Assembly (NCBI RefSeq): GCF_046105845.1
Contig: NZ_CP151004.1
Source: Escherichia coli
GTDB taxonomy: Bacteria; Pseudomonadota; Gammaproteobacteria; Enterobacterales; Enterobacteriaceae
Direction: 5' to 3' (one strand)
DNA length: 64,000 nucleotides
A program made the translations under genes and the position numbers. Within the stretch, counting starts at the first letter, position 1. Each line of letters starts with the position of its first letter. The notes under the pieces were generated by a model that was not told where the DNA came from, did not search any database, and saw only the letters and a list, made by a program, of their open reading frames with translations. This document shows, in pieces, positions 1 through 64,000 of the stretch.

Positions 1-177
1 GGTCTGGATAGTCAGCGCATTTGCCGGACAAGCACAGGCGCAGGCACCACAGGCAATACATTGGCTGGGCATCAGGTCCGGTTTCCCGCGAAAGCCTGGG
101 CTGACCTCCAGTGGCGCGAAGGGATATTTCACCGTCGCGGTTCCGGCGCGCATAATAGTTTTCAGTAACTTCAGCAT
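1..177 (-). CDS. hyfH: Hydrogenase-4 component H (HyfH), N-terminal part only; gene continues beyond window start
   Basis: Minus-strand translation from ATG at 177..175 reads [20 protein letters not shown]...[12 protein letters not shown] (4Fe-4S ferredoxin cysteine motif); begins 9 bp after hyfG stop. Confidence 0.85.
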
Positions 178-186
178 CTTCTGTCC

Positions 187-1902
187 TTACTTCAGCGGCG
201 AACGGTTACGATCAATGCCGTAGCGTTCGATCTCTTTATACGGCACGGTTTTTGACTGGCGCTTGCGCACATCAACCAGCGTCACACGGTCGGTACAGGA
301 GTAGCAGGGATCAAGGCTACCGATAATTAGCGGTGCGTCAGAAACGGTATTGCCGCGCAGCATGTAACGCAGCACTGGCCAGTTGGCGTAGGTGGCGGCA
401 CGACAGCGCCAGCGGAACAATTTTTGGTTATCACCGAGCATGCTCCAGTGCACGTCTTCACCGCGTGGCGCTTCAACAAAGCCCAGCGCGAATGCGTGAG
501 GTTTATAGCTAAAGCCTTCGGTCAGCAGTGGGGTATCCGGCATGTTGTCGAGGGCAAATTCCAGCATTGCCAGCGAATCAAACGTCTCTTTGACACGGAC
601 CATCACGCGGGAGAAGACATCGCCGCCGGTAAAGGTAAACAGCGTTTTGGGAATATTGCCGTAGTCGGCGTAGGGGTGATCAAAGCGCAAATCACGGGCA
701 AAACCACTGCCGCGGATCAGCGGCCCGACAGGGCTATAATCACGGGCGATTTGTCGGTCGAGAATGCCAATGCCCTGAGTGCGTTGTTCCATATTCGGCG
801 TGGCAAGCAGCATCTCTACCAGCTCCGACACGTCGGCGCGCATCTCGCGCACCAGTTTCAGCGTTTGCAGACGTTGCTCTTTGAGAATATCGCGGCGAAC
901 ACCACCAATCAGATTCAGACCGTAGGTTTTACGCGACCCGGTCAGCAATTCCGCCATCGTCATCGACTTTTCCCGCACGCGGAAAAATTGCATAAAGCCG
1001 GTATCAAATCCAACAAAATGGCAGGAGAGGCCAAGGTTGAGCAAATGACTATGCAGCCGTTCGACTTCCAGCAGAATCGAGCGAATAGTATGCGCTCGTT
1101 GCGGCACCTCAATCCCCAGTGCATTTTCAACCGAGTTGGTATAGGCCACACTGTGGGCAAAACCGCAAATCCCACACACGCGGTCGGATAAGAAGGTCAC
1201 TTCGTTGTAGCCCATCCGCGTTTCTGCCAGTTTCTCCATGCCGCGATGGACATAAAACAGGCGGTAATCAGCATCGACAATTTGCTCGCCATCCACAAAC
1301 AAGCGGAAGTGACCTGGTTCATCGGAGGTGATATGCAGCGGGCCGACAGGGATCACCCGCGCATCGCTGTTGCCCTCGTTGATAAACGGATACGTTTCGG
1401 TATCAGTCGTCGGTTCTGGGCGCAGTCGATAATCCATCGCGTCTTTGCGCAGCGGATGCATATCTTCCGGCCAGTCATCGGGCAACACCAGCCGACGCTG
1501 ATCCGGCAGGCCAACCGGAATCAGCCCGTACATATCGCGAATTTCTCGCTCGCCCCAGACCGCGGCAGGGACGCGCGGTGTGACTGACGGAAACTCCCGA
1601 CTGTCGGCATCGACCAGTGCCTTCACCACAATCCAGCATTTTTCGGCCCCTTCCATAGAAAGGGCGTAATAAACCGCGTAATGACCGTTAAGTGTCCGCT
1701 CGTCGTTGCCAAACAGGACCGGAAGCCAGCCATCATGTTGATAATAAAGATAATGTACAACGTCAGGCAGCAGATTGATTTTCACCGTAATGGTGACCTG
1801 TTCAGGCGTTTGTCGCTCTTCATCCAGCACCGCGCCGGGGAACTGCGTTTTCAGGGCGGCGAGAATCGCTTCGCCACGATTTGACGATGAATTAACGTTC
1901 AC
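187..1902 (-). CDS. hyfG: Hydrogenase-4 large NiFe catalytic subunit HyfG
   Basis: ORF in track (187..1947); NiFe large-subunit motifs DRVCGICG and C-terminal DPCYSCTDR; start placed at GTG 1902 preceded by GGAGA, overlapping hyfF stop; exact start uncertain. Confidence 0.88.
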
Positions 1903-3472
1903 TGTGTTTCTCCGAAACAGATGCGGTGCCTGAAGGCAAAAAATCATGCCAGGTGCTACGTTGTGCAGGCAGGTCGTGCGTCCCTGAGAGGACTATAGTG
2001 GAAGCGCCTGCCAGGATCCTGATGACAGGTTGTGGAATATGCGTTCCCATCGCCAGCATCATGACCAGCAGAATCACCATTGGCGAGGTGGTCAACCAGC
2101 CAAGTTCACCCCGGTTAACGGCCTGCGGCGGTTTCGCCATTAACACCCGCGCAGCCATCCGTACCAGGCCCGCCAGCACCAGCGTTAACAGCAATAACAG
2201 CAGGACGATAAGCAGCAGATGATTACGCGCCAGTCCGGCGGTAACGGTCATAAATTCGCTAAGAAAAATGTTGAAGGGCGGCATCCCGGCCAGCGCCAGC
2301 GCACCGCCGCCAAACAACACGGCGGTAAATGGCATGATTTTGAGCATCCCACAGACGACGTTGAGATCGCGCGTGCCGTACTTGAGCAGTACATTGCCGG
2401 AACCGCAGAACAACAGCGTTTTGGCCAGACTGTGGTTTAAGGTGTGCAGCAGCGCGGCAAAAATTCCCAGCGGCCCGCCAATGCCTAACGCCACCGCGAC
2501 CAGTCCCATGTTCTCCACGCTGGAGTACGCCAGCAGACGCTTAATGTCCCGCTGTACCAGAATGAAAAATGCCGCCACGGCAACCGACAACATGCCGAAG
2601 ATGAGCAACAACCGGTTGGGGAAATCGCTGCCGATGGCCTGGCAAATAATGATGTAATAGCGAATCAGCACCAACAGCGCGCAGTTCAGCAATACGGCGG
2701 AGAGCAGGGCGCTGACCGGACTCGGCGCTTCACTGTGAGCATCCGGCAGCCAGGCGTGCATGGGAAATAGCCCGGTTTTGGTGCCAAAGCCAATTAGCAC
2801 AAACACAAAGGCCAACAGCATTAATGTTGGGTCAAGCAAGGACGATTGCTTAAGAACCTCGCTCCAGAATATCGCCATTTCTGCCTGCGGCATAACGCTG
2901 GCGGCGTTGGCGTATACCAGCACGGTACCGAACAGACCAAAAGCGACACCAACAGTACAAATAATGATGTACTTCCATGCAGCTTCCAGCGATGAACGCT
3001 GACCGTAAATGCCTACCAGAAACGCCGAGCTTAAGGTGGTGGCTTCGATCGCCGCCCACATCACAATCAGGTTATTGCTGGTAACAACCAGCAGCATGGT
3101 GAACAAAAACAGATGGAAGAAACCGTAGTAATCGCACAGCGTAACGGGTGAAAGCTCGCCGTGCTCCACTTCATGACGCATGTAGCCAATCGAGTAAACA
3201 CCGGTGAGAAAGCCAATCACACCAAGAATGGCGAGGAACAAACCGCCCAGACCATCAATATGAAGCCACAGTCCCGCAGCGAATATTTCTCCCGCATCAG
3301 CGGCAGTTTGGACCACCCAGAGTGCCAGAATCAGCAGCAGTGTGATCCCTAAGCTATGTAATACTGTCACCGCGCAAGTCGCAGAGTGCCCCCGTTTCCG
3401 GCAGGCAAAACAGAGCAGCGAAAAAAGCAGCGGCGTGAGCAGGAGTAAAGCGAACATCACAGAATAACTCAT
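1892..3472 (-). CDS. hyfF: Hydrogenase-4 membrane subunit HyfF (complex I antiporter-like)
   Basis: 526 aa polytopic membrane ORF, position in hyf operon, NuoN/NuoM-like sequence. Confidence 0.92.
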
Positions 3473-3476
3473 CTCA

Positions 3477-4127
3477 TTATCCCTTCAGCGCGGTCAAGTT
3501 GTTCACGTCCAGCGTGCCGTGGGTACGCCATATTTTTCTTGCCAGTAACACCATCACAATGACGGCGAAGATGGCGTCGGTAGCGATACCAATTTCCACC
3601 AGTTCCGGTGCACGCCAGGCTAGAAGCGCCAGCACCAGATGGGAGCCGTTTTCCATCAGGCAGTAACCAAAGATTTGCCGCAGGATATTGCGCTGGCTGA
3701 CAATGCACAGCAGGCCAAGCAGAAAATGACCTAACGCTACCGCCAGCGCCGGTTTCAGCCCGGTAGCCATCGGTAGCTTCACGGGCTGAACGACAAATGC
3801 GCAAAGCAGGACAATTAACGCCGCGAGCAGTGCCATCATTGCCGGACCGAATAACGCTTTTTCCGGGATATTCTGGGGAATATTTCGTGCAGCGTAAGTC
3901 ATGATTAACGGTACCAGCAGCACTTTGGTGATAAAGGCGCTGGCGGACCAGATCAGCAGTTGCTCTGCGGCGAACAGGCACGAGAGAGTGGCGAAAATAG
4001 ACACCAGCACCAGCGACTGGCAGGCGTAAAATCCGCATGACAGGCGATAGCTTTTGACGCTAATCACAAACAGCGATGTCAGCATCATCAGTCCCGCCAG
4101 ATTATTTACGATCATAGAACCGGTCAT
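3477..4127 (-). CDS. hyfE: Hydrogenase-4 membrane subunit HyfE
   Basis: 216 aa hydrophobic ORF between hyfF and hyfD. Confidence 0.9.
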
Positions 4128-4138
4128 TCATCATCTCC

Positions 4139-5578
4139 TTACTGCAACCAGGTCGCGGCGATTACGCTGGAAATCAGCGACATCACAATCAGTACAATCA
4201 ACACCAGGCGCATTGATCCTGGCAGCGGTGCGGCATCGGCGACGGCCTCGCTCGGTTTGCCAGGCACGACGCGACCAAACCAGCGAATAAACCAGGCGAA
4301 ACTGGCGACCGATTCAATCATCAGCAGAATCATGGCGGGCAGCAGGATCCAGTACTCCACTGACAACGCAAAACCGGCGGCAAACAGCGGGAATTTACTG
4401 AAGAAGCCGTTGAACGGCGGTACGCCGGTAATCGCCAGCGCTGCCACGCAGAAACCCACGCCTGGCAACGGCAGGGTGTGCAATACGCCACGCAGACGCG
4501 GCAACAAGCGCGTGCCGCAGCTGTAACTCAGCGCACCTGCTACAAGGAAAAACAGGCTTTTAGCGAACGCGTGGTTGACGATGTAGGCGATGCTACCCTC
4601 CAGCGCCAGCCGCGAGCCGAAGATGGAGAGCGACAAGCCGAAGAACATCCAGCCAAGTTGAGTGATGGTCGACCAGGCCAGCAACCGCTTCATATCCTGC
4701 TGTGGCAAATACATCAGGAAGCCGTAAAGAATGGTGACCAGTGCCATAACCATGCCAACGCCGCCAATCACATGCGGGATATTGCCGCCGTCGATAATGG
4801 CACGGGCAAAAATGTAAACGCCCACTTTCACCATCGATGCGGCGTGGAGATAGGCGCTGATCGGTGTTGGCGCTTCCATTGCGTCCGGTAGCCACGCTTG
4901 CATCGGTAGCTGGGCCGATTTCCCCCACGCGGCAAACAGGATGCCGCCATAAACCAGATAACGTGCGTCGCCGTGTAACTCGCTCATCGCGCTAAGCGCA
5001 AACGTTCCGGTCTGCAAAAACAGCGTGGCGGCGGCAAGATACAACCCCAGCGAACCGATATGAGTGATAAGTAACGCTTTTAGTGCTGAACGCTGCGCTT
5101 TATCGCTCTGGTAATAACTGATCAACGCCCAGGAGCAGCCGCCCGTAATTTCAAAAAACAACAACTGACCGAGCAGCGTCGAGGAGAGTACCAGTCCCGC
5201 CATCGCGCCGATAAAAACCAGCAAAAATGCGTAATAACGATTCGTGCCGTTATGCGGGTGTTCGCGATTTTTATCCGTCAGATAACCCGTGGAGTAGATC
5301 GTGACCAGCAAACCGAGAAACACCACCACAAACAGAATCAGCGTACTCACGCGATCAATGACCAGGCCAAACAACGCCACATCCCCCACGTTGACCAACG
5401 TCAACGTGACGGCAACTTTATCGGCCTGATAAAACGCGGAGATCAGTGACAACATGCACAGCGTGGTCAGCGCGGCGAACAAAACCCCCCATTCGGCGGC
5501 CCGACGTTGTGGCGAAAACGAAACGACCAGTGCGCCGATAAAAGGCAGCATTAACGTCGTCAGAGCAAGATTTTCCAT
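4139..5578 (-). CDS. hyfD: Hydrogenase-4 membrane subunit HyfD (antiporter-like)
   Basis: 479 aa polytopic ORF with NuoL/M-like sequence (WLPDAMEAPTP). Confidence 0.92.
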   Translation of the reverse strand: MENLALTTLMLPFIGALVVSFSPQRRAAEWGVLFAALTTLCMLSLISAFYQADKVAVTLTLVNVGDVALFGLVIDRVSTLILFVVVFLGLLVTIYSTGYLTDKNREHPHNGTNRYYAFLLVFIGAMAGLVLSSTLLGQLLFFEITGGCSWALISYYQSDKAQRSALKALLITHIGSLGLYLAAATLFLQTGTFALSAMSELHGDARYLVYGGILFAAWGKSAQLPMQAWLPDAMEAPTPISAYLHAASMVKVGVYIFARAIIDGGNIPHVIGGVGMVMALVTILYGFLMYLPQQDMKRLLAWSTITQLGWMFFGLSLSIFGSRLALEGSIAYIVNHAFAKSLFFLVAGALSYSCGTRLLPRLRGVLHTLPLPGVGFCVAALAITGVPPFNGFFSKFPLFAAGFALSVEYWILLPAMILLMIESVASFAWFIRWFGRVVPGKPSEAVADAAPLPGSMRLVLIVLIVMSLISSVIAATWLQ

Positions 5579-5594
5579 ATTCCGTCAGTGCTCC

Positions 5595-6542
5595 TTACAG
5601 ACCGGTTAACCAGAAGACCCATGCAAGCGCAGCAAGGCTGAAGCCAAGCCAGGTCACATGGTGAATGAGTAAAAAACGCCCGCGTGCCAGCGTGTTTTCT
5701 GCGATTGAGGCCAGTACAAAAATCAGCAAAACCTTGAGCAGCGTAACGACAAGAGAAGTCAGCAGGCAGGCGAGAGAAAGTTCTTGCGCGCGCCCAAAGG
5801 GCAGAAACAGGGCCACAAACAGTGCTGCCATCACGACCTGTTTCAGCCCCAGCCCCCATTTCGCCAGCGCCAGCCCGGCACCGGAATATTCGGTCAGCGG
5901 GCCTTCCTGTAATTCCTGTTCTGCTTCAGCAACATCAAAGGGAATTTTTCCCATCTCAATGAAGCAGGCAAAACCACAGGCCAGTAACGCCAGTACGGTG
6001 GTTAGCGGCGAGTTCCAGCCCGTCGCCAGCGTCTTGCTGATCATCTCGATATGCGTGGAATCCGCTATCAGCGCCAATACCAGCAGTGAGAGAATGAGCA
6101 TGGGTTCGACCAGAATGCCGAGCGTCAACTCGCGACTGGCACCGACTCCCGCAAACGGGCTTCCGGTATCCAGCCCTGAAAGAGCAAAGAAAAAACGAAA
6201 CAGGGCAAGAAGATAGATAAGGGTGATCAGATCGCCGCCGCCCGCAAAAGGGGAAACGGTAATAAATAGTGGCAGGGCCATCGCCAGCACCAGCATGCTG
6301 CTGATTAATACCCACGGCATCAGGCGGAACATCAGACCTGAAGATGTCGGCGCAACTTCCTGGCGTTTAAACAGTTTGTGGATATCGCGATAATCCTGCC
6401 AGATCCCCGGTCCGCGACGGGAGTGCATTCGCGCGCGTATCTGCCGGGAAATACCCGTAAAAAGCGGGGTTAGCATCAGCAGAATCACGGCCTGTGCTAA
6501 CGCAAAAATGACCAGATATCCGTCGCAAAGAGTTTGTCTCAT
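5595..6542 (-). CDS. hyfC: Hydrogenase-4 membrane subunit HyfC (NuoH/HycD-like)
   Basis: Track ORF 5595..6563; start moved to ATG 6542 (MRQTL...), 315 aa, 11 bp after hyfB stop. Confidence 0.9.
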   Translation of the reverse strand: MRQTLCDGYLVIFALAQAVILLMLTPLFTGISRQIRARMHSRRGPGIWQDYRDIHKLFKRQEVAPTSSGLMFRLMPWVLISSMLVLAMALPLFITVSPFAGGGDLITLIYLLALFRFFFALSGLDTGSPFAGVGASRELTLGILVEPMLILSLLVLALIADSTHIEMISKTLATGWNSPLTTVLALLACGFACFIEMGKIPFDVAEAEQELQEGPLTEYSGAGLALAKWGLGLKQVVMAALFVALFLPFGRAQELSLACLLTSLVVTLLKVLLIFVLASIAENTLARGRFLLIHHVTWLGFSLAALAWVFWLTGL

Positions 6543-6552
6543 GGTGATTTCC

Positions 6553-8571
6553 TTAGACGGCAATAGCGATTAGCAGCACAACCAGTGCGGCGACCACATA
6601 CAGGCAATAGAGACGAAAGTCGCCGCTTTGCAGATGCTGTATTTCTTTGGCCAGCCGTTGGGTGGCGCTCACGATGGGGCGGATCACCCGCTCATCCCAG
6701 AAGGGTTCTGTGCTCTGAGCCCTGGCGGTGACATGCGCAAGACCTTTGTTCAGCCTCAGCGTAGGGTCGAGCTGTTGTCGTAGACGAAATAGCGCACAAA
6801 AGACCACACGCAGCGGCTGCATCACGCCATTGCCTGACGGGGCCATCGCATTTTCCCAGCCGTAGCCGCATGCCCAGGCATCTCCTGTGCGACGAAACGC
6901 TGCGCGGCGCGAACGACACCACAGCCAGTAAAGGCCAGGCAGCAAAGGCATCGCCAGTAGTAACAGCAACAGTAATGAGGGAGTGACCCGTGTATGAAAC
7001 GTGCCGGGTACAAGTGCTATTCCGCTGGCGACAGTGACGGGAGGGGTATTGGTAAACGCATGGGCAATGTGCATTATCTTCGGTGCCAGCCAACTGGCAC
7101 TAAGCGCAATTAATATGCAGAGTGCCGCGAGCAGTAGCATGGCGACGATCATCGTATTTGGCACTTCCTGTGCCTCTTCAGCGTGTGTACTGCGCGGCGC
7201 TCCACAGAAAGTAATACCGTACATTTTGACGAAGCACATTACTGCCAGCCCACCAGTGACTGCCAGCATCACCATAGCAATAGGACCCGCAAGTTGTAGC
7301 GCTACGGCTTCCACACGACTTAGTGAGAACAGCGACTGCCAGGTGTACCATTCGCTGATAAAACCATTCAGCGGAGGAATGGCTGATATCGCGAGGCAAC
7401 CAATCAGGCATGCTGCGGCTGTCCACGGCATACGTTTCGCCAGTGCCCCCATTTTTTCCATGTCGTGGGTATGCAAACGCGAAATAATCGCACCCGCGCC
7501 GAGAAACAGCAGCCCTTTGAACAGCGCATGGTTGAGCAGATGAAACAGCGCGCCGAGCAGTCCAACAACGGTGAGCAGCGGGTCGTGCAGTGACAGACCG
7601 ACCATCGCCACACCGACCGCCAGCAAAATAATGCCGACGTTTTCGACGGTACTCCAGGCCAGCAGCCGTTTGATATCCTGTTCCGCCAGCGCATACAGCA
7701 CGCCCAGGAGCGCGGAGATTGCGCCGATCGCCATCACCAGAATGCCCCACCACAGCGGCAAACCCGTTTGCGCCAGCAGGTCCATCGCTACTTTCAGGAT
7801 GCCGAAAATACCGATTTTGACCATTACGCCAGACATCAACGCCGAAGCGTGCGATGGTGCGGCAGGGTGAGCGCGTGGCAACCAGCTGTGCAACGGCATC
7901 ATCCCGGCTTTCGCGCCAAAACCGAAGAAGGCCAGCAGGAACACCGCCGACGCCAGCCCCGGAGAAAGTGAAAGCGTGCGGAAACTGGCAAAATCGAGGC
8001 TGCCGCTTTCGCGCCACATCAGCAAGAAGGCGATCATAATCAGCACCGATCCGGCGTGGGCGATAAAAAAGTAGAGCATGCCAGCGTTGATCGACGTTTT
8101 ATCCTGCCTGGCAATGACCAGAAACCAGGAAGACAGCGACATCATTTCAAACAGCACGATGAACCAAAAAGCGTTGTCCATCACCAGCAGGGCAACCATC
8201 GATGCGATGAAAATATTCATAAAGAAGCCCATCGCCGCCGCGCCTTTGCCCTCGTATTCGCGCATATAAGTCAATGAATAGAGCGAACAAACTACCACCA
8301 GCAAGGAGATAACCAGCACCATAAATGCCGAGAGGCTATCCATTCGCAGGGTTAAATCGGCAAAGTCAAAAGGGGTTGCAAAACGGGCGACTAAAGTTAC
8401 GCCTGCATGTAATTGCGTAATTCCGCTGATGATGCCAATCACGCCGCCCACCAGCGATGTGATGCCGGAAAGCTTAATAGCCAGTCTGTCCAGACCGAGT
8501 AAAAACAGCGAAGCCAGACTGGCAAACAGATAGAGAATCAGCGACCAGGTTAATAATTGCAGGGCATCCAT
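6553..8571 (-). CDS. hyfB: Hydrogenase-4 membrane subunit HyfB (NuoL/HycC-like)
   Basis: 672 aa polytopic ORF, antiporter-like motifs (WLPRAHPAAPS). Confidence 0.93.
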   Translation of the reverse strand: MDALQLLTWSLILYLFASLASLFLLGLDRLAIKLSGITSLVGGVIGIISGITQLHAGVTLVARFATPFDFADLTLRMDSLSAFMVLVISLLVVVCSLYSLTYMREYEGKGAAAMGFFMNIFIASMVALLVMDNAFWFIVLFEMMSLSSWFLVIARQDKTSINAGMLYFFIAHAGSVLIMIAFLLMWRESGSLDFASFRTLSLSPGLASAVFLLAFFGFGAKAGMMPLHSWLPRAHPAAPSHASALMSGVMVKIGIFGILKVAMDLLAQTGLPLWWGILVMAIGAISALLGVLYALAEQDIKRLLAWSTVENVGIILLAVGVAMVGLSLHDPLLTVVGLLGALFHLLNHALFKGLLFLGAGAIISRLHTHDMEKMGALAKRMPWTAAACLIGCLAISAIPPLNGFISEWYTWQSLFSLSRVEAVALQLAGPIAMVMLAVTGGLAVMCFVKMYGITFCGAPRSTHAEEAQEVPNTMIVAMLLLAALCILIALSASWLAPKIMHIAHAFTNTPPVTVASGIALVPGTFHTRVTPSLLLLLLLAMPLLPGLYWLWCRSRRAAFRRTGDAWACGYGWENAMAPSGNGVMQPLRVVFCALFRLRQQLDPTLRLNKGLAHVTARAQSTEPFWDERVIRPIVSATQRLAKEIQHLQSGDFRLYCLYVVAALVVLLIAIAV

Positions 8572-9188
8572 TAGCGTTGCTCCTGAGTGAGGGAAAGGGG
8601 ATCCTCCTCGCCATTGGCAAACCAGCTTGCGGCAAGGCGCTGTTTTTCTTTCATCTGACGTTGCAGGCTATCGTCGGTGATCAGCCGTAACGCCTGATTC
8701 GGGCAAGCGCGAACGCAGGCCGGACCTTCTGGCAAGAAATCACACAGGTCGCATTTCACCGCGACGGTCTGGACACCCGGTTCCCAGCGCAGCAAAGCAT
8801 GTTGTGTTGGCGCGTTTTCTTCGCCGTCTTTGAGTGAGCCTTCAGCCTGAAAAACATATTGCGCAGGGGCATTCACCGGACGGCTTCCTGAAGCGCTGAT
8901 TGCGCCAAATGGGCAGACCACGGCGCAAAGCTTGCAGCCAATACAGAGGCTTTCGTTGAGTTGGATCGCATCATCCCTCTGGGAGATGGCATTGACCGGG
9001 CAGACCTGCAGGCAAGGGGCTTCCTCACAGTGATGACACACGACAGGGGCAGTGAGTGTTGACGTCTTCGCCAGGGCCAGGCGCGGGTGTTGCTGTAAAC
9101 CTTGCGTTTTATGCACGTCCGAACAGGCAGCGAGACAGGTATTACATCCTGTACACCACAGTGGTTCGGCCACCACAAAGCGGTTCAT
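8571..9188 (-). CDS. hyfA: Hydrogenase-4 ferredoxin-type Fe-S subunit HyfA
   Basis: Multiple CxxCxxCxxxCP motifs (CTGCNTCLAACS, CHHCEEAPCLQVCP, CIGCKLCAVVCP); ATG 9188 preceded by AAGGAG. Confidence 0.93.
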   Translation of the reverse strand: MNRFVVAEPLWCTGCNTCLAACSDVHKTQGLQQHPRLALAKTSTLTAPVVCHHCEEAPCLQVCPVNAISQRDDAIQLNESLCIGCKLCAVVCPFGAISASGSRPVNAPAQYVFQAEGSLKDGEENAPTQHALLRWEPGVQTVAVKCDLCDFLPEGPACVRACPNQALRLITDDSLQRQMKEKQRLAASWFANGEEDPLSLTQEQR

Positions 9189-9229
9189 GTCGGCTCCTTG
9201 AAAATGATATGAAACATTGCATTTCATAT

Positions 9230-9246
9230 TGCATAAAGGATGCCAG
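9230..9246 (-). promoter_or_regulatory. Sigma-54 (-24/-12) promoter of the hyf operon
   Basis: Minus strand reads cTGGCATcctttaTGCA, matching TGGCAC-N5-TTGCA with GG and GC correctly spaced; about 40 bp upstream of hyfA ATG; hyf is known to be sigma-54 dependent. Confidence 0.7.
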
Positions 9247-9340
9247 TCTTATTAATTTAATATATTCAATAAGTTATGAATTAACTGGATTCTGAACGGT
9301 ACAAAAATGATGGTCATTAACGTTCAGCAAAAAATGGATT

Positions 9341-9385
9341 CGACACCCGTGTCGCAGGGGAAAGTGAGAATGTGATCTTGGTCAC
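9341..9385 (-). promoter_or_regulatory. Candidate upstream activator sites (two short inverted repeats) for the hyf sigma-54 promoter
   Basis: cgacacCCgtgtcg (9341..9354) and gtgaTCTTGGtcac (9372..9385), roughly 100-140 bp upstream of the -24 element; inference only. Confidence 0.3.
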
Positions 9386-9440
9386 GAGAAGTGAGGTGTG
9401 CTGACCACAAGCGCAGCCAGCACGGAATGGAGCAAAGTAA

Positions 9441-9911
9441 TCAGGCGTGTTCTTTCAGCCAGTTCAGCACAACGTCGTGGTGATTGCTGGTTTTGAAATC
9501 GTCAAAGACATGTTCGATTTTGCCATCAGCGTCAATCAGGAAGCTGATGCGATGAATACCATCGTAGGTTTTGCCCATGAAGGACTTTTCACCCCAGACG
9601 CCGAATTGTTCGCACACCTGGTGGTCCTCATCAGACAGGAGCGTAAAGTTAAGCAGCTCTTTTTCCGCAAAACGGGAGAGTTTTTCGGGTTTATCGGTGC
9701 TGATACCCAGCACATCAACGCCCGCTTTTTTCAACTCATCCATGTTATCGCGTAAGCCGCAGGCCTGTACGGTACAGCCGGGGGTCATGGCTTTCGGGTA
9801 GAAATAAACCAGAACACGCTGTCCCTGGAAGTCGGTCAAATTAACTTGTTCTCCGTCTTGATCCGGCAAGCTAAATTTCGGTGCGATATCACCGGCTTTC
9901 AGTGGATTCAT
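9441..9911 (-). CDS. bcp: Thiol peroxidase Bcp (peroxiredoxin)
   Basis: 156 aa; MNPLKAGDIAPKFSLPDQDGEQV... with peroxidatic Cys context (PGCT). Confidence 0.95.
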   Translation of the reverse strand: MNPLKAGDIAPKFSLPDQDGEQVNLTDFQGQRVLVYFYPKAMTPGCTVQACGLRDNMDELKKAGVDVLGISTDKPEKLSRFAEKELLNFTLLSDEDHQVCEQFGVWGEKSFMGKTYDGIHRISFLIDADGKIEHVFDDFKTSNHHDVVLNWLKEHA

Positions 9912-10483
9912 TACTTAACTCCATCCTGTTCATCATGTTGGGAATAATTGACGACGTTAATACTGCCTTGTGCATTGAGTTCTGTACATAGGGCTTTGAA
10001 TGCTTGCTCAATATTTGCTGAGTCCGCAGATGCGGGGCTGTGGGCGGTTATCTGAATATGCAACTGCGCAGCCCGTTTATTTTCAGCAGGTTGCGTGCGC
10101 GACACCAGCTCCGCAATGTTCATATGATGCGCGTCGAAAAGTGCTGTGAAGCGTTCAATTAAATGCGGGGAGTCTGCCACATCGACCTGAACCCAGACAG
10201 ATGCTGGCATTGGCGGACGCGGACGCGCCGTCGTGCGCTTCATCACGATTAAAAGATCCAGCTCGGCACCTTTCAACGGTAACGTTGATTCAATCAGAGT
10301 AATGGCATTCCATGAACCGGAAAGCAGCATGATAAACGTGAACTCTTCTCCCAGCATCGCCAGGCGACTGTCTTCAATATTACAGCCGCAACTACTGACA
10401 TGACGGGTGATGGTGTTCACAATTCCAGGGCGATCGGCACCCAACGCAGTGATCACCAGATAATGTTGCGATGACAGTGTCAA
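9911..10483 (-). CDS. gcvR: Glycine cleavage system transcriptional repressor GcvR
   Basis: Start placed at TTG 10483 giving 190 aa (TLSSQHYLVITALGADRPGIV...); the track ORF is an upstream extension. Confidence 0.88.
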   Translation of the reverse strand: MTLSSQHYLVITALGADRPGIVNTITRHVSSCGCNIEDSRLAMLGEEFTFIMLLSGSWNAITLIESTLPLKGAELDLLIVMKRTTARPRPPMPASVWVQVDVADSPHLIERFTALFDAHHMNIAELVSRTQPAENKRAAQLHIQITAHSPASADSANIEQAFKALCTELNAQGSINVVNYSQHDEQDGVK

Positions 10484-10628
10484 ACTGGTTATTCCTTTAA
10501 GGGGTGAGTTGTTCTTAAGGAAAGCATAAAAAAAACATGCATACAACAATCAGAACGGTTCTGTCTGCTTGCTTTTAATGCCATACCAAACGTACCATTG
10601 AGACACTTGTTTGCACAGAGGATGGCCC

Positions 10629-11507
10629 ATGTTCACGGGAAGTATTGTCGCGATTGTTACTCCGATGGATGAAAAAGGTAATGTCTGTCGGGCTAGCTTG
10701 AAAAAACTGATTGATTATCATGTCGCCAGCGGTACTTCGGCGATCGTTTCTGTTGGCACCACTGGCGAGTCCGCTACCTTAAATCATGACGAACATGCTG
10801 ATGTGGTGATGATGACGCTGGAGCTGGCTGACGGGCGCATTCCGGTGATTGCCGGGACCGGCGCTAACGCTACTGCGGAAGCCATTAGCCTGACGCAGCG
10901 CTTCAATGACAGTGGTATCGTCGGCTGCCTGACGGTAACCCCTTACTACAATCGTCCGTCGCAAGAAGGTTTGTATCAGCATTTCAAAGCCATCGCTGAA
11001 CATACTGACCTGCCGCAAATTCTGTATAATGTGCCGTCCCGGACTGGCTGCGATCTGCTCCCGGAAACGGTGGGCCGTCTGGCGAAAGTAAAAAATATTA
11101 TCGGAATCAAAGAGGCAACAGGGAACTTAACGCGTGTAAACCAGATCAAAGAGCTGGTTTCAGATGATTTTGTTCTGCTGAGCGGCGATGATGCGAGCGC
11201 GCTGGACTTCATGCAATTAGGCGGTCATGGGGTTATTTCCGTTACGGCTAACGTCGCAGCGCGTGATATGGCCCAGATGTGCAAACTGGCAGCAGAAGGG
11301 CATTTTGCCGAGGCACGCGTTATTAATCAGCGTCTGATGCCATTACACAACAAACTATTTGTCGAACCCAATCCAATCCCGGTGAAATGGGCATGTAAGG
11401 AACTGGGTCTTGTGGCGACCGATACGCTGCGCCTGCCAATGACACCAATCACCGACAGTGGTCGTGAGACGGTCAGAGCGGCGCTTAAGCATGCCGGTTT
11501 GCTGTAA
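10629..11507 (+). CDS. dapA: 4-hydroxy-tetrahydrodipicolinate synthase DapA
   Basis: 292 aa from ATG 10629 ([17 protein letters not shown]...). Confidence 0.96.
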
Positions 11508-11523
11508 AGTTTAGGGAGATTTG

Positions 11524-12558
11524 ATGGCTTACTCTGTTCAAAAGTCGCGCCTGGCAAAGGTTGCGGGTGTTTCGCTTGTTTTATTACTCGCTGCCTGTAG
11601 TTCTGACTCACGCTATAAGCGTCAGGTCAGTGGTGATGAAGCCTACCTGGAAGCGGCACCGCTTGCGGAGCTTCATGCCCCGGCTGGAATGATTTTGCCG
11701 GTGACCTCCGGTGATTATGCAATCCCGGTGACCAACGGTAGTGGTGCTGTCGGTAAGGCGCTGGACATTCGTCCACCAGCCCAGCCGCTGGCACTGGTTT
11801 CTGGCGCGCGTACCCAGTTCACGGGCGATACCGCTTCATTGCTGGTGGAAAATGGTCGTGGCAATACTCTGTGGCCGCAGGTGGTTAGCGTGCTGCAGGC
11901 GAAAAACTACACCATCACCCAACGTGATGATGCTGGTCAGACACTGACCACCGATTGGGTACAATGGAACCGTCTGGACGAAGACGAGCAGTATCGTGGT
12001 CGTTATCAAATCTCTGTTAAGCCGCAGGGTTATCAGCAGGCGGTTACGGTTAAACTGCTGAACCTGGAACAGGCGGGCAAACCGGTTGCAGACGCGGCTT
12101 CCATGCAGCGTTACAGCACGGAGATGATGAACGTTATTTCCGCCGGTCTGGATAAATCTGCCACTGACGCCGCGAACGCTGCGCAAAATCGTGCCTCCAC
12201 CACTATGGACGTACAAAGTGCAGCTGATGACACCGGTTTACCAATGCTGGTCGTACGCGGGCCGTTCAATGTGGTTTGGCAACGTCTGCCAGCGGCGCTG
12301 GAAAAAGTGGGCATGAAAGTGACCGACAGCACCCGTTCGCAGGGCAACATGGCCGTAACTTACAAGCCGCTGTCTGACAGCGACTGGCAGGAACTGGGCG
12401 CGAACGATCCAGGCCTGGCATCCGGTGACTATAAACTGCAGGTTGGCGATTTAGATAACCGCAGCAGCCTACAGTTCATCGATCCGAAAGGTCATACTCT
12501 GACTCAGAGTCAGAACGACGCGCTGGTAGCTGTCTTCCAGGCTGCGTTTAGCAAGTAA
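11524..12558 (+). CDS. bamC: Outer membrane protein assembly lipoprotein BamC (NlpB)
   Basis: 344 aa; lipoprotein signal with lipobox LLAACSS; immediately downstream of dapA. Confidence 0.95.
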
Positions 12559-12564
12559 AAATAC

Positions 12565-12591
12565 AGGGCTGGAATCATCCGGCCCTTTTTT
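12565..12591 (+). terminator. Intrinsic terminator after bamC
   Basis: agggctgg-aatcat-ccggccct hairpin followed by a six-T run. Confidence 0.65.
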
Positions 12592-12601
12592 CTGATATGA
12601 T

Positions 12602-12617
12602 ACGCAAACGTGTGCGT
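12602..12617 (+). promoter_or_regulatory. PurR operator (pur box) upstream of purC
   Basis: ACGCAAACGTGTGCGT, a 15/16 match to the palindromic pur-box ideal ACGCAAACGTTTGCGT. Confidence 0.65.
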
Positions 12618-12663
12618 CGGCAGGAAAACGCCATTTTAGCGGTAATTCGCACGAAATTTGTTT

Positions 12664-12707
<44 letters not shown>

Positions 12708-12770
12708 ACATCCAGCACACCAGACAGCAAAAGATTTTAAAACGTTAATTCACACCCAGGAGTGATAAAG

Positions 12771-13484
12771 ATGCAAAAGCAAGCTGAGTTGTATCGTGGT
12801 AAAGCGAAAACCGTATACAGCACGGAAAACCCGGACCTGTTGGTGCTCGAATTCCGCAATGATACGTCAGCAGGGGATGGCGCGCGCATTGAGCAGTTTG
12901 ATCGCAAAGGTATGGTGAACAACAAGTTCAACTACTTCATTATGAGCAAACTGGCTGAAGCGGGTATCCCGACTCAAATGGAGCGTCTGCTCTCCGATAC
13001 CGAATGTCTGGTGAAAAAGCTGGATATGGTGCCGGTTGAGTGTGTCGTGCGTAACCGTGCTGCTGGCTCTCTGGTGAAACGTCTTGGAATCGAAGAAGGT
13101 ATTGAGCTGAACCCGCCGCTGTTCGATCTGTTCCTGAAAAACGACGCCATGCACGATCCGATGGTCAACGAATCTTACTGCGAAACCTTTGGCTGGGTGA
13201 GCAAAGAGAACCTGGCGCGTATGAAAGAGCTGACCTACAAAGCGAACGACGTGCTGAAAAAACTGTTCGATGATGCTGGTCTGATTTTGGTCGACTTTAA
13301 ACTGGAGTTTGGCCTGTACAAAGGTGAAGTGGTACTGGGCGATGAGTTCTCCCCGGACGGCAGCCGCCTGTGGGACAAAGAAACGCTGGAGAAAATGGAC
13401 AAAGACCGTTTCCGCCAGAGCCTCGGTGGCCTGATCGAAGCCTATGAAGCCGTTGCCCGCCGCCTGGGTGTACAGCTGGACTGA
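12771..13484 (+). CDS. purC: Phosphoribosylaminoimidazole-succinocarboxamide synthase PurC
   Basis: 237 aa from ATG 12771 ([28 protein letters not shown]...). Confidence 0.96.
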
Positions 13485-13500
13485 TTTTTCTATTCATCAT

Positions 13501-13525
13501 CTTGCCGTGCTGCTGGCACGGCAAG
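13501..13525 (+). terminator. Stable hairpin downstream of purC (terminator-like, no U-tract)
   Basis: cttgccgtgc-tgctg-gcacggcaag, perfect 10 bp stem 17 bp after purC stop; no T-run follows. Confidence 0.4.
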
Positions 13526-13651
13526 ACAACCGCTCTCATAAGATGTGCATTGAACGCTCATTCCTCCGCCATTTCATCCCGCTTTCCTGTGGTAATCTTC
13601 CTCTGAACCACCTACGATCATTTCTATAATGAATATATTGTTGAGGTATCT

Positions 13652-14515
13652 ATGCGTTGGCAAGGGCGACGTGAAAGTGACAATGTTGAAGACAGGCGCA
13701 ACAGCTCTGGTGGTCCGTCTATGGGCGGTCCCGGTTTTCGCCTGCCAAGCGGTAAAGGCGGGCTGATTTTACTGATAGTCGTGCTGGTTGCAGGCTACTA
13801 TGGCGTTGATTTAACCGGGTTGATGACCGGACAGCCGGTTTCCCAACAGCAATCAACACGGTCAATTAGCCCAAATGAAGACGAAGCCGCAAAATTCACT
13901 TCGGTGATTCTGGCAACCACGGAAGACACCTGGGGACAGCAATTCGAGAAGATGGGTAAAACCTATCAGCAACCGAAGCTGGTCATGTACCGTGGAATGA
14001 CGCGCACCGGCTGCGGGGCGGGCCAGTCCATTATGGGACCGTTCTATTGCCCGGCGGATGGCACGGTTTATATCGATCTCTCCTTCTATGATGAAATGAA
14101 AGACAAACTTGGCGCGGATGGCGATTTTGCCCAGGGGTACGTTATCGCCCATGAAGTCGGTCATCATGTGCAGAAACTGTTAGGCATCGAGCCGAAAGTT
14201 CGTCAACTGCAACAAAACGCGACGCAGGCGGAAGTGAACCGCTTATCTGTGCGTATGGAACTCCAGGCCGACTGTTTTGCTGGTGTCTGGGGGCATAGTA
14301 TGCAGCAGCAAGGCGTTCTGGAAACCGGCGATCTGGAAGAGGCGCTGAACGCGGCGCAGGCCATCGGCGATGACCGTTTACAACAGCAAAGTCAGGGGCG
14401 AGTAGTACCAGACAGTTTCACTCATGGCACTTCTCAGCAACGCTACAGCTGGTTTAAACGTGGTTTCGACAGCGGCGATCCGGCACAATGCAATACTTTT
14501 GGTAAAAGCATTTAA
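13652..14515 (+). CDS. ypfJ: Uncharacterised putative zinc metallopeptidase YpfJ
   Basis: 287 aa; N-terminal membrane anchor; HEVGHH zinc-binding motif ([12 protein letters not shown]). Confidence 0.9.
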
Positions 14516-14529
14516 CTTCCGGGGCAGGG

Positions 14530-16545
14530 ATGGCTGAACTGACTGCGCTTCACACATTAACAGCGCAAATGAAACGTGAAGGGATCCGCCGCTTGCTGGT
14601 GTTGAGCGGGGAAGAGGGTTGGTGTTTTGATCATGCGCTTAAGTTGCGTGATGCTTTACCTGGCGACTGGCTGTGGATTTCGCCGCAGCCAGTCGCTGAA
14701 AACCACTGTTTTCCCTCGGCGCTACAAACTTTACTTGGGCGCGAGTTCCGGCATGCGGTATTCGACGCCCGCCACGGCTTTGATGCCGCTGCCTTTGCGG
14801 CACTTAGCGGAACGTTGAAAGCGGGAAGCTGGCTGGTTTTGTTACTCCCTGTATGGGAAGAGTGGGAAAACCAACCTGATGCCGACTCGCTGCGCTGGAG
14901 TGATTGCCCTGACCCTATTGCGACGCCGCATTTTGTCCAGCATCTCAAACGCGTACTTACGGCGGATAACGACGCTATTCTCTGGCGGCAAAACCAGCCG
15001 TTCTCGTTGGCGCATTTTACTCCCCGTACTGACTGGCACCCCGCGACCGGCACACCACAACCAGAACAACAGCAACTCTTACAGCAGTTACTGACCATGC
15101 CGCCGGGCGTGGCAGCGGTAACGGCTGCGCGTGGGCGCGGTAAATCGGCGTTGGCAGGGCAACTCATTTCTCGTATTGCGGGCAGTGCGATTGTCACCGC
15201 GCCCGCAAAAGCGGCAACGGATGTACTGGCACAATTTGCGGGCGAGAAGTTTCGCTTTATTGCACCGGATGCCTTGTTAGCCAGCGATGAGCAAGCCGAC
15301 TGGCTGGTGGTCGATGAAGCCGCAGCCATACCTGCGTCGTTGTTGCATCAACTGGTATCGCGTTTTCCTCGAACGTTGTTAACCACTACGGTGCAGGGCT
15401 ACGAAGGTACCGGACGTGGTTTTTTGCTGAAATTTTGCGCTCGCTTTCCGCATTTACACCGTTTTGAATTGCAACAGCCGATCCGCTGGGCACAGGGATG
15501 CCCGCTGGAAAAAATGGTTAGTAATGCACTGGTTTTTGACGATGAAAACTTCACCCATACACCACAAGGCAATATCGTCATTTCCGCATTTGAACAGACG
15601 TTATGGCGAAGCGATCCAGAAACGCCGTTAAAGGTTTATCAGTTATTGTCTGGCGCGCACTACCGGACCTCGCCGCTGGATTTACGCCGTATGATGGATG
15701 CACCAGGGCAACATTTTTTACAGGCGGCTGGCGACAACGAGATTGCCGGAGCGCTGTGGCTGGTGGATGAGGGCGGATTATCTCAAGAACTCAGTCAGGC
15801 GGTATGGGCAGGTTTTCGTCGCCCGCGGGGTAATCTGGTGGCCCAGTCGCTGGCGGCGCACGGCAGCAATCCACTGGCAGCGACATTGCGTGGACGGCGG
15901 GTAAGCCGGATAGTAGTTCATCCGGCGCGTCAGCGGGAAGGCACAGGGCGGCAACTGATTGCTGGTGCTTTGCAATATACGCAAGGCCTCGACTATCTTT
16001 CGGTGAGTTTTGGTTACACCGGGGAATTATGGCGTTTCTGGCAACGCTGCGGATTTGTGCTGGTGCGAATGGGTAATCATCGTGAAGCCAGCAGCGGTTG
16101 CTATACGGCGATGGCACTGTTACCGATGAGTGATGCGGGTAAACAGCTGGCTGAACGTGAGCATTACCGTTTACGTCGCGATGCGCAAGCTCTCGCGCAG
16201 TGGAATGGCGAAACGCTCCCTGTTGATCCACTAAACGATGCCGTCCTTTCTGACGACGACTGGCTTGAACTGGCCGGTTTTGCTTTCGCTCATCGTCCGC
16301 TATTAACATCGTTAGGTTGCTTAATGCGTCTGTTACAAACCAGCGAACTGGCATTACCGGCGCTGCGTGGGCGTTTACAGAAAAACGCCAGTGACGCGCA
16401 GTTATGTACCACACTTAAACTTTCAGGCCGTAAGCTGTTACTGGTCCGTCAACGCGAAGAAGCTGCGCAGGCGCTGTTCGCACTTAATGATGTTCGCACT
16501 GAGCGTTTGCGCGATTGCATAACGCAATGGCAATTTTTTCACTGA
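14530..16545 (+). CDS. tmcA: tRNA(Met) cytidine acetyltransferase TmcA
   Basis: 671 aa; Walker A RGRGKS; C-terminal GNAT-like region. Confidence 0.93.
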   Translation: MAELTALHTLTAQMKREGIRRLLVLSGEEGWCFDHALKLRDALPGDWLWISPQPVAENHCFPSALQTLLGREFRHAVFDARHGFDAAAFAALSGTLKAGSWLVLLLPVWEEWENQPDADSLRWSDCPDPIATPHFVQHLKRVLTADNDAILWRQNQPFSLAHFTPRTDWHPATGTPQPEQQQLLQQLLTMPPGVAAVTAARGRGKSALAGQLISRIAGSAIVTAPAKAATDVLAQFAGEKFRFIAPDALLASDEQADWLVVDEAAAIPASLLHQLVSRFPRTLLTTTVQGYEGTGRGFLLKFCARFPHLHRFELQQPIRWAQGCPLEKMVSNALVFDDENFTHTPQGNIVISAFEQTLWRSDPETPLKVYQLLSGAHYRTSPLDLRRMMDAPGQHFLQAAGDNEIAGALWLVDEGGLSQELSQAVWAGFRRPRGNLVAQSLAAHGSNPLAATLRGRRVSRIVVHPARQREGTGRQLIAGALQYTQGLDYLSVSFGYTGELWRFWQRCGFVLVRMGNHREASSGCYTAMALLPMSDAGKQLAEREHYRLRRDAQALAQWNGETLPVDPLNDAVLSDDDWLELAGFAFAHRPLLTSLGCLMRLLQTSELALPALRGRLQKNASDAQLCTTLKLSGRKLLLVRQREEAAQALFALNDVRTERLRDCITQWQFFH

Positions 16546-16618
16546 CTCCTTCAATTTTCTCCCATGGTCATTGTGAGTCAGCGGCGTAAAATTAATGACA
16601 TCAGTTAAGGAGTTCGCC

Positions 16619-17317
16619 ATGAAACATGACCATTTTGTTGTTCAAAGCCCGGATAAACCTGCGCAACAGTTGTTACTGCTTTTCCACGGTGTCGGGGATA
16701 ACCCGGTGGCAATGGGGGAAATAGGCAGCTGGTTTGCGCCGCTATTTCCTGATGCGCTGGTGGTGAGTGTCGGTGGCGCGGAGCCGAGCGGTAATCCGGC
16801 GGGGCGTCAGTGGTTTTCGGTGCAGGGTATTACGGAAGATAATCGCCAGGAGCGTGTGGATGCCATCATGCCGACGTTTATTGAAACGGTACGCTACTGG
16901 CAGAAACAGAGCGGAGTAGGGGCTAACGCCACGGCGCTAATCGGTTTCTCACAAGGCGCGATTATGGCGCTGGAGAGCATTAAAGCCGAACCGGGCCTTG
17001 CTTCGCGCGTCATTGCCTTCAACGGACGCTACGCGAGCCTGCCGGAAACTGCGTCTACAGCCACGACAATTCACCTGATTCATGGCGGTGAAGATCCGGT
17101 TATCGATCTGGCGCATGCGGTTGCGGCGCAGGAAGCGTTAATCAGTGCCGGTGGTGACGTGACGCTGGATATCGTGGAGGATTTAGGCCATGCGATCGAC
17201 AATCGCAGTATGCAATTTGCCCTGGATCACTTGCGTTATACCATTCCGAAACATTATTTCGACGAAGCGCTAAGTGGCGGTAAGCCTGGCGATGATGATG
17301 TGATTGAAATGATGTAA
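16619..17317 (+). CDS. ypfH: Esterase YpfH (phospholipase/carboxylesterase family)
   Basis: 232 aa from ATG 16619 preceded by AAGGAG; nucleophile-elbow motif GFSQG. Confidence 0.92.
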   Translation: MKHDHFVVQSPDKPAQQLLLLFHGVGDNPVAMGEIGSWFAPLFPDALVVSVGGAEPSGNPAGRQWFSVQGITEDNRQERVDAIMPTFIETVRYWQKQSGVGANATALIGFSQGAIMALESIKAEPGLASRVIAFNGRYASLPETASTATTIHLIHGGEDPVIDLAHAVAAQEALISAGGDVTLDIVEDLGHAIDNRSMQFALDHLRYTIPKHYFDEALSGGKPGDDDVIEMM

Positions 17318-17325
17318 TAATAGCC

Positions 17326-17390
17326 GGGTAGGCCTGATAAGACTGTATCAGGCATCATGGCCGGATGTGGCGTGAACGCCTTATCCGGCC
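17326..17390. repeat. Composite REP (BIME-like) element between convergent ypfH and ypfN
   Basis: gtaggcctgataagac...atcaggc followed by ggccggatgtggcgtgaacgccttatccggcc (canonical REP). Confidence 0.75.
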
Positions 17391-17397
17391 GCTCAGC

Positions 17398-17598
17398 TTA
17401 CTTCTTCGGTTGATCCTTTTTCGGCCAGTCGTCGTCATCGTCCCACTTATCGTTGAAATCACGATGCGGGGGAAGCTCCGGCTTGTTGGCGAGAAATTTC
17501 TTATGGTCGACGCGCTTGAGATCTTTAATCACGTTCAGCAGGACGCCTACCAAAAAGACAATCACCAGAATCCACCAATATTTAGCCAGCCAGTCCAT
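17398..17598 (-). CDS. ypfN: Small membrane protein YpfN
   Basis: 66 aa from ATG 17598 ([34 protein letters not shown]...); one TM helix then an acidic tail. Confidence 0.88.
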
Positions 17599-17625
17599 GC
17601 TTATTTCCTCTTGCAGAACCACTCA

Positions 17626-18753
17626 TCAGGCGACGAGCTGTTCCATGATACGTTGATACATACGGGCAAGTAGCTGCAGGTCGGCAGCGTTCACACATTC
17701 ATTAATTTTATGAATAGTGGCATTGACCGGCCCGAGTTCCACCACCTGCGCCCCCATGCGGGCAATAAAGCGCCCGTCGGACGTTCCGCCTGTGGTCAGT
17801 AGCTGCGGTTTAATTTCATTATAGTGCTCAACCGCGTTAACGACCGCATCCACCAGTTTACCTCGCGCGGTCAAAAATGGCTGCCCGGAAAGCCACCAAT
17901 CCACCGTATAGCGCAGTTGATGTTTTTCAAGCAGGGCAAGTACCTGCGCTTTGATCATCTCATCAGTCAGTTCGGTACTGAAGCGGAAGTTAAACTGCAC
18001 AAACAGTTCACCCGGAATAACGTTGTTACTGCCCGTTCCCGCCTGAATATTGGCAATCTGCATACTGGTCGCCGGGAAGAATTCATTGCCCTGATCCCAC
18101 TCAATAGCCACTAATTCATTAAGGAAAGGTGCTGCGCGATGTACCGGATTGTCAGCCAGATGTGGGTAGGCAACATGCCCCTGCACGCCATGAATGGTGA
18201 GGTTGCAGGTTAACGATCCGCGACGACCATTTTTCACCACATCACCTACCACTTCGATACTCGACGGTTCGCCGACCAGGCAGTAATCGAGACGCTCATT
18301 ACGCGCCATTAACGCTTCGACGACTTTTACCGTACCGTTGTGGGCACTGGCTTCTTCATCAGAGGTGATCAGAAATGCCAGTCGTCCCGTATGGTTGGGA
18401 TGTTGTGCGACAAAGCGTTCTGCAGCTACCACCATCGCCGCCAGCGAGCCTTTCATATCTGCCGCACCGCGCCCGAATAACATACCGTCACGAATGGTCG
18501 GTTCAAACGGCGGATTGATCCAACGATCGGCGTCGCCAGGCGGCACCACGTCGGTATGCCCGGCAAAGGCCAACGTTTCACCTTGCCCACGCCATGCCCA
18601 AAAATTCTGCGTATCGGCAAAATCCATGCGTTCAACGGTAAAACCGATCGCCTGCAAACGTTCAATCAACAAAGCCTGGCATCCTGCGTCATCAGGACTC
18701 AGGGAAGGGCGGCGAATAAGCTGTTGTGTCAGCTCAATAACCGGGCACGACAT
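17626..18753 (-). CDS. dapE: Succinyl-diaminopimelate desuccinylase DapE
   Basis: 375 aa; M20 peptidase family sequence; start 3 bp after yffB stop. Confidence 0.96.
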
Positions 18754-18756
18754 AGA

Positions 18757-19131
<375 letters not shown>

Positions 19132-19493
19132 CTATGAGAATAAATACTCATTTAAGGGTGAAAACATTTTGCCTGCAAATGATTATCAGGAAATATAACA
19201 TTATCGAAGTATTAAAATTAACAACTATTAAATAATATTAAACATTTTTAACGTAAACATTAAGAATATTCATCTTGTTATCTGTCTGTATTTTAACCAG
19301 AATTAAATCAGTATTAGATGCCGTATGAATATCTCGAAATGTTGCTGTGTATCACATACAAATCATCACCGCAGGACCATAGTATTTACATAAGGTTTGT
19401 CCCCCGGAGGTAGTCATCGCAGCAATCGAGTAAATTAGCTTCACCACGGTATATTGTTTCCGTAGAATACCCATAATTATAAGAGAGGTTGTT

Positions 19494-19553
19494 ATGATTG
19501 AACGTGAACTGGGGAACTGGAAAGACTTTATCGAAGTTATGCTTCGTAAGTAA
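19494..19553 (+). CDS. ypfM: Small protein YpfM (19 aa)
   Basis: ATG at 19494 preceded by AGAGAGG; MIERELGNWKDFIEVMLRK; below the ORF-track size cut-off. Confidence 0.7.
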   Translation: MIERELGNWKDFIEVMLRK

Positions 19554-19613
19554 TTCCTGAGACAAAGTACAAACAGCAAGAACCCGCTGAGCAGGTTCTT
19601 AATCGGAAAGTTG

Positions 19614-19648
19614 AAAAAGGCGACACATTGGCATGTCGCCTTTTTTAT
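19614..19648. terminator. Bidirectional intrinsic terminator between ypfM (+) and acrD (-)
   Basis: aaaaaggcgacacattggcatgtcgcctttttt: GC stem flanked by A-run and T-run, directly after acrD stop (19652). Confidence 0.8.
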
Positions 19649-19651
19649 TGC

Positions 19652-22600
19652 TTATTCCGGGCGCGGCTTCAGCGGGAAGCGGCGGCGCACCAGCACAAAG
19701 AACAGCGGCACGAAGTAAATAGCCAGAATAGTGGCCGAAATCATCCCGCCCATTACGCCAGTACCCACCGCATGCTGACCACCGGAACCGGCACCCGTGC
19801 TGGTTGCCATTGGCAATACGCCGAAGATAAATGCCAGCGAGGTCATCAGAATCGGGCGTAAACGCTGACGGCAGGCGTGGAGCGTCGCTTCAAACAGGTC
19901 GTGGCCTTTTTGGTTCATCTCGTTAGCAAACTCGACGATCAGGATGGCGTTTTTCGCCGATAAACCAATGACCGTTAACAGGCCCACCTGGAAGTAAACG
20001 TCGTTTTCCAGCCCGCGCATCCAGGTTGCCAGCAGCGCGCCGATAACCCCCAGCGGCACGACCAGCATTACCGAGAACGGCACCGACCAGCTTTCATACA
20101 GCGCCGCCAGACACAGGAATACCACCAGCAAGGAAATGGCGTACAGCGCCGGAGCCTGCGCGCCGGAAAGCCGCTCCTGATACGACATCGCCGTCCACTC
20201 CAGACCAAAGCCGTTTGGCAGCTGCTTCACTAACGATTCCATAATATCCATCGCCGTACCGGTACTGACCCCCGGTGCGGCTTCCCCGACAATCTCTACC
20301 GCAGAATAACCGTTATAGCGTTCCAGACGCGGCGAGCCTGTCTCCCAGCGTGAGGTCGCGAAAGCAGAGAAGGGCACCATGCCGCCATCTTTATTTCGGA
20401 CATACCAGAGATTGATGTCATCTGGCAGCATGCGATATGGCGCAGCTGCCTGCACATAGACTTTCTTCACGCGACCGCGATCCATAAAGTCATTCACATA
20501 GCTCGAACCCCAGGCGGTTTGCAGCGTGTCGTTAATATCGTCGATAGCAACGCCCAGCGCCTGAGCTTTACGCTGGTCGATATCGATCTGCAACTGCGGA
20601 CTGTCATCGAGGCCGTTATGGCGCACACGGGTTAGCTCCGGGTTTTCCGCCGCCAGCGCCAGCAACTGGTTACGTGCTGCCATCAGCGCATCGTGACCTG
20701 CCCCAGCGTGGTCCTGCAACTCCATATCAAAACCTGCAGAACTGCCAAGACCGCTAATTGCTGGCGGGCTGCTGGCGATAACGCGAGCTTCTTTAATCTT
20801 GTTAAACGCCTTCGTTGCACGCTCGATAATGGCAAACGAGGTGCCGGTCTTACTGTCGCGTTCGCTCCAGTCTTTCAGGCGGATAAACATTCGCGCCACG
20901 TTTTGCCCGTTACCCCCAGGGCCAGAACCAACGGTGGCAAACACCGACATGATGTTGTCTTTTTCATGGGTGAAGTAATATTTCTCGATTTGCTCAACGA
21001 CTTTCAGGGTCTGTTGTTGGGTTGAACCGCTGGGCAACTGTACCGAGGTAGTAAACATGCCACGGTCTTCAAGTGGCAAGAACGACGTCGGCAAACGCAG
21101 GAACAGGAACACCATGCCGCCAAGCAGCAGGACATAAATCACAATCCAGCGCAGGCTACGGTGGAGAATTTTCGCCACCCCTTTTTCGTAGCGTTCGGCG
21201 TTGCGGTTAAACATCTGGTTAAACCAGGCAAAAAAGCCTTTTTGCCCGTGATGCTCACCCTTTTTCAGTGGCTTAAGTAGCGTGGCACACAGAGCCGGAG
21301 TGAGGATCATCGCTACCAGTACTGACAGCACCATCGCCGCAACAATGGTAATAGAGAACTGGCGATAGATGGCACCGGTGGTGCCGCCGAAGAAGGCCAT
21401 TGGTACAAATACCGCCGAAAGCACCATCGCAATCCCGACCAGTGCCCCCTGGATCTGCCCCATCGATTTACGTGTGGCTTCGCGAGGAGTGAGTCCTTCC
21501 TCACTCATAATACGTTCGACGTTTTCCACCACCACGATGGCGTCATCCACCAGCAGACCGATCGCCAGCACCATCGCGAACATGGTTAAGGTGTTGACGC
21601 TGTAACCGAAGGCATAAAGTACGGAGAAGGTTCCCATCAACACCACCGGCACGGCAATAGTGGGTATCAGCGTGGCGCGGAAGTTTTGCAGGAACAGATA
21701 CATAACGAGGAAAACCAGAGCGATAGCTTCCAGCAGCGTTTTCACCACGTCTTCAATGGAGGCTTTAACAAACGAGGTGGTTTCATACGCCACCTTGTAT
21801 TCCAGTCCATGCGGGAAATACTGCGCCAGCTCGTCAAGACGATTGAGCACCAGCTCCGCTGTCGCCATTTCGTTCGCGCCGGAGGCCAGTTTTACCCCCA
21901 ACCCGGAGGCTGGCTTACCATTGAAGCGGCTAAGATAATCGTATTTCTCCGCCCCCATTTCGACGGTGGCGACATCGCCCAGCCTTACCTCTGAGCCGTC
22001 CTGATTCACCCGCAAGGTGATATCGCGGAACTGTTCTGGTGTTTGCAGCAGTGACTGGGCGTTAATGGTGGCGTTGAGCGCCTGCTTATCGACGGAAGGT
22101 GTACCACCAAGTTGCCCAACCGCAATCTGCGCGTTCTGTGACTCAATGGCATCAGTGACATCTTTAGCCGTCATCTGGAAACTGTTGAGTTTCGCCGGGT
22201 CCAGCCAGATACGCATGGAATATTGCGAACCATAGGCATCGATATCCCCGACGCCATTCACGCGGCTTAACGGATCCTGAATATTACTGGCAACGTAATC
22301 GGCAATATCCTGTTTATCCATCGAACCATCGGTAGAGACGAAGGCAATGGTCAGAATATTGGTATCGCCGGTTTTACGCACCGTCACGCCCTGATTTTGC
22401 ACCGCCTGCGGTAACTTTCGCATGGCTGATTGCAGCTGGTTTTGTACTTGCTGCACGGCTTCGTCCGGATCGGTGCCTGCTTTAAAACTTAAAGTGACAG
22501 ATGCCTGGCCGGTGCCACTGCTCTGAGACGACATATACATCAAATTATCGAGGCCGGTCATATTTTGCTCGATAACCTGGGTCACGGTGTTTTCCAGCGT

Positions 22601-22765
22601 CTGGGCCGATGCGCCGGGATAGTTAGCGGTCACTCGCACATTCGGTGGCGCGAGATCGGGGTATTGTTCAACGGGCAATGAAAAAATCGCCAGGGTCCCT
22701 GTCAGACACAACAGGATTGCCAGCACCCAGGCAAAAATGGGGCGATCAATAAAGAAATTCGCCAT
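19652..22765 (-). CDS. acrD: RND-family aminoglycoside efflux pump AcrD
   Basis: 1037 aa; N-terminus [21 protein letters not shown] typical of AcrB/AcrD. Confidence 0.96.
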
Positions 22766-22835
22766 TAAAAGAGGACCTCGTGTTTCTGCGTATCGTTGTA
22801 GGCTTGACTTGCTTCACTGTAGCGGCAAGGTACGA

Positions 22836-22853
22836 GCCAATCGTGGAGAAAAA
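22836..22853 (-). promoter_or_regulatory. BaeR box in the acrD promoter
   Basis: Minus strand reads TTTTTCTCCACGATTGGC, matching the BaeR consensus TTTTTCTCCATDATTGGC; about 70-90 bp upstream of acrD ATG. Confidence 0.65.
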
Positions 22854-22876
22854 AAGGAGTTAATGTAAATTATCAT

Positions 22877-22902
22877 GCCCTTTTATACTGAACTTTAAGG
22901 GC
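22877..22902 (-). terminator. Weak terminator-like hairpin after narQ
   Basis: gccctt-N14-aagggc stem downstream of narQ stop, followed on the minus strand by an A/U-rich stretch. Confidence 0.3.
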
Positions 22903-22928
22903 CAGTATTCTTTGGTCAGTCGGAGGCA

Positions 22929-24629
22929 TTACATCAGCTGACTTTCCTCACCCTCCGCGGAGCGAAAGCTAATACTCACTAACGTGCCGCCGCCGGAAGG
23001 TTGTGAAAAAGTCAGCGTCCCACCCAGCCGTTCCGCGCGCTCGCGCATGATATTCAGGCCATAATGACCTTCGGGTTCTTTCGGTTCACCGATGCCAATT
23101 CCGTTATCACGGATATAGACCGTGTGATTGCCGTCCGGCGCGGTGACGCAACTGACGGCGATTTCGCTGGCGTTGGCGTGCTTCATCGCATTCAGCACCG
23201 CTTCGCGAATAATTTGCAACAAATGCACCTGCATTTGCGCATCCAGCGCCAGGGTTGGCAGACGGCAGTCGAGGGTCAGTTTGGCGCTGGTTTGATTTTG
23301 TAACGTATCCAGCATTTCCCTCAACGCGGAGGGGAGATCTGCCTGCTGCAGCGTCAGGCGGAAAGTAGTCAACAGCTCGCGTAACTGCCGATAAGCATCA
23401 TTCAACGCTTGGGAAAAATCGGCCATGATACTTTGTGCGGTGGCGTTATCTTCCGGTATCGAACGCTTCAGTAACGTCAACTGGATACGTAAGTAAGAAA
23501 GTACCTGAGCCAGCGAGTCGTGCAATTCGCGGGCGATGGTCGCACGTTCTTCCATCAACAGTAACTGCTGAAAATGCTTCTGCGCCTGATTAAAGTACAA
23601 ACCGCGTCCCAGCATCGACGAAACGCTGTTAAGCAGCGGTTCTGATGATGAAACGTGACTATTTTGCCAGTGCAGTTCGCCGTAAACCGTCTCTTGCATT
23701 GTCACCGGTAAAATCTGCATCGGCAATTCCGGGTTTGGTTGCCCTTCGCTAATCCGCCAGTTTTCACCGACATTTAACTCCAGATATTCAGCCGCTTCGT
23801 TGTCGCGAACAATCTGCAAAATATGGCGGAAACAATGCACATCAATCTGGCTGGTGTTCAGTGCCTGCGAACACTGATACAACACCTCCAGGCGACGCTT
23901 GGCCTCGTGGAGGTCGCGGGTCTTTTCTTCTACTGACGCCTCCAGCGAACGGTACAATTTATGCAGCTCGCTCGACATCTGGTTAAAGGTTTTGGCAAGC
24001 AGGCCAAGCTCATTCGGCAGGCTGGTATCCAGCGGCGGCGAGTCGAACTGCCCGTGTTCAATACGCTGACTGGCGGTAACCAGCTGATTCAGCGGGGCAA
24101 CCACCTGATGGCGTATGCGGCGCAAAGTAAAAAAGACCAGCGTGAAAATACCGATGCCGCCAGCCAGGGAAATCGCCACCACCAGCAGCATTTTGCGTTC
24201 AGCGTAGTGCTGTAAAGCCAGTACGAACAGGTCTATCTGATTAACATAATTATTAATATTGGCCTGATACCACGGTAAATCGCCCTTGCTGAGCCGATTA
24301 TTCATCTCCAGCCAGTTGGCATTCAGATGCGCGTAGCGGGTTTTTACTGCCTCTGGCACATACCAGACGTTGAGATTGGTTAATACCGGTGAATGCAGTG
24401 CCTGCTGAAATAACTGCCGATGTGCATTGAGTTGTGGACTGCCACTTTGCAAGTCGTAGCCCAGGCGGTAACTCTGCATACGCAGCGATCCGGCAATATT
24501 GATAGCCTCAGCGTCGCGCAAACTGCTCGCCAGAGTTAGCAGAGCGATACCCGTGGAAAGAATCGACAGCAGCACAATGTAAAAAAAGGCCCGGGCCAGA
24601 CTGGCCGAGACGGGTCGTTTAACAATCAC
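22929..24629 (-). CDS. narQ: Nitrate/nitrite sensor histidine kinase NarQ
   Basis: 566 aa from GTG 24629 (IVKRPVSASLARAF...); H-box ELHDSLAQ; C-terminal ATPase domain. Confidence 0.95.
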   Translation of the reverse strand: MIVKRPVSASLARAFFYIVLLSILSTGIALLTLASSLRDAEAINIAGSLRMQSYRLGYDLQSGSPQLNAHRQLFQQALHSPVLTNLNVWYVPEAVKTRYAHLNANWLEMNNRLSKGDLPWYQANINNYVNQIDLFVLALQHYAERKMLLVVAISLAGGIGIFTLVFFTLRRIRHQVVAPLNQLVTASQRIEHGQFDSPPLDTSLPNELGLLAKTFNQMSSELHKLYRSLEASVEEKTRDLHEAKRRLEVLYQCSQALNTSQIDVHCFRHILQIVRDNEAAEYLELNVGENWRISEGQPNPELPMQILPVTMQETVYGELHWQNSHVSSSEPLLNSVSSMLGRGLYFNQAQKHFQQLLLMEERATIARELHDSLAQVLSYLRIQLTLLKRSIPEDNATAQSIMADFSQALNDAYRQLRELLTTFRLTLQQADLPSALREMLDTLQNQTSAKLTLDCRLPTLALDAQMQVHLLQIIREAVLNAMKHANASEIAVSCVTAPDGNHTVYIRDNGIGIGEPKEPEGHYGLNIMRERAERLGGTLTFSQPSGGGTLVSISFRSAEGEESQLM

Positions 24630-24834
24630 ACGCGTCTTCTCCACAAAAAATCATTAATGTTCCAGTTCGCTGAAACACAATTTAGTCAGTGATGGGATTA
24701 TTTGATCTGCCACAGTTTATAGCGAAATAGTTACTTATTCTGGGCACATGAACATTGCCGATTCCCCTGTAAGTCGGGTAATAACAACACTCATATAAAG
24801 AATAAGGTTTTTACAACCAAAAAAGAAGGTCGTT

Positions 24835-26814
24835 ATGAATCGTTTTATTATGGCCAACAGTCAGCAATGTCTGGGGTGTCATGCTTGTGAAATCGCCTGT
24901 GTCATGGCTCACAATGATGAACAACATGTCTTGAGCCAACACCATTTTCATCCCCGAATTACGGTTATCAAACATCAGCAGCAACGTAGTGCAGTGACCT
25001 GTCACCATTGCGAAGATGCGCCCTGCGCCCGTAGCTGCCCTAATGGCGCAATCAGCCACGTTGATGACAGCATTCAGGTCAATCAGCAAAAGTGTATTGG
25101 CTGTAAATCCTGCGTCGTGGCCTGTCCATTTGGTACGATGCAAATCGTCCTGACACCCGTCGCGGCGGGCAAAGTAAAAGCCACGGCGCATAAATGCGAC
25201 CTTTGTGCAGGGCGCGAAAACGGTCCTGCTTGTGTCGAGAATTGCCCAGCGGACGCACTGCAACTGGTCACTGACGCCGCACTCTCAGGCATGGCGAAAT
25301 CCCGCCGCTTGCGTACCGCACGTCAGGAACATCAACCGTGGCATGCCAGTACCGCGGCGCAAGAAATGCCGGTAATGAGTAAAGTCGAGCAAATGCAGGC
25401 AACGCCCGCGCGTGGCGAGCCGGACAAACTGGCGATTGAAGCGCGTAAAACCGGTTTTGATGAAATTTATCTGCCATTCCGTGCCGATCAGGCACAACGG
25501 GAAGCCTCGCGCTGCCTTAAGTGCGGCGAGCACAGCATTTGTGAATGGACCTGCCCGCTGCATAACCATATTCCGCAGTGGATTGAACTGGTGAAAGCCG
25601 GAAACATCGACGCCGCCGTCGAGCTTTCTCACCAGACCAACACCCTGCCGGAAATTACCGGACGCGTTTGTCCGCAAGACCGTTTGTGTGAAGGAGCCTG
25701 TACTATTCGCGATGAGCACGGTGCAGTAACTATCGGCAACATTGAACGCTACATTTCAGATCAGGCGTTGGCGAAAGGTTGGCGTCCTGACTTAAGCCAT
25801 GTCACCAAAGTGGACAAGCGGGTGGCGATTATCGGTGCAGGTCCGGCAGGGCTGGCCTGTGCGGATGTTCTGACCCGCAATGGCGTGGCGGTGACGGTGT
25901 ACGATCGCCATCCAGAAATTGGTGGCTTGCTCACTTTCGGCATTCCTTCTTTCAAACTGGATAAATCCCTGCTGGCACGCCGTCGGGAAATCTTCAGCGC
26001 GATGGGGATTCACTTCGAACTCAATTGTGAAGTGGGTAAAGATGTCTCTTTGGATTCGCTTTTGGAACAATACGACGCGGTCTTCGTTGGCGTAGGCACT
26101 TACCGTTCCATGAAAGCGGGTTTACCCAATGAAGATGCGCCGGGCGTTTATGACGCGCTGCCGTTCCTCATTGCCAACACTAAACAGGTGATGGGGCTCG
26201 AAGAGCTACCGGAAGAGCCGTTTATCAATACCGCCGGACTCAACGTCGTGGTACTGGGCGGCGGCGACACCGCGATGGACTGTGTGCGTACCGCGCTGCG
26301 CCACGGCGCGAGTAACGTCACCTGCGCTTATCGTCGTGATGAAGCTAACATGCCAGGCTCGAAGAAAGAGGTGAAGAACGCCCGCGAAGAGGGGGCCAAC
26401 TTTGAATTTAACGTCCAGCCGGTGGCGCTTGAGCTGAATGAGCAAGGTCACGTTTGCGGAATTCGTTTCCTGCGCACGCGTCTTGGCGAGCCGGATGCCC
26501 AGGGGCGTCAGCGTCCAGTGCCGGTGGAAGGCAGTGAATTTGTCATGCCAGCCGACGCGGTGATTATGGCGTTTGGCTTCAATCCACACGGGATGCCGTG
26601 GCTGGAGTCGCACGGTGTAACGGTAGACAAATGGGGCCGCATCATCGCGGATGTGGAAAGCCAGTACCGTTACCAGACCACGAATCCGAAAATCTTCGCC
26701 GGTGGTGACGCCGTGCGTGGTGCGGATCTGGTGGTTACCGCAATGGCAGAAGGACGTCATGCGGCACAGGGGATTATTGACTGGCTGGGGGTAAAATCAG
26801 TCAAATCTCACTGA
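24835..26814 (+). CDS. aegA: Putative oxidoreductase AegA (ferredoxin-like N-terminus plus GltD-like flavoprotein domain)
   Basis: 659 aa; N-terminal 4Fe-4S cysteine motifs; dinucleotide-binding AIIGAGPAGLACA and VVVLGGGDTAMDC. Confidence 0.94.
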   Translation: MNRFIMANSQQCLGCHACEIACVMAHNDEQHVLSQHHFHPRITVIKHQQQRSAVTCHHCEDAPCARSCPNGAISHVDDSIQVNQQKCIGCKSCVVACPFGTMQIVLTPVAAGKVKATAHKCDLCAGRENGPACVENCPADALQLVTDAALSGMAKSRRLRTARQEHQPWHASTAAQEMPVMSKVEQMQATPARGEPDKLAIEARKTGFDEIYLPFRADQAQREASRCLKCGEHSICEWTCPLHNHIPQWIELVKAGNIDAAVELSHQTNTLPEITGRVCPQDRLCEGACTIRDEHGAVTIGNIERYISDQALAKGWRPDLSHVTKVDKRVAIIGAGPAGLACADVLTRNGVAVTVYDRHPEIGGLLTFGIPSFKLDKSLLARRREIFSAMGIHFELNCEVGKDVSLDSLLEQYDAVFVGVGTYRSMKAGLPNEDAPGVYDALPFLIANTKQVMGLEELPEEPFINTAGLNVVVLGGGDTAMDCVRTALRHGASNVTCAYRRDEANMPGSKKEVKNAREEGANFEFNVQPVALELNEQGHVCGIRFLRTRLGEPDAQGRQRPVPVEGSEFVMPADAVIMAFGFNPHGMPWLESHGVTVDKWGRIIADVESQYRYQTTNPKIFAGGDAVRGADLVVTAMAEGRHAAQGIIDWLGVKSVKSH

Positions 26815-26881
26815 TAGCCTGCGCAGACAAACCCGGCTTCACAGCGTAAGATAATTGTTCATTTCGCGCTGTGGAGTCGGT

Positions 26882-27457
26882 ATGACGCAACAAATCACCC
26901 TCATTAAAGACAAAATTCTCTCCGATAACTATTTCACCCTGCACAACATTACTTACGATCTCACGCGCAAAGATGGCGAAGTTATCCGCCATAAACGTGA
27001 AGTTTACGATCGCGGTAATGGTGCAACGATCCTCCTGTACAACGCGAAGAAAAAGACCGTGGTTCTGATTCGTCAGTTCCGCGTCGCTACCTGGGTTAAT
27101 GGCAATGAAAGCGGGCAGCTGATTGAAACCTGCGCCGGGCTGCTGGATAACGACGAACCGGAAGTGTGTATTCGTAAAGAAGCGATTGAAGAGACGGGTT
27201 ATGAAGTTGGCGAAGTGCGCAAATTATTTGAACTGTATATGTCGCCAGGCGGTGTGACTGAGCTAATCCACTTCTTTATCGCCGAATACAGTGACAGCCA
27301 GCGCGCTAACGCCGGTGGTGGTGTCGAAGATGAAGATATTGAAGTGCTCGAGCTGCCGTTCAACAAGGCGCTGGAGATGATCAAAACCGGTGAGATACGT
27401 GACGGTAAGACGGTGTTATTGCTTAACTATTTGCAAATGTCACATTTAATGGACTGA
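26882..27457 (+). CDS. nudK: GDP-mannose pyrophosphatase NudK (Nudix hydrolase)
   Basis: 191 aa from ATG 26882; Nudix box [22 protein letters not shown]. Confidence 0.93.
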
Positions 27458-27582
27458 AAAATAACAATAATATTTCGTTGTTTATTATTGGCTCAATCCG
27501 ATAAATCCGATTGAGCCGCGCTACCTGCGCAACGAAGATACGACTTGTGCTGTTTGTTTGAACTTCTGGGGTCGTACCGTCC

Positions 27583-28626
27583 ATGCGCTATCGCATTTTC
27601 CTTCTCTTTTTTTTCGCTTTGTTGCCGACGTCTTTGGTGTGGGCGGCACCAGCGCAACGGGCGTTTTCCGACTGGCAGGTCACCTGTAATAACCAAAACT
27701 TCTGCGTGGCGCGTAATACGGGCGATCATAACGGACTGGTGATGACCCTGAGCCGCAGCGCCGGGGCGCATACCGATGCCGTTTTACGTATTGAGCGCGG
27801 CGGGTTGAAGTCGCCGGATGCGTCTGAAGGGGAGATAGCGCCACGGCTGCTGTTAGATGGTGAGCCGTTGGCGTTAAGTGGTGACAAGTGGCGGATTTCA
27901 CCATGGTTACTAGTAACCGATGATACGGCAACCATCACCGCGTTTTTGCAGCTGATTCAGGAAGGGAAGGCGATCACCTTACGCGATGGCAATCAGACCA
28001 TTTCTCTGAATGGCTTAAAAGCGGCGTTGTTGTTTATTGATGCTCAGCAAAAGCGCGTTGGCAGTGAAACCGCGTGGATAAAGAAAGGGGACGAACCGCC
28101 GCTCAGCGTACCGCCCGCGCCTGCGCTGAAAGAGGTCGCGGTGGTTAACCCAACGCCGACGCCACTCTCACTCGAAGAACGTAACGATTTGCTGGATTAT
28201 GGAAACTGGCGGATGAATGGTCTGCGCTGCTCGCTTGATCCGTTACGTCGTGAGGTGAATGTCACTGCGCTGACCGATGATAAAGCACTGATGATGATTA
28301 GCTGTGAGGCAGGGGCCTATAACACCATTGATTTGGCCTGGATTGTGTCGCGTAAAAAGCCACTGGCCTCGCGCCCGGTTCGGTTACGTTTGCCGTTCAA
28401 CAGCGGTCAGGAGACGAATGAACTGGAACTGATGAACGCAACATTTGATGAGAAATCGCGTGAACTGGTGACCTTAGCGAAAGGGCGCGGATTAAGCGAT
28501 TGTGGCATTCAGGCGCGCTGGCGCTTTGACGGTCAGCGTTTTCGCCTGGTGCGTTACGCCGCAGAACCCACCTGCGATAACTGGCATGGGCCAGACGCCT
28601 GGCCCACGTTGTGGATCACCCGTTAA
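27583..28626 (+). CDS. ypfG: Uncharacterised DUF1176 protein YpfG (secreted)
   Basis: 347 aa; N-terminal signal peptide (MRYRIFLLFFFALLPTSLVWA); no catalytic motif recognised. Confidence 0.9.
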   Translation: MRYRIFLLFFFALLPTSLVWAAPAQRAFSDWQVTCNNQNFCVARNTGDHNGLVMTLSRSAGAHTDAVLRIERGGLKSPDASEGEIAPRLLLDGEPLALSGDKWRISPWLLVTDDTATITAFLQLIQEGKAITLRDGNQTISLNGLKAALLFIDAQQKRVGSETAWIKKGDEPPLSVPPAPALKEVAVVNPTPTPLSLEERNDLLDYGNWRMNGLRCSLDPLRREVNVTALTDDKALMMISCEAGAYNTIDLAWIVSRKKPLASRPVRLRLPFNSGQETNELELMNATFDEKSRELVTLAKGRGLSDCGIQARWRFDGQRFRLVRYAAEPTCDNWHGPDAWPTLWITR

Positions 28627-28657
28627 ACAAAATCCCAGATGCGGCCCTAAAAAGCGC

Positions 28658-28707
28658 ACGGACCGTCCCCTCGCCCCTCTGGGGAGAGGGTTAGGGTGAG
28701 GGGAACA
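28658..28707. repeat. GC-rich palindromic intergenic repeat (non-REP family; possibly the element known as Box C)
   Basis: acggaccGTCCCCTCGCCCCTCTGGGGAGAGGGTTAGGGTGAGGGGAACA; near-identical copy at 42051..42100; contains self-complementary CCCCTCTGGGGAGAGGG. Confidence 0.6.
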
Positions 28708-28728
28708 TACAGCATCCGGCGATCACCA

Positions 28729-30732
28729 TCAGGCACCTTTCACTCCCAGCACCTTATGCGCTTTTGCCACAATATTCTCGGCGGTTAAGCCAAAGAACGG
28801 GAACAGCTTATCCGCCGGAGCAGATTCCCCATAACCTGTCATCCCGACAATTGCCCCTTTCAGGCCAACATATTTGTACCAGTAATCGGCAATACCCGCT
28901 TCCACCGCCACGCGAGCCGCAACGTTAGAAGGCAACACCGACTCGCGATATTCCTCATCCTGGGCGTCGAAAATATCGGTCGAGGGCAGGGAAACTACGC
29001 GTACATTGCGACCTTCTCCCGCTAATTTCTCTGCCGCTTGCAGGGTGATTTCCATCTCTGAACCGGTGGCAATCAAAATAATATCTGGCTTACCGCCGCT
29101 GTCTTTCAGTACATAACCGCCACGAGCAATCTCTTTAACCTGATCCGGCGTACGTTCCACCTGGGCCAGATTCTGCCTGGAGAGGATCAGTGCCGTCGGT
29201 CCGTTGTGGCGCTCAACCGCCAGCTTCCAGCCCACCGCAGCTTCCACCTGATCGCACGGTCGCCAGGTGCTGAAATTTGGCGTTAAGCGCAGACTGGCCA
29301 GTTGCTCAACAGCCTGGTGCGTAGGACCATCTTCGCCCAGACCAATTGAGTCGTGGGTATAAACCATAATCTGCCGCGCTTTCATCAGTGCCGCCATCCG
29401 CGCGGCGTTACGGGCGTATTCAACAAACATCAGGAACGTCGCGGTATACGGCACAAAGCCGCCGTGGTGCGCAATGCCGTTGGCGATAGCGGTCATGCCA
29501 AATTCACGCACCCCGTAGTGAATGTAGTTGCCCGCCGGATCTTCCTTCAGCGAAACAGAACCTTTCCAGATGGTCAGGTTGCTGGGAGCCAGATCCGCCG
29601 AACCGCCGAGCAGCTCCGGTAGCATCGGCCCGTAAGCGTTAAGCGTATTTTGCGAAGCCTTACGGGTAGCGATTTTCGCCGGATTTGCCTGTAACTCATT
29701 GATATATTTCTGAGTCGTTTTCTCCCAGTCCTTCGGTAAACCACCGCTCATCCGACGGGTAAACTCTTCTGCCAGTTGCGGATGAGCCTTTTTATAGGCG
29801 GCAAACTTCTCATTCCAGCTCTGCTGCGCTTTTTCGCCTTTTTCGCGGGCATCCCAGGCGTGATAAATCTCTTTAGGGATTTCAAATGGCGGATGGTGCC
29901 AGCCCAGTTTTTGCCGTGCCAGCGCCACTTCTTCTTCCCCCAGCGGTGCGCCGTGCGCCTCTTCCTTACCTGCTTTATTCGGCGAACCAAAGCCAATTAC
30001 CGTACGGCAGATAATCAGCGACGGCTTATCTTTCACGCTTTGCGCTTCAAGGATCGCTTCCTTCACCGCCTGCGGATCGTGACCGTCGATCTCGTGGATC
30101 ACATGCCAGTGATAGGCTTCAAAACGTTTTGCCGTATCGTCGGTAAACCAGCCTTCGGTTTCACCGTCGATGGAAATACCGTTGTGATCGTAAAAACCAA
30201 TCAGTTTGCCCAGTCCCAGCGTGCCCGCCAGCGAACAGACTTCGTGGGAAATACCTTCCATCAGGCAACCGTCGCCCATAAACACATAGGTGAAGTGATC
30301 GACAATTTCATGATCCGGCTGGTTAAACTGCGCCGCCAGTGTACGCTCTGCTATCGCCAGCCCGACGGCGTTCGCCAAACCTTGTCCAAGTGGACCGGTG
30401 GTGGTTTCAACACCTGGCGTATAACCAATCTCCGGGTGACCTGGGGTTTTTGAATGCAACTGACGGAAGTTCTTCAGCTCTTCCAGCGGCAGGTCGTAAC
30501 CGGTCAGATGCAGCAAACTGTAGAGCAGCATCGACGCGTGGCCGTTGGAAAGAATAAAGCGGTCGCGATCATACCAGGTTGGGTCGGTAGGATTATGTTT
30601 AAGAAAATCGTTCCACAGCACTTCGGCAATATCAGCCATGCCCATCGGCGCGCCGGGATGACCAGAATTGGCTTTTTGTACCGCATCCATACTGAGTGCG
30701 CGAATCGCATTGGCAAGGTCTTTTCGGGACAT
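28729..30732 (-). CDS. tktB: Transketolase 2 (TktB)
   Basis: 667 aa from ATG 30732 ([27 protein letters not shown]...); thiamine-diphosphate motif GDGCLMEG. Confidence 0.96.
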
Positions 30733-30751
30733 ATAACACTCCGTGGCTGGT

Positions 30752-31702
30752 TTATAGTTTGGCGGCAAGAAGATCTTCCAGTTTGCGTTGATCAACGGCG
30801 AACAGACGAATGCCTTCAGACAGTTTTTCTACCGCCATCGCATCCTGATTGTGCTCCCAACGGAACTCCGCTTCGCTCATGGGAGCTGGGCGTGGGAACG
30901 TCTGAGAAGGTGGGATTAATTTACGTACCACTGGCGAAACTTTTTCCTGCAGCTCCTTCAGCAAATTCGGTGCGATAGTCAGTCGATCGCAGCCGGTTAA
31001 GGCGAGGATTTGTTCGGTGCGACGGAAGCTCGCGCCCATCACAATGGTTTCATAGTGGTGTTGCTTATAGTAGTCGTAGATATTGCGCACCGATTTAACG
31101 CCCGGATCTTCTTCCACCACATACGGGTCCATCGGCTTGCGTGCCTGATACCAGTCATAAATACGCCCGACAAACGGCGAAATCAGAAATACGCCTGCTT
31201 CTGCACAGGCCCGCGCCTGTGCAAAAGAAAACAGCAGCGTCAGGTTGCAGTTAATACCTTCTTTTTCCAGCTCTTCTGCCGCGCGAATTCCTTCCCAGGT
31301 TGAAGCCAGCTTGATCAGAATGCGTGATTTCTCAACGCCTTGTTGCTGATACAAGTCCACCAGATGGCGCGCCTTCTCAATGCTCTTTTCTTTATCAAAA
31401 GAGAGGCGTGCATCAACTTCTGTTGACACGCGACCGGGTACGATTTTGAGAATTTCAGCACCGAAATTGACCGCCAGTTTGTCACATGCTGCGACCACCT
31501 GTTGTTCCTGGGTTTTGCCATTTTTTCTACCCCAGGCGATAGCATCGTCTATTAAATGCTCATATTGTGATAATCCGGCAGCCTTGAGTAACAGCGAAGG
31601 ATTGGTGGTGGCATCCTGGGGATGATAATGGCGAATGGACTCAATATCGCCGCTGTCTGCCACGACAGTGGTGAACTGTTTGATGCCGTCTAACTCGTTC
31701 AT
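30752..31702 (-). CDS. talA: Transaldolase A (TalA)
   Basis: 316 aa; immediately upstream of tktB (20 bp spacer), operon arrangement. Confidence 0.95.
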
Positions 31703-31990
31703 AGGAAATACTCCTTGAAAAGTAAAGTGTTAGATGAGTGCGTTAATTCACACTTCTGAGAAATTTCGCTAAACGCATCAAAAAAGCATAGCAGACAGGC
31801 ATGGTATTGCTGGATTAAGCAGGTAACATCAGTGTTATAGGATTATTACCAAAACATTATATTAATGGTGAGAGTTTGGACTTGCTCAAAGTCTGTAGAC
31901 TCCGGCAAGGTAATAATGTGCGCCACGTTGTGGGCAGGGGCTGTTGCCCACACACTTTATTTGTGAACGTTACGTGAAAGGAACAACCAA

Positions 31991-34270
31991 ATGGATGACC
32001 AGTTAAAACAAAGTGCACTTGATTTCCATGAATTTCCAGTTCCAGGGAAAATCCAGGTTTCTCCAACCAAGCCTCTGGCAACGCAGCGCGATCTGGCGCT
32101 GGCCTACTCACCAGGCGTTGCCGCACCTTGTCTTGAAATCGAAAAAGACCCGTTAAAAGCCTACAAATATACCGCGCGCGGTAACCTGGTGGCGGTGATC
32201 TCTAACGGTACGGCTGTGCTGGGGTTAGGCAACATTGGCGCACTGGCAGGCAAACCGGTGATGGAAGGCAAGGGCGTTCTGTTTAAGAAATTCGCCGGGA
32301 TTGATGTATTTGACATTGAAGTTGATGAACTCGACCCGGACAAATTTATTGAAGTCGTCGCCGCGCTCGAACCAACCTTCGGCGGCATCAACCTCGAAGA
32401 CATTAAAGCGCCAGAATGTTTCTATATTGAACAGAAACTGCGCGAGCGGATGAATATTCCGGTATTCCACGACGATCAGCACGGCACGGCAATTATCAGC
32501 ACTGCCGCCATCCTCAACGGCTTGCGCGTGGTGGAGAAAAACATCTCTGACGTGCGTATGGTGGTTTCCGGCGCGGGTGCTGCAGCAATCGCCTGTATGA
32601 ACCTGCTGGTCGCGCTGGGTCTGCAAAAACATAACATCGTGGTTTGCGACTCAAAAGGCGTTATCTATCAGGGCCGTGAGCCAAACATGGCGGAAACCAA
32701 AGCCGCATATGCGGTGGTGGATGACGGCAAACGTACCCTCGATGATGTGATTGAAGGCGCGGATATTTTCCTGGGATGTTCCGGCCCGAAAGTGCTGACC
32801 CAGGAAATGGTGAAGAAAATGGCCCGTGCGCCAATGATCCTGGCGCTGGCGAACCCGGAACCGGAAATTCTGCCGCCGCTGGCGAAAGAAGTGCGTCCGG
32901 ATGCCATCATCTGTACCGGCCGTTCCGACTACCCGAACCAGGTGAACAACGTTCTTTGCTTCCCGTTCATCTTCCGTGGCGCGCTGGACGTTGGCGCAAC
33001 CGCCATCAACGAAGAGATGAAACTGGCGGCGGTACGCGCGATTGCAGAACTGGCCCATGCGGAACAGAGTGAAGTGGTGGCTTCAGCTTATGGCGATCAG
33101 GATCTGAGCTTTGGTCCGGAATACATCATTCCAAAACCATTTGATCCGCGCTTGATCGTTAAGATCGCTCCTGCGGTCGCTAAAGCCGCGATGGAGTCGG
33201 GTGTGGCGACGCGTCCGATTGCTGATTTCGACGTCTACATCGACAAGCTGACGGAGTTCGTTTACAAAACCAACCTGTTTATGAAGCCGATTTTCTCCCA
33301 GGCTCGCAAAGCGCCGAAGCGCGTCGTTCTGCCGGAAGGGGAAGAGGCGCGCGTTCTGCATGCCACTCAGGAACTGGTAACGCTGGGGCTGGCGAAACCG
33401 ATCCTTATCGGTCGTCCGAACGTGATCGAAATGCGCATTCAGAAACTGGGCTTGCAGATCAAAGCGGGTGTTGATTTTGAGATCGTCAATAACGAATCCG
33501 ATCCGCGCTTTAAAGAGTACTGGACTGAATACTTCCAGATCATGAAGCGTCGCGGTGTCACTCAGGAACAGGCGCAGCGTGCATTGATCAGTAACCCGAC
33601 AGTGATCGGCGCGATCATGGTTCAGCGTGGCGAAGCCGATGCAATGATCTGCGGTACGGTGGGCGATTATCATGAACATTTTAGCGTGGTGAAAAATGTC
33701 TTTGGTTATCGCGATGGCGTTCACACCGCAGGTGCCATGAACGCGCTGCTGCTGCCGAGTGGTAACACCTTTATTGCCGATACATACGTCAATGACGAAC
33801 CAGACGCAGAAGAGCTTGCGGAGATCACCTTGATGGCGGCAGAAACTGTTCGTCGTTTTGGTATTGAGCCGCGCGTGGCTCTGTTGTCGCACTCCAACTT
33901 TGGTTCTTCTGACTGCCCGTCGTCGAGCAAAATGCGTCAGGCGCTGGAACTGGTCAGGGAACGTGCACCAGAACTGATGATTGATGGTGAAATGCACGGC
34001 GATGCAGCGCTGGTGGAAGCGATTCGCAGCGACCGTATGCCGGACAGCCCTTTGAAAGGTTCCGCCAATATTCTGGTGATGCCGAACATGGAAGCTGCCC
34101 GCATTAGTTACAACTTATTGCGCGTTTCCAGCTCGGAAGGTGTGACTGTCGGCCCGGTGCTGATGGGCGTGGCGAAACCGGTTCACGTGTTAACGCCGAT
34201 CGCATCGGTACGTCGTATCGTCAACATGGTGGCGCTAGCCGTGGTTGAAGCACAAACCCAACCGCTGTAA
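31991..34270 (+). CDS. maeB: NADP-dependent malic enzyme MaeB (malic enzyme plus PTA-like C-terminal domain)
   Basis: 759 aa; N-terminus [28 protein letters not shown]. Confidence 0.96.
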
Positions 34271-34287
34271 TTCATTCTTAACTCTCA

Positions 34288-34321
34288 CGCTTACCCTGAA
34301 TATTCAGGGTAAGCGGTTTTC
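34288..34321 (+). terminator. Intrinsic terminator of maeB
   Basis: cgcttaccctga-atat-tcagggtaagcg, perfect 12 bp stem, followed by gtttt. Confidence 0.85.
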
Positions 34322-34562
34322 CTGAAATATATTAGCAAAGTTTATTACTGAGTTTGCGAATAATAAAAAAAGCAGTATATAAATTATCTCGATATTATTT
34401 TATTTATATTCATGCCTCGCATATGAAAGTTTATTCATAACAGTAAATATCTCTCCATTCTTAGTGATCTACCTCACCTTTTAAACGCGCTTGCCGAATT
34501 TTGTTATTTACTCTGACGAAAAATTGTCACGATACACGAAAGTTTTTCACAGGCGGCGACTC

Positions 34563-34898
34563 ATGGATAAAGAACGCATCATTCAGGAATTTGTGCCCGG
34601 TAAACAGGTCACACTGGCGCATCTCATCGCGCATCCCGGCGAGGAACTGGCGAAGAAAATCGGCGTTCCTGATGCGGGCGCAATCGGCATTATGACGCTA
34701 ACTCCCGGCGAAACGGCGATGATCGCCGGTGATTTAGCACTAAAAGCCGCCGATGTGCATATCGGTTTTCTCGACCGTTTTAGCGGCGCGTTGGTGATTT
34801 ATGGCTCGGTGGGTGCAGTAGAAGAAGCGTTATCACAAACCGTCAGCGGTTTAGGGCGTTTATTAAATTATACGCTTTGTGAAATGACCAAAAGTTAA
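34563..34898 (+). CDS. eutS: Microcompartment shell protein EutS (permuted BMC domain)
   Basis: 111 aa from ATG 34563 ([28 protein letters not shown]...); first gene of eut operon. Confidence 0.93.
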
Positions 34899-34910
34899 TA
34901 CGAGGCATTC

Positions 34911-35390
34911 ATGAAACGAATTGCGTTTGTGGGTACCGTCGGGGCAGGAAAAACAACGTTATTTAATGCGTTGCAGGGAGATTATACCCTCGCCAGAAAA
35001 ACGCAGGCCGTAGAATTTAATGATAAGGGCGATATTGATACGCCGGGTGAATATTTTAGCCATCCCCGCTGGTATCACGCCTTAATTACCACGCTACAGG
35101 ATGTGGACATGCTGATCTATGTCCATGGCGCAAATGACCCGGAAAGCCGATTGCCTGCCGGGTTGCTGGATATTGGCGTCAGCAAACGGCAAATCGCCAT
35201 CATCAGTAAAACGGACATGCCGGATGCTGACGTCGCCGCAACGCGAAAGTTATTGCTTGAGACGGGCTTCGAGGAGCCGATTTTCGAGCTAAACAGCCAC
35301 GACCCGCAAAGCGTGCAGCAACTGGTGGATTATCTGGCATCTCTCACCAAACAGGAGGAAGCAGGTGAAAAAACTCATCACAGCGAATGA
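34911..35390 (+). CDS. eutP: Ethanolamine utilisation protein EutP (P-loop GTPase-like)
   Basis: 159 aa; Walker A GTVGAGKTT. Confidence 0.93.
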   Translation: MKRIAFVGTVGAGKTTLFNALQGDYTLARKTQAVEFNDKGDIDTPGEYFSHPRWYHALITTLQDVDMLIYVHGANDPESRLPAGLLDIGVSKRQIAIISKTDMPDADVAATRKLLLETGFEEPIFELNSHDPQSVQQLVDYLASLTKQEEAGEKTHHSE

Positions 35391-36066
35391 TATTCGTGAA
35401 GCACACGCGCGCGGCGAACAGGCAATGTCCGTGGTTCTGCGCGCCAGCATTATTACCCCGGAAGCCCGTGAAGTGGCAGATCTACTGGGTTTTACCATCA
35501 CTGAATGTGATGAATCGACCCCGGTAACGGCGTCCGTTCCCGCCAGCGTGCCAGCCGATAAAACCGAAAGCCAGCGCATCCGCGAAACCATCATCGCCCA
35601 GCTACCGGAAGGCCAGTTTACCGAAAGCCTGGTCGCGCAGCTGATGGAAAAAGTGATGAAGGAAAAACTGTCGCTGGAGCAGGGTGCAATGCAGCCGAGT
35701 TTCAAATCGGTGACCGGCAAAGGCGGCATCAAAGTTATTGATGGCAGCAGCGTCAAGTTTGGTCGTTTCGACGGCGCACAGCCACACTGCGTCGGATTAA
35801 CGGATCTGGTCACCGGAGACGACGGCAGCAGCATGGCCGCTGGTTTTATGCAGTGGGAGAACGCCTTCTTCCCGTGGACCCTGAACTATGACGAAATCGA
35901 CATGGTACTGGAAGGGGAACTGCACGTTCGCCACGAAGGCGAAACCATGATCGCCAAAGCAGGCGACGTGATGTTTATCCCGAAAGGCTCCAGCATCGAA
36001 TTTGGTACGACATCCAGCGTGAAATTCCTGTATGTCGCCTGGCCGGCTAACTGGCAATCCCTATGA
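35365..36066 (+). CDS. eutQ: Ethanolamine utilisation protein EutQ (cupin-type)
   Basis: 233 aa from GTG 35365; overlaps eutP by 26 bp. Confidence 0.92.
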   Translation: MKKLITANDIREAHARGEQAMSVVLRASIITPEAREVADLLGFTITECDESTPVTASVPASVPADKTESQRIRETIIAQLPEGQFTESLVAQLMEKVMKEKLSLEQGAMQPSFKSVTGKGGIKVIDGSSVKFGRFDGAQPHCVGLTDLVTGDDGSSMAAGFMQWENAFFPWTLNYDEIDMVLEGELHVRHEGETMIAKAGDVMFIPKGSSIEFGTTSSVKFLYVAWPANWQSL

Positions 36067-36866
36067 AAGATTTCATCACCGAAGCATGGCTAAGAGCGAA
36101 CCATACGCTCAGCGAAGGCGCAGAGATCCATCTCCCTGCGGACAGTCGCCTGACGCCCTCTGCCCGGGAGTTGCTGGAAAGCCGCCATCTGCGCATCAAG
36201 TTTATTGACGAGCAGGGCCGCCTGTTTGTTGACGATGAACAGCAGCAGCCGCAGCCCGTTCATGGGCTGACCAGTAGCGATGAACATCCGCAGGCGTGCT
36301 GCGAACTGTGCCGCCAGCCGGTGGCGAAAAAGCCGGATACGCTGACTCACCTGTCGGCGGAAAAAATGGTTGCCAAAAGCGATCCGCGTCTGGGTTTTCG
36401 TGCGGTTCTCGACAGCACCATTGCGCTGGCAGTGTGGCTGCAAATTGAACTGGCGGAACCGTGGCAGCCGTGGCTGGCGGATATCCGTTCGCGTCTTGGC
36501 AACATTATGCGTGCCGATGCGCTGGGGGAACCGCTGGGCGATCAAGCGATTGTCGGGCTTTCTGACGAAGATCTGCACCGGCTTTCTCATCAGCCGTTGC
36601 GTTATCTTGGTCACGATCATCTGGTGCCGGAAGCCAGCCACGGGCGCGATGCGGCGTTGCTGAATCTGCTACGCACCAAAGTGCGGGAAACCGAAACCGT
36701 AGCGGCGCAGGTGTTTATCACCCGCAGCTTTGAAGTATTACGCCCGGACATCTTGCAGGCGCTGAACCGCCTTTCCAGCACGGTCTACGTGATGATGATC
36801 CTGAGCGTAACGAAGCAGCCGCTAACGGTGAAGCAGATCCAACAACGACTGGGGGAAACGCAATGA
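36063..36866 (+). CDS. eutT: Ethanolamine utilisation corrinoid adenosyltransferase EutT
   Basis: 267 aa; start overlaps eutQ stop (ATGA). Confidence 0.92.
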
Positions 36867-37879
36867 TTATTGAACGTTGTCGTGAACTGGCGTTGCGAGC
36901 GCCCGCCACAGTGGTTTTTCCGGATGCGTTAGATCAACGTGTGCTGAAAGCTGCGCAATATTTACATCAACAAGGTCTGGCAACGCCCATTCTGGTCGCC
37001 AATCCGTTTGAACTTCGTCAGTTTGCGCTCAGTCACGGCGTGGCGATGGACGGGCTACAGGTGATAGATCCACATGGCAACCTCGCAATGCGGGAAGAAT
37101 TTGCCCATCGCTGGCTGGCCCGCGCGGGCGAAAAAACGCCGCCGGATGCGCTGGAAAAACTCACCGAACCGCTTATGTTCGCCGCAGCAATGGTCAGCGC
37201 CGGTAAAGCGGATGTCTGTATCGCGGGCAACCTCTCTTCCACGGCGAATGTGCTGCGTGCCGGATTACGCATTATCGGCTTGCAGCCAGGCTGTAAAACG
37301 CTCTCCTCCATTTTCCTGATGCTGCCACAGTACAGTGGCCCCGCATTGGGCTTTGCCGATTGCAGCGTGGTGCCACAGCCGACGGCGGCGCAGTTGGCGG
37401 ATATCGCGCTTGCCAGCGCCGAAACCTGGCGCGCCATCACCGGAGAAGAGCCGCGCGTGGCGATGTTGTCGTTTTCCAGTAACGGCAGCGCCCGTCACCC
37501 CTGCGTTGCCAATGTCCAGCAGGCGACAGAAATCGTCCGTGAGCGCGCGCCGCAGTTGGTAGTCGATGGCGAGTTGCAGTTTGACGCCGCCTTCGTGCCG
37601 GAAGTGGCGGCGCAAAAAGCGCCTGCCAGCCCGCTACAAGGCAAGGCCAATGTGATGGTTTTTCCGTCGCTGGAAGCCGGAAATATTGGCTACAAAATCG
37701 CACAACGACTCGGCGGATATCGTGCCGTCGGGCCATTGATACAAGGACTTGCCGCGCCGATGCACGATCTCTCTCGTGGTTGTAGCGTGCAGGAAATTAT
37801 CGAGCTGGCGCTGGTGGCAGCTGTGCCGCGTCAGACAGAAGTAAACCGTGAAAGCAGTTTACAAACACTGGTTGAATGA
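36863..37879 (+). CDS. eutD: Phosphotransacetylase EutD
   Basis: 338 aa PTA-family sequence; start overlaps eutT stop. Confidence 0.93.
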
Positions 37880-37917
37880 ACGGTCCCGTTCTGGACCCTG
37901 ATAAAGAGGAAAGCACA

Positions 37918-38211
37918 ATGGAAGCATTAGGAATGATCGAAACCCGGGGCCTGGTTGCACTGATTGAGGCTTCTGACGCGATGGTTAAAGCTGCGCGCGT
38001 CAAGCTGGTTGGTGTTAAGCAGATTGGCGGCGGCCTGTGTACTGCCATGGTTCGTGGTGATGTTGCAGCCTGTAAAGCCGCGACCGACGCAGGTGCTGCA
38101 GCGGCACAGCGTATCGGCGAGCTGGTATCTGTACACGTTATCCCGCGTCCGCACGGCGACCTGGAAGAAGTCTTCCCGATCGGCCTGAAAGGCGATAGCA
38201 GCAACCTGTAA
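37918..38211 (+). CDS. eutM: Major microcompartment shell protein EutM (BMC-H)
   Basis: 97 aa from ATG 37918 preceded by AAGAGGA; [28 protein letters not shown]. Confidence 0.95.
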
Positions 38212-38317
38212 TCACCCTGTGTGACGTCGATTCGGGCGTCACGCTCTCTCCTTTTTCAGTTTACCTTCCGCGGAGGGTAGGGGGAGCTTTTACCTGAAAT
38301 ACGCCACGGAGGCGGGT

Positions 38318-38605
38318 ATGAAACTGGCAGTCGTCACTGGACAAATTGTTTGTACCGTACGCCATCACGGACTGGCGCATGACAAATTGCTGATGGTGGA
38401 AATGATTGATCCACAAGGTAATCCTGACGGGCAATGTGCCGTCGCCATCGACAATATTGGCGCGGGAACCGGGGAGTGGGTGTTGCTGGTGAGTGGCAGT
38501 TCTGCCCGCCAGGCGCATAAAAGCGAAACGTCACCGGTCGATCTGTGCGTGATTGGCATCGTCGATGAGGTGGTGTCTGGCGGTCAGGTAATTTTCCACA
38601 AATAA
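38318..38605 (+). CDS. eutN: Microcompartment vertex protein EutN (BMC-V)
   Basis: 95 aa (MKLAVVTGQIVCTVRHHGLAHDKLLMVEMID...). Confidence 0.94.
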   Translation: MKLAVVTGQIVCTVRHHGLAHDKLLMVEMIDPQGNPDGQCAVAIDNIGAGTGEWVLLVSGSSARQAHKSETSPVDLCVIGIVDEVVSGGQVIFHK

Positions 38606-38616
38606 GGCAGAACATC

Positions 38617-40020
38617 ATGAATCAACAGGATATTGAACAGGTGGTGAAAGCGGTACTGCTGAAAATGCAAAGCAGTGACACGCCGCCCGCCGCCGTTCAT
38701 GAGATAGGCGTTTTCGCGTCCCTGGATGACGCCGTTGCGGCAGCCAAAATTGCCCAGCAAGGGTTAAAGAGCGTGGCAATGCGCCAGTTAGCCATTGCTG
38801 CCATTCGTGAAGCAGGCGAAAAACACGCCAGAGATTTAGCGGAACTTGCCGTCAGTGAAACCGGCATGGGCCGCATCGAAGATAAATTTGCCAAAAACGT
38901 CGCTCAGGCGCGCGGCACACCGGGCGTTGAGTGCCTCTCTCCGCAGGTGCTGACTGGCGACAACGGCCTGACTTTAATTGAAAACGCGCCCTGGGGCGTG
39001 GTGGCTTCGGTGACGCCTTCCACTAACCCGGCGGCAACCGTCATTAATAACGCCATCAGCCTGATTGCCGCGGGCAACAGCGTCATTTTTGCCCCGCATC
39101 CGGCGGCGAAAAAAGTCTCCCAGCGGGCGATCACGCTGCTCAACCAGGCGATTGTTGCCGCAGGCGGGCCGGAAAACTTACTGGTTACTGTGGCCAATCC
39201 GGATATCGAAACCGCGCAACGTTTGTTCAAGTTCCCGGGTATCGGCCTGCTGGTGGTGACCGGCGGCGAAGCGGTAGTGGAAGCGGCGCGTAAACACACC
39301 AATAAACGTCTGATTGCCGCAGGTGCTGGCAACCCGCCGGTAGTGGTGGATGAAACCGCTGACCTCGCCCGTGCAGCTCAGTCCATCGTCAAAGGCGCGT
39401 CTTTCGATAACAACATCATTTGTGCCGACGAAAAGGTACTGATTGTTGTGGATAGCGTAGCCGATGAACTGATGCGTCTGATGGAAGGCCAGCACGCGGT
39501 GAAACTGACCGCAGAGCAGGCGCAGCAGCTACAACCGGTGTTGCTGAAAAATATCGACGAGCGCGGAAAAGGCACCGTCAGCCGTGACTGGGTTGGTCGT
39601 GATGCGGCGAAAATCGCGGCGGCAATCGGCCTTACAGTTCCGGAACAAACGCGACTGCTGTTTGTAGAAACCACCGCAGAACATCCGTTTGCCGTGACCG
39701 AACTGATGATGCCGGTGCTGCCCGTCGTGCGCGTCGCCAACGTGGCGGATGCCATTGCGCTGGCGGTGAAACTGGAAGGCGGTTGCCACCACACGGCGGC
39801 AATGCACTCGCGCAATATCGAGAACATGAACCAGATGGCGAATGCCATTGATACCAGCATTTTCGTTAAGAACGGACCGTGCATTGCCGGGCTGGGGCTG
39901 GGCGGGGAAGGCTGGACCACCATGACCATCACCACGCCAACCGGTGAAGGGGTAACCAGCGCGCGTACGTTTGTCCGTCTGCGTCGCTGTGTATTAGTCG
40001 ATGCGTTTCGCATTGTTTAA
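38617..40020 (+). CDS. eutE: CoA-acylating acetaldehyde dehydrogenase EutE
   Basis: 467 aa aldehyde dehydrogenase-family sequence with active-site Cys context (NNIICADEK). Confidence 0.94.
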   Translation: MNQQDIEQVVKAVLLKMQSSDTPPAAVHEIGVFASLDDAVAAAKIAQQGLKSVAMRQLAIAAIREAGEKHARDLAELAVSETGMGRIEDKFAKNVAQARGTPGVECLSPQVLTGDNGLTLIENAPWGVVASVTPSTNPAATVINNAISLIAAGNSVIFAPHPAAKKVSQRAITLLNQAIVAAGGPENLLVTVANPDIETAQRLFKFPGIGLLVVTGGEAVVEAARKHTNKRLIAAGAGNPPVVVDETADLARAAQSIVKGASFDNNIICADEKVLIVVDSVADELMRLMEGQHAVKLTAEQAQQLQPVLLKNIDERGKGTVSRDWVGRDAAKIAAAIGLTVPEQTRLLFVETTAEHPFAVTELMMPVLPVVRVANVADAIALAVKLEGGCHHTAAMHSRNIENMNQMANAIDTSIFVKNGPCIAGLGLGGEGWTTMTITTPTGEGVTSARTFVRLRRCVLVDAFRIV

Positions 40021-40030
40021 GGAGTAACCG

Positions 40031-40867
40031 ATGGCGCACGACGAACAATGGCTCACCCCACGTCTGCACATAGCGGCAACGCTGTGTAACCAGACGCCTG
40101 CCGCGACGGAATCTCCGCTGTGGCTGGGGGTGGATTTGGGCACCTGCGATGTGGTGTCGATGGTTGTTGACCGCGACGGTCAGCCGGTGGCGGTATGCCT
40201 CGACTGGGCTGATGTGGTCCGCGACGGCATCGTCTGGGATTTCTTCGGTGCGGTCACCATTGTTCGTCGCCATCTCGACACCCTCGAGCAGCAATTCGGT
40301 CGCCGTTTTAGCCATGCGGCGACCTCTTTTCCTCCAGGTACGGACCCGCGTATTTCCATCAACGTGCTGGAGTCTGCCGGGCTGGAAGTGAGCCATGTGC
40401 TGGATGAGCCAACCGCAGTCGCGGATCTGCTGCAACTGGACAACGCCGGTGTAGTGGATATCGGCGGTGGCACTACCGGCATTGCCATCGTGAAAAAGGG
40501 CAAGGTGACGTACTCGGCAGATGAAGCCACCGGCGGACATCACATCTCTCTGACTCTCGCCGGAAATCGTCGTATTTCGCTGGAAGAGGCAGAGCAGTAC
40601 AAGCGCGGTCACGGTGAAGAGATTTGGCCCGCGGTGAAACCGGTGTACGAAAAAATGGCGGACATTGTTGCCCGGCATATTGAAGGGCAGGGCATTACTG
40701 ATTTATGGCTGGCGGGCGGCTCCTGTATGCAACCGGGCGTGGCGGAACTGTTTTGCAAACAATTCCCGGCGTTACAGGTGCATCTACCGCAGCACAGTTT
40801 GTTTATGACCCCGCTGGCGATCGCCAGTAGCGGGCGAGAGAAAGCGGAGGGGATCTATGCAAAATGA
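40031..40867 (+). CDS. eutJ: Ethanolamine utilisation chaperone-like protein EutJ (actin/Hsp70-fold ATPase)
   Basis: 278 aa; phosphate-binding loops DLGTCD and DIGGGTTG. Confidence 0.93.
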   Translation: MAHDEQWLTPRLHIAATLCNQTPAATESPLWLGVDLGTCDVVSMVVDRDGQPVAVCLDWADVVRDGIVWDFFGAVTIVRRHLDTLEQQFGRRFSHAATSFPPGTDPRISINVLESAGLEVSHVLDEPTAVADLLQLDNAGVVDIGGGTTGIAIVKKGKVTYSADEATGGHHISLTLAGNRRISLEEAEQYKRGHGEEIWPAVKPVYEKMADIVARHIEGQGITDLWLAGGSCMQPGVAELFCKQFPALQVHLPQHSLFMTPLAIASSGREKAEGIYAK

Positions 40868-42044
40868 ATTGCAGACCGCGCTCTTTCAGGCGTTCGATAC
40901 CCTGAATCTGCAACGGGTAAAAACATTTAGCGTTCCACCGGTGACGCTTTGCGGTCCGGGCGCGATGAGCAGTTGCGGGCAGCAAGCGCAAACGCGTGGG
41001 CTGAAACATCTGTTCGTGATGGCAGACAGCTTTTTGCATCAGGCGGGGATGACCGCCGGGCTGACGCGTAGCCTGGCCGTTAAAGGTATCGCCATGACGC
41101 TCTGGCCATGTCTGGTGGGCGAACCGTGCATCACCGACGTGTGTGCAGCCGTGGCGCAGTTGCGTGAATCGGGTTGCGATGGGGTGATCGCGTTTGGTGG
41201 TGGCTCGGTGCTGGATGCGGCAAAAGCCGTGGCGTTGCTGGTGACGAATCCCGATAGCACGCTGGCAGAAATGTCAGAAACCAGCATTCTGCAACCGCGC
41301 CTGCCGTTGATTGCCATTCCAACGACCGCCGGAACCGGCTCTGAAACCACCAACGTAACGGTGATTATCGACGCTGTGAGCGGGCGCAAGCAGGTGTTAG
41401 CCCACGCCTCGCTGATGCCGGATGTGGCGATTCTCGACGCTGCGCTGACCGAAGGCGTGCCGTCGCATGTCACGGCGATGACTGGCATTGATGCGTTAAC
41501 CCATGCTATTGAAGCGTACAGCGCGCTGAACGCGACACCGTTTACCGACAGCCTGGCGATTGGCGCAATCGCGATGATTGGTAAATCACTGCCGAAAGCG
41601 GTGGGCTACGGTCATGACCTTGCCGCGCGCGAGAGCATGTTGCTGGCTTCATGCATGGCGGGAATGGCGTTTTCCAGTGCGGGGCTTGGGTTATGCCACG
41701 CGATGGCGCATCAGCCGGGGGCGGCGCTGCATATTCCGCACGGTCTGGCGAACGCCATGTTGCTGCCAACGGTGATGGAATTTAACCGGATGGTTTGTCG
41801 TGAACGCTTTAGTCAGATTGGTCGGGCGCTGCGAACTAAAAAATCCGACGATCGTGACGCTATTAACGCGGTAAGTGAGCTGATTGCGGAAGTCGGGATT
41901 GGTAAACGACTGGGCGATATTGGTGCGACATCTGCGCATTACGGCGCATGGGCGCAGGCCGCGCTGGAAGATATTTGTCTGCGCAGCAACCCGCGTACCG
42001 CCAGCCTGGAGCAGATTATTGGTCTGTATGCTGCGGCGCAATAA
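40857..42044 (+). CDS. eutG: Iron-containing alcohol dehydrogenase EutG
   Basis: 395 aa Fe-ADH family (GGGSVLDAAKAVA); overlaps eutJ by 11 bp. Confidence 0.94.
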   Translation: MQNELQTALFQAFDTLNLQRVKTFSVPPVTLCGPGAMSSCGQQAQTRGLKHLFVMADSFLHQAGMTAGLTRSLAVKGIAMTLWPCLVGEPCITDVCAAVAQLRESGCDGVIAFGGGSVLDAAKAVALLVTNPDSTLAEMSETSILQPRLPLIAIPTTAGTGSETTNVTVIIDAVSGRKQVLAHASLMPDVAILDAALTEGVPSHVTAMTGIDALTHAIEAYSALNATPFTDSLAIGAIAMIGKSLPKAVGYGHDLAARESMLLASCMAGMAFSSAGLGLCHAMAHQPGAALHIPHGLANAMLLPTVMEFNRMVCRERFSQIGRALRTKKSDDRDAINAVSELIAEVGIGKRLGDIGATSAHYGAWAQAALEDICLRSNPRTASLEQIIGLYAAAQ

Positions 42045-42050
42045 AAGTGT

Positions 42051-42160
42051 ACGGACAGTCCCCTCGCCCCTTTGGGGAGAGGGTTAGGGTGAGGGGAACA
42101 GAGTCGCGCCGGTGCAAACAATTACCCTCACCCCGGCCCCTCGGCTTCCAGAGTGAGGGA
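42051..42160. repeat. Composite GC-rich palindromic repeat in the eutG-eutH spacer (two inverted units)
   Basis: Unit 1 at 42051..42100 is a near-identical copy of 28658..28707; a second unit in opposite orientation (accctcacccc...gagtgaggg) at 42124..42159. Confidence 0.6.
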
Positions 42161-42213
42161 AAAACCCACTTTCAGCATTGGCAATAAATAACAACTAACA
42201 GGGAGTAAAGGTG

Positions 42214-43440
42214 ATGGGAATTAACGAAATCATCATGTACATCATGATGTTCTTTATGCTGATAGCTGCCGTAGACAGGATCCTGTCGCAGTTCGGTGGT
42301 TCTGCTCGTTTCCTCGGTAAGTTCGGTAAAAGTATCGAAGGATCAGGCGGGCAGTTTGAAGAAGGCTTTATGGCAATGGGCGCTCTGGGCCTGGCGATGG
42401 TCGGTATGACCGCGCTGGCACCGGTACTGGCTCACGTACTCGGGCCGGTAATTATCCCGGTTTACGAAATGCTCGGTGCAAACCCGTCAATGTTCGCCGG
42501 AACACTGCTGGCGTGCGATATGGGCGGGTTCTTCCTCGCCAAAGAGCTGGCGGGCGGCGACGTAGCAGCGTGGCTATACTCTGGGTTAATTCTCGGGTCG
42601 ATGATGGGGCCAACGATTGTGTTTTCCATTCCGGTGGCGCTCGGCATTATCGAACCTTCTGACCGTCGTTATCTGGCGCTCGGCGTGCTGGCGGGCATTG
42701 TGACCATTCCGATTGGCTGTATTGCTGGTGGTCTGGTTGCTATGTACTCCGGTGTGCAGATCAACGGTCAGCCGGTGGAATTCACCTTTGCGCTGATCCT
42801 GATGAACATGATCCCGGTACTTATCGTTGCGGTGCTGGTGGCGCTGGGGCTGAAATTCATCCCGGAAAAAATGATCAACGGCTTCCAGATCTTCGCCAAA
42901 TTCCTCGTTGCATTGATCACCCTCGGTCTTGCTGCCGCGGTAGTGAAATTCCTCCTTGGCTGGGAACTGATCCCCGGTCTGGATCCTATCTTTATGGCCC
43001 CTGGCGATAAACCCGGTGAAGTGATGCGCGCCATTGAAGTTATCGGTTCTATCTCCTGCGTTCTGTTAGGGGCGTACCCGATGGTACTGCTGCTGACTCG
43101 CTGGTTTGAAAAACCGCTGATGAGCGTCGGTAAAGTGCTGAATATGAACAACATCGCGGCAGCTGGCATGGTGGCAACGCTTGCCAACAATATCCCGATG
43201 TTCGGCATGATGAAGCAGATGGATACCCGCGGCAAAGTGATCAACTGTGCCTTCGCCGTTTCCGCTGCTTTCGCCCTGGGTGACCACTTAGGCTTCGCCG
43301 CTGCCAACATGAACGCCATGATTTTCCCGATGATTGTCGGCAAGTTGATCGGCGGCGTAACGGCGATTGGCGTGGCGATGATGCTGGTGCCAAAAGAAGA
43401 CGCGACCGCGGCCAAAACCGAAGTGGAGGCACAATCGTGA
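42214..43440 (+). CDS. eutH: Ethanolamine permease EutH
   Basis: 408 aa polytopic membrane protein from ATG 42214 (MGINEIIMYIMMFFML...). Confidence 0.94.
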   Translation: MGINEIIMYIMMFFMLIAAVDRILSQFGGSARFLGKFGKSIEGSGGQFEEGFMAMGALGLAMVGMTALAPVLAHVLGPVIIPVYEMLGANPSMFAGTLLACDMGGFFLAKELAGGDVAAWLYSGLILGSMMGPTIVFSIPVALGIIEPSDRRYLALGVLAGIVTIPIGCIAGGLVAMYSGVQINGQPVEFTFALILMNMIPVLIVAVLVALGLKFIPEKMINGFQIFAKFLVALITLGLAAAVVKFLLGWELIPGLDPIFMAPGDKPGEVMRAIEVIGSISCVLLGAYPMVLLLTRWFEKPLMSVGKVLNMNNIAAAGMVATLANNIPMFGMMKQMDTRGKVINCAFAVSAAFALGDHLGFAAANMNAMIFPMIVGKLIGGVTAIGVAMMLVPKEDATAAKTEVEAQS

Positions 43441-44840
43441 ACACTCGCCAGCTACTGAGCGTCGGTATCGATATCGGCACCACCACCACCCAGGTGATCT
43501 TCTCCCACCTGGAGCTGGTTAACCGTGCGGCGGTGTCGCAGGTGCCGCGCTACGAATTCATCAAACGCGAAATTAGCTGGCAAAGCCCGGTGTTCTTTAC
43601 CCCTGTCGATAAACAGGGTGGTTTAAAAGAAGCGGAACTGAAATCGCTGATTTTAGAGCAATATCAGGCTGCGGGCATTGCGCCGGAAAGCGTTGATTCT
43701 GGTGCCATCATCATCACCGGTGAAAGCGCGAAAACCCGCAACGCTCGCCCGGCGGTGATGACGCTCTCCCAGTCGCTGGGCGATTTTGTCGTCGCCAGCG
43801 CCGGGCCGCATCTCGAATCCGTGATCGCCGGTCACGGTGCCGGGGCGCAAACCCTTTCTGAACAACGGCTGTGTCGGGTCCTGAATATCGATATCGGCGG
43901 TGGCACCGCGAACTACGCCCTGTTCGATGCCGGAAAAATCAGCGGCACCGCCTGCCTCAACGTCGGCGGTCGCCTGCTGGAAACCGACAGCCAGGGGCGC
44001 GTGGTTTACGCTCATAAACCGGGGCAGATGATTGTGGATGAGTGCTTCGGTGCAGGCACTGACGCCCGTTCGCTGACCGGCGCGCAGCTGGTGCAGGTTA
44101 CCCGGCGGATGGCAGAACTGATTGTCGAAGTGATTGACGGAACGCTCTCGCCGCTCGCGCAGGCATTGATGCAAACCGGTTTGTTGCCCGCAGGTGTTAC
44201 GCCCGAAATCATTACGCTTTCTGGCGGCGTGGGCGAATGTTATCGCCACCAGCCCGCCGACCCGTTCTGTTTTGCCGATATCGGCCCGCTGCTGGCAACG
44301 GCGCTGCATGACCATCCGAGCCTGCGTGAGATGAACGTGCAGTTTCCGGCGCAAACCGTACGCGCCACGGTGATTGGCGCGGGTGCACATACCCTTTCGC
44401 TCTCTGGCAGCACAATCTGGCTGGAGGGCGTACAACTGCCGCTGCGCAATTTGCCGGTGGCGATCCCGATTGATGAAACGGATCTGGTGAGTGCCTGGCA
44501 ACAAGCGCTAATTCAACTGGATCTTTGCCCCAAAACTGACGCGTACGTGCTGGCGCTTCCCGCCTCGCTGCCTGTGCGTTACGCCGCGGTACTGACGGTC
44601 ATCAACGCGCTGGTCGATTTCGTCGCGCGTTTTCCGAATCCGCATCCCCTGCTGGTGGTGGCCGGGCAGGACTTTGGTAAAGCTCTGGGCATGTTGTTGC
44701 GCCCACAGCTACAACAACTCCCGTTGGCAGTCATTGACGAAGTGATTGTCCGCGCGGGGGACTATATCGACATTGGTACGCCTCTTTTTGGCCGATCGGT
44801 TGTGCCGGTGACGGTGAAATCACTCGCATTTCCTTCCTGA
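43437..44840 (+). CDS. eutA: Ethanolamine ammonia-lyase reactivase EutA
   Basis: 467 aa from GTG 43437 (NTRQLLSVGIDIGTTTTQVIFS...), overlapping eutH stop. Confidence 0.94.
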   Translation: MNTRQLLSVGIDIGTTTTQVIFSHLELVNRAAVSQVPRYEFIKREISWQSPVFFTPVDKQGGLKEAELKSLILEQYQAAGIAPESVDSGAIIITGESAKTRNARPAVMTLSQSLGDFVVASAGPHLESVIAGHGAGAQTLSEQRLCRVLNIDIGGGTANYALFDAGKISGTACLNVGGRLLETDSQGRVVYAHKPGQMIVDECFGAGTDARSLTGAQLVQVTRRMAELIVEVIDGTLSPLAQALMQTGLLPAGVTPEIITLSGGVGECYRHQPADPFCFADIGPLLATALHDHPSLREMNVQFPAQTVRATVIGAGAHTLSLSGSTIWLEGVQLPLRNLPVAIPIDETDLVSAWQQALIQLDLCPKTDAYVLALPASLPVRYAAVLTVINALVDFVARFPNPHPLLVVAGQDFGKALGMLLRPQLQQLPLAVIDEVIVRAGDYIDIGTPLFGRSVVPVTVKSLAFPS

Positions 44841-44851
44841 GGGAACGACTT

Positions 44852-46213
44852 ATGAAACTAAAGACCACATTGTTCGGCAATGTATATCAGTTTAAGGATG
44901 TAAAAGAGGTGCTGGCTAAAGCCAACGAACTGCGTTCGGGGGATGTGCTGGCAGGCGTTGCAGCGGCAAGTTCACAGGAGCGCGTGGCGGCAAAGCAGGT
45001 GTTGTCGGAAATGACCGTAGCGGACATCCGCAATAATCCGGTGATTGCCTATGAAGATGACTGCGTGACGCGGCTGATTCAGGACGATGTTAACGAAACG
45101 GCCTACAACCAGATTAAAAACTGGAGCATCAGCGAACTGCGTGAGTATGTGCTAAGCGATGAAACCAGCGTGGACGACATTGCCTTTACCCGCAAAGGGC
45201 TGACCTCGGAAGTGGTCGCGGCGGTAGCGAAGATTTGCTCCAACGCGGACCTGATCTACGGCGCGAAGAAAATGCCGGTGATCAAAAAGGCCAATACCAC
45301 CATCGGTATTCCGGGCACCTTCAGCGCCCGCTTGCAGCCAAACGACACCCGTGACGACGTGCAAAGTATCGCCGCGCAAATCTACGAAGGGCTTTCCTTC
45401 GGGGTGGGCGATGCGGTGATCGGCGTTAACCCGGTGACTGACGACGTGGAAAACTTAAGCCGCGTGTTGGACACCATTTACGGCGTGATCGACAAATTCA
45501 ACATCCCAACTCAGGGCTGCGTGCTGGCGCACGTCACCACCCAGATTGAAGCGATCCGTCGTGGCGCACCAGGCGGGCTGATTTTCCAGAGTATCTGCGG
45601 CAGCGAAAAAGGGCTGAAAGAATTTGGCGTGGAGCTGGCGATGCTCGACGAAGCGCGCGCAGTGGGCGCAGAGTTCAATCGTATCGCCGGGGAAAACTGC
45701 CTCTACTTCGAAACCGGACAAGGTTCGGCGCTGTCTGCTGGCGCTAACTTCGGCGCAGACCAGGTGACGATGGAAGCGCGTAACTACGGGCTGGCGCGTC
45801 ATTACGATCCGTTTATCGTCAACACCGTGGTCGGCTTTATTGGGCCGGAGTATCTCTACAACGACCGCCAGATTATCCGTGCGGGCTTAGAAGATCACTT
45901 TATGGGTAAGCTGAGCGGCATCTCTATGGGCTGTGACTGCTGCTACACCAACCACGCTGACGCTGACCAGAACCTCAACGAAAACCTCATGATCCTGCTC
46001 GCCACCGCAGGCTGCAACTACATCATGGGGATGCCGCTGGGCGATGACATCATGCTCAACTATCAGACCACCGCATTCCACGACACTGCCACTGTGCGTC
46101 AGTTACTCAACCTGCGCCCGTCACCGGAGTTTGAACGCTGGCTGGAAAGCATGGGCATTATGGCAAACGGTCGCCTGACCAAACGGGCGGGCGATCCGTC
46201 ACTGTTCTTCTGA
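44852..46213 (+). CDS. eutB: Ethanolamine ammonia-lyase large subunit EutB
   Basis: 453 aa (MKLKTTLFGNVYQFKDVKEVLAKANELRSGD...); starts 11 bp after eutA stop with no intervening insertion. Confidence 0.96.
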   Translation: MKLKTTLFGNVYQFKDVKEVLAKANELRSGDVLAGVAAASSQERVAAKQVLSEMTVADIRNNPVIAYEDDCVTRLIQDDVNETAYNQIKNWSISELREYVLSDETSVDDIAFTRKGLTSEVVAAVAKICSNADLIYGAKKMPVIKKANTTIGIPGTFSARLQPNDTRDDVQSIAAQIYEGLSFGVGDAVIGVNPVTDDVENLSRVLDTIYGVIDKFNIPTQGCVLAHVTTQIEAIRRGAPGGLIFQSICGSEKGLKEFGVELAMLDEARAVGAEFNRIAGENCLYFETGQGSALSAGANFGADQVTMEARNYGLARHYDPFIVNTVVGFIGPEYLYNDRQIIRAGLEDHFMGKLSGISMGCDCCYTNHADADQNLNENLMILLATAGCNYIMGMPLGDDIMLNYQTTAFHDTATVRQLLNLRPSPEFERWLESMGIMANGRLTKRAGDPSLFF

Positions 46214-46233
46214 TGACGCGGAGATAACACATC

Positions 46234-47118
46234 ATGGATCAAAAACAGATTGAAGAAATTGTACGCAGCGTGATGGCGTCAATGGGACAAGCGGCCCCCG
46301 CGCCGTCAGAAGCAAAGTGCGCCACCACCTGTGCGGCACCGGTGACCTCGGAAAGCTGCGCGCTGGACTTAGGCTCTGCGGAAGCAAAAGCGTGGATTGG
46401 CGTTGAAAACCCGCATCGCGCAGACGTATTAACAGAACTGCGTCGCAGCACCGTGGCCCGCGTTTGTACCGGTCGTGCCGGTCCGCGTCCGCGTACCCAG
46501 GCGTTGCTGCGTTTCCTGGCCGATCACTCTCGTTCGAAAGATACCGTACTGAAAGAAGTGCCGGAAGAGTGGGTGAAAGCGCAGGGCTTGCTGGAAGTCC
46601 GCTCTGAAATTAGCGACAAAAATCTCTACCTGACTCGTCCGGATATGGGCCGCCGCCTGTGTGCAGAAGCTGTTGAAGCCCTGAAAGCACAGTGTGTTGC
46701 TAATCCGGACGTGCAGGTCGTTATTTCTGATGGCCTGTCAACTGATGCGATCACCGTGAACTACGAAGAGATCCTGCCACCGCTGATGGCGGGCCTGAAA
46801 CAGGCCGGGCTGAAAGTCGGTACGCCATTCTTTGTTCGTTATGGTCGCGTGAAGATTGAAGATCAGATCGGTGAGATCCTCGGCGCGAAAGTGGTGATCC
46901 TGCTGGTGGGGGAACGCCCGGGATTAGGGCAGTCAGAAAGTCTCTCCTGCTACGCCGTTTACTCGCCGCGTATGGCAACCACCGTTGAAGCCGATCGCAC
47001 CTGTATCTCTAACATTCACCAGGGCGGCACGCCGCCGGTTGAAGCCGCAGCCGTCATTGTGGATTTGGCGAAACGTATGCTGGAGCAGAAAGCATCCGGC
47101 ATCAACATGACCCGATAA
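46234..47118 (+). CDS. eutC: Ethanolamine ammonia-lyase small subunit EutC
   Basis: 294 aa; follows eutB. Confidence 0.95.
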
Positions 47119-47127
47119 GGAGGCATC

Positions 47128-47787
47128 ATGCCAGCTTTAGATTTGATTCGACCGTCGGTAACCGCCATGCGGGTGATTGCCTCCGTTAACGCCGAATTTG
47201 CGCGTGAACTGAAATTGCCGCCGCATATTCGTAGCCTTGGGCTGATTTCTGCCGACTCCGATGACGTAACCTACATTGCGGCTGACGAAGCGACCAAGCA
47301 GGCGATGGTCGAAGTGGTGTATGGCCGCTCGCTGTATGCGGGAGCTGCACACGGACCGTCACCGACTGCCGGTGAAGTGCTGATTATGCTCGGTGGGCCA
47401 AACCCGGCGGAAGTGCGTGCTGGTCTGGATGCGATGGTTGCGCATATTGAAAATGGCGCGGCTTTCCAGTGGGCTAATGATGCGCAAGATACGGCATTCC
47501 TGGCACATGTAGTTTCGCGTACCGGTTCTTATCTCTCATCAACCGCCGGGATCACGCTTGGCGATCCGATGGCGTATCTGGTGGCACCGCCGCTGGAAGC
47601 GACCTACGGCATTGATGCAGCCCTGAAATCTGCCGACGTACAGCTGGTGACCTATGTCCCGCCGCCGTCTGAAACCAACTACTCGGCAGCATTTTTAACC
47701 GGTAGCCAGGCCGCGTGTAAAGCAGCCTGTAACGCCTTTACCGATGCAGTGCTGGAAATCGCGCGTAATCCAATCCAGCGTGCGTAA
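47128..47787 (+). CDS. eutL: Microcompartment shell protein EutL (tandem BMC domain)
   Basis: 219 aa ([38 protein letters not shown]...). Confidence 0.94.
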
Positions 47788-47799
47788 CGGAGGTTGCCG

Positions 47800-48300
47800 A
47801 TGATCAATGCACTGGGATTGCTGGAAGTGGACGGCATGGTCGCCGCGATAGATGCAGCTGATGCCATGCTCAAAGCAGCTAACGTTCGTCTGCTCAGTCA
47901 CGAAGTGCTTGACCCTGGTCGCCTAACGCTGGTGGTGGAAGGCGATCTGGCGGCGTGTCGTGCGGCGCTGGACGCAGGTTGTGCTGCCGCGATGCGTACC
48001 GGGCGTGTCATCAGCCGTAAGGAGATCGGTCGGCCAGACGATGACACCCAGTGGCTGGTTACTGGCTTTAACCGCCAGCCGAAGCAACCCGTAAAGGAAC
48101 CCGACGCGCCAGTTATCGTCGCGGAATCTGCTGACGAGTTGTTGGCGCTGTTAACATCAGTACGTCAGGGAATGACGGCAGGAGAAGTGGCAGCCCACTT
48201 TGGCTGGCCGCTCGAAAAAGCCAGAAATGCGCTCGAACAGCTCTTTTCTGCCGGGACGTTACGTAAACGCAGTAGTCGTTATCGTCTCAAGCCCCATTAA
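47800..48300 (+). CDS. eutK: Microcompartment shell protein EutK (BMC domain plus C-terminal helix-turn-helix-like tail)
   Basis: 166 aa from ATG 47800 with GGAGG 6 nt upstream; MINALGLLEVDGMVAAIDAADAMLKAANV. Confidence 0.93.
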   Translation: MINALGLLEVDGMVAAIDAADAMLKAANVRLLSHEVLDPGRLTLVVEGDLAACRAALDAGCAAAMRTGRVISRKEIGRPDDDTQWLVTGFNRQPKQPVKEPDAPVIVAESADELLALLTSVRQGMTAGEVAAHFGWPLEKARNALEQLFSAGTLRKRSSRYRLKPH

Positions 48301-48311
48301 CCTGTCGGAGG

Positions 48312-48337
48312 TGCCGGGTGTCCTACAACACCCGGCA
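48312..48337 (+). promoter_or_regulatory. Perfect 10 bp stem-loop in the eutR translation initiation region
   Basis: tgccgggtgt-cctaca-acacccggca; GGAGG immediately upstream (48307..48311) and eutR ATG 8 nt downstream (48346). Confidence 0.55.
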
Positions 48338-48345
48338 TTAACATC

Positions 48346-49398
48346 ATGAAAAAGACCCGTACAGCCAATTTGCACCATCTTTATCATGAACCCTTACCCG
48401 AAAACCTGAAGCTCACGCCGAAGGTCGAAGTGGATAATGTTCATCAACGACAGACAACGGATGTCTATGAACATGCTTTGACGATTACCGCCTGGCAGCA
48501 GATTTACGATCAGCTGCATCCGGGCAAGTTTCATGGTGAATTTACGGAAATTCTACTCGATGATATTCAGGTTTTTCGTGAATACACCGGTCTGGCGCTG
48601 CGTCAGTCGTGCCTGGTCTGGCCGAACTCGTTCTGGTTTGGCATTCCGGCGACGCGCGGTGAGCAGGGATTTATCGGTTCGCAATGTTTGGGAAGCGCAG
48701 AAATTGCGACGCGCCCTGGCGGCACCGAGTTTGAATTAAGTACGCCGGACGATTACACGATCCTGGGCGTAGTGCTTTCTGAAGATGTCATCACCCGTCA
48801 GGCTAACTTTTTGCATAATCCGGATCGGGTATTACATATGCTGCGTAGCCAGTCGGCGCTGGAAGTGAAAGAACAGCATAAAGCCGCGCTGTGGGGCTTT
48901 GTCCAACAGGCGCTGGCGACATTTTGCGAGAACCCGGAAAATCTTCATCAGCCTGCTGTGCGTAAAGTGCTGGGGGATAATTTGCTAATGGCGATGGGGG
49001 CGATGCTGGAAGAAGCGCAGCCAATGGTGACGGCGGAAAGCATCAGTCATCAGAGTTACCGTAGATTACTTTCCCGCGCCCGTGAATATGTGCTGGAAAA
49101 TATGTCTGAGCCGGTGACGGTGCTGGACTTGTGTAATCAACTGCATGTCAGCCGCCGCACGCTACAAAACGCGTTTCACGCTATTTTAGGCATTGGCCCA
49201 AATGCGTGGCTGAAACGCATTCGCCTGAACGCCGTACGCCGCGAACTGATAAGCCCTTGGTCGCAAAGCACAACGGTAAAAGACGCAGCCATGCAGTGGG
49301 GATTCTGGCATCTGGGGCAATTCGCCACGGATTATCAGCAACTGTTTGCCGAGAAGCCGTCACTGACGCTGCATCAGCGGATGCGGGAATGGGGGTGA
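48346..49398 (+). CDS. eutR: AraC-family transcriptional activator of the eut operon, EutR
   Basis: 350 aa; C-terminal AraC-type helix-turn-helix region. Confidence 0.94.
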
Positions 49399-49403
49399 GG
49401 GAG

Positions 49404-50306
<903 letters not shown>

Positions 50307-51176
50307 TTACCGCTTTCTCGAGTGTGCTTTCTGGTTGTCAAACCAGTGAAAATAACTGATCACGCCTTCGGCAATCGCTGTGGCGATTTTCTGGCGAAAT
50401 GCCGCCGTGCCTAACAGCCGCTCTTCTTCCGGATTGGTGATAAACGAGGTTTCCACCAGCACCGAAGGAACCGACGGCGATTTCAACACCACAAACGCGG
50501 CTTGTTCGGTGTTGCGGCTGTGCAGTTTATGCACCGGCTTAATCTTTTTCAGAATATGCGAGCCAAGCGTCAGGCTGTTTTTAATAGTATCGGTTTGCAC
50601 CAGATCAAACAGCACTTGCTGCAATAGGTGATCCTTGTCAGTCGCCTTTTTACCAGCAACTTCATCGGCGCGGTTTTCGCGTTCAGACAGGTATTTCGCC
50701 ATTGCGCTACTTGCACCGCGGTTAGAGAGGGCAAATACCGAAGCACCGGCAGCTTTCGGGTTGGTAAAGCCGTCGGCATGAATTGACATAAACAGATCTG
50801 CGCCATGTTTATGGGCGATTTCAACGCGATCGTAAAGTGGGATAAACGTATCGCCAGAACGCGTTAAACGCGCATCAATGCCATGATTACGCAAAATGGA
50901 ACGGACGTTTTTAGCAATCGCCAGCACCACATGTTTTTCTTTCGAACCGTTGCGTCCGATCGCTCCGGTATCAATCCCTCCGTGGCCTGGATCGAGAACA
51001 ACGACACGTTTGCCGCCAGATTTTTTTGCTTTCGGCTTGCTGTGTCCGTTGCTGGTTTTTAAAGGTTCTTCTTTGGCGATGGCTTGCGACATTCCTGACA
51101 ACGTCAGCGCTGCAAGTCCTGCTTTCAGCACCTGGCGGCGCGAAGTGAGTGTTTTTAGTGGTTTAAAAGTGCTCAT
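50307..51176 (-). CDS. amiA: N-acetylmuramoyl-L-alanine amidase AmiA (Tat-exported)
   Basis: 289 aa; twin-arginine signal SRRQVLKAGLAALTL; amidase_3 sequence; stop 3 bp before hemF start. Confidence 0.95.
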   Translation of the reverse strand: MSTFKPLKTLTSRRQVLKAGLAALTLSGMSQAIAKEEPLKTSNGHSKPKAKKSGGKRVVVLDPGHGGIDTGAIGRNGSKEKHVVLAIAKNVRSILRNHGIDARLTRSGDTFIPLYDRVEIAHKHGADLFMSIHADGFTNPKAAGASVFALSNRGASSAMAKYLSERENRADEVAGKKATDKDHLLQQVLFDLVQTDTIKNSLTLGSHILKKIKPVHKLHSRNTEQAAFVVLKSPSVPSVLVETSFITNPEEERLLGTAAFRQKIATAIAEGVISYFHWFDNQKAHSRKR

Positions 51177-51389
51177 ACGGCCTGAGTTGTAATAATAAAG
51201 TTCCAGATGTTATATCGTATCGCGTAATCCGTTACGACCGTTTGCTGTTGAGAATTGTTTTACTTTTCATTTCAATAGTTGACAACTCCCCATTATGCCA
51301 CTTTTTCAACCGATTTTCGTCAGATATTGGCTAATTCGACCGTTCACGCCATAATCAGCCTTTTAACCCGCAAAAAGGTAACGAATACC

Positions 51390-51815
51390 ATGGAGATACG
51401 CGTATTTCGCCAGGAAGATTTCGAAGAGGTCATCACCCTTTGGGAGCGTTGCGACTTGCTGCGTCCGTGGAACGATCCGGAAATGGACATCGAGCGTAAG
51501 ATGAACCATGACGTCAGTTTGTTTCTGGTCGCTGAGGTAAACGGTGAAGTGGTCGGCACGGTGATGGGCGGTTATGACGGGCATCGCGGGTCTGCTTATT
51601 ATCTTGGCGTGCATCCAGAGTTTCGTGGGCGTGGGATTGCCAATGCGTTGCTTAATCGGTTGGAGAAAAAGCTGATTGCTCGCGGCTGCCCGAAAATTCA
51701 GATCAACGTGCCGGAAGATAACGACATGGTGCTCGGAATGTATGAACGCCTGGGATATGAACACGCCGACGTGCTGAGTTTGGGTAAGCGTTTGATTGAA
51801 GATGAAGAGTACTGA
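51390..51815 (+). CDS. ypeA: GNAT-family acetyltransferase YpeA
   Basis: 141 aa from ATG 51390 ([29 protein letters not shown]...); the track ORF is an upstream extension. Confidence 0.9.
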
Positions 51816-52251
51816 GTTTCATCCTGTCCATTATGATGCGCACGGTCGCCTGCGTTTACCCTTGCTCTTCTGGCTTGTGCTATTGCTTCAGGCGCGAACC
51901 TGGGTGCTGTTTGTCATTGCCGGTGCGTCGCGCGAGCAGGGTACTGCACTGCTAAATCTGTTTTATCCCGATCACGATAATTTCTGGCTGGGGTTGATTC
52001 CCGGCATTCCGGCGGTGCTGGCGTTTTTGCTGAGTGGTCGGCGGGCTTCATTTCCCCGTATCTGGCATGTGCTCTATTTTCTGTTGCTGTTGGCGCAAGT
52101 GGTTTTACTTTGCTGGCAACCGTGGCTGTGGCTGAACGGTGAATCCGTTAGCGGTATCGGTCTGTCGCTGGTAGTGGCGGATATTGTGGCGTTAATCTGG
52201 CTGCTGACCAATCGACGTTTACGCGCTTGTTTTAATGAAGAAAAAGAATAA
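51802..52251 (+). CDS. yfeZ: Inner membrane protein YfeZ
   Basis: 149 aa hydrophobic ORF from ATG 51802, overlapping ypeA 3-prime end by 14 bp. Confidence 0.88.
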
Positions 52252-52311
52252 CGGCACTTTTTGGTGAATTTGCACTCCAAGCAACGTTATTGAATAACCA
52301 AAGGAAGTGAC

Positions 52312-52887
52312 ATGAAATCGCTGCGTTTAATGTTATGCGCTATGCCGCTGATGCTGACCGGCTGTTCCACGATGTCGTCAGTTAACTGGTCTGCCGCTAA
52401 CCCGTGGAACTGGTTTGGGTCGTCCACCAAAGTGAGCGAGCAGGGCGTTGGTGAATTAACGGCGTCCACACCACTGCAAGAACAACCCATTGCCGATGCG
52501 CTTGATGGCGATTATCGCCTGCGCAGCGGAATGAAAACCGCGAACGGCAACGTGGTGCGCTTTTTTGAAGTGATGAAAGGCGACAACGTGGCGATGGTGA
52601 TTAACGGCGATCAGGGTACGATCAGCCGCATTGATGTGCTGGATAGCGATATTCCTGCTGACACCGGTGTTAAAATCGGTACACCGTTTAGCGACCTTTA
52701 CAGCAAAGCATTTGGCAATTGCCAAAAAGCTGATGGTGATGATAATCGTGCCGTCGAATGTAAAGCCGAAGGCAGTCAACATATTAGCTACCAGTTCAGC
52801 GGGGAATGGAGTGGTCCTGAAGGGTTAATGCCTTCGGACGATACCCTGAAAAACTGGAAAGTCAGTAAAATTATCTGGCGGCGTTAA
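52312..52887 (+). CDS. yfeY: Lipoprotein YfeY
   Basis: 191 aa; signal peptide with lipobox LTGCS; AAGGAAG ribosome-binding site. Confidence 0.9.
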   Translation: MKSLRLMLCAMPLMLTGCSTMSSVNWSAANPWNWFGSSTKVSEQGVGELTASTPLQEQPIADALDGDYRLRSGMKTANGNVVRFFEVMKGDNVAMVINGDQGTISRIDVLDSDIPADTGVKIGTPFSDLYSKAFGNCQKADGDDNRAVECKAEGSQHISYQFSGEWSGPEGLMPSDDTLKNWKVSKIIWRR

Positions 52888-52898
52888 TTTGCGTCTGA

Positions 52899-53882
<984 letters not shown>

Positions 53883-53906
53883 GCGTTTCTGATTCGATGA
53901 TGAAAG

Positions 53907-53938
53907 GCCAGCCAGTAACATTACTGACTGGCTTTTTT
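53907..53938. terminator. Intrinsic terminator between convergent yfeX and yfeW
   Basis: 9 bp stem with one mismatch (ggccagccag / ctgactggc) followed by a six-T run; 25 bp after yfeX stop. Confidence 0.75.
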
Positions 53939-53939
53939 A

Positions 53940-55241
53940 TTACTGCTTTAACGCCGCATACACCTGATCAACCACCCAACCATAAGTTGCAATCGGTAGC
54001 TGACCGCTTTCGAACATATTGGGATTTTTTTGTGGATCGGCAACTGGCGAATGTGGCTTGTTGCTTAACATCACAATCGCCATATGATTCACCGGATCGA
54101 TAACGGTCACCGTCCCGGTCCAGCCAGTGTGACCGTAGGTTTGCGGGCTTGCCAGCGTGCCAAACGTCGGTGTCATGGTGGCATTACCATTCACGCGCCA
54201 GCCGAGGCCAAAAGTGGCATCTTCCTTAGAGCTGGTGGTGAACATCTTCACCGTTTCTGCATTGAACAGCTGCACATCACCATAGCCACCGCCGTTCAGC
54301 ATCGTTTGCATTAACACCGCAATATCGCCGGTATTGGAAAACAAACCTGCGTGCCCGGAAACGCCGCCCATCGAATAAAAGGCTTTTTCATCGTGCACCT
54401 GACCCCAGAGAGTGGAGGTGCGGATATTCGGGAAATGGATCACGCCATCGCGGGTATTGCCGTTGAGTTCCGTGGCGGCAATTTGTTGCGGTTTAAAGCC
54501 TTTCAGTAGCGGATTAAACACCGTATGCGTCAGGCCGAGCGGGCGATAAATCGACTCTTCAACATAGCGGTCAAGTGGCTGACCGGTAACCGACTCGACG
54601 ATAAATCCAAGCAGCATATAATCGACATCGCTGTAGATATGCTTGCTGCCGGGCTGATACTCCAGCGGCGTGCGCTTGATCATCTCCAGCGTCTGGCCTT
54701 TATCCTGGGAATATAACGCGCCCGCGACCGCTTTATTCGGATATTGTGGGTCCGCCGGGAAACCGCCGCTGTGATGCAGCAGGTCAGAAATCCGCAGCGT
54801 GTTTTTGCCTTTGATGGTGTCATTTGGACTATCGGCAAATCCCGGAATATATTTCGCAATCCGATCGTCAGGATGCAGCTTGCCTTCGCTCATTAGCTTT
54901 TGCAGAGCAAAGTTAGTGGCGTACATCTTGGTATTGGAAGCCAGGTCATACAGCGTCCCGGTGGTGGCTTTGACAGGCTGTTCCATCAATACGCTGCCAT
55001 CGTACTTTTTCGCCGCTCCCCAGGCTTTGCGATACACAATCTGATTATCTTTTATAATCAGCAGGTTTACGCCGGGATAACCGGCGTCCACTTGCTGGCT
55101 AATCCAGCGATCCATCTGGTTAAGCCGTTCGACGTTGAACCCTGCTTTCTCTGGCGAACTTTCTGTCAGTACAGGGTATTTTGCGGCGCTGACGCTACAA
55201 CTAACAGCCAGCAGAGAAAGATAGAGCATTGTCCGTTTCAT
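53940..55241 (-). CDS. yfeW: Penicillin-binding protein 4B (YfeW, beta-lactamase fold)
   Basis: Start placed at ATG 55241 (MKRTMLYLSLLAVSCSVSAA signal peptide); SxxK motif ASNTK; the track ORF is an upstream extension. Confidence 0.9.
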   Translation of the reverse strand: MKRTMLYLSLLAVSCSVSAAKYPVLTESSPEKAGFNVERLNQMDRWISQQVDAGYPGVNLLIIKDNQIVYRKAWGAAKKYDGSVLMEQPVKATTGTLYDLASNTKMYATNFALQKLMSEGKLHPDDRIAKYIPGFADSPNDTIKGKNTLRISDLLHHSGGFPADPQYPNKAVAGALYSQDKGQTLEMIKRTPLEYQPGSKHIYSDVDYMLLGFIVESVTGQPLDRYVEESIYRPLGLTHTVFNPLLKGFKPQQIAATELNGNTRDGVIHFPNIRTSTLWGQVHDEKAFYSMGGVSGHAGLFSNTGDIAVLMQTMLNGGGYGDVQLFNAETVKMFTTSSKEDATFGLGWRVNGNATMTPTFGTLASPQTYGHTGWTGTVTVIDPVNHMAIVMLSNKPHSPVADPQKNPNMFESGQLPIATYGWVVDQVYAALKQ

Positions 55242-55245
55242 GATA

Positions 55246-56670
<1,425 letters not shown>

Positions 56671-56673
56671 GGG

Positions 56674-57570
56674 TTATTCCTTGTCTAAAACCTGACGAAT
56701 AAAGCCGCCGTGTTGATCCAGGCGTTTTTTAGCTTCTGCGGCATCGAGATTTTTCAGCACCATCACAATGGCCGTTTTACAGTTGCGCTCGCAGGCAACC
56801 AATGCCGCTTCCGCTTGCTCTGCGCTACATCCGGTAGCGTTTTTGACGATATTGACCTGGCGCACATGCAGTTTTTCGTTGGTGGCGACCACATCGACCA
56901 TCAGGTTGCCGAACACTTTGCCGGATTTAATCATCAGCCCGGTGGAAAGCATATTGAGCACCAGTTTCTGCGCCGTGCCTGCTTTCATTCGCGAAGAACC
57001 GGTGACTACTTCGGCACCTACAATCGGTGTAATGGCAAACTCTGCGGTGGTTGAAACGGCGCTCCCCGGATTACAGGAAATTCCCACTGTGCGGCAGCCG
57101 AGCTGGCGCGCGTATTCCAGTCCGGCAATCACATACGGCGTACGACCGCTGGCGGCAATACCGACCACCACATCCTGCGCGGTTAAGCCGATATTTTTCA
57201 GATCATTAATACCACCTTCCCGGCTATCTTCCGCGCCTTCCACCGCGTGCTGAATGGCATATTCGCCGCCAGCAATCAAACCAACCACCAGACCCGGTTT
57301 CACGCCGTAGGTCGGCGGGCATTCGCTGGCATCCAGAATCCCCAGACGACCTGATGTTCCCGCACCGAGATAAATCAGACGCCCACCGCCGCTTACCTGG
57401 GCGTGGATAACATCGATCGCCGCGGCGATATCCGGCAGTACGCGCTCAACGGCAAGCGGCACGGTTTTATCTTCATCGTTGATAATCCGGCACATTTCCA
57501 GCGTCGATACGCGGTCAATTTCAGCCGAGGCGGCGTTCGAGCCTTCAGTAATCATCTTTTCAAGTTGCAT
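56674..57570 (-). CDS. murQ: N-acetylmuramic acid 6-phosphate etherase MurQ (SIS domain)
   Basis: 298 aa ([35 protein letters not shown]...). Confidence 0.95.
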
Positions 57571-57662
57571 CGGTGGTGACCTTACTATTTACGATCAAAT
57601 AATTGCAGATGTATGGAATCATATATCCCGAATTGACAGACTTAAAGGAATCATTGAGTCTA

Positions 57663-57689
57663 CACTCGCAGAGTGTGAAGAGCGTCATA
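57663..57689. promoter_or_regulatory. Candidate CRP site and overlapping inverted repeat (possible MurR operator) in the murQ-murR divergent region
   Basis: TGTGAagagcgTCATA (57674..57689) matches the CRP consensus TGTGA-N6-TCACA with one mismatch; overlapping palindrome acactCGCAGagtgt (57663..57677). Confidence 0.45.
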
Positions 57690-57733
57690 AGAACTTAAGC
57701 GGAATTTTTGCTGCCAGCCCAGGAGAGTGGAAG

Positions 57734-58591
57734 ATGTTGTACCTGACGAAAATACGCAATGCGGAAAGTGAATTTACCGGGAACGAGCAAAAAATTGCTG
57801 ACTTTCTGCGGGCCAACGTGAGTGAGCTGAAATCTGTCTCTTCGCGCAAGATGGCGAAACAGCTCGGCATCAGTCAGTCGAGTATTGTGAAGTTTGCTCA
57901 GAAGCTCGGCGCTCAAGGATTTACTGAATTGCGTATGGCGTTAATTGGCGAATACAGTGCCAGCCGGGAGAAAACGAATGCCACGGCGCTGCACCTGCAC
58001 AGTTCGATTACCAGTGATGATTCGCTGGAAGTGATTGCCCGCAAACTGAATCGCGAAAAAGAGCTGGCGCTGGAGCAAACCTGCGCGTTGTTCGACTACG
58101 CGCGGCTGCAAAAAATCATTGAGGTCATCAGTAAAGCGCCATTTATCCAGATAACGGGCCTGGGCGGGTCGGCGTTGGTGGGGCGCGATCTTTCATTCAA
58201 ACTGATGAAAATTGGTTATCGTGTGGCCTGTGAAGCTGACACGCATGTACAAGCCACCGTTTCCCAGGCGCTAAAAAAAGGCGATGTACAAATCGCTATC
58301 TCTTACAGCGGCAGTAAAAAAGAGATTGTCTTGTGCGCCGAGGCAGCACGAAAGCAGGGGGCAACGGTGATTGCCATTACCTCGTTAACCGATTCCCCGC
58401 TGCGGCGGCTGGCGCATTACACCCTCGATACCGTTTCTGGCGAAACCGAATGGCGTAGCTCGTCGATGTCCACCCGCACGGCGCAAAATTCTGTTACCGA
58501 TTTACTGTTTGTTGGCCTTGTGCAACTCAATGATGTGGAGTCATTGAAAATGATTGAGCGCAGCAGTGAGCTAACACAACGCCTGAAATGA
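57734..58591 (+). CDS. murR: RpiR-family transcriptional repressor MurR
   Basis: 285 aa from ATG 57734 preceded by AGGAGAG; N-terminal helix-turn-helix, C-terminal SIS domain. Confidence 0.92.
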
Positions 58592-58719
58592 TGCATAAAG
58601 CAGCGACTGGATTGAGATTTTCCTGAATTAGTGAGCTGATCCGCAGCAATATTTTGTTTATCCTGTATTTTCAGAGGGAATGGAGTGTAACGCTCTGTAT
58701 TAACAAGGAGAGCATTAAA

Positions 58720-59511
58720 ATGGGTAAACTCACGGGCAAGACAGCACTGATTACGGGCGCATTGCAGGGAATTGGCGAAGGAATTGCCAGAACTTTTGCG
58801 CGTCATGGCGCAAACCTAATCTTGCTGGATATCTCCCCTGAGATCGAAAAGCTGGCGGACGAACTGTGTGGTCGTGGTCATCGCTGTACGGCGGTTGTCG
58901 CCGATGTGCGTGACCCGGCGTCGGTAGCCGCAGCTATCAAACGCGCGAAGGAAAAAGAAGGGCGCATTGATATCCTGGTGAATAACGCAGGCGTTTGTCG
59001 TCTGGGCAGTTTCCTCGATATGAGCGATGAAGATCGCGATTTCCATATTGATATCAATATTAAAGGTGTATGGAACGTCACGAAGGCGGTGCTGCCGGAG
59101 ATGATTGCCCGCAAAGATGGTCGCATTGTGATGATGTCTTCAGTCACTGGCGATATGGTGGCCGATCCGGGTGAAACGGCGTACGCTTTAACGAAAGCGG
59201 CGATTGTTGGCCTGACTAAATCGCTGGCGGTGGAGTACGCGCAGTCGGGGATTCGCGTTAACGCCATCTGCCCGGGATACGTCCGCACGCCAATGGCGGA
59301 AAGCATTGCCCGCCAGTCGAACCCGGAAGATCCAGAATCGGTGCTGACTGAAATGGCAAAAGCAATCCCGATGCGTCGCCTCGCCGATCCGCTGGAAGTC
59401 GGCGAACTGGCAGCCTTCCTCGCATCGGATGAATCAAGTTATTTAACCGGTACACAGAATGTGATTGATGGCGGCAGCACACTGCCGGAGACGGTTAGCG
59501 TCGGCATCTGA
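58720..59511 (+). CDS. ucpA: Short-chain dehydrogenase/reductase UcpA
   Basis: 263 aa from ATG 58720; Rossmann motif TGALQGIGEG; catalytic YALTK. Confidence 0.93.
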   Translation: MGKLTGKTALITGALQGIGEGIARTFARHGANLILLDISPEIEKLADELCGRGHRCTAVVADVRDPASVAAAIKRAKEKEGRIDILVNNAGVCRLGSFLDMSDEDRDFHIDINIKGVWNVTKAVLPEMIARKDGRIVMMSSVTGDMVADPGETAYALTKAAIVGLTKSLAVEYAQSGIRVNAICPGYVRTPMAESIARQSNPEDPESVLTEMAKAIPMRRLADPLEVGELAAFLASDESSYLTGTQNVIDGGSTLPETVSVGI

Positions 59512-59523
59512 TTCACCTCTGTT

Positions 59524-59555
59524 TCCTCCCTGCATTTGTGGGGAGGATTTCGTCT
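59524..59555 (+). terminator. Probable intrinsic terminator after ucpA
   Basis: tcctccc-tgcatttgtg-gggagga hairpin followed by a T-rich tract. Confidence 0.5.
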
Positions 59556-59681
59556 TGAACTAAGTTCTTATTCCCTTTTCAACTTCCAAATCACCAAACG
59601 GTATATAAAACCGTTACTCCTTTCACGTCCGTTATAAATATGATGGCTATTAGAAAGTCATTAAATTTATAAGGGTGCGCA

Positions 59682-60698
59682 ATGGCCGTTAACTTACTGA
59701 AAAAGAACTCACTCGCGCTGGTCGCTTCTCTGCTGCTGGCGGGCCATGTACAGGCAACGGAACTGCTGAACAGTTCTTATGACGTCTCTCGCGAGCTGTT
59801 TGCAGCCCTTAATCCGCCGTTTGAGCAACAATGGGCAAAAGATAACGGCGGCGACAAACTGACGATAAAACAATCTCATGCCGGGTCATCAAAACAGGCG
59901 CTGGCGATTTTGCAGGGCTTAAAAGCAGACGTTGTCACTTATAACCAGGTGACCGACGTACAAATCCTGCATGACAAAGGCAAGCTGATCCCGGCCGACT
60001 GGCAGTCGCGCCTGCCGAATAACAGCTCGCCGTTCTACTCCACCATGGGCTTCCTGGTGCGTAAGGGCAACCCGAAGAATATTCACGACTGGAACGACCT
60101 CGTGCGCTCCGACGTGAAGCTGATTTTCCCGAACCCGAAAACGTCGGGTAACGCACGTTATACCTATCTGGCGGCATGGGGTGCAGCGGATAAAGCTGAC
60201 GGTGGCGACAAAGCCAAAACCGAACAGTTTATGACCCAGTTCCTGAAAAACGTTGAAGTGTTCGATACCGGTGGCCGTGGCGCGACCACCACCTTTGCCG
60301 AGCGCGGGCTGGGCGATGTGCTGATTAGCTTCGAATCGGAAGTGAACAACATCCGCAAACAGTATGAAGCGCAGGGCTTTGAAGTGGTGATTCCGAAAAC
60401 CAATATTCTGGCGGAATTCCCGGTGGCGTGGGTCGATAAAAACGTGCAGGCCAACGGTACGGAAAAAGCAGCAAAAGCTTACCTGAACTGGCTCTACAGC
60501 CCGCAGGCGCAAACCATCATCACCGACTATTACTACCGCGTAAATAACCCGGAAGTCATGGACAAACTGAAAGACAAATTCCCGCAGACCGAACTGTTCC
60601 GCGTGGAAGACAAATTTGGCTCCTGGCCGGAAGTGATGAAAACCCACTTCACCAGCGGCGGCGAGTTAGACAAGCTGTTAGCGGCGGGGCGTAATTAA
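59682..60698 (+). CDS. cysP: Thiosulfate-binding periplasmic protein CysP
   Basis: 338 aa with signal peptide ([25 protein letters not shown]). Confidence 0.95.
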
Positions 60699-61531
60699 TG
60701 TTTGCAGTTTCATCAAGACGCGTGCTGCCGGGCTTTACCTTAAGCCTCGGCACCAGTCTGCTGTTTGTGTGCCTGATTTTGCTGCTGCCGCTCTCCGCGC
60801 TGGTGATGCAGCTAGCTCAGATGAGCTGGGCGCAGTACTGGGAGGTGATCACCAACCCGCAGGTGGTCGCGGCCTACAAAGTGACGCTGCTGTCAGCGTT
60901 TGTGGCATCAATTTTTAACGGCGTTTTCGGTTTGCTGATGGCGTGGATCTTAACCCGCTATCGCTTTCCGGGCCGCACGCTGCTTGATGCGCTGATGGAT
61001 TTACCCTTTGCGCTGCCAACGGCAGTCGCCGGTTTGACGCTGGCCTCGCTCTTTTCCGTGAACGGTTTTTACGGTGAATGGCTGGCGAAGTTTGATATCA
61101 AAGTTACCTATACCTGGCTGGGGATTGCGGTGGCGATGGCTTTTACCAGTATTCCGTTTGTGGTGCGTACCGTGCAGCCGGTGCTGGAAGAGTTAGGCCC
61201 GGAATATGAAGAAGCGGCAGAAACGCTCGGCGCAACGCGCTGGCAGAGTTTCTGCAAAGTGGTGCTGCCGGAGCTTTCTCCGGCGCTGGTGGCGGGCGTG
61301 GCGCTGTCGTTTACCCGCAGCCTCGGTGAGTTTGGCGCGGTGATTTTTATCGCCGGAAACATCGCCTGGAAGACGGAAGTGACGTCGCTGATGATTTTTG
61401 TTCGCTTACAGGAGTTTGATTACCCGGCGGCGAGCGCGATTGCTTCGGTGATCCTCGCGGCATCCCTGCTGCTGCTGTTCTCAATTAACACTCTGCAAAG
61501 TCGCTTTGGTCGGCGTGTGGTAGGTCATTAA
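60698..61531 (+). CDS. cysU: Sulfate/thiosulfate ABC transporter permease CysU (CysT)
   Basis: 277 aa membrane protein; start overlaps cysP stop. Confidence 0.95.
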   Translation: MFAVSSRRVLPGFTLSLGTSLLFVCLILLLPLSALVMQLAQMSWAQYWEVITNPQVVAAYKVTLLSAFVASIFNGVFGLLMAWILTRYRFPGRTLLDALMDLPFALPTAVAGLTLASLFSVNGFYGEWLAKFDIKVTYTWLGIAVAMAFTSIPFVVRTVQPVLEELGPEYEEAAETLGATRWQSFCKVVLPELSPALVAGVALSFTRSLGEFGAVIFIAGNIAWKTEVTSLMIFVRLQEFDYPAASAIASVILAASLLLLFSINTLQSRFGRRVVGH

Positions 61532-62406
61532 TGGCGGAAGTGACACAGTTGAAGCGTTATGACGCGCGCCCGATTAACTGGGGCAAATGGTTTCTGATTG
61601 GCATCGGGATGCTGGTATCGGCGTTCATCCTGCTGGTGCCGATGATTTATATCTTCGTACAGGCATTCAGCAAAGGGCTGATGCCGGTTTTACAGAATCT
61701 GGCCGATCCGGACATGCTGCACGCCATTTGGCTGACGGTGATGATTGCGCTGATTGCCGTACCGGTGAACCTGGTGTTCGGCATTCTGCTGGCGTGGCTG
61801 GTGACGCGCTTTAACTTCCCCGGACGCCAGTTACTGCTGACGCTACTGGACATTCCGTTTGCCGTATCGCCGGTGGTTGCCGGTCTGGTGTATCTGCTGT
61901 TCTACGGCTCTAACGGCCCGCTCGGCGGCTGGCTGGATGAGCATAACCTGCAAATTATGTTCTCCTGGCCGGGAATGGTGCTGGTCACCATCTTTGTGAC
62001 ATGTCCGTTTGTGGTGCGCGAGCTGGTGCCGGTGATGTTAAGCCAGGGCAGCCAGGAAGACGAAGCGGCGATTTTGCTTGGCGCGTCCGGCTGGCAGATG
62101 TTCCGTCGCGTCACATTGCCGAATATTCGCTGGGCGCTGCTGTATGGCGTGGTGCTGACCAACGCCCGCGCGATTGGCGAGTTTGGCGCGGTATCGGTGG
62201 TTTCCGGCTCGATTCGCGGCGAAACACTTTCGCTGCCGTTACAGATTGAATTGCTGGAGCAGGACTACAACACCGTCGGCTCCTTTACCGCCGCCGCGTT
62301 GTTGACGCTGATGGCGATTATTACCCTGTTTTTAAAGAGTATGTTGCAGTGGCGCCTGGAGAATCAGGAAAAACGCGCGCAGCAGGAGGAACATCATGAG
62401 CATTGA
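61531..62406 (+). CDS. cysW: Sulfate/thiosulfate ABC transporter permease CysW
   Basis: 291 aa membrane protein; start overlaps cysU stop. Confidence 0.95.
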
Positions 62407-63493
62407 GATTGCCAATATTAAGAAGTCTTTTGGTCGCACCCAGGTGCTGAATGATATCTCACTGGATATTCCCTCTGGTCAGATGGTCGCGCTGCTGGGG
62501 CCGTCCGGTTCCGGGAAAACCACGCTGCTGCGCATTATCGCCGGGCTGGAGCATCAAACCAGCGGGCATATTCGCTTCCACGGCACCGACGTCAGCCGCC
62601 TGCATGCGCGCGATCGTAAAGTCGGTTTCGTGTTTCAGCATTACGCGCTGTTCCGCCATATGACGGTGTTCGACAATATCGCTTTCGGCCTGACGGTGCT
62701 GCCGCGTCGCGAGCGCCCGAATGCCGCAGCCATCAAAGCGAAAGTGACAAAATTGCTGGAGATGGTGCAGCTTGCGCATCTGGCGGATCGTTATCCAGCA
62801 CAGCTTTCCGGCGGCCAGAAACAGCGTGTGGCACTGGCGCGCGCGCTGGCTGTAGAACCGCAAATTCTGCTGCTTGATGAACCGTTTGGCGCGCTGGATG
62901 CGCAGGTGCGTAAAGAGTTGCGTCGCTGGCTGCGTCAGTTACATGAAGAGCTGAAATTCACCAGCGTGTTTGTGACCCATGATCAGGAAGAAGCGACCGA
63001 AGTAGCCGATCGTGTAGTGGTGATGAGCCAGGGCAATATCGAGCAGGCTGATGCACCGGACCAGGTATGGCGCGAACCAGCGACCCGTTTTGTACTCGAA
63101 TTTATGGGCGAAGTGAACCGCCTGCAGGGAACCATTCGCGGCGGGCAGTTCCATGTTGGCGCACATCGCTGGCCGCTGGGCTATACACCTGCGTATCAGG
63201 GGCCGGTGGATCTCTTCCTTCGTCCGTGGGAAGTGGATATCAGCCGCCGTACCAGCCTCGATTCGCCGCTGCCGGTACAGGTACTGGAAGCCAGCCCGAA
63301 AGGCCACTACACCCAATTAGTCGTGCAGCCGCTGGGGTGGTACAACGAAGCGCTGACGGTCGTGATGCACGGCGACGACGCCCCGCAACGTGGCGAGCGT
63401 TTATTCGTTGGTCTGCAACATGCGCGGCTGTATAACGGCGACGAGCGTATTGAAACCCGCGATGAGGAACTTGCTCTCGCACAAAGCGCCTGA
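62396..63493 (+). CDS. cysA: Sulfate/thiosulfate ABC transporter ATP-binding protein CysA
   Basis: 365 aa; Walker [10 protein letters not shown]; ABC signature LSGGQKQR. Confidence 0.96.
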
Positions 63494-63514
63494 TAGGTTG
63501 AGTGAATGTTAAAC

Positions 63515-63548
63515 GCCCGGAGGCGCTTCCCGCGATCCGGGCTTTTTA
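63515..63548 (+). terminator. Intrinsic terminator after cysA
   Basis: gcccgga-N14-tccgggc hairpin followed by ttttt. Confidence 0.7.
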
Positions 63549-63567
63549 ATGGCAAGGTTTGTAATCT

Positions 63568-63603
63568 GTAGGCCTGATAAGACGCGCAAGCGTCGCATCA
63601 GGC
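63568..63603. repeat. REP element between cysA and cysM
   Basis: gtaggcctgataagacgcgcaagcgtcgcatcaggc, canonical REP palindrome. Confidence 0.75.
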
Positions 63604-63626
63604 AACACCACGTATGGACAGAGATC

Positions 63627-64000
63627 GTGAGTACATTAGAACAAACAATTGGCAATACGCCTCTGGTGAAGTTGCAGCGAATGGGGCCGAATAACGGCAG
63701 TGAAGTCTGGTTGAAACTGGAAGGCAATAACCCGGCAGGTTCGGTGAAAGATCGTGCGGCGCTTTCGATGATCGTCGAGGCGGAAAAGCGCGGGGAAATT
63801 AAACCGGGTGATGTCTTAATCGAAGCCACCAGTGGTAACACCGGCATTGCGCTGGCAATGATTGCCGCGCTTAAAGGCTATCGCATGAAATTGCTGATGC
63901 CCGACAACATGAGCCAGGAACGCCGTGCGGCGATGCGTGCTTATGGTGCGGAACTGATTCTTGTCACCAAAGAGCAGGGCATGGAAGGTGCGCGCGATCT
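63627..64000 (+). CDS. cysM: Cysteine synthase B (O-acetylserine sulfhydrylase B) CysM, N-terminal part; runs off window end
   Basis: GTG 63627 then STLEQTIGNTPLVKLQRMGPNNGSEVWLKLEGNNPAGSVKDRAA (PLP-binding lysine context). Confidence 0.92.
   Translation, partial: MSTLEQTIGNTPLVKLQRMGPNNGSEVWLKLEGNNPAGSVKDRAALSMIVEAEKRGEIKPGDVLIEATSGNTGIALAMIAALKGYRMKLLMPDNMSQERRAAMRAYGAELILVTKEQGMEGARD

Follow-up and report, generated by a model that had tools for sequence, protein, structure and literature searches.

The window, by which we mean the whole 64,000-nucleotide stretch of Escherichia coli DNA analysed here, opens with a minus-strand gene cluster (positions 1-9188) that by its sequence is the known E. 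coli hyf (hydrogenase-4 / FHL-2) operon, an ordinary system that adds nothing new as an operon, thousands of genomes being already annotated with hyf. The genes hyfA to hyfH lie in order beside bcp, and both this order and the flanks bcp, gcvR, dapA and bamC agree with annotated E. coli genomes, with conserved synteny and 99.2% nucleotide identity between the window and annotated hyf operons. Public collections hold all seven HyfA-HyfG protein sequences verbatim, which excludes a chance pattern; the exact HyfG sequence is found on at least 1000 public contigs, and the exact HyfB allele is rare (4 public contigs). The genes are:

1..177, minus strand: hyfH, first 59 of 181 codons, HycF/NuoI-like 2x[4Fe-4S] ferredoxin (Pfam Fer4), cut by the window edge
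187..1902, minus strand: hyfG, 571 aa, GTG start, [NiFe] large subunit to whose N-terminus a NuoC-like domain is fused
1892..3472, minus strand: hyfF, 526 aa, antiporter-like subunit, with E143, K232, K351 and E406 kept
3477..4127, minus strand: hyfE, 216 aa, membrane subunit with a NuoK-like C-terminal half (PF00420), identical to the K-12 protein
4139..5578, minus strand: hyfD, 479 aa, antiporter-like subunit most similar to NuoL, with E143, K220, K251, K340 and K395 kept
5595..6542, minus strand: hyfC, 315 aa, NuoH/ND1-like membrane anchor (PF00146)
6553..8571, minus strand: hyfB, 672 aa, antiporter-like subunit, with E142, K221, K252, K352 and E407 kept
8571..9188, minus strand: hyfA, 205 aa, HycB-like poly-ferredoxin with 16 Cys

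From hyfA to hyfG there are seven complete minus-strand reading frames, each with a start and a stop codon and with no internal stop or frameshift, hyfG overlapping the end of hyfF by 11 nt. An earlier note on this DNA had described hyfA to hyfH as all full length, which is borne out for hyfA-hyfG but not for hyfH, present here only as codons 1-59 of 181. The same note rightly placed hyfR and focB outside the window, but its list was incomplete, as hyfI and hyfJ also lie beyond the edge; with hyfH cut, and hyfI (the NiFe small subunit) and hyfJ off-window, the structural gene set in the window is itself incomplete. The probable form of the rest of the operon can be seen in a contig (L006) that is 100% identical to the window across 13,472 overlapping bases, and in which hyfH, hyfI, hyfJ, hyfR and focB are all full length. 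The hyfR product carries Pfam GAF and sigma-54-activator domains.

HyfG carries both NiFe-binding cysteine pairs that had been reported from a reading of the translation, and these were located as follows:

1162..1185, minus strand: N-terminal NiFe-binding motif DRVCGICG (HyfG aa 240-247; C243 and C246 equivalent to HycE C241 and C244)
286..312, minus strand: C-terminal NiFe-binding motif DPCYSCTDR (HyfG aa 531-539; C533 and C536 equivalent to HycE C531 and C534)

R539, which matches the cleavage site of HycE, is likewise followed by a tail of 32 residues, and HyfG residues H286, R397, E439, R480 and D531 correspond to the HycE canopy/proton-path residues H284, R395, E437, R478 and D529, so that NiFe ligands, canopy/proton-path residues and C-terminal tail are all held in common with FHL-1. 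The protein matches Pfam Complex1_30kDa (aa 39-155), Complex1_49kDa and NiFeSe_Hases, and is 72% identical to HycE (PDB 7z0s_E, E=2e-292). With its Cys pairs, domain fusion, canopy/proton-path residues and C-terminal peptide, HyfG has the characters of a group 4a [NiFe]-hydrogenase large subunit of the HycE/HyfG type; K-12 HyfG departs from them at the equivalent of HycE R395.

The membrane set is complete, with three antiporter-like subunits, one NuoH-like and one NuoK-like, and with their conserved charged residues present. [quoted passage not shown] The further suggestion that these three are extra relative to hyc stands for HyfD and HyfF but not for HyfB, which is the counterpart of HycC (36% over ~600 residues); the subunits additional to hyc, and with no counterpart there, are HyfD, HyfE and HyfF. 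HyfB keeps its TM7 lysine K221, where HycC has Leu208 (PMC9474812). Elsewhere the likeness to FHL-1 / hydrogenase-3 (hycBCDEFG; PDB 7Z0S, 7Z0T) amounts to 52% for HyfC-HycD, 51% for HyfH(1-59)-HycF and 48% for HyfA-HycB, and, unlike hyc, hyf has no hycA-like gene at its promoter-proximal end. Complex I (NuoH, J, K, L, M, N and NuoCD) has Pfam families in common with Hyf (HyfD-NuoL 34%, HyfF-NuoM 28%), as well as antiporter-like Glu/Lys residues and a GPxxRGSG motif, whereas Hyf has a NiFe site in place of the quinone site and no NADH-oxidising module. Synteny and the Pfam matches, which every subunit has, thus agree with the earlier identification of hyf as a described operon with a complex-I-like enlarged membrane arm.

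The K-12-type hyf operon has been under study since the late 1990s. In K-12 (hyfABCDEFGHIJR-focB, b2481-b2492) it occupies the same bcp-adjacent locus with the same gene order and the same HyfA-F lengths, at 98.1-99.1% nucleotide identity per gene and with 31 amino-acid substitutions in total over HyfA-G. Alignment to K-12 had been proposed with that strain as the intact reference, and it gave the opposite result: K-12 HyfG has 555 aa versus 571 aa in the window, a 48-bp in-frame deletion in its gene having removed residues 386-401, and it is the window copy that is whole. Two features mark the site:

700..747, minus strand: 48-bp segment coding for HyfG 386-401, lacking in K-12-type hyfG
690..699, minus strand: 10-bp direct repeat GCCCGTGATT, copy 2; copy 1 (738-747) lies within the 48-bp segment

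The two copies of GCCCGTGATT flank the K-12-type deletion on both sides. Within the segment lies R397 (window 712-714), which corresponds to HycE R395, a residue named within a putative proton path to the active site (PMC9474812). The 16 residues are kept in HycE and in all of the ~110 homologues surveyed (down to 73% identity, E. coli deletion-type sequences aside), and in every homologue examined outside E. coli; in 24 homologues at 72-89% identity, 10 of the 16 columns are invariant, and MBH and the 49-kDa subunit of complex I share the GPxxRGSG motif of the segment. Judged by these alignments, the segment is conserved from enterobacterial hydrogenases as far as mitochondrial complex I, and the 571-aa hyfG of the window is the ancestral allele from which the 555-aa K-12 allele is derived by deletion. 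Of 4294 complete genomes that carry hyf, 2115, about half, have the deletion, MG1655, MC4100, BW25113 and BL21 among them; four other hyf lesions were each counted in the whole collection, the least common in at least 683 genomes and the most common in at least 1257. Only a minority of sequenced E. coli have an intact hyf, which makes the word ‘intact’ in the earlier note more informative than its author saw. In the literature open to search we found no mention of the hyfG deletion or of internal hyf decay; what has been reported is loss of the entire operon in the F/G/B2 lineage (PMC6896753).

The two alleles also differ in the company they keep. On 27 sequences, a small and phylogenetically non-independent sample on which the haplogroups themselves were defined, private polymorphisms in hyf were nonsynonymous/synonymous (N/S) 127/277 in the window haplogroup versus 126/125 in the K-12 haplogroup (Fisher p = 2e-6), and in hyfG 4/36 versus 13/16. 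Flanking genes gave 13/74 and 6/28 (p = 0.78), the haplogroups being alike there, so that the raised N/S of the K-12 haplogroup, about twice that of the window haplogroup, is specific to hyf. Each of the 15 members sampled from the K-12 haplogroup has the 48-bp deletion or a frameshift or stop, if not both; on this sequence evidence the K-12 hyf haplogroup is one of relaxed constraint and recurrent frameshifts, and the window haplogroup is mostly lesion-free, its private polymorphisms being mainly synonymous. Our preferred reading, to which we give a probability of roughly 0.8, is that the window has the promoter-proximal two-thirds of the chromosomal hyf operon, coding for the larger part of hydrogenase-4 (the hydrogenase component of formate hydrogenlyase-2), in its ancestral, uninterrupted form, likely with the potential for an active enzyme, and that the K-12-type operon is a decaying version of it.

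One might instead suppose that the 16-residue indel is neutral, that K-12 hydrogenase-4 (Hyd-4) is equally competent, and that demography or recombination, and not a loss of function, set the two haplogroups apart. The deletion is after all in frame, its 2115 carrier genomes keep the whole operon, and K-12 and AR_0011 have no hyf lesion besides it; moreover, lesions also occur in operons with a full-length hyfG (SCU-106, GD33, SCEC020022 and 2018-06-4CC), which indicates that decay has causes other than the deletion, one of which may have come before it. We nevertheless consider neutrality improbable, given that all non-E. coli homologues examined keep a segment whose motif reaches mitochondrial complex I and whose arginine is placed on the HycE proton path, and that in the flanking-gene control the raised N/S was confined to hyf.

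A different objection grants that the operon is intact but holds that it is silent in the source strain too, with too little time elapsed for lesions to accumulate and no active hydrogenase ever made. K-12 hyf is poorly expressed, and replacing its promoter by that of hyc or by T5 gave no H2 (PMC7654741); the hyf operon does not include a gene for a maturation protease dedicated to it (PMC7384014), and we found no hycI-like protease gene after hyfJ in related, fully sequenced loci. Taken together, these points mean that factors beyond the hyfG deletion may also block activity. Private lesions have already arisen in near relatives of the window, L009 having lost 1 bp from hyfG and L007 87 bp from hyfA, and within the window haplogroup the N/S of hyf (0.46) is above that of the flanking genes (0.18), so that constraint on hyf is weaker than on housekeeping genes. 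However, every K-12 experiment used the 555-aa allele and so has no bearing on the full-length one, the 4 nonsynonymous to 36 synonymous private changes in hyfG of the window haplogroup suggest continuing constraint, and E. coli HycI is able to mature a Pectobacterium Hyd-4 large subunit (PMC7654741). We therefore regard a permanently silent operon as unlikely, though it deserves to be taken seriously, and favour the reading that hyf in the source strain can probably still give rise to an active enzyme.

How such an enzyme would work may be sketched by homology to FHL-1, whose structure is solved, and to the FHL-2 complexes of Pectobacterium and Trabulsiella, which are functional. From a formate dehydrogenase whose gene lies elsewhere, electrons would reach HyfA, from which they would run through HyfH and the off-window HyfI to the NiFe site of HyfG, where protons would be reduced to H2; HyfC would tie this hydrogenase arm to the membrane arm of HyfB, HyfD, HyfE and HyfF, where turnover could be linked to the translocation of ions. 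Papers on FHL-2 of Pectobacterium atrosepticum and Trabulsiella guamensis describe the same membrane arm of five subunits, and the Pectobacterium homologue P0106 is ~81% identical to window HyfG. Formate hydrogenlyase activity is an experimental finding for the complexes of these two organisms and a prediction for E. coli Hyf; their clusters also differ in having their own protease gene hyfK, in the arrangement of regulators and, in Trabulsiella, in the absence of focB.

The physiological role of hyf in E. coli is, as had been stated beforehand, unsettled in the literature (PMC7384014, PMC7654741), and the complex might be active as something other than a formate hydrogenlyase, using another donor or running in the H2-oxidising/CO2-reducing direction, possibly linked to membrane potential. 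There is no formate dehydrogenase gene in or adjoining the operon, no consensus exists on the conditions under which Hyd-4 acts (PMC7384014), and in Pectobacterium residual Hyd-4-dependent H2 production without FdhF suggested an alternative donor (PMC7384014). Set against this, a regulator gene, hyfR, and a gene for a formate channel, focB, close the operon, the Pectobacterium and Trabulsiella FHL-2 complexes disproportionate formate, and HyfH is described as conserving, in a part that is off-window here, the metal-binding motif and the arginine that HycF has at the FdhF interface (PMC9474812), and we give such a role little credence. The more specific form of our preferred reading, in which full-length hyf encodes an active, possibly ion-translocating FHL-2 and the K-12-type operon, without its 16 residues, is a natural loss-of-function version, we put forward tentatively and with some doubt. 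If it is true, a loss-of-function hyfG would explain the absence of Hyd-4 activity in MG1655/MC4100 derivatives despite strong promoters. Almost all Hyd-4 work has used a reference strain with segment-deleted hyfG, and an inactivating deletion would supply a simple genetic cause for decades of negative or disputed E. coli Hyd-4 results and would make energy conservation by a complex-I-like formate hydrogenlyase testable in strains with an intact operon or in repaired K-12. The value of this locus accordingly lies in the comparison with K-12, which offers a directly testable candidate explanation of Hyd-4 silence in laboratory strains.

Upstream of hyfA, two further features were noted:

9230..9245, minus strand: sigma-54-type -24/-12 element TGGCATCCTTTATGCA, the same in K-12, with its end 41 nt before the hyfA ATG
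9341..9354, minus strand: inverted repeat CGACAC-GG-GTGTCG in the interval from bcp to hyfA, with a T-rich run after it

The pattern of TGGCATCCTTTATGCA occurs in the window no more often than chance predicts, and its designation as a putative hyf promoter element rests on its position and on the published dependence of hyf expression on sigma-54 and HyfR, which we take from a reference as it is cited in PMC7384014. The base directly 5' of the element is C here and A in K-12. The CGACAC-GG-GTGTCG repeat could be a candidate bcp terminator or an activator-binding site.

Our analysis places the hyf genes of the window, which encode hydrogenase-4 (formate hydrogenlyase-2, FHL-2), as the ancestral and uninterrupted form of the operon, and the K-12 reference as an allele with a deletion, in a haplogroup that is decaying. 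The system itself is already known, and the earlier note was right in the essentials of its identification, its observation being confirmed in part. An ORF listing combined with comparison to annotated genomes gave the following gene calls for window 1-9188:

8571-9188, minus strand, hyfA, 205 aa
6553-8571, minus strand, hyfB, 672 aa
5595-6542, minus strand, hyfC, 315 aa
4139-5578, minus strand, hyfD, 479 aa
3477-4127, minus strand, hyfE, 216 aa
1892-3472, minus strand, hyfF, 526 aa
187-1902, minus strand, hyfG, 571 aa, GTG start
1-177, minus strand, hyfH, first 59 of 181 codons, cut by the window edge

In the window the reading frames of hyfA to hyfG run without interruption from start codon to terminal stop, so that the claim of full length made for hyfA to hyfH stands for the first seven genes but not for hyfH, of which only 59 of 181 codons are present. 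As had been stated, hyfR and focB lie outside the window, as do hyfI (the small subunit) and hyfJ; in L006 (GCA_018015415.1), a contig 100% identical to the window across all 13,472 overlapping bases, hyfH, hyfI, hyfJ, hyfR and focB are each full length. On the opposite flank bcp, gcvR, dapA and bamC are arranged as in K-12. All seven complete Hyf proteins are already in public collections verbatim, with the exact alleles of HyfG, HyfD and HyfE in at least 1000 public contigs each, that of HyfF in 11, and that of HyfB (window 6553-8571) in only four, the longest of 4,744,735 bp. The closest complete-genome match across 12 kb is only 99.2% identical with its mismatches evenly spread, which together with the rare HyfB and HyfF alleles marks the strain's hyf region as a mosaic with little representation among complete genomes. 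Scanned against Rfam, window 1-12000 gave no RNA family.

HyfG combines NuoC-like and NuoD-like/NiFe domains. Both NiFe motifs that had been reported are present in it, DRVCGICG (aa 240-247) and DPCYSCTDR (aa 531-539). HyfA and HyfH resemble ferredoxins, HyfC matches NuoH and the C-terminal half of HyfE matches NuoK, while HyfB, HyfD and HyfF each match Proton_antipo_M, in agreement with their description as antiporter-like. They had also been listed as extra relative to hyc (hydrogenase-3, FHL-1), and this is correct for HyfD and HyfF, which like HyfE have no hyc counterpart, but wrong for HyfB, which corresponds to HycC (36% identity over ~600 residues). All three antiporter-like subunits keep the TM5 glutamate, the TM7 lysine and a TM12 Glu or Lys; in HycC the TM7 site is occupied by Leu208 (PMC9474812). 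Domain content, residues and intactness are read directly from the sequence. The route of the electrons, the activity and the coupling we infer from homology, on one side to FHL-1, whose structure is solved (PMC9474812), and on the other to the FHL-2 complexes of Pectobacterium and Trabulsiella, which are active in experiments. In the mechanism that is likely on this basis, a formate dehydrogenase encoded elsewhere would feed electrons into the [4Fe-4S] clusters of HyfA, HyfH and HyfI and on to the NiFe centre of HyfG, where protons would be reduced to H2, and HyfC would anchor this soluble arm to the membrane arm of HyfB, HyfD, HyfE and HyfF, whose kept Glu/Lys residues are compatible with ion translocation.

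In the alignment against K-12 that the earlier note had proposed, HyfA to HyfF are equal in length with 0 to 12 substitutions each; HyfG differs, with K-12 the shorter (555 versus 571 aa), and a single segment accounts for the difference:

700-747, minus strand, 48-bp segment encoding HyfG 386-401 (16 residues), compared with K-12 locus L002 13618-13677

A 10-bp direct repeat, GCCCGTGATT, brackets this segment and the K-12-type deletion lies in frame between the two copies, so that K-12 hyfG looks like the product of a repeat-mediated in-frame deletion. HycE, the hyc counterpart of HyfG, carries ARDFSNVGPMVRASGH at the equivalent place, and all of the ~110 homologues in other genera, with identities as low as 73%, keep the segment. 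A 24-sequence alignment shows 10 invariant columns among the 16, and the core GPxxRGSG is common to Pyrococcus MBH and the complex I 49-kDa subunit. Judged by sequence comparison, the 16-residue segment is the ancestral state and the K-12 state a deletion. HyfG R397 aligns with HycE R395 (numbering verified on the K-12 HycE sequence). The FHL-1 structure paper counts R395, with H284, E437, R478 and D529, as part of a putative path by which protons reach the active site, one conserved across FHL, MBH, soluble hydrogenases and complex I (PMC9474812). The window HyfG keeps equivalents of all five, and the K-12 protein is without that of R395. This structural reading is taken from the paper on the solved HycE structure in place of an AlphaFold2 model of the window HyfG (24-sequence alignment), which was set aside with a mean pLDDT of 57.8 and values below 50 in the segment of interest.

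Both forms of hyfG are common in the species. Among 5426 complete E. coli genomes the full-length segment is present in 2179 and the K-12 junction in 2115, this part of hyfG being absent from the other 1132; it is already published that the F/G/B2 lineage has lost hyf (PMC6896753). Carriers of the deletion include MG1655, BW25113, MC4100 and BL21. Finney et al. worked in MG1655 and MC4100 backgrounds, and therefore with deletion-type hyfG, and could obtain no H2 that depended on Hyd-4; neither the hyc promoter nor the T5 promoter changed this, and nor did a HycE tail swap (PMC7654741). That paper is silent on the missing HyfG residues. Searches of the accessible literature on the hyfG deletion, hyf pseudogenes and hyf in O157 returned nothing relevant; the gap relative to HycE may have been noted in the original 1997 operon paper or the 2002 and 2004 regulation papers. 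The contrast between an intact ancestral hyf and the K-12 deletion allele, which we did not find described in the searchable literature, is what the present analysis adds.

To survey lesions, 23 genomes were sampled down the match lists, using RefSeq pseudogene flags and re-deriving each lesion by alignment to an intact reference; with four public contigs sharing the window HyfF allele these gave 27 sequences, which cluster over hyfA-G into two haplogroups. That of the window includes VCSW5, O157:H7, PapM-32-1, 7/2, RIVM_C039629 and CDE6306, has full-length hyfG in all members and shows only sporadic, private lesions. In the K-12 haplogroup, which includes BL21, O111:H8 and O45:H2, each of the 15 members has the 48-bp deletion, or one or more frameshifts or stops, or both kinds of lesion. 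A first idea was that extra hyf lesions occur only with the hyfG deletion, and all of the first four deletion-class genomes sampled did carry them; this is ruled out by lesioned operons of the full-length class (2018-06-4CC, SCEC020022, SCU-106, GD33 and 300444). Four K-12-haplogroup members have full-length hyfG and lesions elsewhere in hyf, and decay is thus associated with the hyf haplogroup and not strictly with the deletion. GD33 has an IS421 insertion at hyfA. Sporadic loss also occurs within the otherwise intact window haplogroup, as seen in L007 (4372-4902), where hyfA has lost 87 bp in frame between two copies of GGTCTGCCC, and in L009 (11571-13285), only 0.21% from the window, where hyfG has a 1-bp deletion (A5 to A4).

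Inactivating lesions in the surveyed loci affect hyfB, hyfC, hyfD, hyfF, hyfH, hyfI, hyfR and focB, and identical ones recur across many strains in different combinations (L011-L014, L018-L024, L027-L030). Four of them were counted across the whole collection, in no fewer than 683 to 1257 genomes each; the figures for hyfB nt 591, hyfD nt 89 and hyfI nt 348 are lower bounds from exact lesion-specific 60-mers:

hyfB, 1-bp deletion at nt 591, at least 1257 genomes
hyfD, 1-bp deletion at nt 89, at least 996 genomes
hyfD, 1-bp deletion at nt 434
hyfD, 208-bp deletion at nt 758, junction matching 863 genomes
hyfI, 1-bp deletion at nt 348, at least 683 genomes
hyfH, 1-bp deletions at nt 269 and nt 280
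focB, 1-bp deletion at nt 18

Recurrent 1-bp deletions could be homopolymer sequencing errors, and for hyfD nt 89, which sits in a G6 run, this may be so. We reject it for most of the others, since those at hyfB nt 591, hyfD nt 434, hyfI nt 348, focB nt 18 and hyfH nt 269 fall outside long homopolymers and were seen again in independent assemblies, which argues that they are inherited and recombined.

Nonsynonymous changes in hyf are far fewer in the window haplogroup, most markedly in hyfG, in a small and non-independent sample whose haplogroups were defined on sequences also used in the test:

Nonsynonymous/synonymous polymorphisms private to each haplogroup
12 operon genes hyfA-focB: window haplogroup 127/277 (0.46); K-12 haplogroup 126/125 (1.01); Fisher p 2e-6
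hyfG alone: window haplogroup 4/36; K-12 haplogroup 13/16
Flanking yfgO, bepA, arsC, bcp: window haplogroup 13/74; K-12 haplogroup 6/28; Fisher p 0.78

As the flanking genes show no such contrast, the relaxation appears specific to hyf in the K-12 haplogroup. We also looked for a coding change, fixed between the two haplogroups, that might have started the decay; only three differences are fixed, all of them synonymous, so that no one coding change can be named as the founder. That K-12 hyfG is a deletion allele in a decaying background could account for the long silence of hydrogenase-4 in E. coli, and this explanation can be tested directly.

Upstream of hyfA a sigma-70 promoter scan gave no match, and sigma-54 pattern matches across the whole window were no more frequent than chance, so that the hyfA promoter is assigned from position and literature only. 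At four positions in this region most sequences of the K-12 haplogroup depart from those of the other. Window 9246, adjoining the 5' side of the -24 TGGCA element (9230-9245, TGGCAT), is C in the window and A in K-12 and nearly all its haplogroup; 9258, 9256 and 9250 also vary, with two A/G differences in the AT-rich stretch just upstream, and the window shares its base at 9250 only with VCSW5 and two close relatives. Between bcp and hyfA, ~100 nt upstream of the sigma-54-type element, window 9341-9354 holds the inverted repeat CGACAC-GG-GTGTCG with a T-rich run after it, a candidate bcp terminator or HyfR/FhlA binding site.

Elsewhere, window 52965-55328 lacks an IS200C copy present in VCSW5 and has ~1.2 kb extra (53973-55157) inside a 462-codon minus-strand ORF that resembles a serine hydrolase or penicillin-binding protein and is probably yfeW. 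Outside this interval the 64 kb run colinear with VCSW5, at 97.3-98.6% identity. By colinearity with comparison locus L010, the operon for ethanolamine utilisation (eut) falls at ~34500-49400, and it appears uninterrupted, as annotated in VCSW5; in K-12 the CPZ-55 prophage is inserted in this operon.

Follow-up and report, generated by a model that had tools for sequence, protein, structure and literature searches.

Probable modular organisation of the sigma-54 control region upstream of the hydrogenase-4 operon in Escherichia coli

The region between bcp and hyfA in this E. coli chromosome is very likely a modular sigma-54 promoter, in which a sigma-54 box is combined with an FhlA/HyfR-type dyad, an IHF-type site and a site for CRP (cAMP receptor protein). 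As a control region it is ordinary and already characterised, and the mildly new part of it is a single 15-bp conserved element, here called Block C.

The bcp-hyfA region and its promoter

Throughout, the window is the whole 64-kb stretch of DNA that was analysed. Its positions 9189-9440 are the bcp-hyfA intergenic region, 100% identical to an E. coli chromosome between annotated bcp and hyfA, and the operon that follows is the hydrogenase-4 operon, hyfABCDEFGHIJR-focB. The hyfA coding sequence (8571..9188, minus strand) specifies the 205-aa 4Fe-4S subunit of hydrogenase 4 and shares 96% identity with the main cluster of E. coli HyfA. The upstream neighbour of the control region is bcp (9441..9911), which lies on the same strand as hyfA. 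Kosakonia shows the same synteny, bcp-hyfA..J-hyfR-focB-yfgO. A ribosome-binding site, AAGGAG (9194..9199, minus strand), stands 5 nt before the hyfA ATG (9188..9186), and its AGGAGC is kept across the clade. An earlier note on this DNA had pointed to a sigma-54 box and two inverted repeats upstream of hyfA, and all three motifs are present on the minus strand at the coordinates given below.

The sigma-54 -24/-12 element is TGGCATCCTTTATGCA (9230..9245, minus strand); with one extra 5' base it reads cTGGCATCCTTTATGCA (9246..9230). Its GG (9244/9243) and GC (9232/9231) are exactly 10 bp apart (GG-N10-GC), fitting TGGCAC-N5-TTGCW, and 41 nt separate the end of the box from the hyfA ATG. The pattern TGGCAYN5WTGCW has one exact match in 64 kb, which is this box, against 0.68 expected, and the box scores 11.97 bits on a matrix of 186 promoters. 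ChIP-seq of sigma-54 in K-12 reported the site ATGGCATCCTTTATGCA, 31 bp from hyfA and flagged as confirmed (Bonocora et al. 2015), and that 16-mer is identical to the box here. Genomic SELEX with K-12 RpoN holoenzyme likewise placed bcp>hyfA among its strongest peaks. In 61 of 80 hyfA homologues the 200 nt before the ATG contain a box that scores 10 bits or more; those of Pasteurellaceae lack one. The element at 9230-9245 is, by its consensus match, K-12 ChIP-seq, SELEX and conservation, the known and published hyfA promoter, and the earlier note was right about the box, its GG-to-GC spacing, its distance of about 40 bp from the ATG and the AAGGAG ribosome-binding site (9199..9194).

Transcription reportedly begins at about 9218 (minus strand), primer extension being said to have placed a sigma-54-dependent start 30 bp upstream of hyfA. 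Such a start agrees with the GC, which would then lie at -14/-13, and with the distance of 31 bp in the K-12 ChIP-seq data. Expression of hyf is also said to depend on rpoN, FhlA, HyfR and CRP. A promoter scan of the region found no sigma-70 promoter.

The two inverted repeats

Repeat 1 is CGACAC-GG-GTGTCG, with arms at 9341-9346 and 9349-9354. It sits within a putative FhlA/HyfR-type upstream activating sequence, GCGACAcgggTGTCGA (9340..9355, no strand assigned), of the dyad type TCGWCA-N4-TGWCGA, whose centre falls at about -129.5 from the start and 103.5 bp from the -24 GG. We derived this family dyad (composite CGTCA-ytar-TGTCGA) from 45 independent hyf/hyc loci and built its matrix without E. 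coli and without its clade. At enhancer distance in those loci no other 6-mers are as enriched as the words of the dyad: TGTCGA occurs in 42 of the 45 (2.4 expected) and CGACAC/GTGTCG in 28 (2.1 expected). On this matrix the hyf dyad scores 13.7 and ranks second of the roughly 128,000 positions in the window. The K-12 regions footprinted with FhlA (hyc-hyp, fdhF, hydN) score 12.7-19.9, a range that includes the hyf dyad; most sites in other genera score higher, up to 21.9. Eleven of the 12 arm positions fit, the sole departure being the first base, G for T.

Over 60 loci the distance from dyad to GG has a median of 102.5 bp (interquartile range 79-114.5, range 58.5-174.5), so that the hyfA value of 103.5 is typical. 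Across 15 clade sequences the arms are invariant in the CG.CA and TG.CGA columns, whereas several different spacers occur (cggg, ctag, ctaa, cttg, aaaa, ctcg). FhlA is a formate sensor and HyfR is the operon's own paralogue of it; their recognition helices are identical (KRTTLLSRM). A published FhlA matrix (PMC7658346) gives the dyad a poor score, 5.6. We found no footprint, EMSA or ChIP of FhlA or HyfR on the hyf dyad in the accessible literature, and literature searches returned no described hyf upstream activating sequence. From its matrix rank, its conserved arms and its family-typical distance, repeat 1 is credibly a well-supported FhlA/HyfR-type enhancer site, and the proposal that it is a candidate activator site some 103 bp above the -24 GG gains in strength.

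Repeat 2, GTGA-N6-TCAC (9372..9385), is centred about 134 bp above the -24 GG and at about -160.5 from the reported start; its 4-nt arms are below the reporting size of the repeat finder. It had been put forward as a second candidate activator site, and here the evidence leads elsewhere: repeat 2 is the hyfA CRP site, CGTGACCAAGATCACA (9371..9386, no strand assigned), and not an enhancer site. The sequence cGTGA-ccaaga-TCACA has one mismatch to TGTGA-N6-TCACA, fitting 9 of 10 CRP core positions, and the 64 kb hold five such sites against 1.64 expected. CRP ChIP-seq in ETEC H10407 shows a peak at hyfA with the site CGTGATCAAGATCACA, and hyfA is a known cAMP-CRP target that was recovered by CRP genomic SELEX. 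Occupancy has been shown for the K-12/ETEC allele; the window carries C rather than T at spacer-edge position 6 of the allele used in the ChIP-seq, and TGTGAC is present in other CRP-bound sites of the same ETEC table. The Citrobacter orthologue is a perfect TGTGA-N6-TCACA (TGTGActaataTCACA) and Kosakonia has TTTGA-N6-TCACA. The TCACA half is kept in 14 of 15 clade sequences, the exception being Klebsiella indica L005, and the left half in those 14 is TGTGA, GTGA or TTTGA. On the independent dyad matrix repeat 2 scores 0.67 and ranks 765 in the window.

Repeat 2 also contains a GATC. A lead towards Dam methylation was dropped, as the paper naming HyfR merely has hyfR in a GO table.

It is unlikely that repeat 2 is a second FhlA/HyfR activator site, instead of or besides a CRP site, such that both repeats would be enhancers. 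The use of two or more sites is common among enhancer-binding proteins, and the 31 bp from repeat 2 to the dyad amount to three helical turns. Moreover, the published FhlA matrix, which was built from sites of Schlensog 1994 and Leonhartsberger 2000 and not from hyf, scores TGACCAAGATCACA (repeat 2) at 12.4, rank 3 in the window (PMC7658346). We did not accept that rank as evidence for an activator site, because the matrix performs badly on fdhF and hydN of K-12, both of them promoters activated by FhlA, because its shape, TGWC-N6-GWCA, resembles the CRP motif, and because CRP occupies exactly this sequence in vivo, at a known CRP target. The clade, too, keeps a CRP consensus at repeat 2 and not TCGWCA arms, and the rank on the 45-locus matrix is low. 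Another match to the published matrix, inside bcp (9521-9534), received no support from the independent matrix.

Slightly less probable again is that repeat 2 is an FNR site giving anaerobic induction of hyf. Anaerobiosis is reportedly required for hyf expression, which would suit this reading. Further in its favour, the FNR-site prediction of Myers 2013 rated GTGATCAAGATCAC as good (score 13.04), and the study mentioned earlier expression evidence for FNR regulation of hyfA. However, its own ChIP-seq data had no FNR peak at repeat 2, which it classed as a silent site. The half-sites GTGA/TCAC are CRP-like, as against TTGAT/ATCAA for FNR, the allele in the window (GTGACCAAGATCAC) departs further from the FNR consensus, and direct occupancy by CRP has been shown. 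Repeat 2 is therefore treated below as the CRP site.

For repeat 1, we considered whether together with the T-run that follows (CGACAcgggTGTCG aatccaTTTTTT) it might be the intrinsic terminator of bcp rather than a protein site, and find this very improbable. A terminator scan does flag repeat 1 on the strand of bcp and hyf, the end of bcp is 87 nt upstream on that strand, and a T-rich stretch follows the repeat in E. coli and several Kosakonia. An intrinsic terminator would combine a stable G+C-rich hairpin, an immediate U-run and maintained pairing, and repeat 1 shows none of these. Its hairpin is unstable (-5.1 kcal/mol, z = +0.33, with 121 of 200 shuffles folding as well), the T-run begins 6 nt past the stem, all 13 relatives have an uncompensated A.C or T.T in the middle of the stem, and Citrobacter, K. 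indica and Phytobacter are without the T-run. A far better, terminator-like hairpin lies directly 3' of the bcp stop (9398..9423, minus strand; -17.6 kcal/mol, z = -3.1, 2 of 200 shuffles as good), with no U-run after it, and it marks the upstream boundary of the hyf control region. By eye, strain SNPs in its stem look pairing-preserving (G-U to G-C and the reverse).

Equally improbable is that both repeats are chance palindromes without function and that the sigma-54 box alone is real: short inverted repeats are indeed common here (11 pairs of at least 6 nt within the 271-bp region), and neither repeat, nor the box itself, is significant as a bare pattern, but both repeats are kept across genera while their flanks are saturated with changes, both rank at the top of the window on matrices that were independently derived or published, and one has direct ChIP-seq support. 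We judged the sigma-54 box and both repeats to be real because of their position, their cross-genus conservation, the independently derived matrices and the published ChIP data. Among seven diverse E. coli strains the dyad, Block C, the IHF site and the 5'UTR are unchanged; the corresponding SNP contrast, 2/82 against 15/170, is not significant (p = 0.064) and is suggestive only.

The IHF-type site and Block C

Two further elements, both overlooked by the earlier note, lie between the dyad and the promoter. The one nearer the promoter is a putative IHF-type site, ATTCAATAAGTTA (9264..9276, read on the plus strand), which agrees with WATCAANNNNTTR at 8 of 9 positions and is centred at about -52 from the start, 26.5 bp above the -24 GG. 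Its AA...TGA core is invariant in the clade, and the Citrobacter site matches at 9 of 9. Across the family, 40 of 61 loci have such a site with at most one mismatch; its orientation there is the same and its median distance to the GG is 26 bp. The placement in E. coli is family-typical. An IHF ChIP-chip signal has been recorded at the K-12 hyfA upstream region, at a resolution too low for the exact site (Myers 2013, supplement file 6). Literature searches found no described hyf IHF site.

Block C, TGACCATCATTTTTG (9302..9316, minus strand), lies between the dyad and the IHF site, at about -94 to -84 relative to the start. No other element of the control region is as highly conserved. Across 15 sequences, which come from Escherichia, Klebsiella indica, Citrobacter, Kosakonia and Phytobacter, 14 of its 15 positions do not vary. 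All 13 related loci carry it without a mismatch, and its distance above the hyfA ATG is always 115-132 bp. It is absent from the rest of the window, from the other fetched loci and from the K-12 hyc-hyp, fdhF, hydN, hyfR and fhlA regions. We saw it only at hyfR-type hyf operons beside bcp, at a fixed 38 bp (start to start) from the dyad, and found no earlier description of it in the literature.

Block C very probably binds a further factor. More specifically, Block C (TGACCATCAYTTTTG) may be the operator of a further regulator or a HyfR-specific auxiliary site, an idea that we hold tentatively and that is rather more likely to be wrong than right. Candidate factors were compared with it by eye, using consensus sequences. 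IHF mismatches at 3 of 9 positions and has a better site at the family position. An FNR site (TTAAT-N4-ATCAT) can be read in E. coli only, its left half not being kept, and a Fur box fits 14 of 19 positions in E. coli with a left arm that is likewise not kept. The conserved core fits none of NikR, NtrC, ArcA and Fis. A sigma-70 -35/-10 reading comes without a conserved -10, and an antisense open reading frame of 22 codons that starts in Block C has no Shine-Dalgarno sequence and keeps neither its length nor its sequence in Citrobacter.

Comparison with related promoters and implications

The closest known system is K-12 hyfAp (Bonocora et al. 2015), which is the same locus, with identical sigma-54 box, dyad, Block C, IHF site, 5'UTR and ribosome-binding site. 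Twelve single-base differences in 252 bp separate the two, all in spacers except two, a T-to-C change at CRP-site position 6 and an A-to-C change immediately 5' of TGGCA.

The FhlA upstream activating sequences of the formate regulon (hyc-hyp, fdhF, hydN-hypF) use the same words, TGTCGA, CGACA and GTCA, in the same 16-bp dyad layout, as in hydN (TCGTCACTAGTGTCGA) and fdhF (ACGTCAAAACTGACGA). The hyf and formate-regulon promoters are also alike in being of the sigma-54 type, in having an IHF-type site and in their activators with identical recognition helices. They differ in several respects. Where hyc-hyp carries clustered sites, hyf has one dyad, and A stands at position 4 of each arm of that dyad; hyf also has a CRP site and Block C, while hyc-hyp, fdhF and hydN are without either. 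HyfR is said to be a strong activator of hyf but not of hyc, and therefore some discrimination must exist.

A third comparison is with the hyf/FHL-2 promoters of other Enterobacterales (Proteus, Yersinia, Providencia, Morganella, Dickeya and Brenneria) and of Aeromonas. These have a sigma-54 box 40-90 nt above hyfA, at least one TCGWCA-N4-TGWCGA site 60-175 bp above that box, and an IHF-type site about 26 bp above the -24 GG. Their dyads are nearer the consensus (17-22, compared with 13.7 in E. coli), and they are without Block C and without a CRP-type palindrome. For Proteus, dependence of hyf on FhlA and RpoN was shown with reporters (PMC7658346).

Taken together, these elements lead us to propose the following order of events. 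Sigma-54 RNA polymerase, whose occupancy of the site in K-12 was shown by ChIP-seq and SELEX, would wait as a closed complex on 9230-9245. An enhancer-binding protein of the FhlA/HyfR pair would bind GCGACA-cggg-TGTCGA (9340-9355), about 104 bp above the -24 GG, and IHF at 9264-9276 may bend the DNA and so bring the activator oligomer to the polymerase. The activator would then hydrolyse ATP to drive formation of the open complex. cAMP-CRP at 9371-9386, three helical turns above the dyad, might act as a co-activator or as an architectural element and would place hyf under catabolite control. A CRP site centred at -160 of a sigma-54 promoter is an unusual geometry without an established mechanism.

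Several practical points follow from these assignments. The two repeats differ in kind, activator dyad versus CRP site, and should not be treated alike in the design of mutagenesis or footprinting. The family operator TCGWCA-N4-TGWCGA, with its preferred distance of about 100 bp and the fixed position of the IHF site, is usable for annotating FHL-type sigma-54 promoters in other Enterobacterales. If Block C is indeed such an operator or auxiliary site, it could explain the near-silence of hyf in wild-type E. coli; it could also explain how HyfR acts on hyf and not on hyc although its recognition helix is the same as that of FhlA. Block C offers a concrete and testable lead on whether hydrogenase 4 of E. 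coli is ever properly expressed.

The hyfA promoter and its transcription start

The 9100-9560 segment, which covers the end of bcp (9441, minus strand) and the start of hyfA (ATG at 9188..9186, minus strand), matches one E. coli chromosome at 100% identity and nearly all others at 95% or more. The motifs described in the earlier note are all present: a sigma-54 -24/-12 box, cTGGCATCCTTTATGCA (9246..9230), with GG-N10-GC spacing and ending 41 nt ahead of the hyfA ATG; an AAGGAG ribosome-binding site (9199..9194); a perfect 6+6 palindrome, CGACAC-GG-GTGTCG (repeat 1, 9341..9354); and GTGA-N6-TCAC (repeat 2, 9372..9385). Taken as patterns alone, they do not rise above chance, the sigma-54 pattern occurring once in 64 kb (0.68 expected) and inverted-repeat pairs of at least 6 nt numbering 11 in the 271-bp region, so the functional case must rest on context, conservation and published data.

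Primer extension reportedly places the transcription start 30 bp upstream of hyfA, which we take to be ~9218 here, with the GC element then at -14/-13; hyf expression is also said to have needed sigma-54 and FhlA or HyfR. An ORF finder lengthens hyfA to an in-frame ATG at 9227 (minus strand; 218 aa). Because this ATG lies upstream of the reported transcription start, within the promoter, the annotated start at 9188, with its AAGGAG, is the credible one.

The hyfA sigma-54 promoter is real and already known. ChIP-seq of sigma-54 yielded the site ATGGCATCCTTTATGCA, which lies 31 bp from hyfA and is marked as previously confirmed (Bonocora et al., 2015), and the bcp>hyfA spacer gives RpoN-holoenzyme SELEX peaks that rank with the strongest, at 92% and 100% of maximum (Shimada et al., 2021). 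Across 80 loci with HyfA homologues, drawn from species-representative genomes, 61 carry a box of at least 10 bits within 200 nt 5' of the start codon, and the loci that lack one are almost all from Pasteurellaceae.

In that family (Haemophilus, Aggregatibacter, Actinobacillus and relatives; comparison loci L043, L046, L048, L052, L053, L056, L061, L065, L068-L070, L072-L074, L079, L082 and L083), hyfA homologues have no upstream sigma-54 box, so another promoter type must drive the operon there. Within the hyf operon of the window, TGGCATGGTTATGGCA (4742-4757, minus strand) scores 14.3 with the RpoN matrix versus 12.0 for the hyfA promoter; it shares its strand with the hyf coding sequences and may be an intragenic sigma-54 site such as those described by Bonocora et al. 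(2015). At the hyfA promoter itself, a perfect 8-nt inverted repeat, ATATGAAA-N7-TTTCATAT (9207-9229, minus strand), spans the reported transcription start and is overlapped by a direct repeat, ATGCAAT-N5-ATGCAAT (9216-9234, minus strand), whose first copy takes in the -12 TGCA. Neither repeat varies among 7 E. coli strains, and neither is found in orthologous promoters of other genera; they might represent an E. coli-specific operator or 5'UTR feature.

A putative FhlA/HyfR-type dyad and a CRP site

Both repeats had been put forward as candidate enhancer sites. That proposal is well supported for repeat 1, which has conserved arms, a near-top matrix rank and a typical distance from the promoter, and fails for repeat 2, which is a CRP site. 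We aligned the 61 sigma-54-bearing upstream regions by anchoring on the -24 box. The clade nearest E. coli hyf comprises Klebsiella indica, Citrobacter, Kosakonia and Phytobacter, with HyfA 62-69% identical to that of the window; a Kosakonia locus, when walked, showed the same bcp...hyfR-focB-yfgO synteny as E. coli. In a MAFFT alignment of 15 sequences, intergenic change is saturated save for a few blocks, and repeat 1 has arms, CG.CA and TG.CGA, that are invariant in 15/15 around a freely variable 4-nt spacer.

Word enrichment in 45 non-redundant loci outside the clade, 40-190 bp upstream of the -24 box, gave as top 6-mers TGTCGA/TCGACA (42 loci, 2.4 expected), TGACGA/TCGTCA (37, 2.8 expected) and CGACAC/GTGTCG (28, 2.1 expected). 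The profile around TGTCGA resolves into a composite, CGTCA-ytar-TGTCGA, that is a 16-bp dyad, TCGWCA-N4-TGWCGA. Scored with a matrix from these 45 independent loci only, GCGACACGGGTGTCGA (9355..9340) ranks second of ~128,000 window positions. Its score of 13.7 is comparable to the best matches in the FhlA-footprinted K-12 regions and falls within their range (hyc-hyp, 13.8 and 13.4; fdhF, 12.7; hydN, 19.9). The dyad is centred 103.5 bp from the -24 GG; the clade spans 102.5-104.5 bp, and 60 loci have a median of 102.5 bp. Repeat 1 is thus well supported as a putative FhlA/HyfR-type enhancer.

HyfR and FhlA have 51% sequence identity where they align (~47% across the full-length alignment) and carry the same recognition helix, KRTTLLSRM; HyfR orthologues depart from FhlA only at flanking M/L and Q/K positions. 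The dyad could therefore be readable by either protein, and such dual readability fits the activation of hyf by both.

At repeat 2, the 16-mer CGTGACCAAGATCACA (9386..9371) departs from TGTGA-N6-TCACA at a single position. In ETEC H10407, CRP ChIP-seq gives a high-confidence peak at hyfA, with CGTGATCAAGATCACA as its MEME-assigned site (Haycocks et al., 2015), and hyfA is a known cAMP-CRP target recovered too by genomic SELEX (Shimada et al., 2011). The CRP-site form is kept in orthologous promoters, Citrobacter having a perfect TGTGActaataTCACA and Kosakonia and Phytobacter TTTGA-N6-TCACA. The window strain differs from the ChIP-tested allele at one spacer-edge base, C for T, which removes one of two GATC sites. 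The palindrome (GTGATCAAGATCAC) has also been predicted as an FNR site, at which no FNR ChIP-seq peak was found (Myers et al., 2013). A published FhlA matrix (PMC7658346) gives repeat 2 the third-best score in the window, as would befit an FhlA/HyfR activator site; however, that matrix is weak on K-12 fdhF and hydN, both FhlA-activated promoters, its TGWC-N6-GWCA shape is CRP-motif-like, and our matrix from independent loci places repeat 2 only at rank 765. Inside the bcp coding sequence, TGACGCTGATGGCA (9521-9534, minus strand; same in K-12) scores 11.9 with the published matrix, tied fifth-best in the window; as an FhlA site it gains no support from the independent-locus matrix.

That repeat 1 and its downstream T-run form a terminator, as a terminator scan flags, is rejected: its RNA fold shows no excess stability over shuffled sequences (-5.1 kcal/mol, z = +0.33), a stronger hairpin lies directly 3' of bcp (9398-9423; -17.6 kcal/mol, z = -3.1), and in 13/13 relatives the putative stem has an uncompensated A.C or T.T as its middle pair, so the perfect palindrome is E. 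coli-specific. On the alignment, the conserved feature at repeat 1 is a protein-site pattern with arm position 4 free. The 9398-9423 hairpin (minus strand), just after the bcp stop, has no U-run. Strain SNPs within it swap G-U and G-C, seemingly preserving pairing (judged by eye), and other genera have at its position a G+C-rich hairpin and then a T-rich stretch.

Organisation and variation of the control region

Absent from the earlier note was an IHF-type site, ATTCAATAAGTTA (9264-9276), an 8/9 match to WATCAANNNNTTR. The clade alignment shows no change in its AA...TGA core, and the site stands 26.5 bp 5' of the GG; 40/61 loci have a site in the same orientation, at a median of 26 bp. IHF and Fis signal has been noted at the hyfA locus (Myers et al., 2013).

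From bcp to hyfA, the layout runs from the bcp hairpin at the upstream boundary through the CRP site (~-160 from the transcription start), the FhlA/HyfR dyad (~-130), a conserved 15-bp block that we call Block C (~-94 to -84), the IHF site (~-52) and the sigma-54 element (-24/-12) to the start at ~9218, followed by the ribosome-binding site and hyfA. Such a region would operate as a standard enhancer-dependent promoter, in which an ATP-hydrolysing activator, brought to the polymerase by an IHF-induced loop, would remodel the closed complex of sigma-54 polymerase, and CRP would contribute catabolite control; cAMP-CRP is reportedly needed for optimal HyfR-dependent expression. Occupancy by sigma-54 and by CRP is documented, and we infer that an activator binds the dyad, that IHF binds exactly at 9264-9276, and how CRP acts from -160.

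Across seven diverse sequences from E. coli, no change falls in the dyad, Block C, IHF site, 5'UTR or ribosome-binding site; within blocks, variation is confined to two sites, CRP position 6 and a sigma-54 box spacer base. Variation is lower in the blocks than in the remainder (2/82 versus 15/170 sites, p = 0.064), a difference that is only suggestive. Of 5,424 complete E. coli genomes, about 1,127 have no more than the first 49 nt downstream of bcp; an ST131 genome (comparison locus L092, 1030-2659) has yfgO immediately next to bcp, and thus lacks the hyf-hyfR-focB operon in full, together with its control region. The 9189-9440 control region is only ~95-97% identical to most E. coli (HyfA, 96% to the main cluster) and matches that of the freshwater isolate TB06052 at 100%, pointing to an uncommon lineage.

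A conserved block between the dyad and the IHF site

Block C, TGACCATCATTTTTG (9316..9302, minus strand), likewise absent from the earlier note, is the best-conserved element of the whole region, the sigma-54 box itself being less conserved. Fourteen of its 15 positions are invariant in 15 sequences spanning Escherichia, Klebsiella indica, Citrobacter, Kosakonia and Phytobacter; it has 0 mismatches in 13/13 related loci, in each case 115-132 bp 5' of the hyfA ATG, and in E. coli and Phytobacter (locus L010) it starts 38 bp past the start of the dyad's CGACA arm (counted by hand). No further copy occurs in the window, the other fetched loci or the K-12 hyc-hyp, fdhF, hydN, hyfR and fhlA regions, and its conserved core fitted none of the factors considered. 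Block C is flanked symmetrically by the arms of a 10-nt inverted repeat with 90% complementarity, CTGAACGGTA / TAACGTTCAG (9292-9301 / 9318-9327). Outside E. coli, the left arm recurs in Klebsiella indica alone, and the right arm is particular to E. coli.

The earlier observation correctly re-identified a control region that was already known and misassigned one of the two repeats. Block C is the sole item of this control region that merits experiment.

Follow-up and report, generated by a model that had tools for sequence, protein, structure and literature searches.

The ypfJ-tmcA-ypfH row of Escherichia coli: three enzymes in a probable inherited synteny block with layered transcription

Analysis of the ypfJ, tmcA, and ypfH genes of Escherichia coli indicates that they are very likely a core row of three independent enzymes, adjacent by inheritance and served by layered transcription. 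YpfJ, TmcA, and YpfH would act independently of one another, and their adjacency would reflect an inherited synteny block without a shared pathway. Three lines of evidence are presented: the predicted properties of the enzymes, the retention of the genes across Enterobacterales, and the promoter and terminator signals of the locus.

Organization of the locus

The window is a 64,000-nucleotide stretch of E. coli DNA, in which an ORF scan placed the row on the plus strand at 13652-17317. The genes are ypfJ (13652-14515, 287 aa), tmcA (14530-16545, 671 aa), and ypfH (16619-17317, 232 aa), separated by spacers of 14 and 73 bp that are the same in the RefSeq E. coli annotation. An alternative ATG is located upstream of ypfH at 16595. 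These coordinates agree with the sequence-only reading, which had described three co-directional genes spaced 14 and 73 bp apart, and the motifs it had named (HEVGHH of YpfJ, RGRGKS of TmcA, and GFSQG of YpfH) were all located in the translations. The row was found in 5425 of 5426 complete E. coli genomes, where it is annotated alike, with the top match 98.7% identical; it is an ordinary core E. coli gene row that is already known and annotated. Close spacing of same-strand genes is widespread in bacterial genomes, and thus the arrangement is real yet not statistically unusual.

Downstream of ypfH, two REP-type hairpins (17323-17392, no strand assigned; fold z = -4.5 and -5.9) end the row and set it apart from the convergent ypfN-dapE genes, where ypfN (UPF0370; 17398-17598, minus strand) is among the neighbours most often retained beside tmcA in Enterobacterales. 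An Rfam match to the REP-derived naRNA4 (17331-17390) was under the gathering score, and no regulatory RNA was detected by Rfam in or around the row, where only sub-threshold REP/naRNA4 and STnc250 matches were found.

Predicted properties of the three enzymes

YpfJ was assigned to the KPN_02809/PF04228 family of membrane-anchored zinc metallopeptidases by full-length matches to PF04228 (498 bits; cut-off 23) and NF050010 (381 bits; cut-off 250). The protein carries HEVGHH at residues 167-172, an invariant E203, and four invariant Cys residues, consistent with an HExxH zinc site plus third ligand on a gluzincin fold. Its N-terminal 16 residues are strongly conserved, and a hydrophobic segment at residues 36-54 (2.05 on a 19-residue Kyte-Doolittle window) fits the N-terminal membrane anchor that had been proposed. 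By these sequence features, YpfJ would be a gluzincin-type zinc endopeptidase that spans the inner membrane once, with a catalytic domain predicted to face the periplasm.

TmcA, the tRNA(Met) cytidine-34 N4-acetyltransferase, was identified by Pfam and by its match to PDB 2ZPA. All four Pfam domains (TmcA_N, helicase, GNAT, and tRNA-binding) were matched, and the Walker A motif RGRGKS (R201-S206) and D262-E263 were invariant among 33 homologues, with homologue diversity taken from a 50%-representative search. The single NCBIfam match was to the haloarchaeal equivalog and, as expected, fell under its cut-off. As judged from these domains and motifs, TmcA acetylates elongator tRNA-Met to form ac4C34, using ATP and acetyl-CoA. 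Deletion of tmcA is described in the literature to reduce ac4C to a trace and to increase AUA misreading. TmcA is presumed to be cytoplasmic because its substrate is tRNA.

YpfH matched the alpha/beta-hydrolase esterase families PF02230 (201 bits) and NF008525 (429 bits; cut-off 191) over its full length. The ORF and alignments revealed GFSQG at residues 109-113, with D159 and H191 invariant and S111 present in at least 90% of the sequences. These residues assign YpfH as a Ser-Asp-His esterase/thioesterase, which is predicted to be cytoplasmic. YpfH is also listed with E. coli enzymes that carry a thioesterase annotation or have been reported to be thioesterases (PMC11367265).

These properties bear on a true three-gene operon with a shared role, in which YpfH or YpfJ acts on acetyl-CoA, on ac4C or other acetylated species, or on TmcA itself. 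TmcA consumes acetyl-CoA and YpfH is among the reported thioesterases (PMC11367265), either of which could be taken to suggest such a role; however, the catalytic domain of YpfJ is predicted to be periplasmic, and the candidate ac4C eraser of E. coli in the literature is the ASCH protein YqfB, which is unlinked to the row. YpfH and YpfJ were each considered as an ac4C eraser and set aside, as no supporting evidence was found and the role has been proposed for YqfB.

Synteny of the row across Enterobacterales

Gene order was compared at 69 assessable Enterobacterales tmcA loci, with presence scored at the tmcA locus only. The trio was complete at 43 loci, while ypfJ alone accompanied tmcA at 15, ypfH alone at 2, and neither at 9. 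Thus, ypfJ and ypfH can each be lost while the other remains. The raw counts (43/15/2/9) reveal a correlation between the two absences, which is likely phylogenetic because most of the joint absences trace to a few lineages. Overall, ypfJ was kept beside tmcA at 58/69 loci and ypfH at 45/69, whereas the flanking genes were retained more often: purC at 63/69, bamC at 62/69, ypfN at 64/69, and dapE at 65/69. In addition, a DUF441 gene is positioned between ypfJ and tmcA in Yersiniaceae, Pectobacteriaceae, Budviciaceae, and Morganellaceae. The earlier suggestion that the trio points to a shared physiological context is not borne out by this pattern, in which the flanking genes are better kept than either ypfJ or ypfH and DUF441 intervenes.

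More distant genomes were also compared. Neither PF04228 nor PF02230 was found near tmcA at three Rodentibacter (Pasteurellaceae) loci, where the neighbours were unrelated, and of six distant TmcA homologues examined, the four lying outside the Enterobacterales-type block likewise had unrelated neighbours with no PF04228 or PF02230 nearby. Linkage above background synteny and in distant taxa, as would mark a functional cluster, was not observed across the 69 loci and the distant homologues. The sequence-only reading had held that its idea would fall if linkage were absent past Escherichia and its close relatives; the complete trio was seen at 43 of the 69 Enterobacterales loci, and the linkage is gone outside the order. 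Comparative genomics offers no ground for expecting joint function. The three-gene operon with a shared role, for which the intact trio at 43/69 loci could be cited, is highly improbable given that tmcA persists without ypfH at 24/69 loci and without ypfJ at 11/69, that linkage falls below that of the housekeeping genes on either side and does not extend past Enterobacterales, and that DUF441 splits ypfJ from tmcA in four families.

A narrower arrangement would be a selected bicistronic unit of ypfJ and tmcA that co-regulates an envelope protease and a translation-fidelity enzyme, with ypfH independent. The gap between the two genes, 14 bp in E. coli, was found to span about 3-67 bp at every locus of Enterobacteriaceae and Erwiniaceae that could be assessed, and tmcA has no assigned transcription start site (TSS), both of which are compatible with such a unit. 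Counter to this, direct adjacency is broken by DUF441 in the four families above, ypfJ is not beside tmcA in Photorhabdus, Dickeya, Pectobacterium, Brenneria, Edwardsiella, and Rouxiella, and the two functions are without any link; hence we regard selection for this pairing as unlikely.

Transcription signals of ypfJ and tmcA

Alignment of 19 Enterobacteriaceae purC-ypfJ spacers identified an upstream control region of ypfJ (13590-13630, plus strand), composed of two invariant blocks, TGGTAATC (13590-13597) and CCTACGATC (13611-13619), followed by TATAAT (13625-13630). A published TSS is positioned 4 nt before the ypfJ ATG (K-12 coordinate 2594763, minus strand, 9 reads; Kim et al. 2012, supplementary table) and mapped to 13648 on the plus strand of the window with zero mismatches. 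The same table assigns no TSS to tmcA and lists a weak site within tmcA that is assigned to ypfH (K-12 2592278, 3 reads), which mapped to 16133 (plus strand), 486 nt 5′ of ypfH. Start sites internal to coding regions were thus observed at two places in the locus, 13364 (purC) and 16133 (tmcA). A dapA-ypfJ read-through transcript has also been published (SMRT-Cappable-seq) and is the sole transcript of the row in the portion of the literature reached.

The intervening sequences were scanned for terminators and folded. No terminator-like sites were detected in either spacer (14516-14529 or 16546-16618), and the junction folds were not significant (z = +0.45 for ypfJ-tmcA and -1.26 for tmcA-ypfH), in accord with the earlier statement that no terminator-like hairpin separates the genes. 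A hairpin in the 73-bp gap was considered as a terminator and rejected, as it has no U-tract and a z-score of -1.26. The plus-strand terminator-like sites within 13652-17317 (15238, 15321, and 16258) are all inside the tmcA coding sequence, and the 10 sites found on both strands of 12000-19500 are no more than expected from shuffled sequences (8.7 ± 3.2). Upstream, a GC-rich hairpin 3′ of purC (13500-13526, plus strand; 12-bp stem, 3-nt loop, no U-tract; region z = -2.75) is at most a leaky barrier.

We suggest that ypfJ is driven by read-through from dapA/bamC/purC together with a promoter just 5′ of ypfJ, and that the same transcription very probably reaches tmcA over the 14-bp spacer (14516-14529, plus strand), which by scans and folding has no terminator or promoter-like site. 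Co-transcription of ypfJ and tmcA is plausible because the gap is 14 bp, a TSS is located just 5′ of ypfJ, and none is assigned to tmcA; the two genes probably share one transcript. Three wholly independent transcription units, with a tmcA promoter inside ypfJ, would be in keeping with the occurrence of internal start sites at 13364 and 16133. This layout is very doubtful, however, as the Kim et al. 2012 table assigns no TSS to tmcA, the promoter scan found no promoter-like site toward the 3′ end of ypfJ, and no terminator follows that gene.

A conserved promoter-like footprint upstream of ypfH

A promoter scan and an alignment of 21 Enterobacteriaceae sequences predicted a ypfH promoter and ribosome-binding site at 16563-16612 (plus strand). 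This region includes an invariant CATGGTCAT with a -35-like TGGTCA (16565-16570), a 16-nt spacer of variable sequence, a -10-like TAAAAT (16587-16592) inside an invariant GCGTAnAnT, and the Shine-Dalgarno (SD) sequence AAGGAG (16607-16612). The footprint is conserved across all 21 sequences, and the -10-like element is retained in most other families sampled, with the GCGTA type present in Serratia, Rahnella, Dickeya, Erwinia, and Pantoea. The 73-bp gap thus probably holds a conserved sigma-70-type promoter for ypfH itself, with activity predicted from the conserved elements, and this promoter may feed ypfH in addition to upstream transcription, perhaps as its main source. The one start site that has been published for ypfH, backed by 3 reads, sits in tmcA, away from the predicted promoter. 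Pairing in the mRNA of the invariant CATGGTCAT with the ypfH codons CATGACCAT was examined and rejected, as the coding side is variable, with CACGATCAT in several genera, and shows no compensating change.

These findings divide the proposal that the trio is co-transcribed: it is plausible for ypfJ-tmcA by the 14-bp gap and the TSS data, but ypfH has a promoter footprint of its own, which also speaks against the three-gene operon despite its tight spacing. The genes are consecutive without an intervening terminator, as in a single operon; in contrast, a single upstream promoter with none internal does not describe the locus, given the gap footprint, the TSS in tmcA, and the read-through from dapA. 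Separate promoters and terminators for each gene had been named as grounds for abandoning co-transcription, and the ypfH footprint supplies part of this picture while terminators between the genes are absent.

Implications

That selected co-transcription of ypfJ-tmcA in Enterobacteriaceae and Erwiniaceae couples the expression of a protease facing the periplasm, or of the YpfH thioesterase, to acetylation of tRNA-Met is extremely improbable. If it were true, coupling could run through acetyl-CoA availability or envelope stress, and ypfJ or ypfH mutants would have a tmcA-like decoding phenotype. For the preferred reading of three independent enzymes, the outcome matters little, as gene identities, gene order, and the bulk of the biochemistry have been documented before. 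The natural substrates of YpfJ and of YpfH are two separate questions, and a useful small point is that ypfH, as judged from its aligned upstream region, probably has its own conserved promoter.

Comparison with known systems

The row corresponds in genes, order, and spacing to E. coli K-12 ypfJ (b2475), tmcA/ypfI (b2474), and ypfH (b2473). The K-12 neighbours are likewise the same, with bamC and purC upstream and ypfN, dapE, and yffB downstream; the differences are allelic only, with mismatches clustered in ypfJ and tmcA.

YpfJ shares the NCBIfam equivalog NF050010 and the HExxH motif with its Klebsiella pneumoniae orthologue KPN_02809, a proven Zn protease with a single bound Zn, whose cleavage of casein is blocked by EDTA, phenanthroline, and DTT and whose activity is lost in the H171S and E172D variants (PMC3269727). 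The glutamate-mutant protease assay proposed earlier is thus already in the literature for the orthologue, where E172D is inactive, and the description of ypfJ and ypfH as encoding two uncharacterised hydrolases needs revision in view of this protease and the thioesterase list (PMC3269727, PMC11367265). Protease activity has been shown for the Klebsiella protein only, and zinc-protease activity of E. coli YpfJ is predicted by orthology. No solved structure matching YpfJ by sequence was found; identity to the gluzincins M13 PepO/neprilysin, M4 thermolysin, and M48 BepA/HtpX is 10-16%, and unlike these enzymes the YpfJ family carries a conserved tail at the N-terminus and a TM anchor that are particular to it.

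YpfH resembles the PF02230 phospholipase/carboxylesterases (5DWD, 4FHZ) in its GFSQG nucleophile elbow and aligned Asp and His, although even the nearest solved structures are only distant matches (E = 5e-17 for 5DWD). TmcA matches the crystal structure of E. coli YpfI (PDB 2ZPA) over its full length (1488 bits) and shares its four-domain architecture and Walker A motif, whereas the eukaryotic NAT10/Kre33 proteins, whose targets are rRNA and tRNA position 12, match it over the helicase C-terminal and GNAT part only (E about 1e-20).

Organization of the ypfJ-tmcA-ypfH row

The ORF list contained three co-directional genes on the + strand, ypfJ (13652-14515, 287 aa), tmcA (14530-16545, 671 aa), and ypfH (16619-17317, 232 aa, with an alternative in-frame ATG at 16595), separated by gaps of 14 bp (ypfJ-tmcA) and 73 bp (tmcA-ypfH), in agreement with the positions called in the sequence-only reading. 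Its claim that no terminator hairpin lies between the genes also held, as no terminator-like site was found in either gap and RNA folding of both gene junctions gave no significant structure; across the scanned region such sites numbered 10, compared with a shuffle expectation of 8.7 ± 3.2. Of 5426 complete E. coli genomes searched by megablast, 5425 contained the segment, its genes carrying the names ypfJ, tmcA, and ypfH. The best E. coli match had an identical layout and gap sizes: dapA-bamC-purC precede the row in the same orientation, and ypfN-dapE-yffB converge on it from downstream. This arrangement is of normal appearance for a bacterial gene row. The REP pair 3′ of ypfH (17323-17392) folded strongly on both strands; these REP-type hairpins and that at 12674-12709 matched Rfam naRNA4 below threshold (53 bits versus a gathering score of 59.5). 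Another sub-threshold Rfam match, to STnc250 (19533-19652; 37.5 bits versus 42, E = 1.5e-4), lies a short way 3′ of where RefSeq places ypfM, a small protein gene, in the best-matching E. coli genome.

Promoters and transcripts of the row

Transcription start sites of Kim et al. 2012, mapped to the window, were located at (i) 12608, the purC start site (24 reads); (ii) 13364, within purC (4 reads); (iii) 13648, 4 nt 5′ of the ypfJ start codon (9 reads); and (iv) 16133, within tmcA and assigned to ypfH (3 reads), with none in that table assigned to tmcA. According to SMRT-Cappable-seq, the "dapA-ypfJ operon" arises when the dapA-bamC terminator is read through in a condition-dependent manner, and the hairpin that follows purC (13500-13526) was found to be without a U-tract. 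Within the purC-ypfJ spacer, TGGTAATC (13590-13597) and CCTACGATC (13611-13619) varied little or not at all among 19 genera and were followed by TATnAT; neither bears an obvious likeness to any regulator site known to us. Initiation at 13648 would yield a near-leaderless ypfJ mRNA without the GAGG Shine-Dalgarno. Transcripts common to ypfJ and tmcA would stem from the ypfJ promoter and upstream read-through, and co-transcription of the two genes is probable.

A textbook promoter footprint was detected in the tmcA-ypfH spacer by promoter scan and comparison of 21 aligned Enterobacteriaceae sequences. The stretch CATGGTCAT (16563-16571), which holds a -35-like TGGTCA (16565-16570), was identical in 20 of the 21, with a G-to-T change in Leclercia; 3′ of the TGGTCA came a 16-nt spacer of free sequence, an invariant GCGTAnAnT with the -10 element TAAAAT (16587-16592), and then a free stretch, AGGAG, and the ypfH ATG. 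GCGTA(T/G)A(G/A)T also occurred 5′ of ypfH in Serratia, Rahnella, Dickeya, Erwinia, and Pantoea, where its distance to the start codon varied. We infer that ypfH has its own promoter in this gap and would be served by it together with any read-through from tmcA. The proposed co-transcription of all three genes is retained as probable for ypfJ-tmcA and is called into question for ypfH by this conserved footprint. Conservation of CATGGTCAT is tighter than needed by the -35 hexamer alone, and the stretch may also be a regulator binding site. In many genera, but not in E. coli, the stop codon of tmcA lies at a perfect palindrome, TTAACTGA-N5-TCAGTTAA. Adams et al. 2021 reported an RNA 3′ end antisense to ypfH at U00096.3 2593424. 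This end suggests that the convergent dapE-ypfN transcript passes the REP hairpins and extends ~350 nt into ypfH. The K-12 coordinate presumably corresponds to ~16966 of the window, minus strand, as estimated with an assumed offset of +1979 between K-12 sequence versions.

Conservation of linkage at tmcA

Diverse TmcA homologues were collected, of which 33 were aligned, and one genome per GTDB species was scanned. The 80 tmcA loci comprised 77 from Enterobacterales (seven named families and one unclassified MAG) and 3 from Rodentibacter; neighbors were called by tblastn with eight proteins encoded in the window, and counts were taken from the 69 loci that had sufficient sequence on either side, absences referring to the tmcA locus only. 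The bamC-purC-ypfJ-tmcA-ypfH block facing ypfN-dapE-yffB was syntenic across Enterobacterales. Both ypfJ and ypfH accompanied tmcA at 43 of the 69 loci, ypfJ only at 15, ypfH only at 2, and neither at 9, such that the flanking genes (purC, 63/69; bamC, 62/69; ypfN, 64/69; dapE, 65/69) were retained more often than ypfJ (58/69) and ypfH (45/69). In raw counts the absences of ypfJ and ypfH were correlated, with most joint absences coming from a few lineages. No ypfH adjoined tmcA in any sampled Morganellaceae or Budviciaceae, nor in five Erwiniaceae, two Enterobacteriaceae, Rouxiella, Pectobacterium, and Acerihabitans; ypfJ was likewise missing in Photorhabdus, Dickeya, Pectobacterium, Brenneria, Edwardsiella, Rouxiella, and one Providencia.

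A DUF441 (PF04284) membrane-protein gene of ~150 aa was found directly 5′ of tmcA on the same strand, between ypfJ and tmcA, in Yersinia, Rahnella, and Rouxiella (Yersiniaceae), Pectobacteriaceae, Budviciaceae, and Morganellaceae (collected loci, in their own coordinates: L043 7580-7966, L050 7452-7886, L065 7474-7917, L032 7543-7986, L082 5534-5989, L083 101-556, and 20 more). At L082 and L083, the two loci for which genes had been called, 11-17 bp separated the DUF441 gene from tmcA, and in Photorhabdus the gene stays at tmcA though ypfJ, purC, and bamC are gone. In E. coli it was found neither at tmcA nor elsewhere in the 64-kb window. Because DUF441 intervenes elsewhere, the 14-bp ypfJ-tmcA juxtaposition is limited to Enterobacteriaceae, Erwiniaceae, Serratia, and Hafnia. 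None of the neighbors of tmcA seen in Enterobacterales was found at the three Rodentibacter loci, and four distant TmcA homologues (34-36% identity) adjoin ybeY/mraZ, a RES-Xre toxin-antitoxin pair, thioredoxin/psd, and rhomboid/porin, with no PF04228 or PF02230 neighbor. Since the flanks are kept more often and neighbors outside Enterobacterales are unrelated, linkage of the trio is not above background and ends at the order boundary; the shared physiological context proposed for these genes fails this comparative test, which the sequence-only reading had itself called for.

Properties of the encoded proteins

The claimed motifs were located at YpfJ 167-172 (HEVGHH), TmcA 201-206 (RGRGKS), and YpfH 109-113 (GFSQG), and the N-terminal membrane anchor ascribed to YpfJ corresponds to a hydrophobic segment at residues 36-54. 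YpfJ matched PF04228 with 498 bits and also hit NF050010, an NCBIfam equivalog named "KPN_02809 family neutral zinc metallopeptidase"; no solved structure was matched in a search with its sequence. The purified Klebsiella orthologue binds ~1 Zn and cleaves casein; EDTA, phenanthroline, and DTT inhibit it, and either of the substitutions H171S and E172D leads to loss of activity (PMC3269727); with E172D, the glutamate-mutant protease assay called for in the sequence-only reading already exists. An AF2 model built from 56 orthologues had a mean pLDDT of 74, with the catalytic core mostly >80, and H167, H171, H172, E203, and all four cysteines were invariant in the orthologue alignment. The K/R distribution around the TM segment (7 before, 2 after), the cysteine invariance, and the inhibition by DTT suggest that YpfJ is oriented N-in/C-out, with its catalytic domain in the periplasm. 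Residues 1-16 (13652-13699), preceding the TM helix, are near-invariant in the 56 orthologues (pLDDT ~75, short strand at residues 12-14), a degree of conservation that is puzzling in a segment predicted to be cytoplasmic when the protease itself is predicted to be periplasmic. At locus L028 of Klebsiella sp. BIGb0407, which also lacks ypfH, the gene at the ypfJ position (7147-7965) is only 44% identical to E. coli YpfJ versus 74-92% for its neighbors, suggestive of a copy that has diverged or been replaced.

TmcA contained the four expected domains and matched PDB 2ZPA over its full length. It diverges much faster than the neighboring proteins: the E. albertii TmcA shares 88% identity versus 96-100% for BamC, PurC, YpfJ, YpfH, YpfN, and DapE (YffB, 90%), and that of Citrobacter 74% versus 83-97%. 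Relative to the best E. coli genome, mismatches cluster in ypfJ (11) and tmcA (39), and from ypfH to yffB one base differs, in dapE; the uneven divergence along the row suggests a recombination mosaic. YpfH matched PF02230 and NF008525, with G-F-S-Q-G, D159, and H191 conserved, and its esterase activity was reportedly shown in the 2005 enzyme-genomics screens of Kuznetsova and coworkers.

Shared function is further weakened because the inferred compartments differ (YpfJ versus TmcA and YpfH) and because the candidate ac4C eraser of E. coli, the ASCH protein YqfB, is unlinked to the row. Selected co-expression of the row genes with a functional link is considered highly improbable. Overall, the earlier interpretation is partly supported: the gene calls stand, as does probable co-transcription of ypfJ with tmcA, and the shared function does not. 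The row itself is already known, with all of its genes annotated and largely characterized, including TmcA, whose established role is to form ac4C34 on elongator tRNA-Met, a modification that prevents misreading of AUA.

Follow-up and report, generated by a model that had tools for sequence, protein, structure and literature searches.

The BaeR box of the acrD promoter in an Escherichia coli genome: conservation across Enterobacterales and probable architecture of the operator

The 18-mer found on the minus strand upstream of acrD is the BaeR box already known for this gene, in a wild-type copy with nothing unusual about it. The reading that we prefer, and to which we assign a probability of roughly 0.8, takes the element to be the BaeR operator of the acrD promoter, which would work as a tandem site for phosphorylated BaeR (BaeR~P) placed over the -35 position of an activator-dependent promoter. 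The original prediction had presented the box as a known element, and it is indeed the described BaeR site, ordinary in this strain. What is added here is a refined cross-species map of a conserved promoter module, together with an upstream element. Overexpression of AcrD driven by BaeSR plays a part in resistance to beta-lactams (temocillin among them), to novobiocin, and to bile salts and metals. Because of this role of AcrD in resistance, it is useful to know whether the promoter of a given strain is intact and of the wild type.

In the window (the whole stretch of 64,000 nucleotides that was analysed), the regulated gene, acrD, occupies 19652..22765 on the minus strand and encodes 1037 amino acids, with its ATG at 22765; the name is that of the RefSeq annotation under a 100% match. 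Positions 22766..22928 make up the whole narQ-acrD intergenic region (163 bp), the upstream ORF, narQ, ending at 22929. A 501-nt query over the region matches E. coli strain 746 with 100% identity and is found in 5424 of 5426 complete E. coli genomes, in which the RefSeq flanking genes are narQ and acrD. Compared with K-12 MG1655, the window is identical from 22874 to the acrD ATG, that is, over the proximal 110 nt with the box included. The intergenic differences from K-12 are four in number (22921, 22903, 22900 and 22894) and all lie upstream of 22876. Since this is an E. coli window whose proximal 110 nt are those of K-12, the K-12, Salmonella and Erwinia literature on BaeSR and acrD is directly applicable, and the agreement with known BaeSR control of acrD that had been noted at the outset holds.

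The two genes, narQ and acrD, lie on the same strand, and a scan of 22600..23100 reveals no intrinsic-terminator-like structure between them. Transcription might therefore read through from narQ into acrD. A search of the same interval against Rfam gives nothing at E <= 1, which leaves the conservation described below without a known RNA element as its explanation.

The Nishino-type box TTTTTCTCCACGATTGGC reads exactly as predicted on the minus strand at 22836..22853 and is identical in K-12. Counted from the A of the acrD ATG, it occupies -88..-71 of the coding strand, in the sense orientation, where a distance of about 70-90 bp had been anticipated. The BaeR consensus used in the prediction is the same as the published one, TTTTTCTCCATDATTGGC, which PMC3915751 and PMC3799227 quote from Nishino et al. 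2005. However, the box does not match it at every defined position, as had been claimed, but at 17 of 18, the sole mismatch being a C for T at position 11. When the window is shuffled with preservation of its dinucleotides, none of 100 shuffles gives a match with <=1 mismatch.

In K-12 (NC_000913.3), the spy box reads TTTTTCTCCATAATTGGC and the mdtA box TTTTTCTCCCTTATTGGC. The acrD, spy and mdtA boxes have 15 of 18 positions in common, all variation among them falling on positions 10-12, and the consensus amounts in essence to the majority rule of these three. A match to a consensus that summarises the acrD, mdtA and spy sites, the K-12 acrD box among them, is partly circular. Such agreement shows only that the strain has a wild-type acrD promoter and does not count as independent evidence of function.

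Independent support for a function of the box is added by its conservation, BaeR binding at this place being a prediction. Within E. coli, the 60-mer 22815..22874, in which the box is included together with its flanks, has an exact copy in 5336 of 5426 complete genomes (5386 matching records). Together with the position of the K-12 differences, this bears out the view that the regulatory region is intact. In contrast, the distal 60-mer (22869..22928) is exact in only 345 E. coli records, although the difference between the two is due in part to the megablast word size.

Beyond E. coli, one genome per species was scanned with the first 400 amino acids of AcrD. The scan yields 57 orthologue loci with 75-100% identity, ranging from Escherichia, Citrobacter and Enterobacter to Serratia, Yersinia, Erwinia, Pectobacterium, Rahnella and Hafnia, and 23 AcrB-like paralogues with 62-65% identity that serve as controls. 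For 51 of the 57 acrD orthologues, the 420 nt that precede the gene contain the core TTCTCCA[CT]G as a single copy, always in the sense orientation. The core is found upstream of none of the 23 paralogues, and the chance expectation is ~0.2 over all loci. The distance between core and ATG varies among the orthologues from -86 to -351, indicating that the core is not carried along by conservation of the coding sequence.

The operator/-10 module lies ~88 nt upstream of the acrD ATG in Enterobacteriaceae, and 280-350 nt upstream in Erwinia persicina and Pectobacterium spp. (loci L030, L044 and L061). So large a distance would imply that the 5' leader is long or that some small feature lies in between. 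For Erwinia amylovora acrD, PMC3915751 aligns TTCTTCACGATTACTGGC to the E. coli consensus. In the orthologous alignment, which covers other Erwinia species (loci L030, L032, L035 and L041), the core (AAT)TTCTCCACGATT is 3 nt out of register with that published alignment. Given this shift of register, the mismatches in the published alignment may be overstated.

Column statistics on 52 distinct sequences anchored at the core delineate a sharply bounded conserved block that extends from 22876 to 22839, with unconserved sequence on both sides. The block has the pattern ATGATAATTTACA-yTw-TCTCC-TTtttT-TCTCCACG-w-TT. The GGC end of the 18-mer (22838..22836) is unconserved, with an information content of 0.08-0.43, and conservation extends over the 23 nt that precede the 18-mer. 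Judged by the alignment, the unit under selection is shifted upstream relative to the 18-mer of the literature.

The block contains two putative half-sites. The downstream or promoter-proximal one, TCTCCACGATT (22839..22849, minus strand), is the most conserved part of the box; its TT at 22840/22839, which lies outside the anchor, is conserved at 100% and 96%, respectively. The upstream one is ACTCCTTTTTT (22850..22860, minus strand), and TCT[C/T]C is found at its position in 48 of 51 orthologue promoters; the corresponding figure for the downstream CTCC, 51 of 51, is a consequence of the anchor selection. The two CTCC cores (22859..22856 and 22848..22845) are in direct orientation with a period of exactly 11 bp, and CTCC-N7-CTCCA has one occurrence in the window. 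The published BaeR half-site TCTNCANAA, as cited from Yamamoto 2008, agrees with the downstream copy at 6 of 7 defined positions and poorly with the upstream copy, at 3 of 7. The CTCC period is 11 bp for acrD, 10 bp for mdtA and 22 bp for spy, so that a tandem model is not uniform across the BaeR regulon. A third BaeR half-site at 22871..22861 was considered and rejected (4/11 matches).

E. coli carries an A at 22860 (ACTCC), whereas T (TCT[C/T]C) is the base in 48 of 51 acrD promoters from elsewhere. A 60-mer with the T variant, taken from a locus labelled E. coli (L006), is exact in 0 of 5386 complete E. coli records. This marks L006 as an outlier lineage and the A as essentially fixed in E. 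coli. That the A weakens the upstream half-site is speculative. The stronger proposal, that it cripples the site, was not adopted, since mdtA, with a C at the corresponding position, is bound in vivo all the same.

A -10-like hexamer, TACAGT (22816..22821, minus strand), starts 14 nt after the 18-mer. At identical spacing, 50 of 51 orthologue promoters have a hexamer that starts with TA; 49 also end in T and 44 read TA[ACG]AGT. The G at 22823 (position -14) is 83% conserved. If TACAGT is taken as the -10, transcription would start near 22809 (22807..22811, minus strand), a position estimated from that of the -10 only and giving a 5' UTR of ~44 nt. The BaeR site would then extend from about -51 to -30, over the -35 position. 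A search of the literature for the acrD transcription start gave nothing usable. When 22600..23100 is scanned for sigma-70 promoters and terminators, nothing is found, and there is no canonical -35/-10 pair. This fits an activator-dependent promoter, although it gives no positive evidence for one.

Envelope stress (indole, tungstate, Cu/Zn, temocillin) activates BaeS, which leads to BaeR phosphorylation and to increased transcription of acrD. In the mechanism that we propose, a BaeR~P dimer would occupy ACTCCTTTTTT (22860..22850) and TCTCCACGATT (22849..22839) head-to-tail, as AdeR and PhoB do on their sites. The 18-mer would be the promoter-proximal part of this tandem direct-repeat site, with its CTCC cores one helical turn apart. 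Since the promoter has a conserved -10 (TACAGT, with the G at -14) and no usable -35 hexamer, the bound BaeR might substitute for the -35 contact and recruit RNA polymerase in a class II-like manner. It must be noted that this class II geometry is conditional, because the start is inferred from the -10. CpxR, reported to be an auxiliary activator, probably binds just upstream, possibly at ATGATAATTTACA. BaeR itself belongs to the OmpR/PhoB family (K-12 BaeR, PDB 4B09), and its C-terminal domain is closest to the DNA-binding domains of PhoB (3T72, 1GXP) and AdeR (5X5L), with E values of ~1e-14 to 1e-12.

The conserved upstream element ATGATAATTTACA (22864..22876, minus strand) is directly upstream of the BaeR half-sites and is conserved as strongly as the box, with a column conservation of 0.75-0.98 and TTAC in 49 of 51 promoters. 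Its opposite strand reads TGTAAA, which contains one perfect CpxR half-site, GTAAA. A similar TTTCATAATT is found at the same relative place in K-12 mdtA. The centre of the element is at ~ -61 from the inferred start, which is a typical position of a class I activator or UP element. ATGATAATTTACA is a candidate for a CpxR half-site, for the site of another activator or for an UP-like element. According to a Salmonella paper, a predicted CpxR site (GTAAA-agcgc-ATGAT) overlaps the 5' end of ATGATAATTTACA.

Further upstream lies a weak CpxR-like direct repeat, TTAAAGTTCAGTATA (22884..22898, minus strand), with 2 mismatches to GTAAA-N5-GTAAA; as an accessory site it is speculative. A search with the CpxR consensus at <=2 mismatches gives 58 matches in the window against 39 expected. 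The region of TTAAAGTTCAGTATA is poorly conserved and contains the A/G difference from K-12 at 22894. Being neither distinctive nor conserved, it was rejected as a part of the mechanism. Similarly, an OmpR link for the TTTACATT element has no support in the temocillin paper, and the likeness of the upstream element to an EvgA box or a PhoP box is poor by eye.

A natural insertion has occurred within the module in E. coli DETEC-E480 (locus L004, NZ_CP116181.1). The narQ-acrD intergenic region of this strain harbours a transposition unit of ~2.8 kb (205..3005) that contains an ISEcp1 transposase gene, finO, a gene for an ANR-family regulator and a truncated thermonuclease gene. The insertion point is the conserved TTTACA (window equivalent ~22864..22868), with a 5-bp target duplication, TTTAC. 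The BaeR half-sites and the -10 remain intact, but the insertion displaces the upstream half of the conserved element. The transposase gene points in the direction of acrD but is located at the narQ side of the 2.8-kb unit, the end remote from acrD, so that an effect on acrD would need read-through across the unit.

Turning to regulation, acrD is a member of the core BaeSR regulon, and CpxR is reported to co-regulate acrD and mdtA. Induction of acrD by BaeR overexpression, indole, tungstate and temocillin is BaeS/BaeR-dependent; in MG1655, the response to tungstate depends on BaeS. In Erwinia, BaeR retards acrD upstream DNA in an EMSA, and its overexpression leads to a 3.8-fold induction. BaeR sites in the Salmonella acrD and mdtA promoters are reported in statements cited from Nishino 2007. 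'Direct regulation' of E. coli acrD by phosphorylated BaeR is stated in a citation of Hirakawa 2005.

One study points in the other direction. ChIP-exo of MG1655 in 5% ethanol detects a BaeR peak at both spy and mdtA, whereas acrD has none. In addition, acrD is absent from the BaeR iModulon, and the authors of the ChIP-exo work conclude that its regulation is indirect. This was the only study of high-throughput BaeR binding retrieved by a search of the literature. The conflict with direct control of acrD is real. It is more likely that a weaker site was missed under the one condition used, given that the operator is conserved at fixed geometry in 51 species and that in vitro binding data exist. 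The conservation map also argues against the ChIP-exo-based view of acrD as only indirectly controlled.

In a rival reading, the box, although conserved, would be unoccupied by BaeR in E. coli in vivo, BaeSR would act on acrD indirectly via another regulator and the motif would serve a different protein. Besides the missing peak upstream of acrD and the exclusion of the gene from the iModulon, the fixed A at 22860 in an otherwise conserved upstream half-site could be invoked in favour of this model. Yet the 18-mer is nearly the same as the spy and mdtA boxes, both of which have ChIP-exo peaks, and mdtA is bound despite having C, not T, at the equivalent of 22860. Moreover, BaeR does bind the acrD upstream DNA of Erwinia, sites in Salmonella acrD are reported (in the cited form given above), and ethanol, the single ChIP condition, may activate BaeR too weakly for a site of lower affinity. 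We therefore regard an unoccupied box as improbable.

Even less credence is given to the proposal that the conserved block is mainly the operator of some other response regulator, CpxR or one that is OmpR-like, to which the BaeR likeness would be secondary. CpxR has the reported role in co-regulating acrD and mdtA to recommend it, and its perfect half-site GTAAA is present on the opposite strand of the adjacent ATGATAATTTACA. However, the CTCC tandem is unlike GTAAA-N5-GTAAA, what comes closest to a full CpxR site between narQ and acrD is a weak match that is not conserved, and in the literature (the temocillin paper) no link between OmpR and acrD was found. At most, such a regulator would explain the upstream element, not the box. 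As for a chance match devoid of function, all that speaks for it is how often short T-rich motifs occur in intergenic DNA. The shuffled windows already weigh against it, and the occurrence of the core in 51 of 57 promoters, at fixed geometry to the -10 and amid randomised flanks, refutes it; its probability is negligible.

The preferred reading remains that of a BaeR operator in tandem form. A more elaborate version can be envisaged, in which the 18-mer of the literature would be only the downstream part of a 38-bp composite module (22876..22839) with fixed geometry across Enterobacterales, consisting of ATGATAATTTACA and the two CTCC half-sites 11 bp apart. E. coli alone would have a fixed T-to-A change at 22860, possibly lowering the affinity for BaeR, hence the lack of a ChIP-exo peak and a need for help from CpxR. 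Taken as a whole, this version is tentative and we hold it to be rather doubtful.

In practical terms, the bases under selection are the two CTCC cores, ACG-TT, the upstream TTTACA and the -10, but not the GGC end of the published box. For mutagenesis and motif searches, the refined map should be a better guide than the 18-mer.

The closest relatives of the acrD site are the spy and mdtA boxes which, like it, are in the sense orientation upstream of a BaeSR-induced gene. The mdtA promoter resembles that of acrD further in that another CTCC and an element of the TTT(A)CAT type come before its box. acrD differs at position 11, which is C, and at position 8 of the 9-mer half-site, which is G. Unlike the acrD box, that of spy is ~140-157 nt from the ATG and far upstream of the core promoter.

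Outside the BaeR regulon, the operator of AdeR in the adeABC system of Acinetobacter baumannii is AAGTGTGGAG-N-AAGTGTGGAG, bound head-to-tail (PMC5766154), and a crystal structure of the AdeR DNA-binding domain on DNA has been solved. Read on the other strand, it becomes CTCCACACTT-N-CTCCACACTT, i.e. direct repeats with an 11-bp period, as in acrD. The first 10 nt of TCTCCACGATT, namely CTCCACGATT, match the AdeR half-site CTCCACACTT at 8 of 10 positions. Both AdeR and BaeR are OmpR/PhoB-family regulators of an RND efflux pump. However, the AdeR repeats are perfect copies whereas the upstream copy in acrD is degenerate (CTCCTTTTTT), and AdeR is a different regulator from a different organism. 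AdeR-type binding by BaeR is inferred.

The DzrR box of desAB in Dickeya, Burkholderia and Ralstonia offers another parallel. It comprises two direct CTCCAT repeats within the DNase I footprint CGGTTCTCCATCATATCTCCATATT. Like the acrD site, it has direct TCTCCAT half-sites 11 bp apart, upstream of an envelope-stress-responsive RND pump operon. DzrR is nevertheless a distinct regulator; deletion of baeR in Dickeya is without effect on desAB induction, and DzrR appears to be phosphorylation-independent. The resemblances to the AdeR and DzrR sites and to the published BaeR half-site support the suggested binding mode but do not prove it.

Finally, the pho box recognized by PhoB, whose repeats take the place of the -35 hexamer, shares with the acrD site the tandem 11-bp repeats and a promoter without a recognizable -35 hexamer. 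Structures are available for the PhoB-sigma4-DNA complex (3T72) and for PhoB on pho-box repeats (1GXP). The half-sites differ, being CTGTCAT for PhoB as against TCTCCAC in acrD. Given the inferred start, the BaeR site of acrD would also lie about one helical turn further upstream than the pho box.

Follow-up and report, generated by a model that had tools for sequence, protein, structure and literature searches.

A reading frame that joins ferredoxin-type cysteine motifs to a flavoprotein module, divergent from a nitrate sensor gene, raises two questions: which way the encoded protein carries electrons, and which upstream elements control its expression. We addressed both for the aegA locus in the window, that is, the whole stretch of 64,000 nucleotides of Escherichia coli DNA that was analysed (contig NZ_CP151004.1). 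The 1996 paper that named aegA (Cavicchioli) reportedly had anaerobic and nitrate control as its subject.

Identity and neighbourhood of aegA

The gene and its neighbours occupy the following positions:

22929..24629, minus strand: narQ, nitrate/nitrite sensor kinase and divergent neighbour, 566 aa from the RefSeq GTG
24630..24834, no strand: narQ-aegA spacer, 205 bp, one base (24677) off K-12
24835..26814, plus strand: aegA coding sequence, 659 aa plus stop, ATG start (ORF list, NF009408 and K-12 identity)
26882..27457, plus strand: nudK, 67 bp downstream of aegA (RefSeq annotation)

Positions 24835..26814 on the plus strand are the chromosomal E. coli aegA, an already named gene, and the 659-aa reading frame with its ATG start is present exactly as the earlier note on this DNA had given it. 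In a profile search, the protein matched the NCBIfam equivalog NF009408 with 1395.8 bits (cutoff 1003) over model positions 1–659 of 659; together with the Pfam matches to Fer4_20 (1e-37) and Pyr_redox_2 (4e-24), this score puts a chance match out of the question. Both NF009408 and the RefSeq protein carry the name 'formate-dependent uric acid utilization protein AegA', and the gene is annotated as aegA in RefSeq E. coli genomes. The K-12 protein (b2468, NP_416963.1) is of equal length and identical at 655 of the 659 residues, with the substitutions A148V, I235V, A352G and Q559R from window to K-12. The nucleotide divergence of aegA from K-12 is ordinary and strain-level. Among complete E. coli genomes, aegA was found in 5425 of 5426 (best match 99.1%). 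The finding of aegA as such was already known and adds no novelty.

The gene order acrD-narQ-aegA-nudK is shared with K-12 and the RefSeq strains. The divergent layout with a 205 bp spacer, as described in the earlier note, holds with the narQ start used in RefSeq and K-12 (GTG at 24629), which is supported by a GGAG approximately 10 nt before it; taking the longest ORF instead (GTG at 24644) shortens the spacer to 190 bp. Downstream, nudK directly follows aegA in 68 of 80 loci, no terminator-like site was found in the interval between the two genes, and nudK is possibly co-transcribed with aegA. An Rfam scan of the whole window returned zero matches.

Architecture of AegA and its proposed electron path

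Three domains were delimited within the coding sequence:

24835..25323, plus strand: N-terminal HycB/HydN-like ferredoxin domain, residues 1–163 (cysteine inventory, HydN model, HycB, Fer4 Pfam)
25447..25779, plus strand: GltD/DPD-type Fe-S domain (Fer4_20), residues 205–315 (PF14691 at 1.1e-37, alignment)
25819..26754, plus strand: FAD/NAD(P)H oxidoreductase domain, residues 329–640 (PF07992 at 3.8e-24, GxGxxG/A motifs)

The ferredoxin domain holds 16 cysteines in four motifs (residues 12–22, 56–68, 87–97 and 121–137), from which four [4Fe-4S] clusters are predicted. Residues 1–163 are matched by the HydN model NF007658 (4e-52) and residues 1–104 by the HycB structure 7z0s_B (2e-34); HycB3/HycB4 (7qv7) was matched as well, and a Pfam search placed Fer4 family domains in this N-terminal region. 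All five peptide motifs quoted in the earlier note were located in the AegA translation (5 of 5), namely CLGCHACEIAC at residue 12 (nt 24868–24900), CHHCEDAPC at residue 56 (25000–25026), CIGCKSCVVACP at residue 87 (25093–25128), AIIGAGPAGLACA at residue 331 (25825–25863) and VVVLGGGDTAMDC at residue 471 (26245–26283). Its three cysteine motifs were correct, but a fourth one, CDLCAGRENGPACVENC (residues 121–137), had been overlooked, as had seven GltD-type cysteines in the Fer4_20 domain. The latter (227, 230, 236, 240, 279, 285 and 289) form the patterns CxxCx5Cx3CP and Cx5Cx3C, align column for column with GltS beta (6s6s_G/2vdc_G) and NfnB (5jca_L), and predict two further [4Fe-4S] clusters. 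The FAD motif GAGPAG (residue 334) and the NAD(P)H motif GGGDTAMD (residue 475), followed by YRRD..NMPGS, are both kept in the GltD alignment. Judged from its sequence, AegA is an iron-sulfur flavoprotein that combines, in a single chain, a ferredoxin domain of the HycB/HydN type with a GltD/NfnB-type module. Pfam domains, the cysteine inventory and structure-sequence matches thus uphold the fusion proposed earlier, a domain arrangement that is textbook material for GltD-like proteins.

The substrate had been called poorly defined, which still describes the direct substrate but not the function, tied since 2019 to urate degradation that depends on formate and formate dehydrogenase H (FDH-H). 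Iwadate & Kato (2019), whom the RefSeq protein name follows, reportedly found that both aegA and its paralogue ygfT are needed for this formate- and FDH-H-dependent process. A 2021 review labels AegA 'of unknown function'. In two-hybrid assays, AegA was found to interact with HycB, HydN, YsaA and HyfA (PMC6004506). On the side of the urate pathway, YgfK with SsnA uses up NAD(P)H in vitro, and YgfM, the FAD subunit of XdhD, was modelled as an electron acceptor from NAD(P)H (PMC12507026).

From the sequence and the published genetics, we hypothesized that AegA might be an electron wire leading from formate oxidation to pyridine nucleotide. Electrons from FDH-H would enter the N-terminal cluster chain, probably via ferredoxin partners of the HycB/HydN/YsaA type, and would then pass over the two GltD-type clusters to FAD, where NAD(P)+ would be reduced; in a less likely branch, they would directly reduce a urate-pathway enzyme. 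The output would be the reducing power needed by XdhD-YgfM and YgfK in anaerobic urate degradation. If one asks what feeds electrons into the reductive urate pathway of E. coli, AegA and YgfT present themselves as candidates. Host urate levels are affected by gut bacterial urate degradation, which gives aegA its wider relevance.

Several published observations were counted against the electron-wire account. Little or no interaction between AegA and FdhF was seen in the two-hybrid assays, and deletion of aegA left FDH-H dye-linked activity and H2 production unchanged, FDH-H/FHL being unaffected (PMC6004506). In another study, induction of aegA by urate was modest, and its authors considered the gene not to be involved under their conditions. 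In addition, a 2025 reconstitution of the reductive urate pathway worked without AegA (PMC12507026).

Electrons could also flow in the opposite direction, as in GltD and DPD, from NAD(P)H to FAD and out over the Fe-S clusters. The acceptor might then be XdhD, a different molybdoenzyme, a hydrogenase or some ferredoxin-like protein, which would make AegA an NAD(P)H:acceptor reductase and not a formate-driven NAD(P)+ reductase. GltS beta and DPD, the closest solved relatives, run in this way, the 2021 review names this direction as one of two options, and several ferredoxin-like subunits interact with AegA (PMC6004506). However, the formate/FDH-H-dependent phenotype is simpler if electrons enter from formate, and XdhD-YgfM and YgfK already possess FAD/NAD(P)H entry sites of their own (PMC12507026); we regard the NAD(P)H-to-partner direction as unlikely, albeit worth serious consideration. 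The same 2021 review raised the possibility of flavin-based electron bifurcation or confurcation, whereby an NfnAB-like AegA would combine reduced ferredoxin-type donors with a second donor or acceptor at the FAD. The C-terminal module does match NfnB (5jca_L, 9e-93) as well as GltD-like domains of bifurcating complexes (8oh5_C, 9bov_A and 9n5u_A), yet the neighbours of aegA are narQ and nudK and no gene for an NfnA-like second flavin subunit lies beside it, so that such a mechanism appears quite improbable. Our preferred reading is that of a wire from formate to NAD(P)+.

The control region upstream of aegA

The features below were considered as candidate control elements:

23950..23965, plus strand: sigma-54 motif CGGTACAATTTATGCA inside narQ, toward aegA, 870 bp before the ATG
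24701..24717, plus strand: Block A, TTTGATCTGCCACAGTT, near-invariant across Enterobacteriaceae
24732..24738, plus strand: NarL-type heptamer TACTTAT, the sole TACYYMT match in the spacer, with about 0.09 expected per 205 bp
24740..24759, plus strand: Block B, CTGGGCAcATGAACATTGCC / CTGGGCAnATGAACATTGCC, inverted repeat GGCAA-N7-TTGCC, sigma-54-like with 2 extra bases between GG and GC
24755..24784, plus strand: inferred weak sigma-70 promoter, -35 TTGCCG (24755–24760), 18-bp spacer, -10 TAATAA (24779–24784)
24794..24809, plus strand: Block D, TATAAAGAATAAGGTT, noted for its conservation; alternative -10 (TATAAA) or conserved 5' leader
24824..24829, plus strand: Shine-Dalgarno-like AGAAGG, 5 nt before the ATG, with GAAGG kept in many genera
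24898..24913, no strand: CRP-type site TGTGTCATGGCTCACA inside aegA codons 22–27

Transcription of aegA would proceed from the weak sigma-70 promoter approximately 45 bp before the ATG, with a predicted start near 24791 that rests on the sequence and on the conserved bases GGTAAnnAC; a simple sigma-70 scan of the aegA strand between 24400 and 25000 called no promoter. Reg-Seq footprints, numbered from a presumed start at 24790, comprise a '-35' element under anaerobic growth at -34 to -21 (24756–24769) and a '-10' element at -13 to +6 (24777–24796) (PMC7567609). The same approach detected no regulator sites for aegA, and under its anaerobic condition nothing was flagged at the FNR-like site described below, even though this site lay within the mutated window (PMC7567609).

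The spacer was scanned with the consensus sequences of FNR, CRP, NarL/NarP 7-2-7, sigma-54, IHF and ArcA, and nothing exceeded the chance rate. The best NarL/NarP 7-2-7 match had 4 mismatches (chance level). The earlier note had seen neither a convincing FNR nor a convincing sigma-54 site, and this holds: sigma-54 had no match at up to 3 mismatches, and the sole FNR-like match, TTGATCTGCCACAG, deviates from TTGAT-N4-ATCAA at 3 positions. All three fall in its right half, and such a match is expected about as often by chance. This FNR-like sequence is unchanged between K-12 and the window, and a K-12 FNR ChIP-chip peak at aegA/narQ was assigned to exactly this site (PMC1802558). Its centre at 24708.5 lies about 83 bp upstream (-83) of the inferred start near 24791, class II sites being located around -41.5 and class I sites at -61.5 and further upstream. 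The TACTTAT heptamer is not conserved even inside Escherichia and is probably a chance match. Read on the opposite strand, the CRP-type TGTGTCATGGCTCACA equals TGTGAGCCATGACACA, a motif that CRP ChIP-seq listed for (aegA)/narQ in ETEC H10407 (PMC4287617), and an AtoC ChIP site, GTGATGGGATTATTTGATCT (24689–24708), overlaps Block A (PMC3118216).

In a footprint comparison of 77 Enterobacteriaceae loci, Block B was present in 72 and Blocks A and B together in 71, at an offset of 39–40 bp. Block A contains the FNR-like TTGATCTGCCACAG (24702–24715) with a perfect left and a degenerate right half-site; the 'wrong' half, CACAG, is conserved as well, for which FNR binding alone is no explanation. Both blocks are retained in genera without narQ, where acrD is the divergent neighbour. 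Because of this persistence, the conserved control region goes, by cross-genus comparison, with aegA and not with the narQ pairing. The divergent narQ neighbour described in the earlier note is correct, but the conserved elements are not carried by that pairing, and we infer that narQ is a lineage-specific neighbour rather than something the control region requires. Where Reg-Seq detected no regulators of aegA, the footprint supplies precisely placed promoter elements. Neither the window nor the K-12 urate cluster contained a further copy of Block B, and Block A/B motifs were absent from ygfT and the urate cluster, with no shared motif found. When Block B was compared by eye with the consensuses for PurR, NsrR, TorR, CytR and sigma-28, only partial resemblance was seen, and none is claimed.

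We propose that the distal part of this two-part element may be a degenerate FNR site occupied in vivo, which would fit anaerobic induction, while the proximal part, Block B, overlaps the -35 region and might be bound by some putative factor. As a tentative extension, about which we are more doubtful than confident, TTGATCTGCCACAG followed 39–40 bp further on by GGGCAnATGAACATTGCC could constitute an undescribed regulatory module of fixed geometry, retained throughout the divergence of the Enterobacteriaceae. Block B, which overlaps the -35 and resembles a sigma-54 element with the wrong spacing, would in that case serve as operator for a transcription factor tying aegA to formate/urate metabolism.

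Sigma-54 promoters need GG-N10-GC spacing, and two places at this locus could be read as such promoters. According to the first reading, aegA would be expressed mainly from the site inside narQ at 23950–23965 under YgeV or AtoC (urate/short-chain-acid enhancer-binding protein), in parallel to xdhA, ygeW, ygfK and ygfT, which have sigma-54 sites before them as well. The motif CGGTACAATTTATGCA matches the K-12 sigma-54 ChIP-seq site IA19 (PMC4591121), whose peak is oriented toward aegA; moreover, AtoC gave a ChIP signal within the spacer between aegA and narQ (PMC3118216), and ygeV has been implicated in urate degradation. Yet the occupancy score of IA19 is low (FAT 3), the urate induction of aegA is merely modest, and genera without narQ still have aegA together with Blocks A and B. 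The motif lies 870 bp ahead of the ATG, and just 12 of 50 loci retain its GG together with its GC, with variation within Escherichia and loss in other members of the genus. Due to this poor conservation, the motif is probably incidental; we rejected it as a conserved aegA promoter and consider it very improbable as the main one.

Block B itself could alternatively be the true sigma-54 promoter of aegA or, as part of a long 5' leader, fold into an RNA hairpin. With two extra spacer bases allowed, GGGCAC-N7-TTGCC differs from TGGCAC-N7-TTGCW by 2 mismatches, and the GGCAA/TTGCC arms are able to pair, with C-to-T changes that keep G-U pairs. Against the promoter, the spacing is N12 in all 72 matching loci, the canonical N5 form is unmatched in the spacer at up to 3 mismatches, and sigma-54 ChIP-seq reported no site there; against the hairpin, the 'loop' bases are conserved as much as the arms, with almost no two-sided pair changes. 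The Reg-Seq -35 furthermore lies inside or just after Block B, which argues against either role. We rejected Block B as a sigma-54 promoter for its invariant +2 spacing and the missing ChIP-seq peak, and as an RNA hairpin for its stem-like loop conservation and nearly absent covariation, and we give these two roles hardly any credence. The sigma-70 promoter with its two upstream blocks is the model we retain, and the overall account, combining the identity of aegA, the electron-wire mechanism and this promoter model, appears to us probable as a whole.

Relation to known systems

The AegA of K-12 is the product of the same gene in the same acrD-narQ-aegA-nudK context, behind a spacer one base apart. 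Residues 192–651 of AegA align end to end with GltD, the small (beta) subunit of glutamate synthase (6s6s_G, 2vdc_G; 7e-121); the two have in common the Fe-S cysteine motifs, the motifs for FAD and NADPH and also the YRR segment. However, AegA has an extra N-terminal ferredoxin domain with four motifs, and its neighbours are narQ and nudK. As a gltB-like gene for the large subunit is absent from the locus, AegA is not classed as a glutamate synthase, and this function was rejected. With NfnB, the large subunit of NfnI (5jca_L, 4ylf_B), AegA shares the GltD-like fold class and the cofactor motifs (9e-93), but it lacks an NfnA partner gene and again carries the additional ferredoxin domain. That domain, comprising the N-terminal 160 residues, has the four-motif, 16-cysteine pattern of HycB, HydN and YsaA (7z0s_B); these are free-standing small proteins, whereas the counterpart in AegA is fused to a flavoprotein. 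The same two-module architecture is found in the E. coli paralogue YgfT/UacF (NF009451), although AegA reaches only 871 bits with that model, under its cutoff of 1154. Genetically, YgfT/UacF reportedly belongs to the same formate-dependent urate degradation as AegA. Its gene differs from aegA in being a member of the urate cluster, alongside ygfS and uacT, in carrying a sigma-54 ChIP site of its own and in responding strongly to urate as inducer.

Identity and domain architecture of AegA

The earlier note had placed aegA and its upstream spacer at 24630-26814, and the ORF at 24835..26814 on the plus strand was confirmed, running from an ATG through 659 codons without interruption and carrying AGAAGG 5 bases 5' of the start codon. 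All five peptide strings quoted for it were recovered, at AegA residues 12, 56, 87, 331 and 471. The protein scored 1395.8 bits against the NCBIfam AegA equivalog model (cutoff 1003) and 871 bits against the model of its paralogue YgfT, under the cutoff of 1154 for that model, and it shared 655 of 659 residues with AegA of strain K-12. Of 5426 complete E. coli genomes, 5425 carried the surrounding 2.6-kb region (24400-27000); the top identity was 99.1%, most genomes were 95-99% identical to it, and the narQ / aegA / nudK annotation was constant across the E. coli matches. The gene is therefore aegA, located on an E. coli-like chromosome, and every feature tested here places its product in the AegA family. 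One E. coli match to the region comes from a record that is classified as a plasmid.

AegA comprises the following domains:

Domains of AegA (residue numbers)
Residues 1-163: ferredoxin domain with four Cys motifs; Fer4-family matches
Residues 205-315: GltD/DPD-type Fe-S domain with seven Cys; Fer4_20, 1e-37
Residues 329-640: flavoprotein domain with FAD and NAD(P)H motifs; Pyr_redox_2, 4e-24

The ferredoxin motifs listed previously were correct but incompletely counted, as three had been named and the Cys inventory gives four (C12/15/18/22, C56/59/64/68, C87/90/93/97 and C121/124/133/137); the seven cysteines of the GltD-type domain lie at positions 227, 230, 236, 240, 279, 285 and 289. The N-terminus resembles HycB, a subunit of FHL (7z0s_B, 2e-34), and the HydN model (4e-52), while residues 192-651 aligned end to end with both the glutamate synthase beta subunit (6s6s_G, 7e-121) and NfnB (5jca_L, 9e-93). 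The alignment retained the Fe-S Cys motifs, GAGPAG for FAD, and GGGDTAMD followed by YRRD..NMPGS for NAD(P)H. By homology, AegA is predicted to bind FAD and as many as six [4Fe-4S] clusters and to have a site for NAD(P)H. We rejected a glutamate synthase identity because the large-subunit partner is absent.

Electron flow through AegA

The fusion of these domains has been described in reviews, one of which (2021) still listed AegA as 'of unknown function' and offered two options: AegA may be a reductase linked to NAD(P)H, or it may use reduced ferredoxin in the manner of Nfn. Two-hybrid partners of AegA are AegA itself, HycB, HydN, YsaA and HyfA; an interaction with FdhF was barely seen, and deletion of aegA left FDH-H activity and H2 production unchanged (2018 HydN/YsaA study, PMC6004506). 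As later papers summarise Iwadate & Kato (2019), anaerobic urate degradation requires formate, FDH-H and either aegA or ygfT, a phenotype that the present aegA annotation reflects. A separate expression study found only modest induction of aegA by urate.

Most likely, we infer, AegA acts as an electron wire. Formate electrons would pass through FDH-H to ferredoxin-like partners and from these along the four N-terminal clusters of AegA; the two GltD-type clusters and FAD would follow, and NAD(P)+ would be reduced. The resulting NAD(P)H would supply both of the steps at which urate breakdown is reductive. The rival readings are that electrons run through AegA in the reverse direction or that AegA is an electron-bifurcating enzyme, the latter to be seen beside the end-to-end alignment with NfnB. 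The reductive urate pathway was reconstituted in 2025 from XdhD-YgfM, YgfK, SsnA, HyuA, YgeW, YgeY and YgeX: AegA was dispensable, NAD(P)H was used in the YgfK-SsnA assay, and YgfM, the FAD subunit of XdhD, was modelled as the electron acceptor from NAD(P)H (PMC12507026).

Two conserved blocks upstream of aegA

The interpretation of aegA in the earlier note was upheld, with a fourth ferredoxin motif, a urate-linked annotation and narQ-independent blocks as updates. The aegA finding as such is wholly established already. Anaerobic induction of about 11-fold and nitrate repression via Fnr and NarX/NarQ/NarL were reportedly found in the 1996 aegA work; the gene was named in that year, in a paper on its control by anaerobiosis and nitrate. 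The sole element absent from the literature examined is a two-block footprint and its independence of narQ.

Features of the aegA locus (window coordinates)
22929..24644, minus strand: longest narQ ORF, with in-frame GTGs at 24644 and 24629, 15 nt apart
24630..24834: narQ-aegA spacer
24701..24717: Block A
24740..24759: Block B
26882..27457, plus strand: nudK

The spacer length of 205 bp proposed earlier holds with the narQ GTG at 24629, the start used by RefSeq and in K-12; the GTG at 24644 would add MEKTR. The start at 24629 is favoured because GGAG sits about 10 nt upstream. A single base differs between this spacer and that of K-12.

We scanned one genome per species and compared 80 aegA loci, ranging from Escherichia to Mangrovibacter, by column conservation and pattern search; 77 were usable for block counts. 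Blocks A and B co-occurred in 71 of the 77. Block A consists of TTGATC and eight more bases (commonest form TTGATCTGCCACAG), and Block B follows the pattern G[GT]GCAnnnGnnn[AG]TTG[CT] (typical form GGGCAAATGAACATTGCC). The offset from A to B was 40 bp in 63 loci; in 8 others it was 39 bp. In 42 of the 72 loci with Block B, the block started 91-92 bp 5' of the ATG, and across all of them this distance ranged over 82-256 bp. Both blocks were retained in loci without narQ and therefore belong to aegA, rather than to narQ or the divergent layout. Neither recurs elsewhere in the 64-kb window, and the K-12 urate cluster (46 kb) contains no copy of either.

Block B forms an inverted repeat, GGCAA-N7-TTGCC. 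Since its centre is as conserved as its arms and two-sided pair changes are almost absent, the pattern argues for a putative site at which a protein binds the DNA, and against an RNA hairpin. A canonical sigma-54 promoter was excluded because the block, albeit -24/-12-like, has two extra bases in every case. A further inverted repeat, ATTTCAT-N5/6-ATGAAAT, lies directly 5' of the TTGATC block in most non-Escherichia genera, about 25 bp 5' of Block A and homologous to window positions of about 24675-24700 (Citrobacter, AATTTCATATTCGATGAAATAAATTGATC; degenerate Escherichia version, ATTTAGTCAGTGATGGGAT).

Consensus scans of the spacer agreed with the earlier failure to see a convincing FNR or sigma-54 site, and their FNR and NarL/NarP matches were near chance. 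The sole FNR-like match, TTGATCTGCCACAG at 24702-24715, had three mismatches, approximately the chance rate; the best NarL/NarP 7-2-7 match in the spacer had four, a single unpaired NarL heptamer was located at 24732-38, and the sigma-54 scan, allowing up to 3 mismatches, gave no match in the spacer. An Rfam scan of window 1-64000 returned nothing at or above the gathering score. In K-12, an FNR ChIP-chip peak at aegA/narQ was assigned exactly to TTGATCTGCCACAG (PMC1802558), and the spacer had no site in sigma-54 ChIP-seq (PMC4591121). An AtoC ChIP study showed binding at the overlapping GTGATGGGATTATTTGATCT (24689-24708; PMC3118216). Reg-Seq presumed, without mapping it, a start 45 bp 5' of the ATG (window 24790), placed aegA in the class with no regulator sites detected, and gave footprints labelled '-35' at -34..-21 (anaerobic growth) and '-10' at -13..+6 (PMC7567609). 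A -35 element TTGCCG (24755-60) and a -10 element TAATAA (24779-84) are compatible with these footprints. If this promoter is correct, the centre of Block A falls at about -83 and that of Block B at about -41. Possibly, though less probably than not, the two blocks together form an operator, so far undescribed, for a regulator that has yet to be assigned.

Within aegA, a near-perfect CRP-type palindrome, TGTGTCATGGCTCACA, occupies 24898-24913 (codons 22-27, in the region of the first ferredoxin motif); it is the reverse complement of a CRP ChIP-seq peak motif listed for (aegA)/narQ in ETEC H10407 (PMC4287617).

Neighbouring genes and sigma-54 sites

narQ was divergent from aegA in 51 of the 80 loci, with spacers of 151-717 bp, and was not called 5' of aegA in the other 29, among them Klebsiella, Raoultella, Kluyvera, Pseudocitrobacter and some Kosakonia. 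In both narQ-less loci examined an ORF of ~1040 aa replaced it as the divergent neighbour, the Kluyvera one being acrD (91% identity to AcrD of the window). Since some loci lack narQ at this position, the gene has been gained or lost there while Enterobacteriaceae diverged. On the other side, nudK followed aegA in 68 of 80 loci, no terminator-like structure was seen in the 67-bp same-strand gap (26815-26881), and co-transcription of the two genes is possible. The narQ leader contains a weakly conserved terminator-like hairpin at 24657-24678 (minus strand; 9 pairs including two G-U, a 4-nt loop, then a T-rich tract), about 30-50 nt 5' of the narQ GTG, which may be a chance occurrence.

A weak K-12 sigma-54 ChIP-seq site, IA19, lies within narQ and antisense to it (PMC4591121). 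Its motif, CGGTACAATTTATGCA, was found at 23950-23965 (+), oriented toward aegA and 870 bp away; no more than 12 of 50 loci kept both GG and GC, and the motif was lost or varied in other Escherichia, so this poor conservation marks it as probably incidental. The urate cluster of K-12 surrounds ygeV, which encodes a sigma-54 activator, and sigma-54 ChIP-seq sites were reported 5' of xdhA, ygeW, ygfK and, weakly, ygfT (PMC4591121), which suggests that the cluster is a sigma-54 regulon. With no equivalent conserved site of its own, aegA differs in this respect from the urate cluster.
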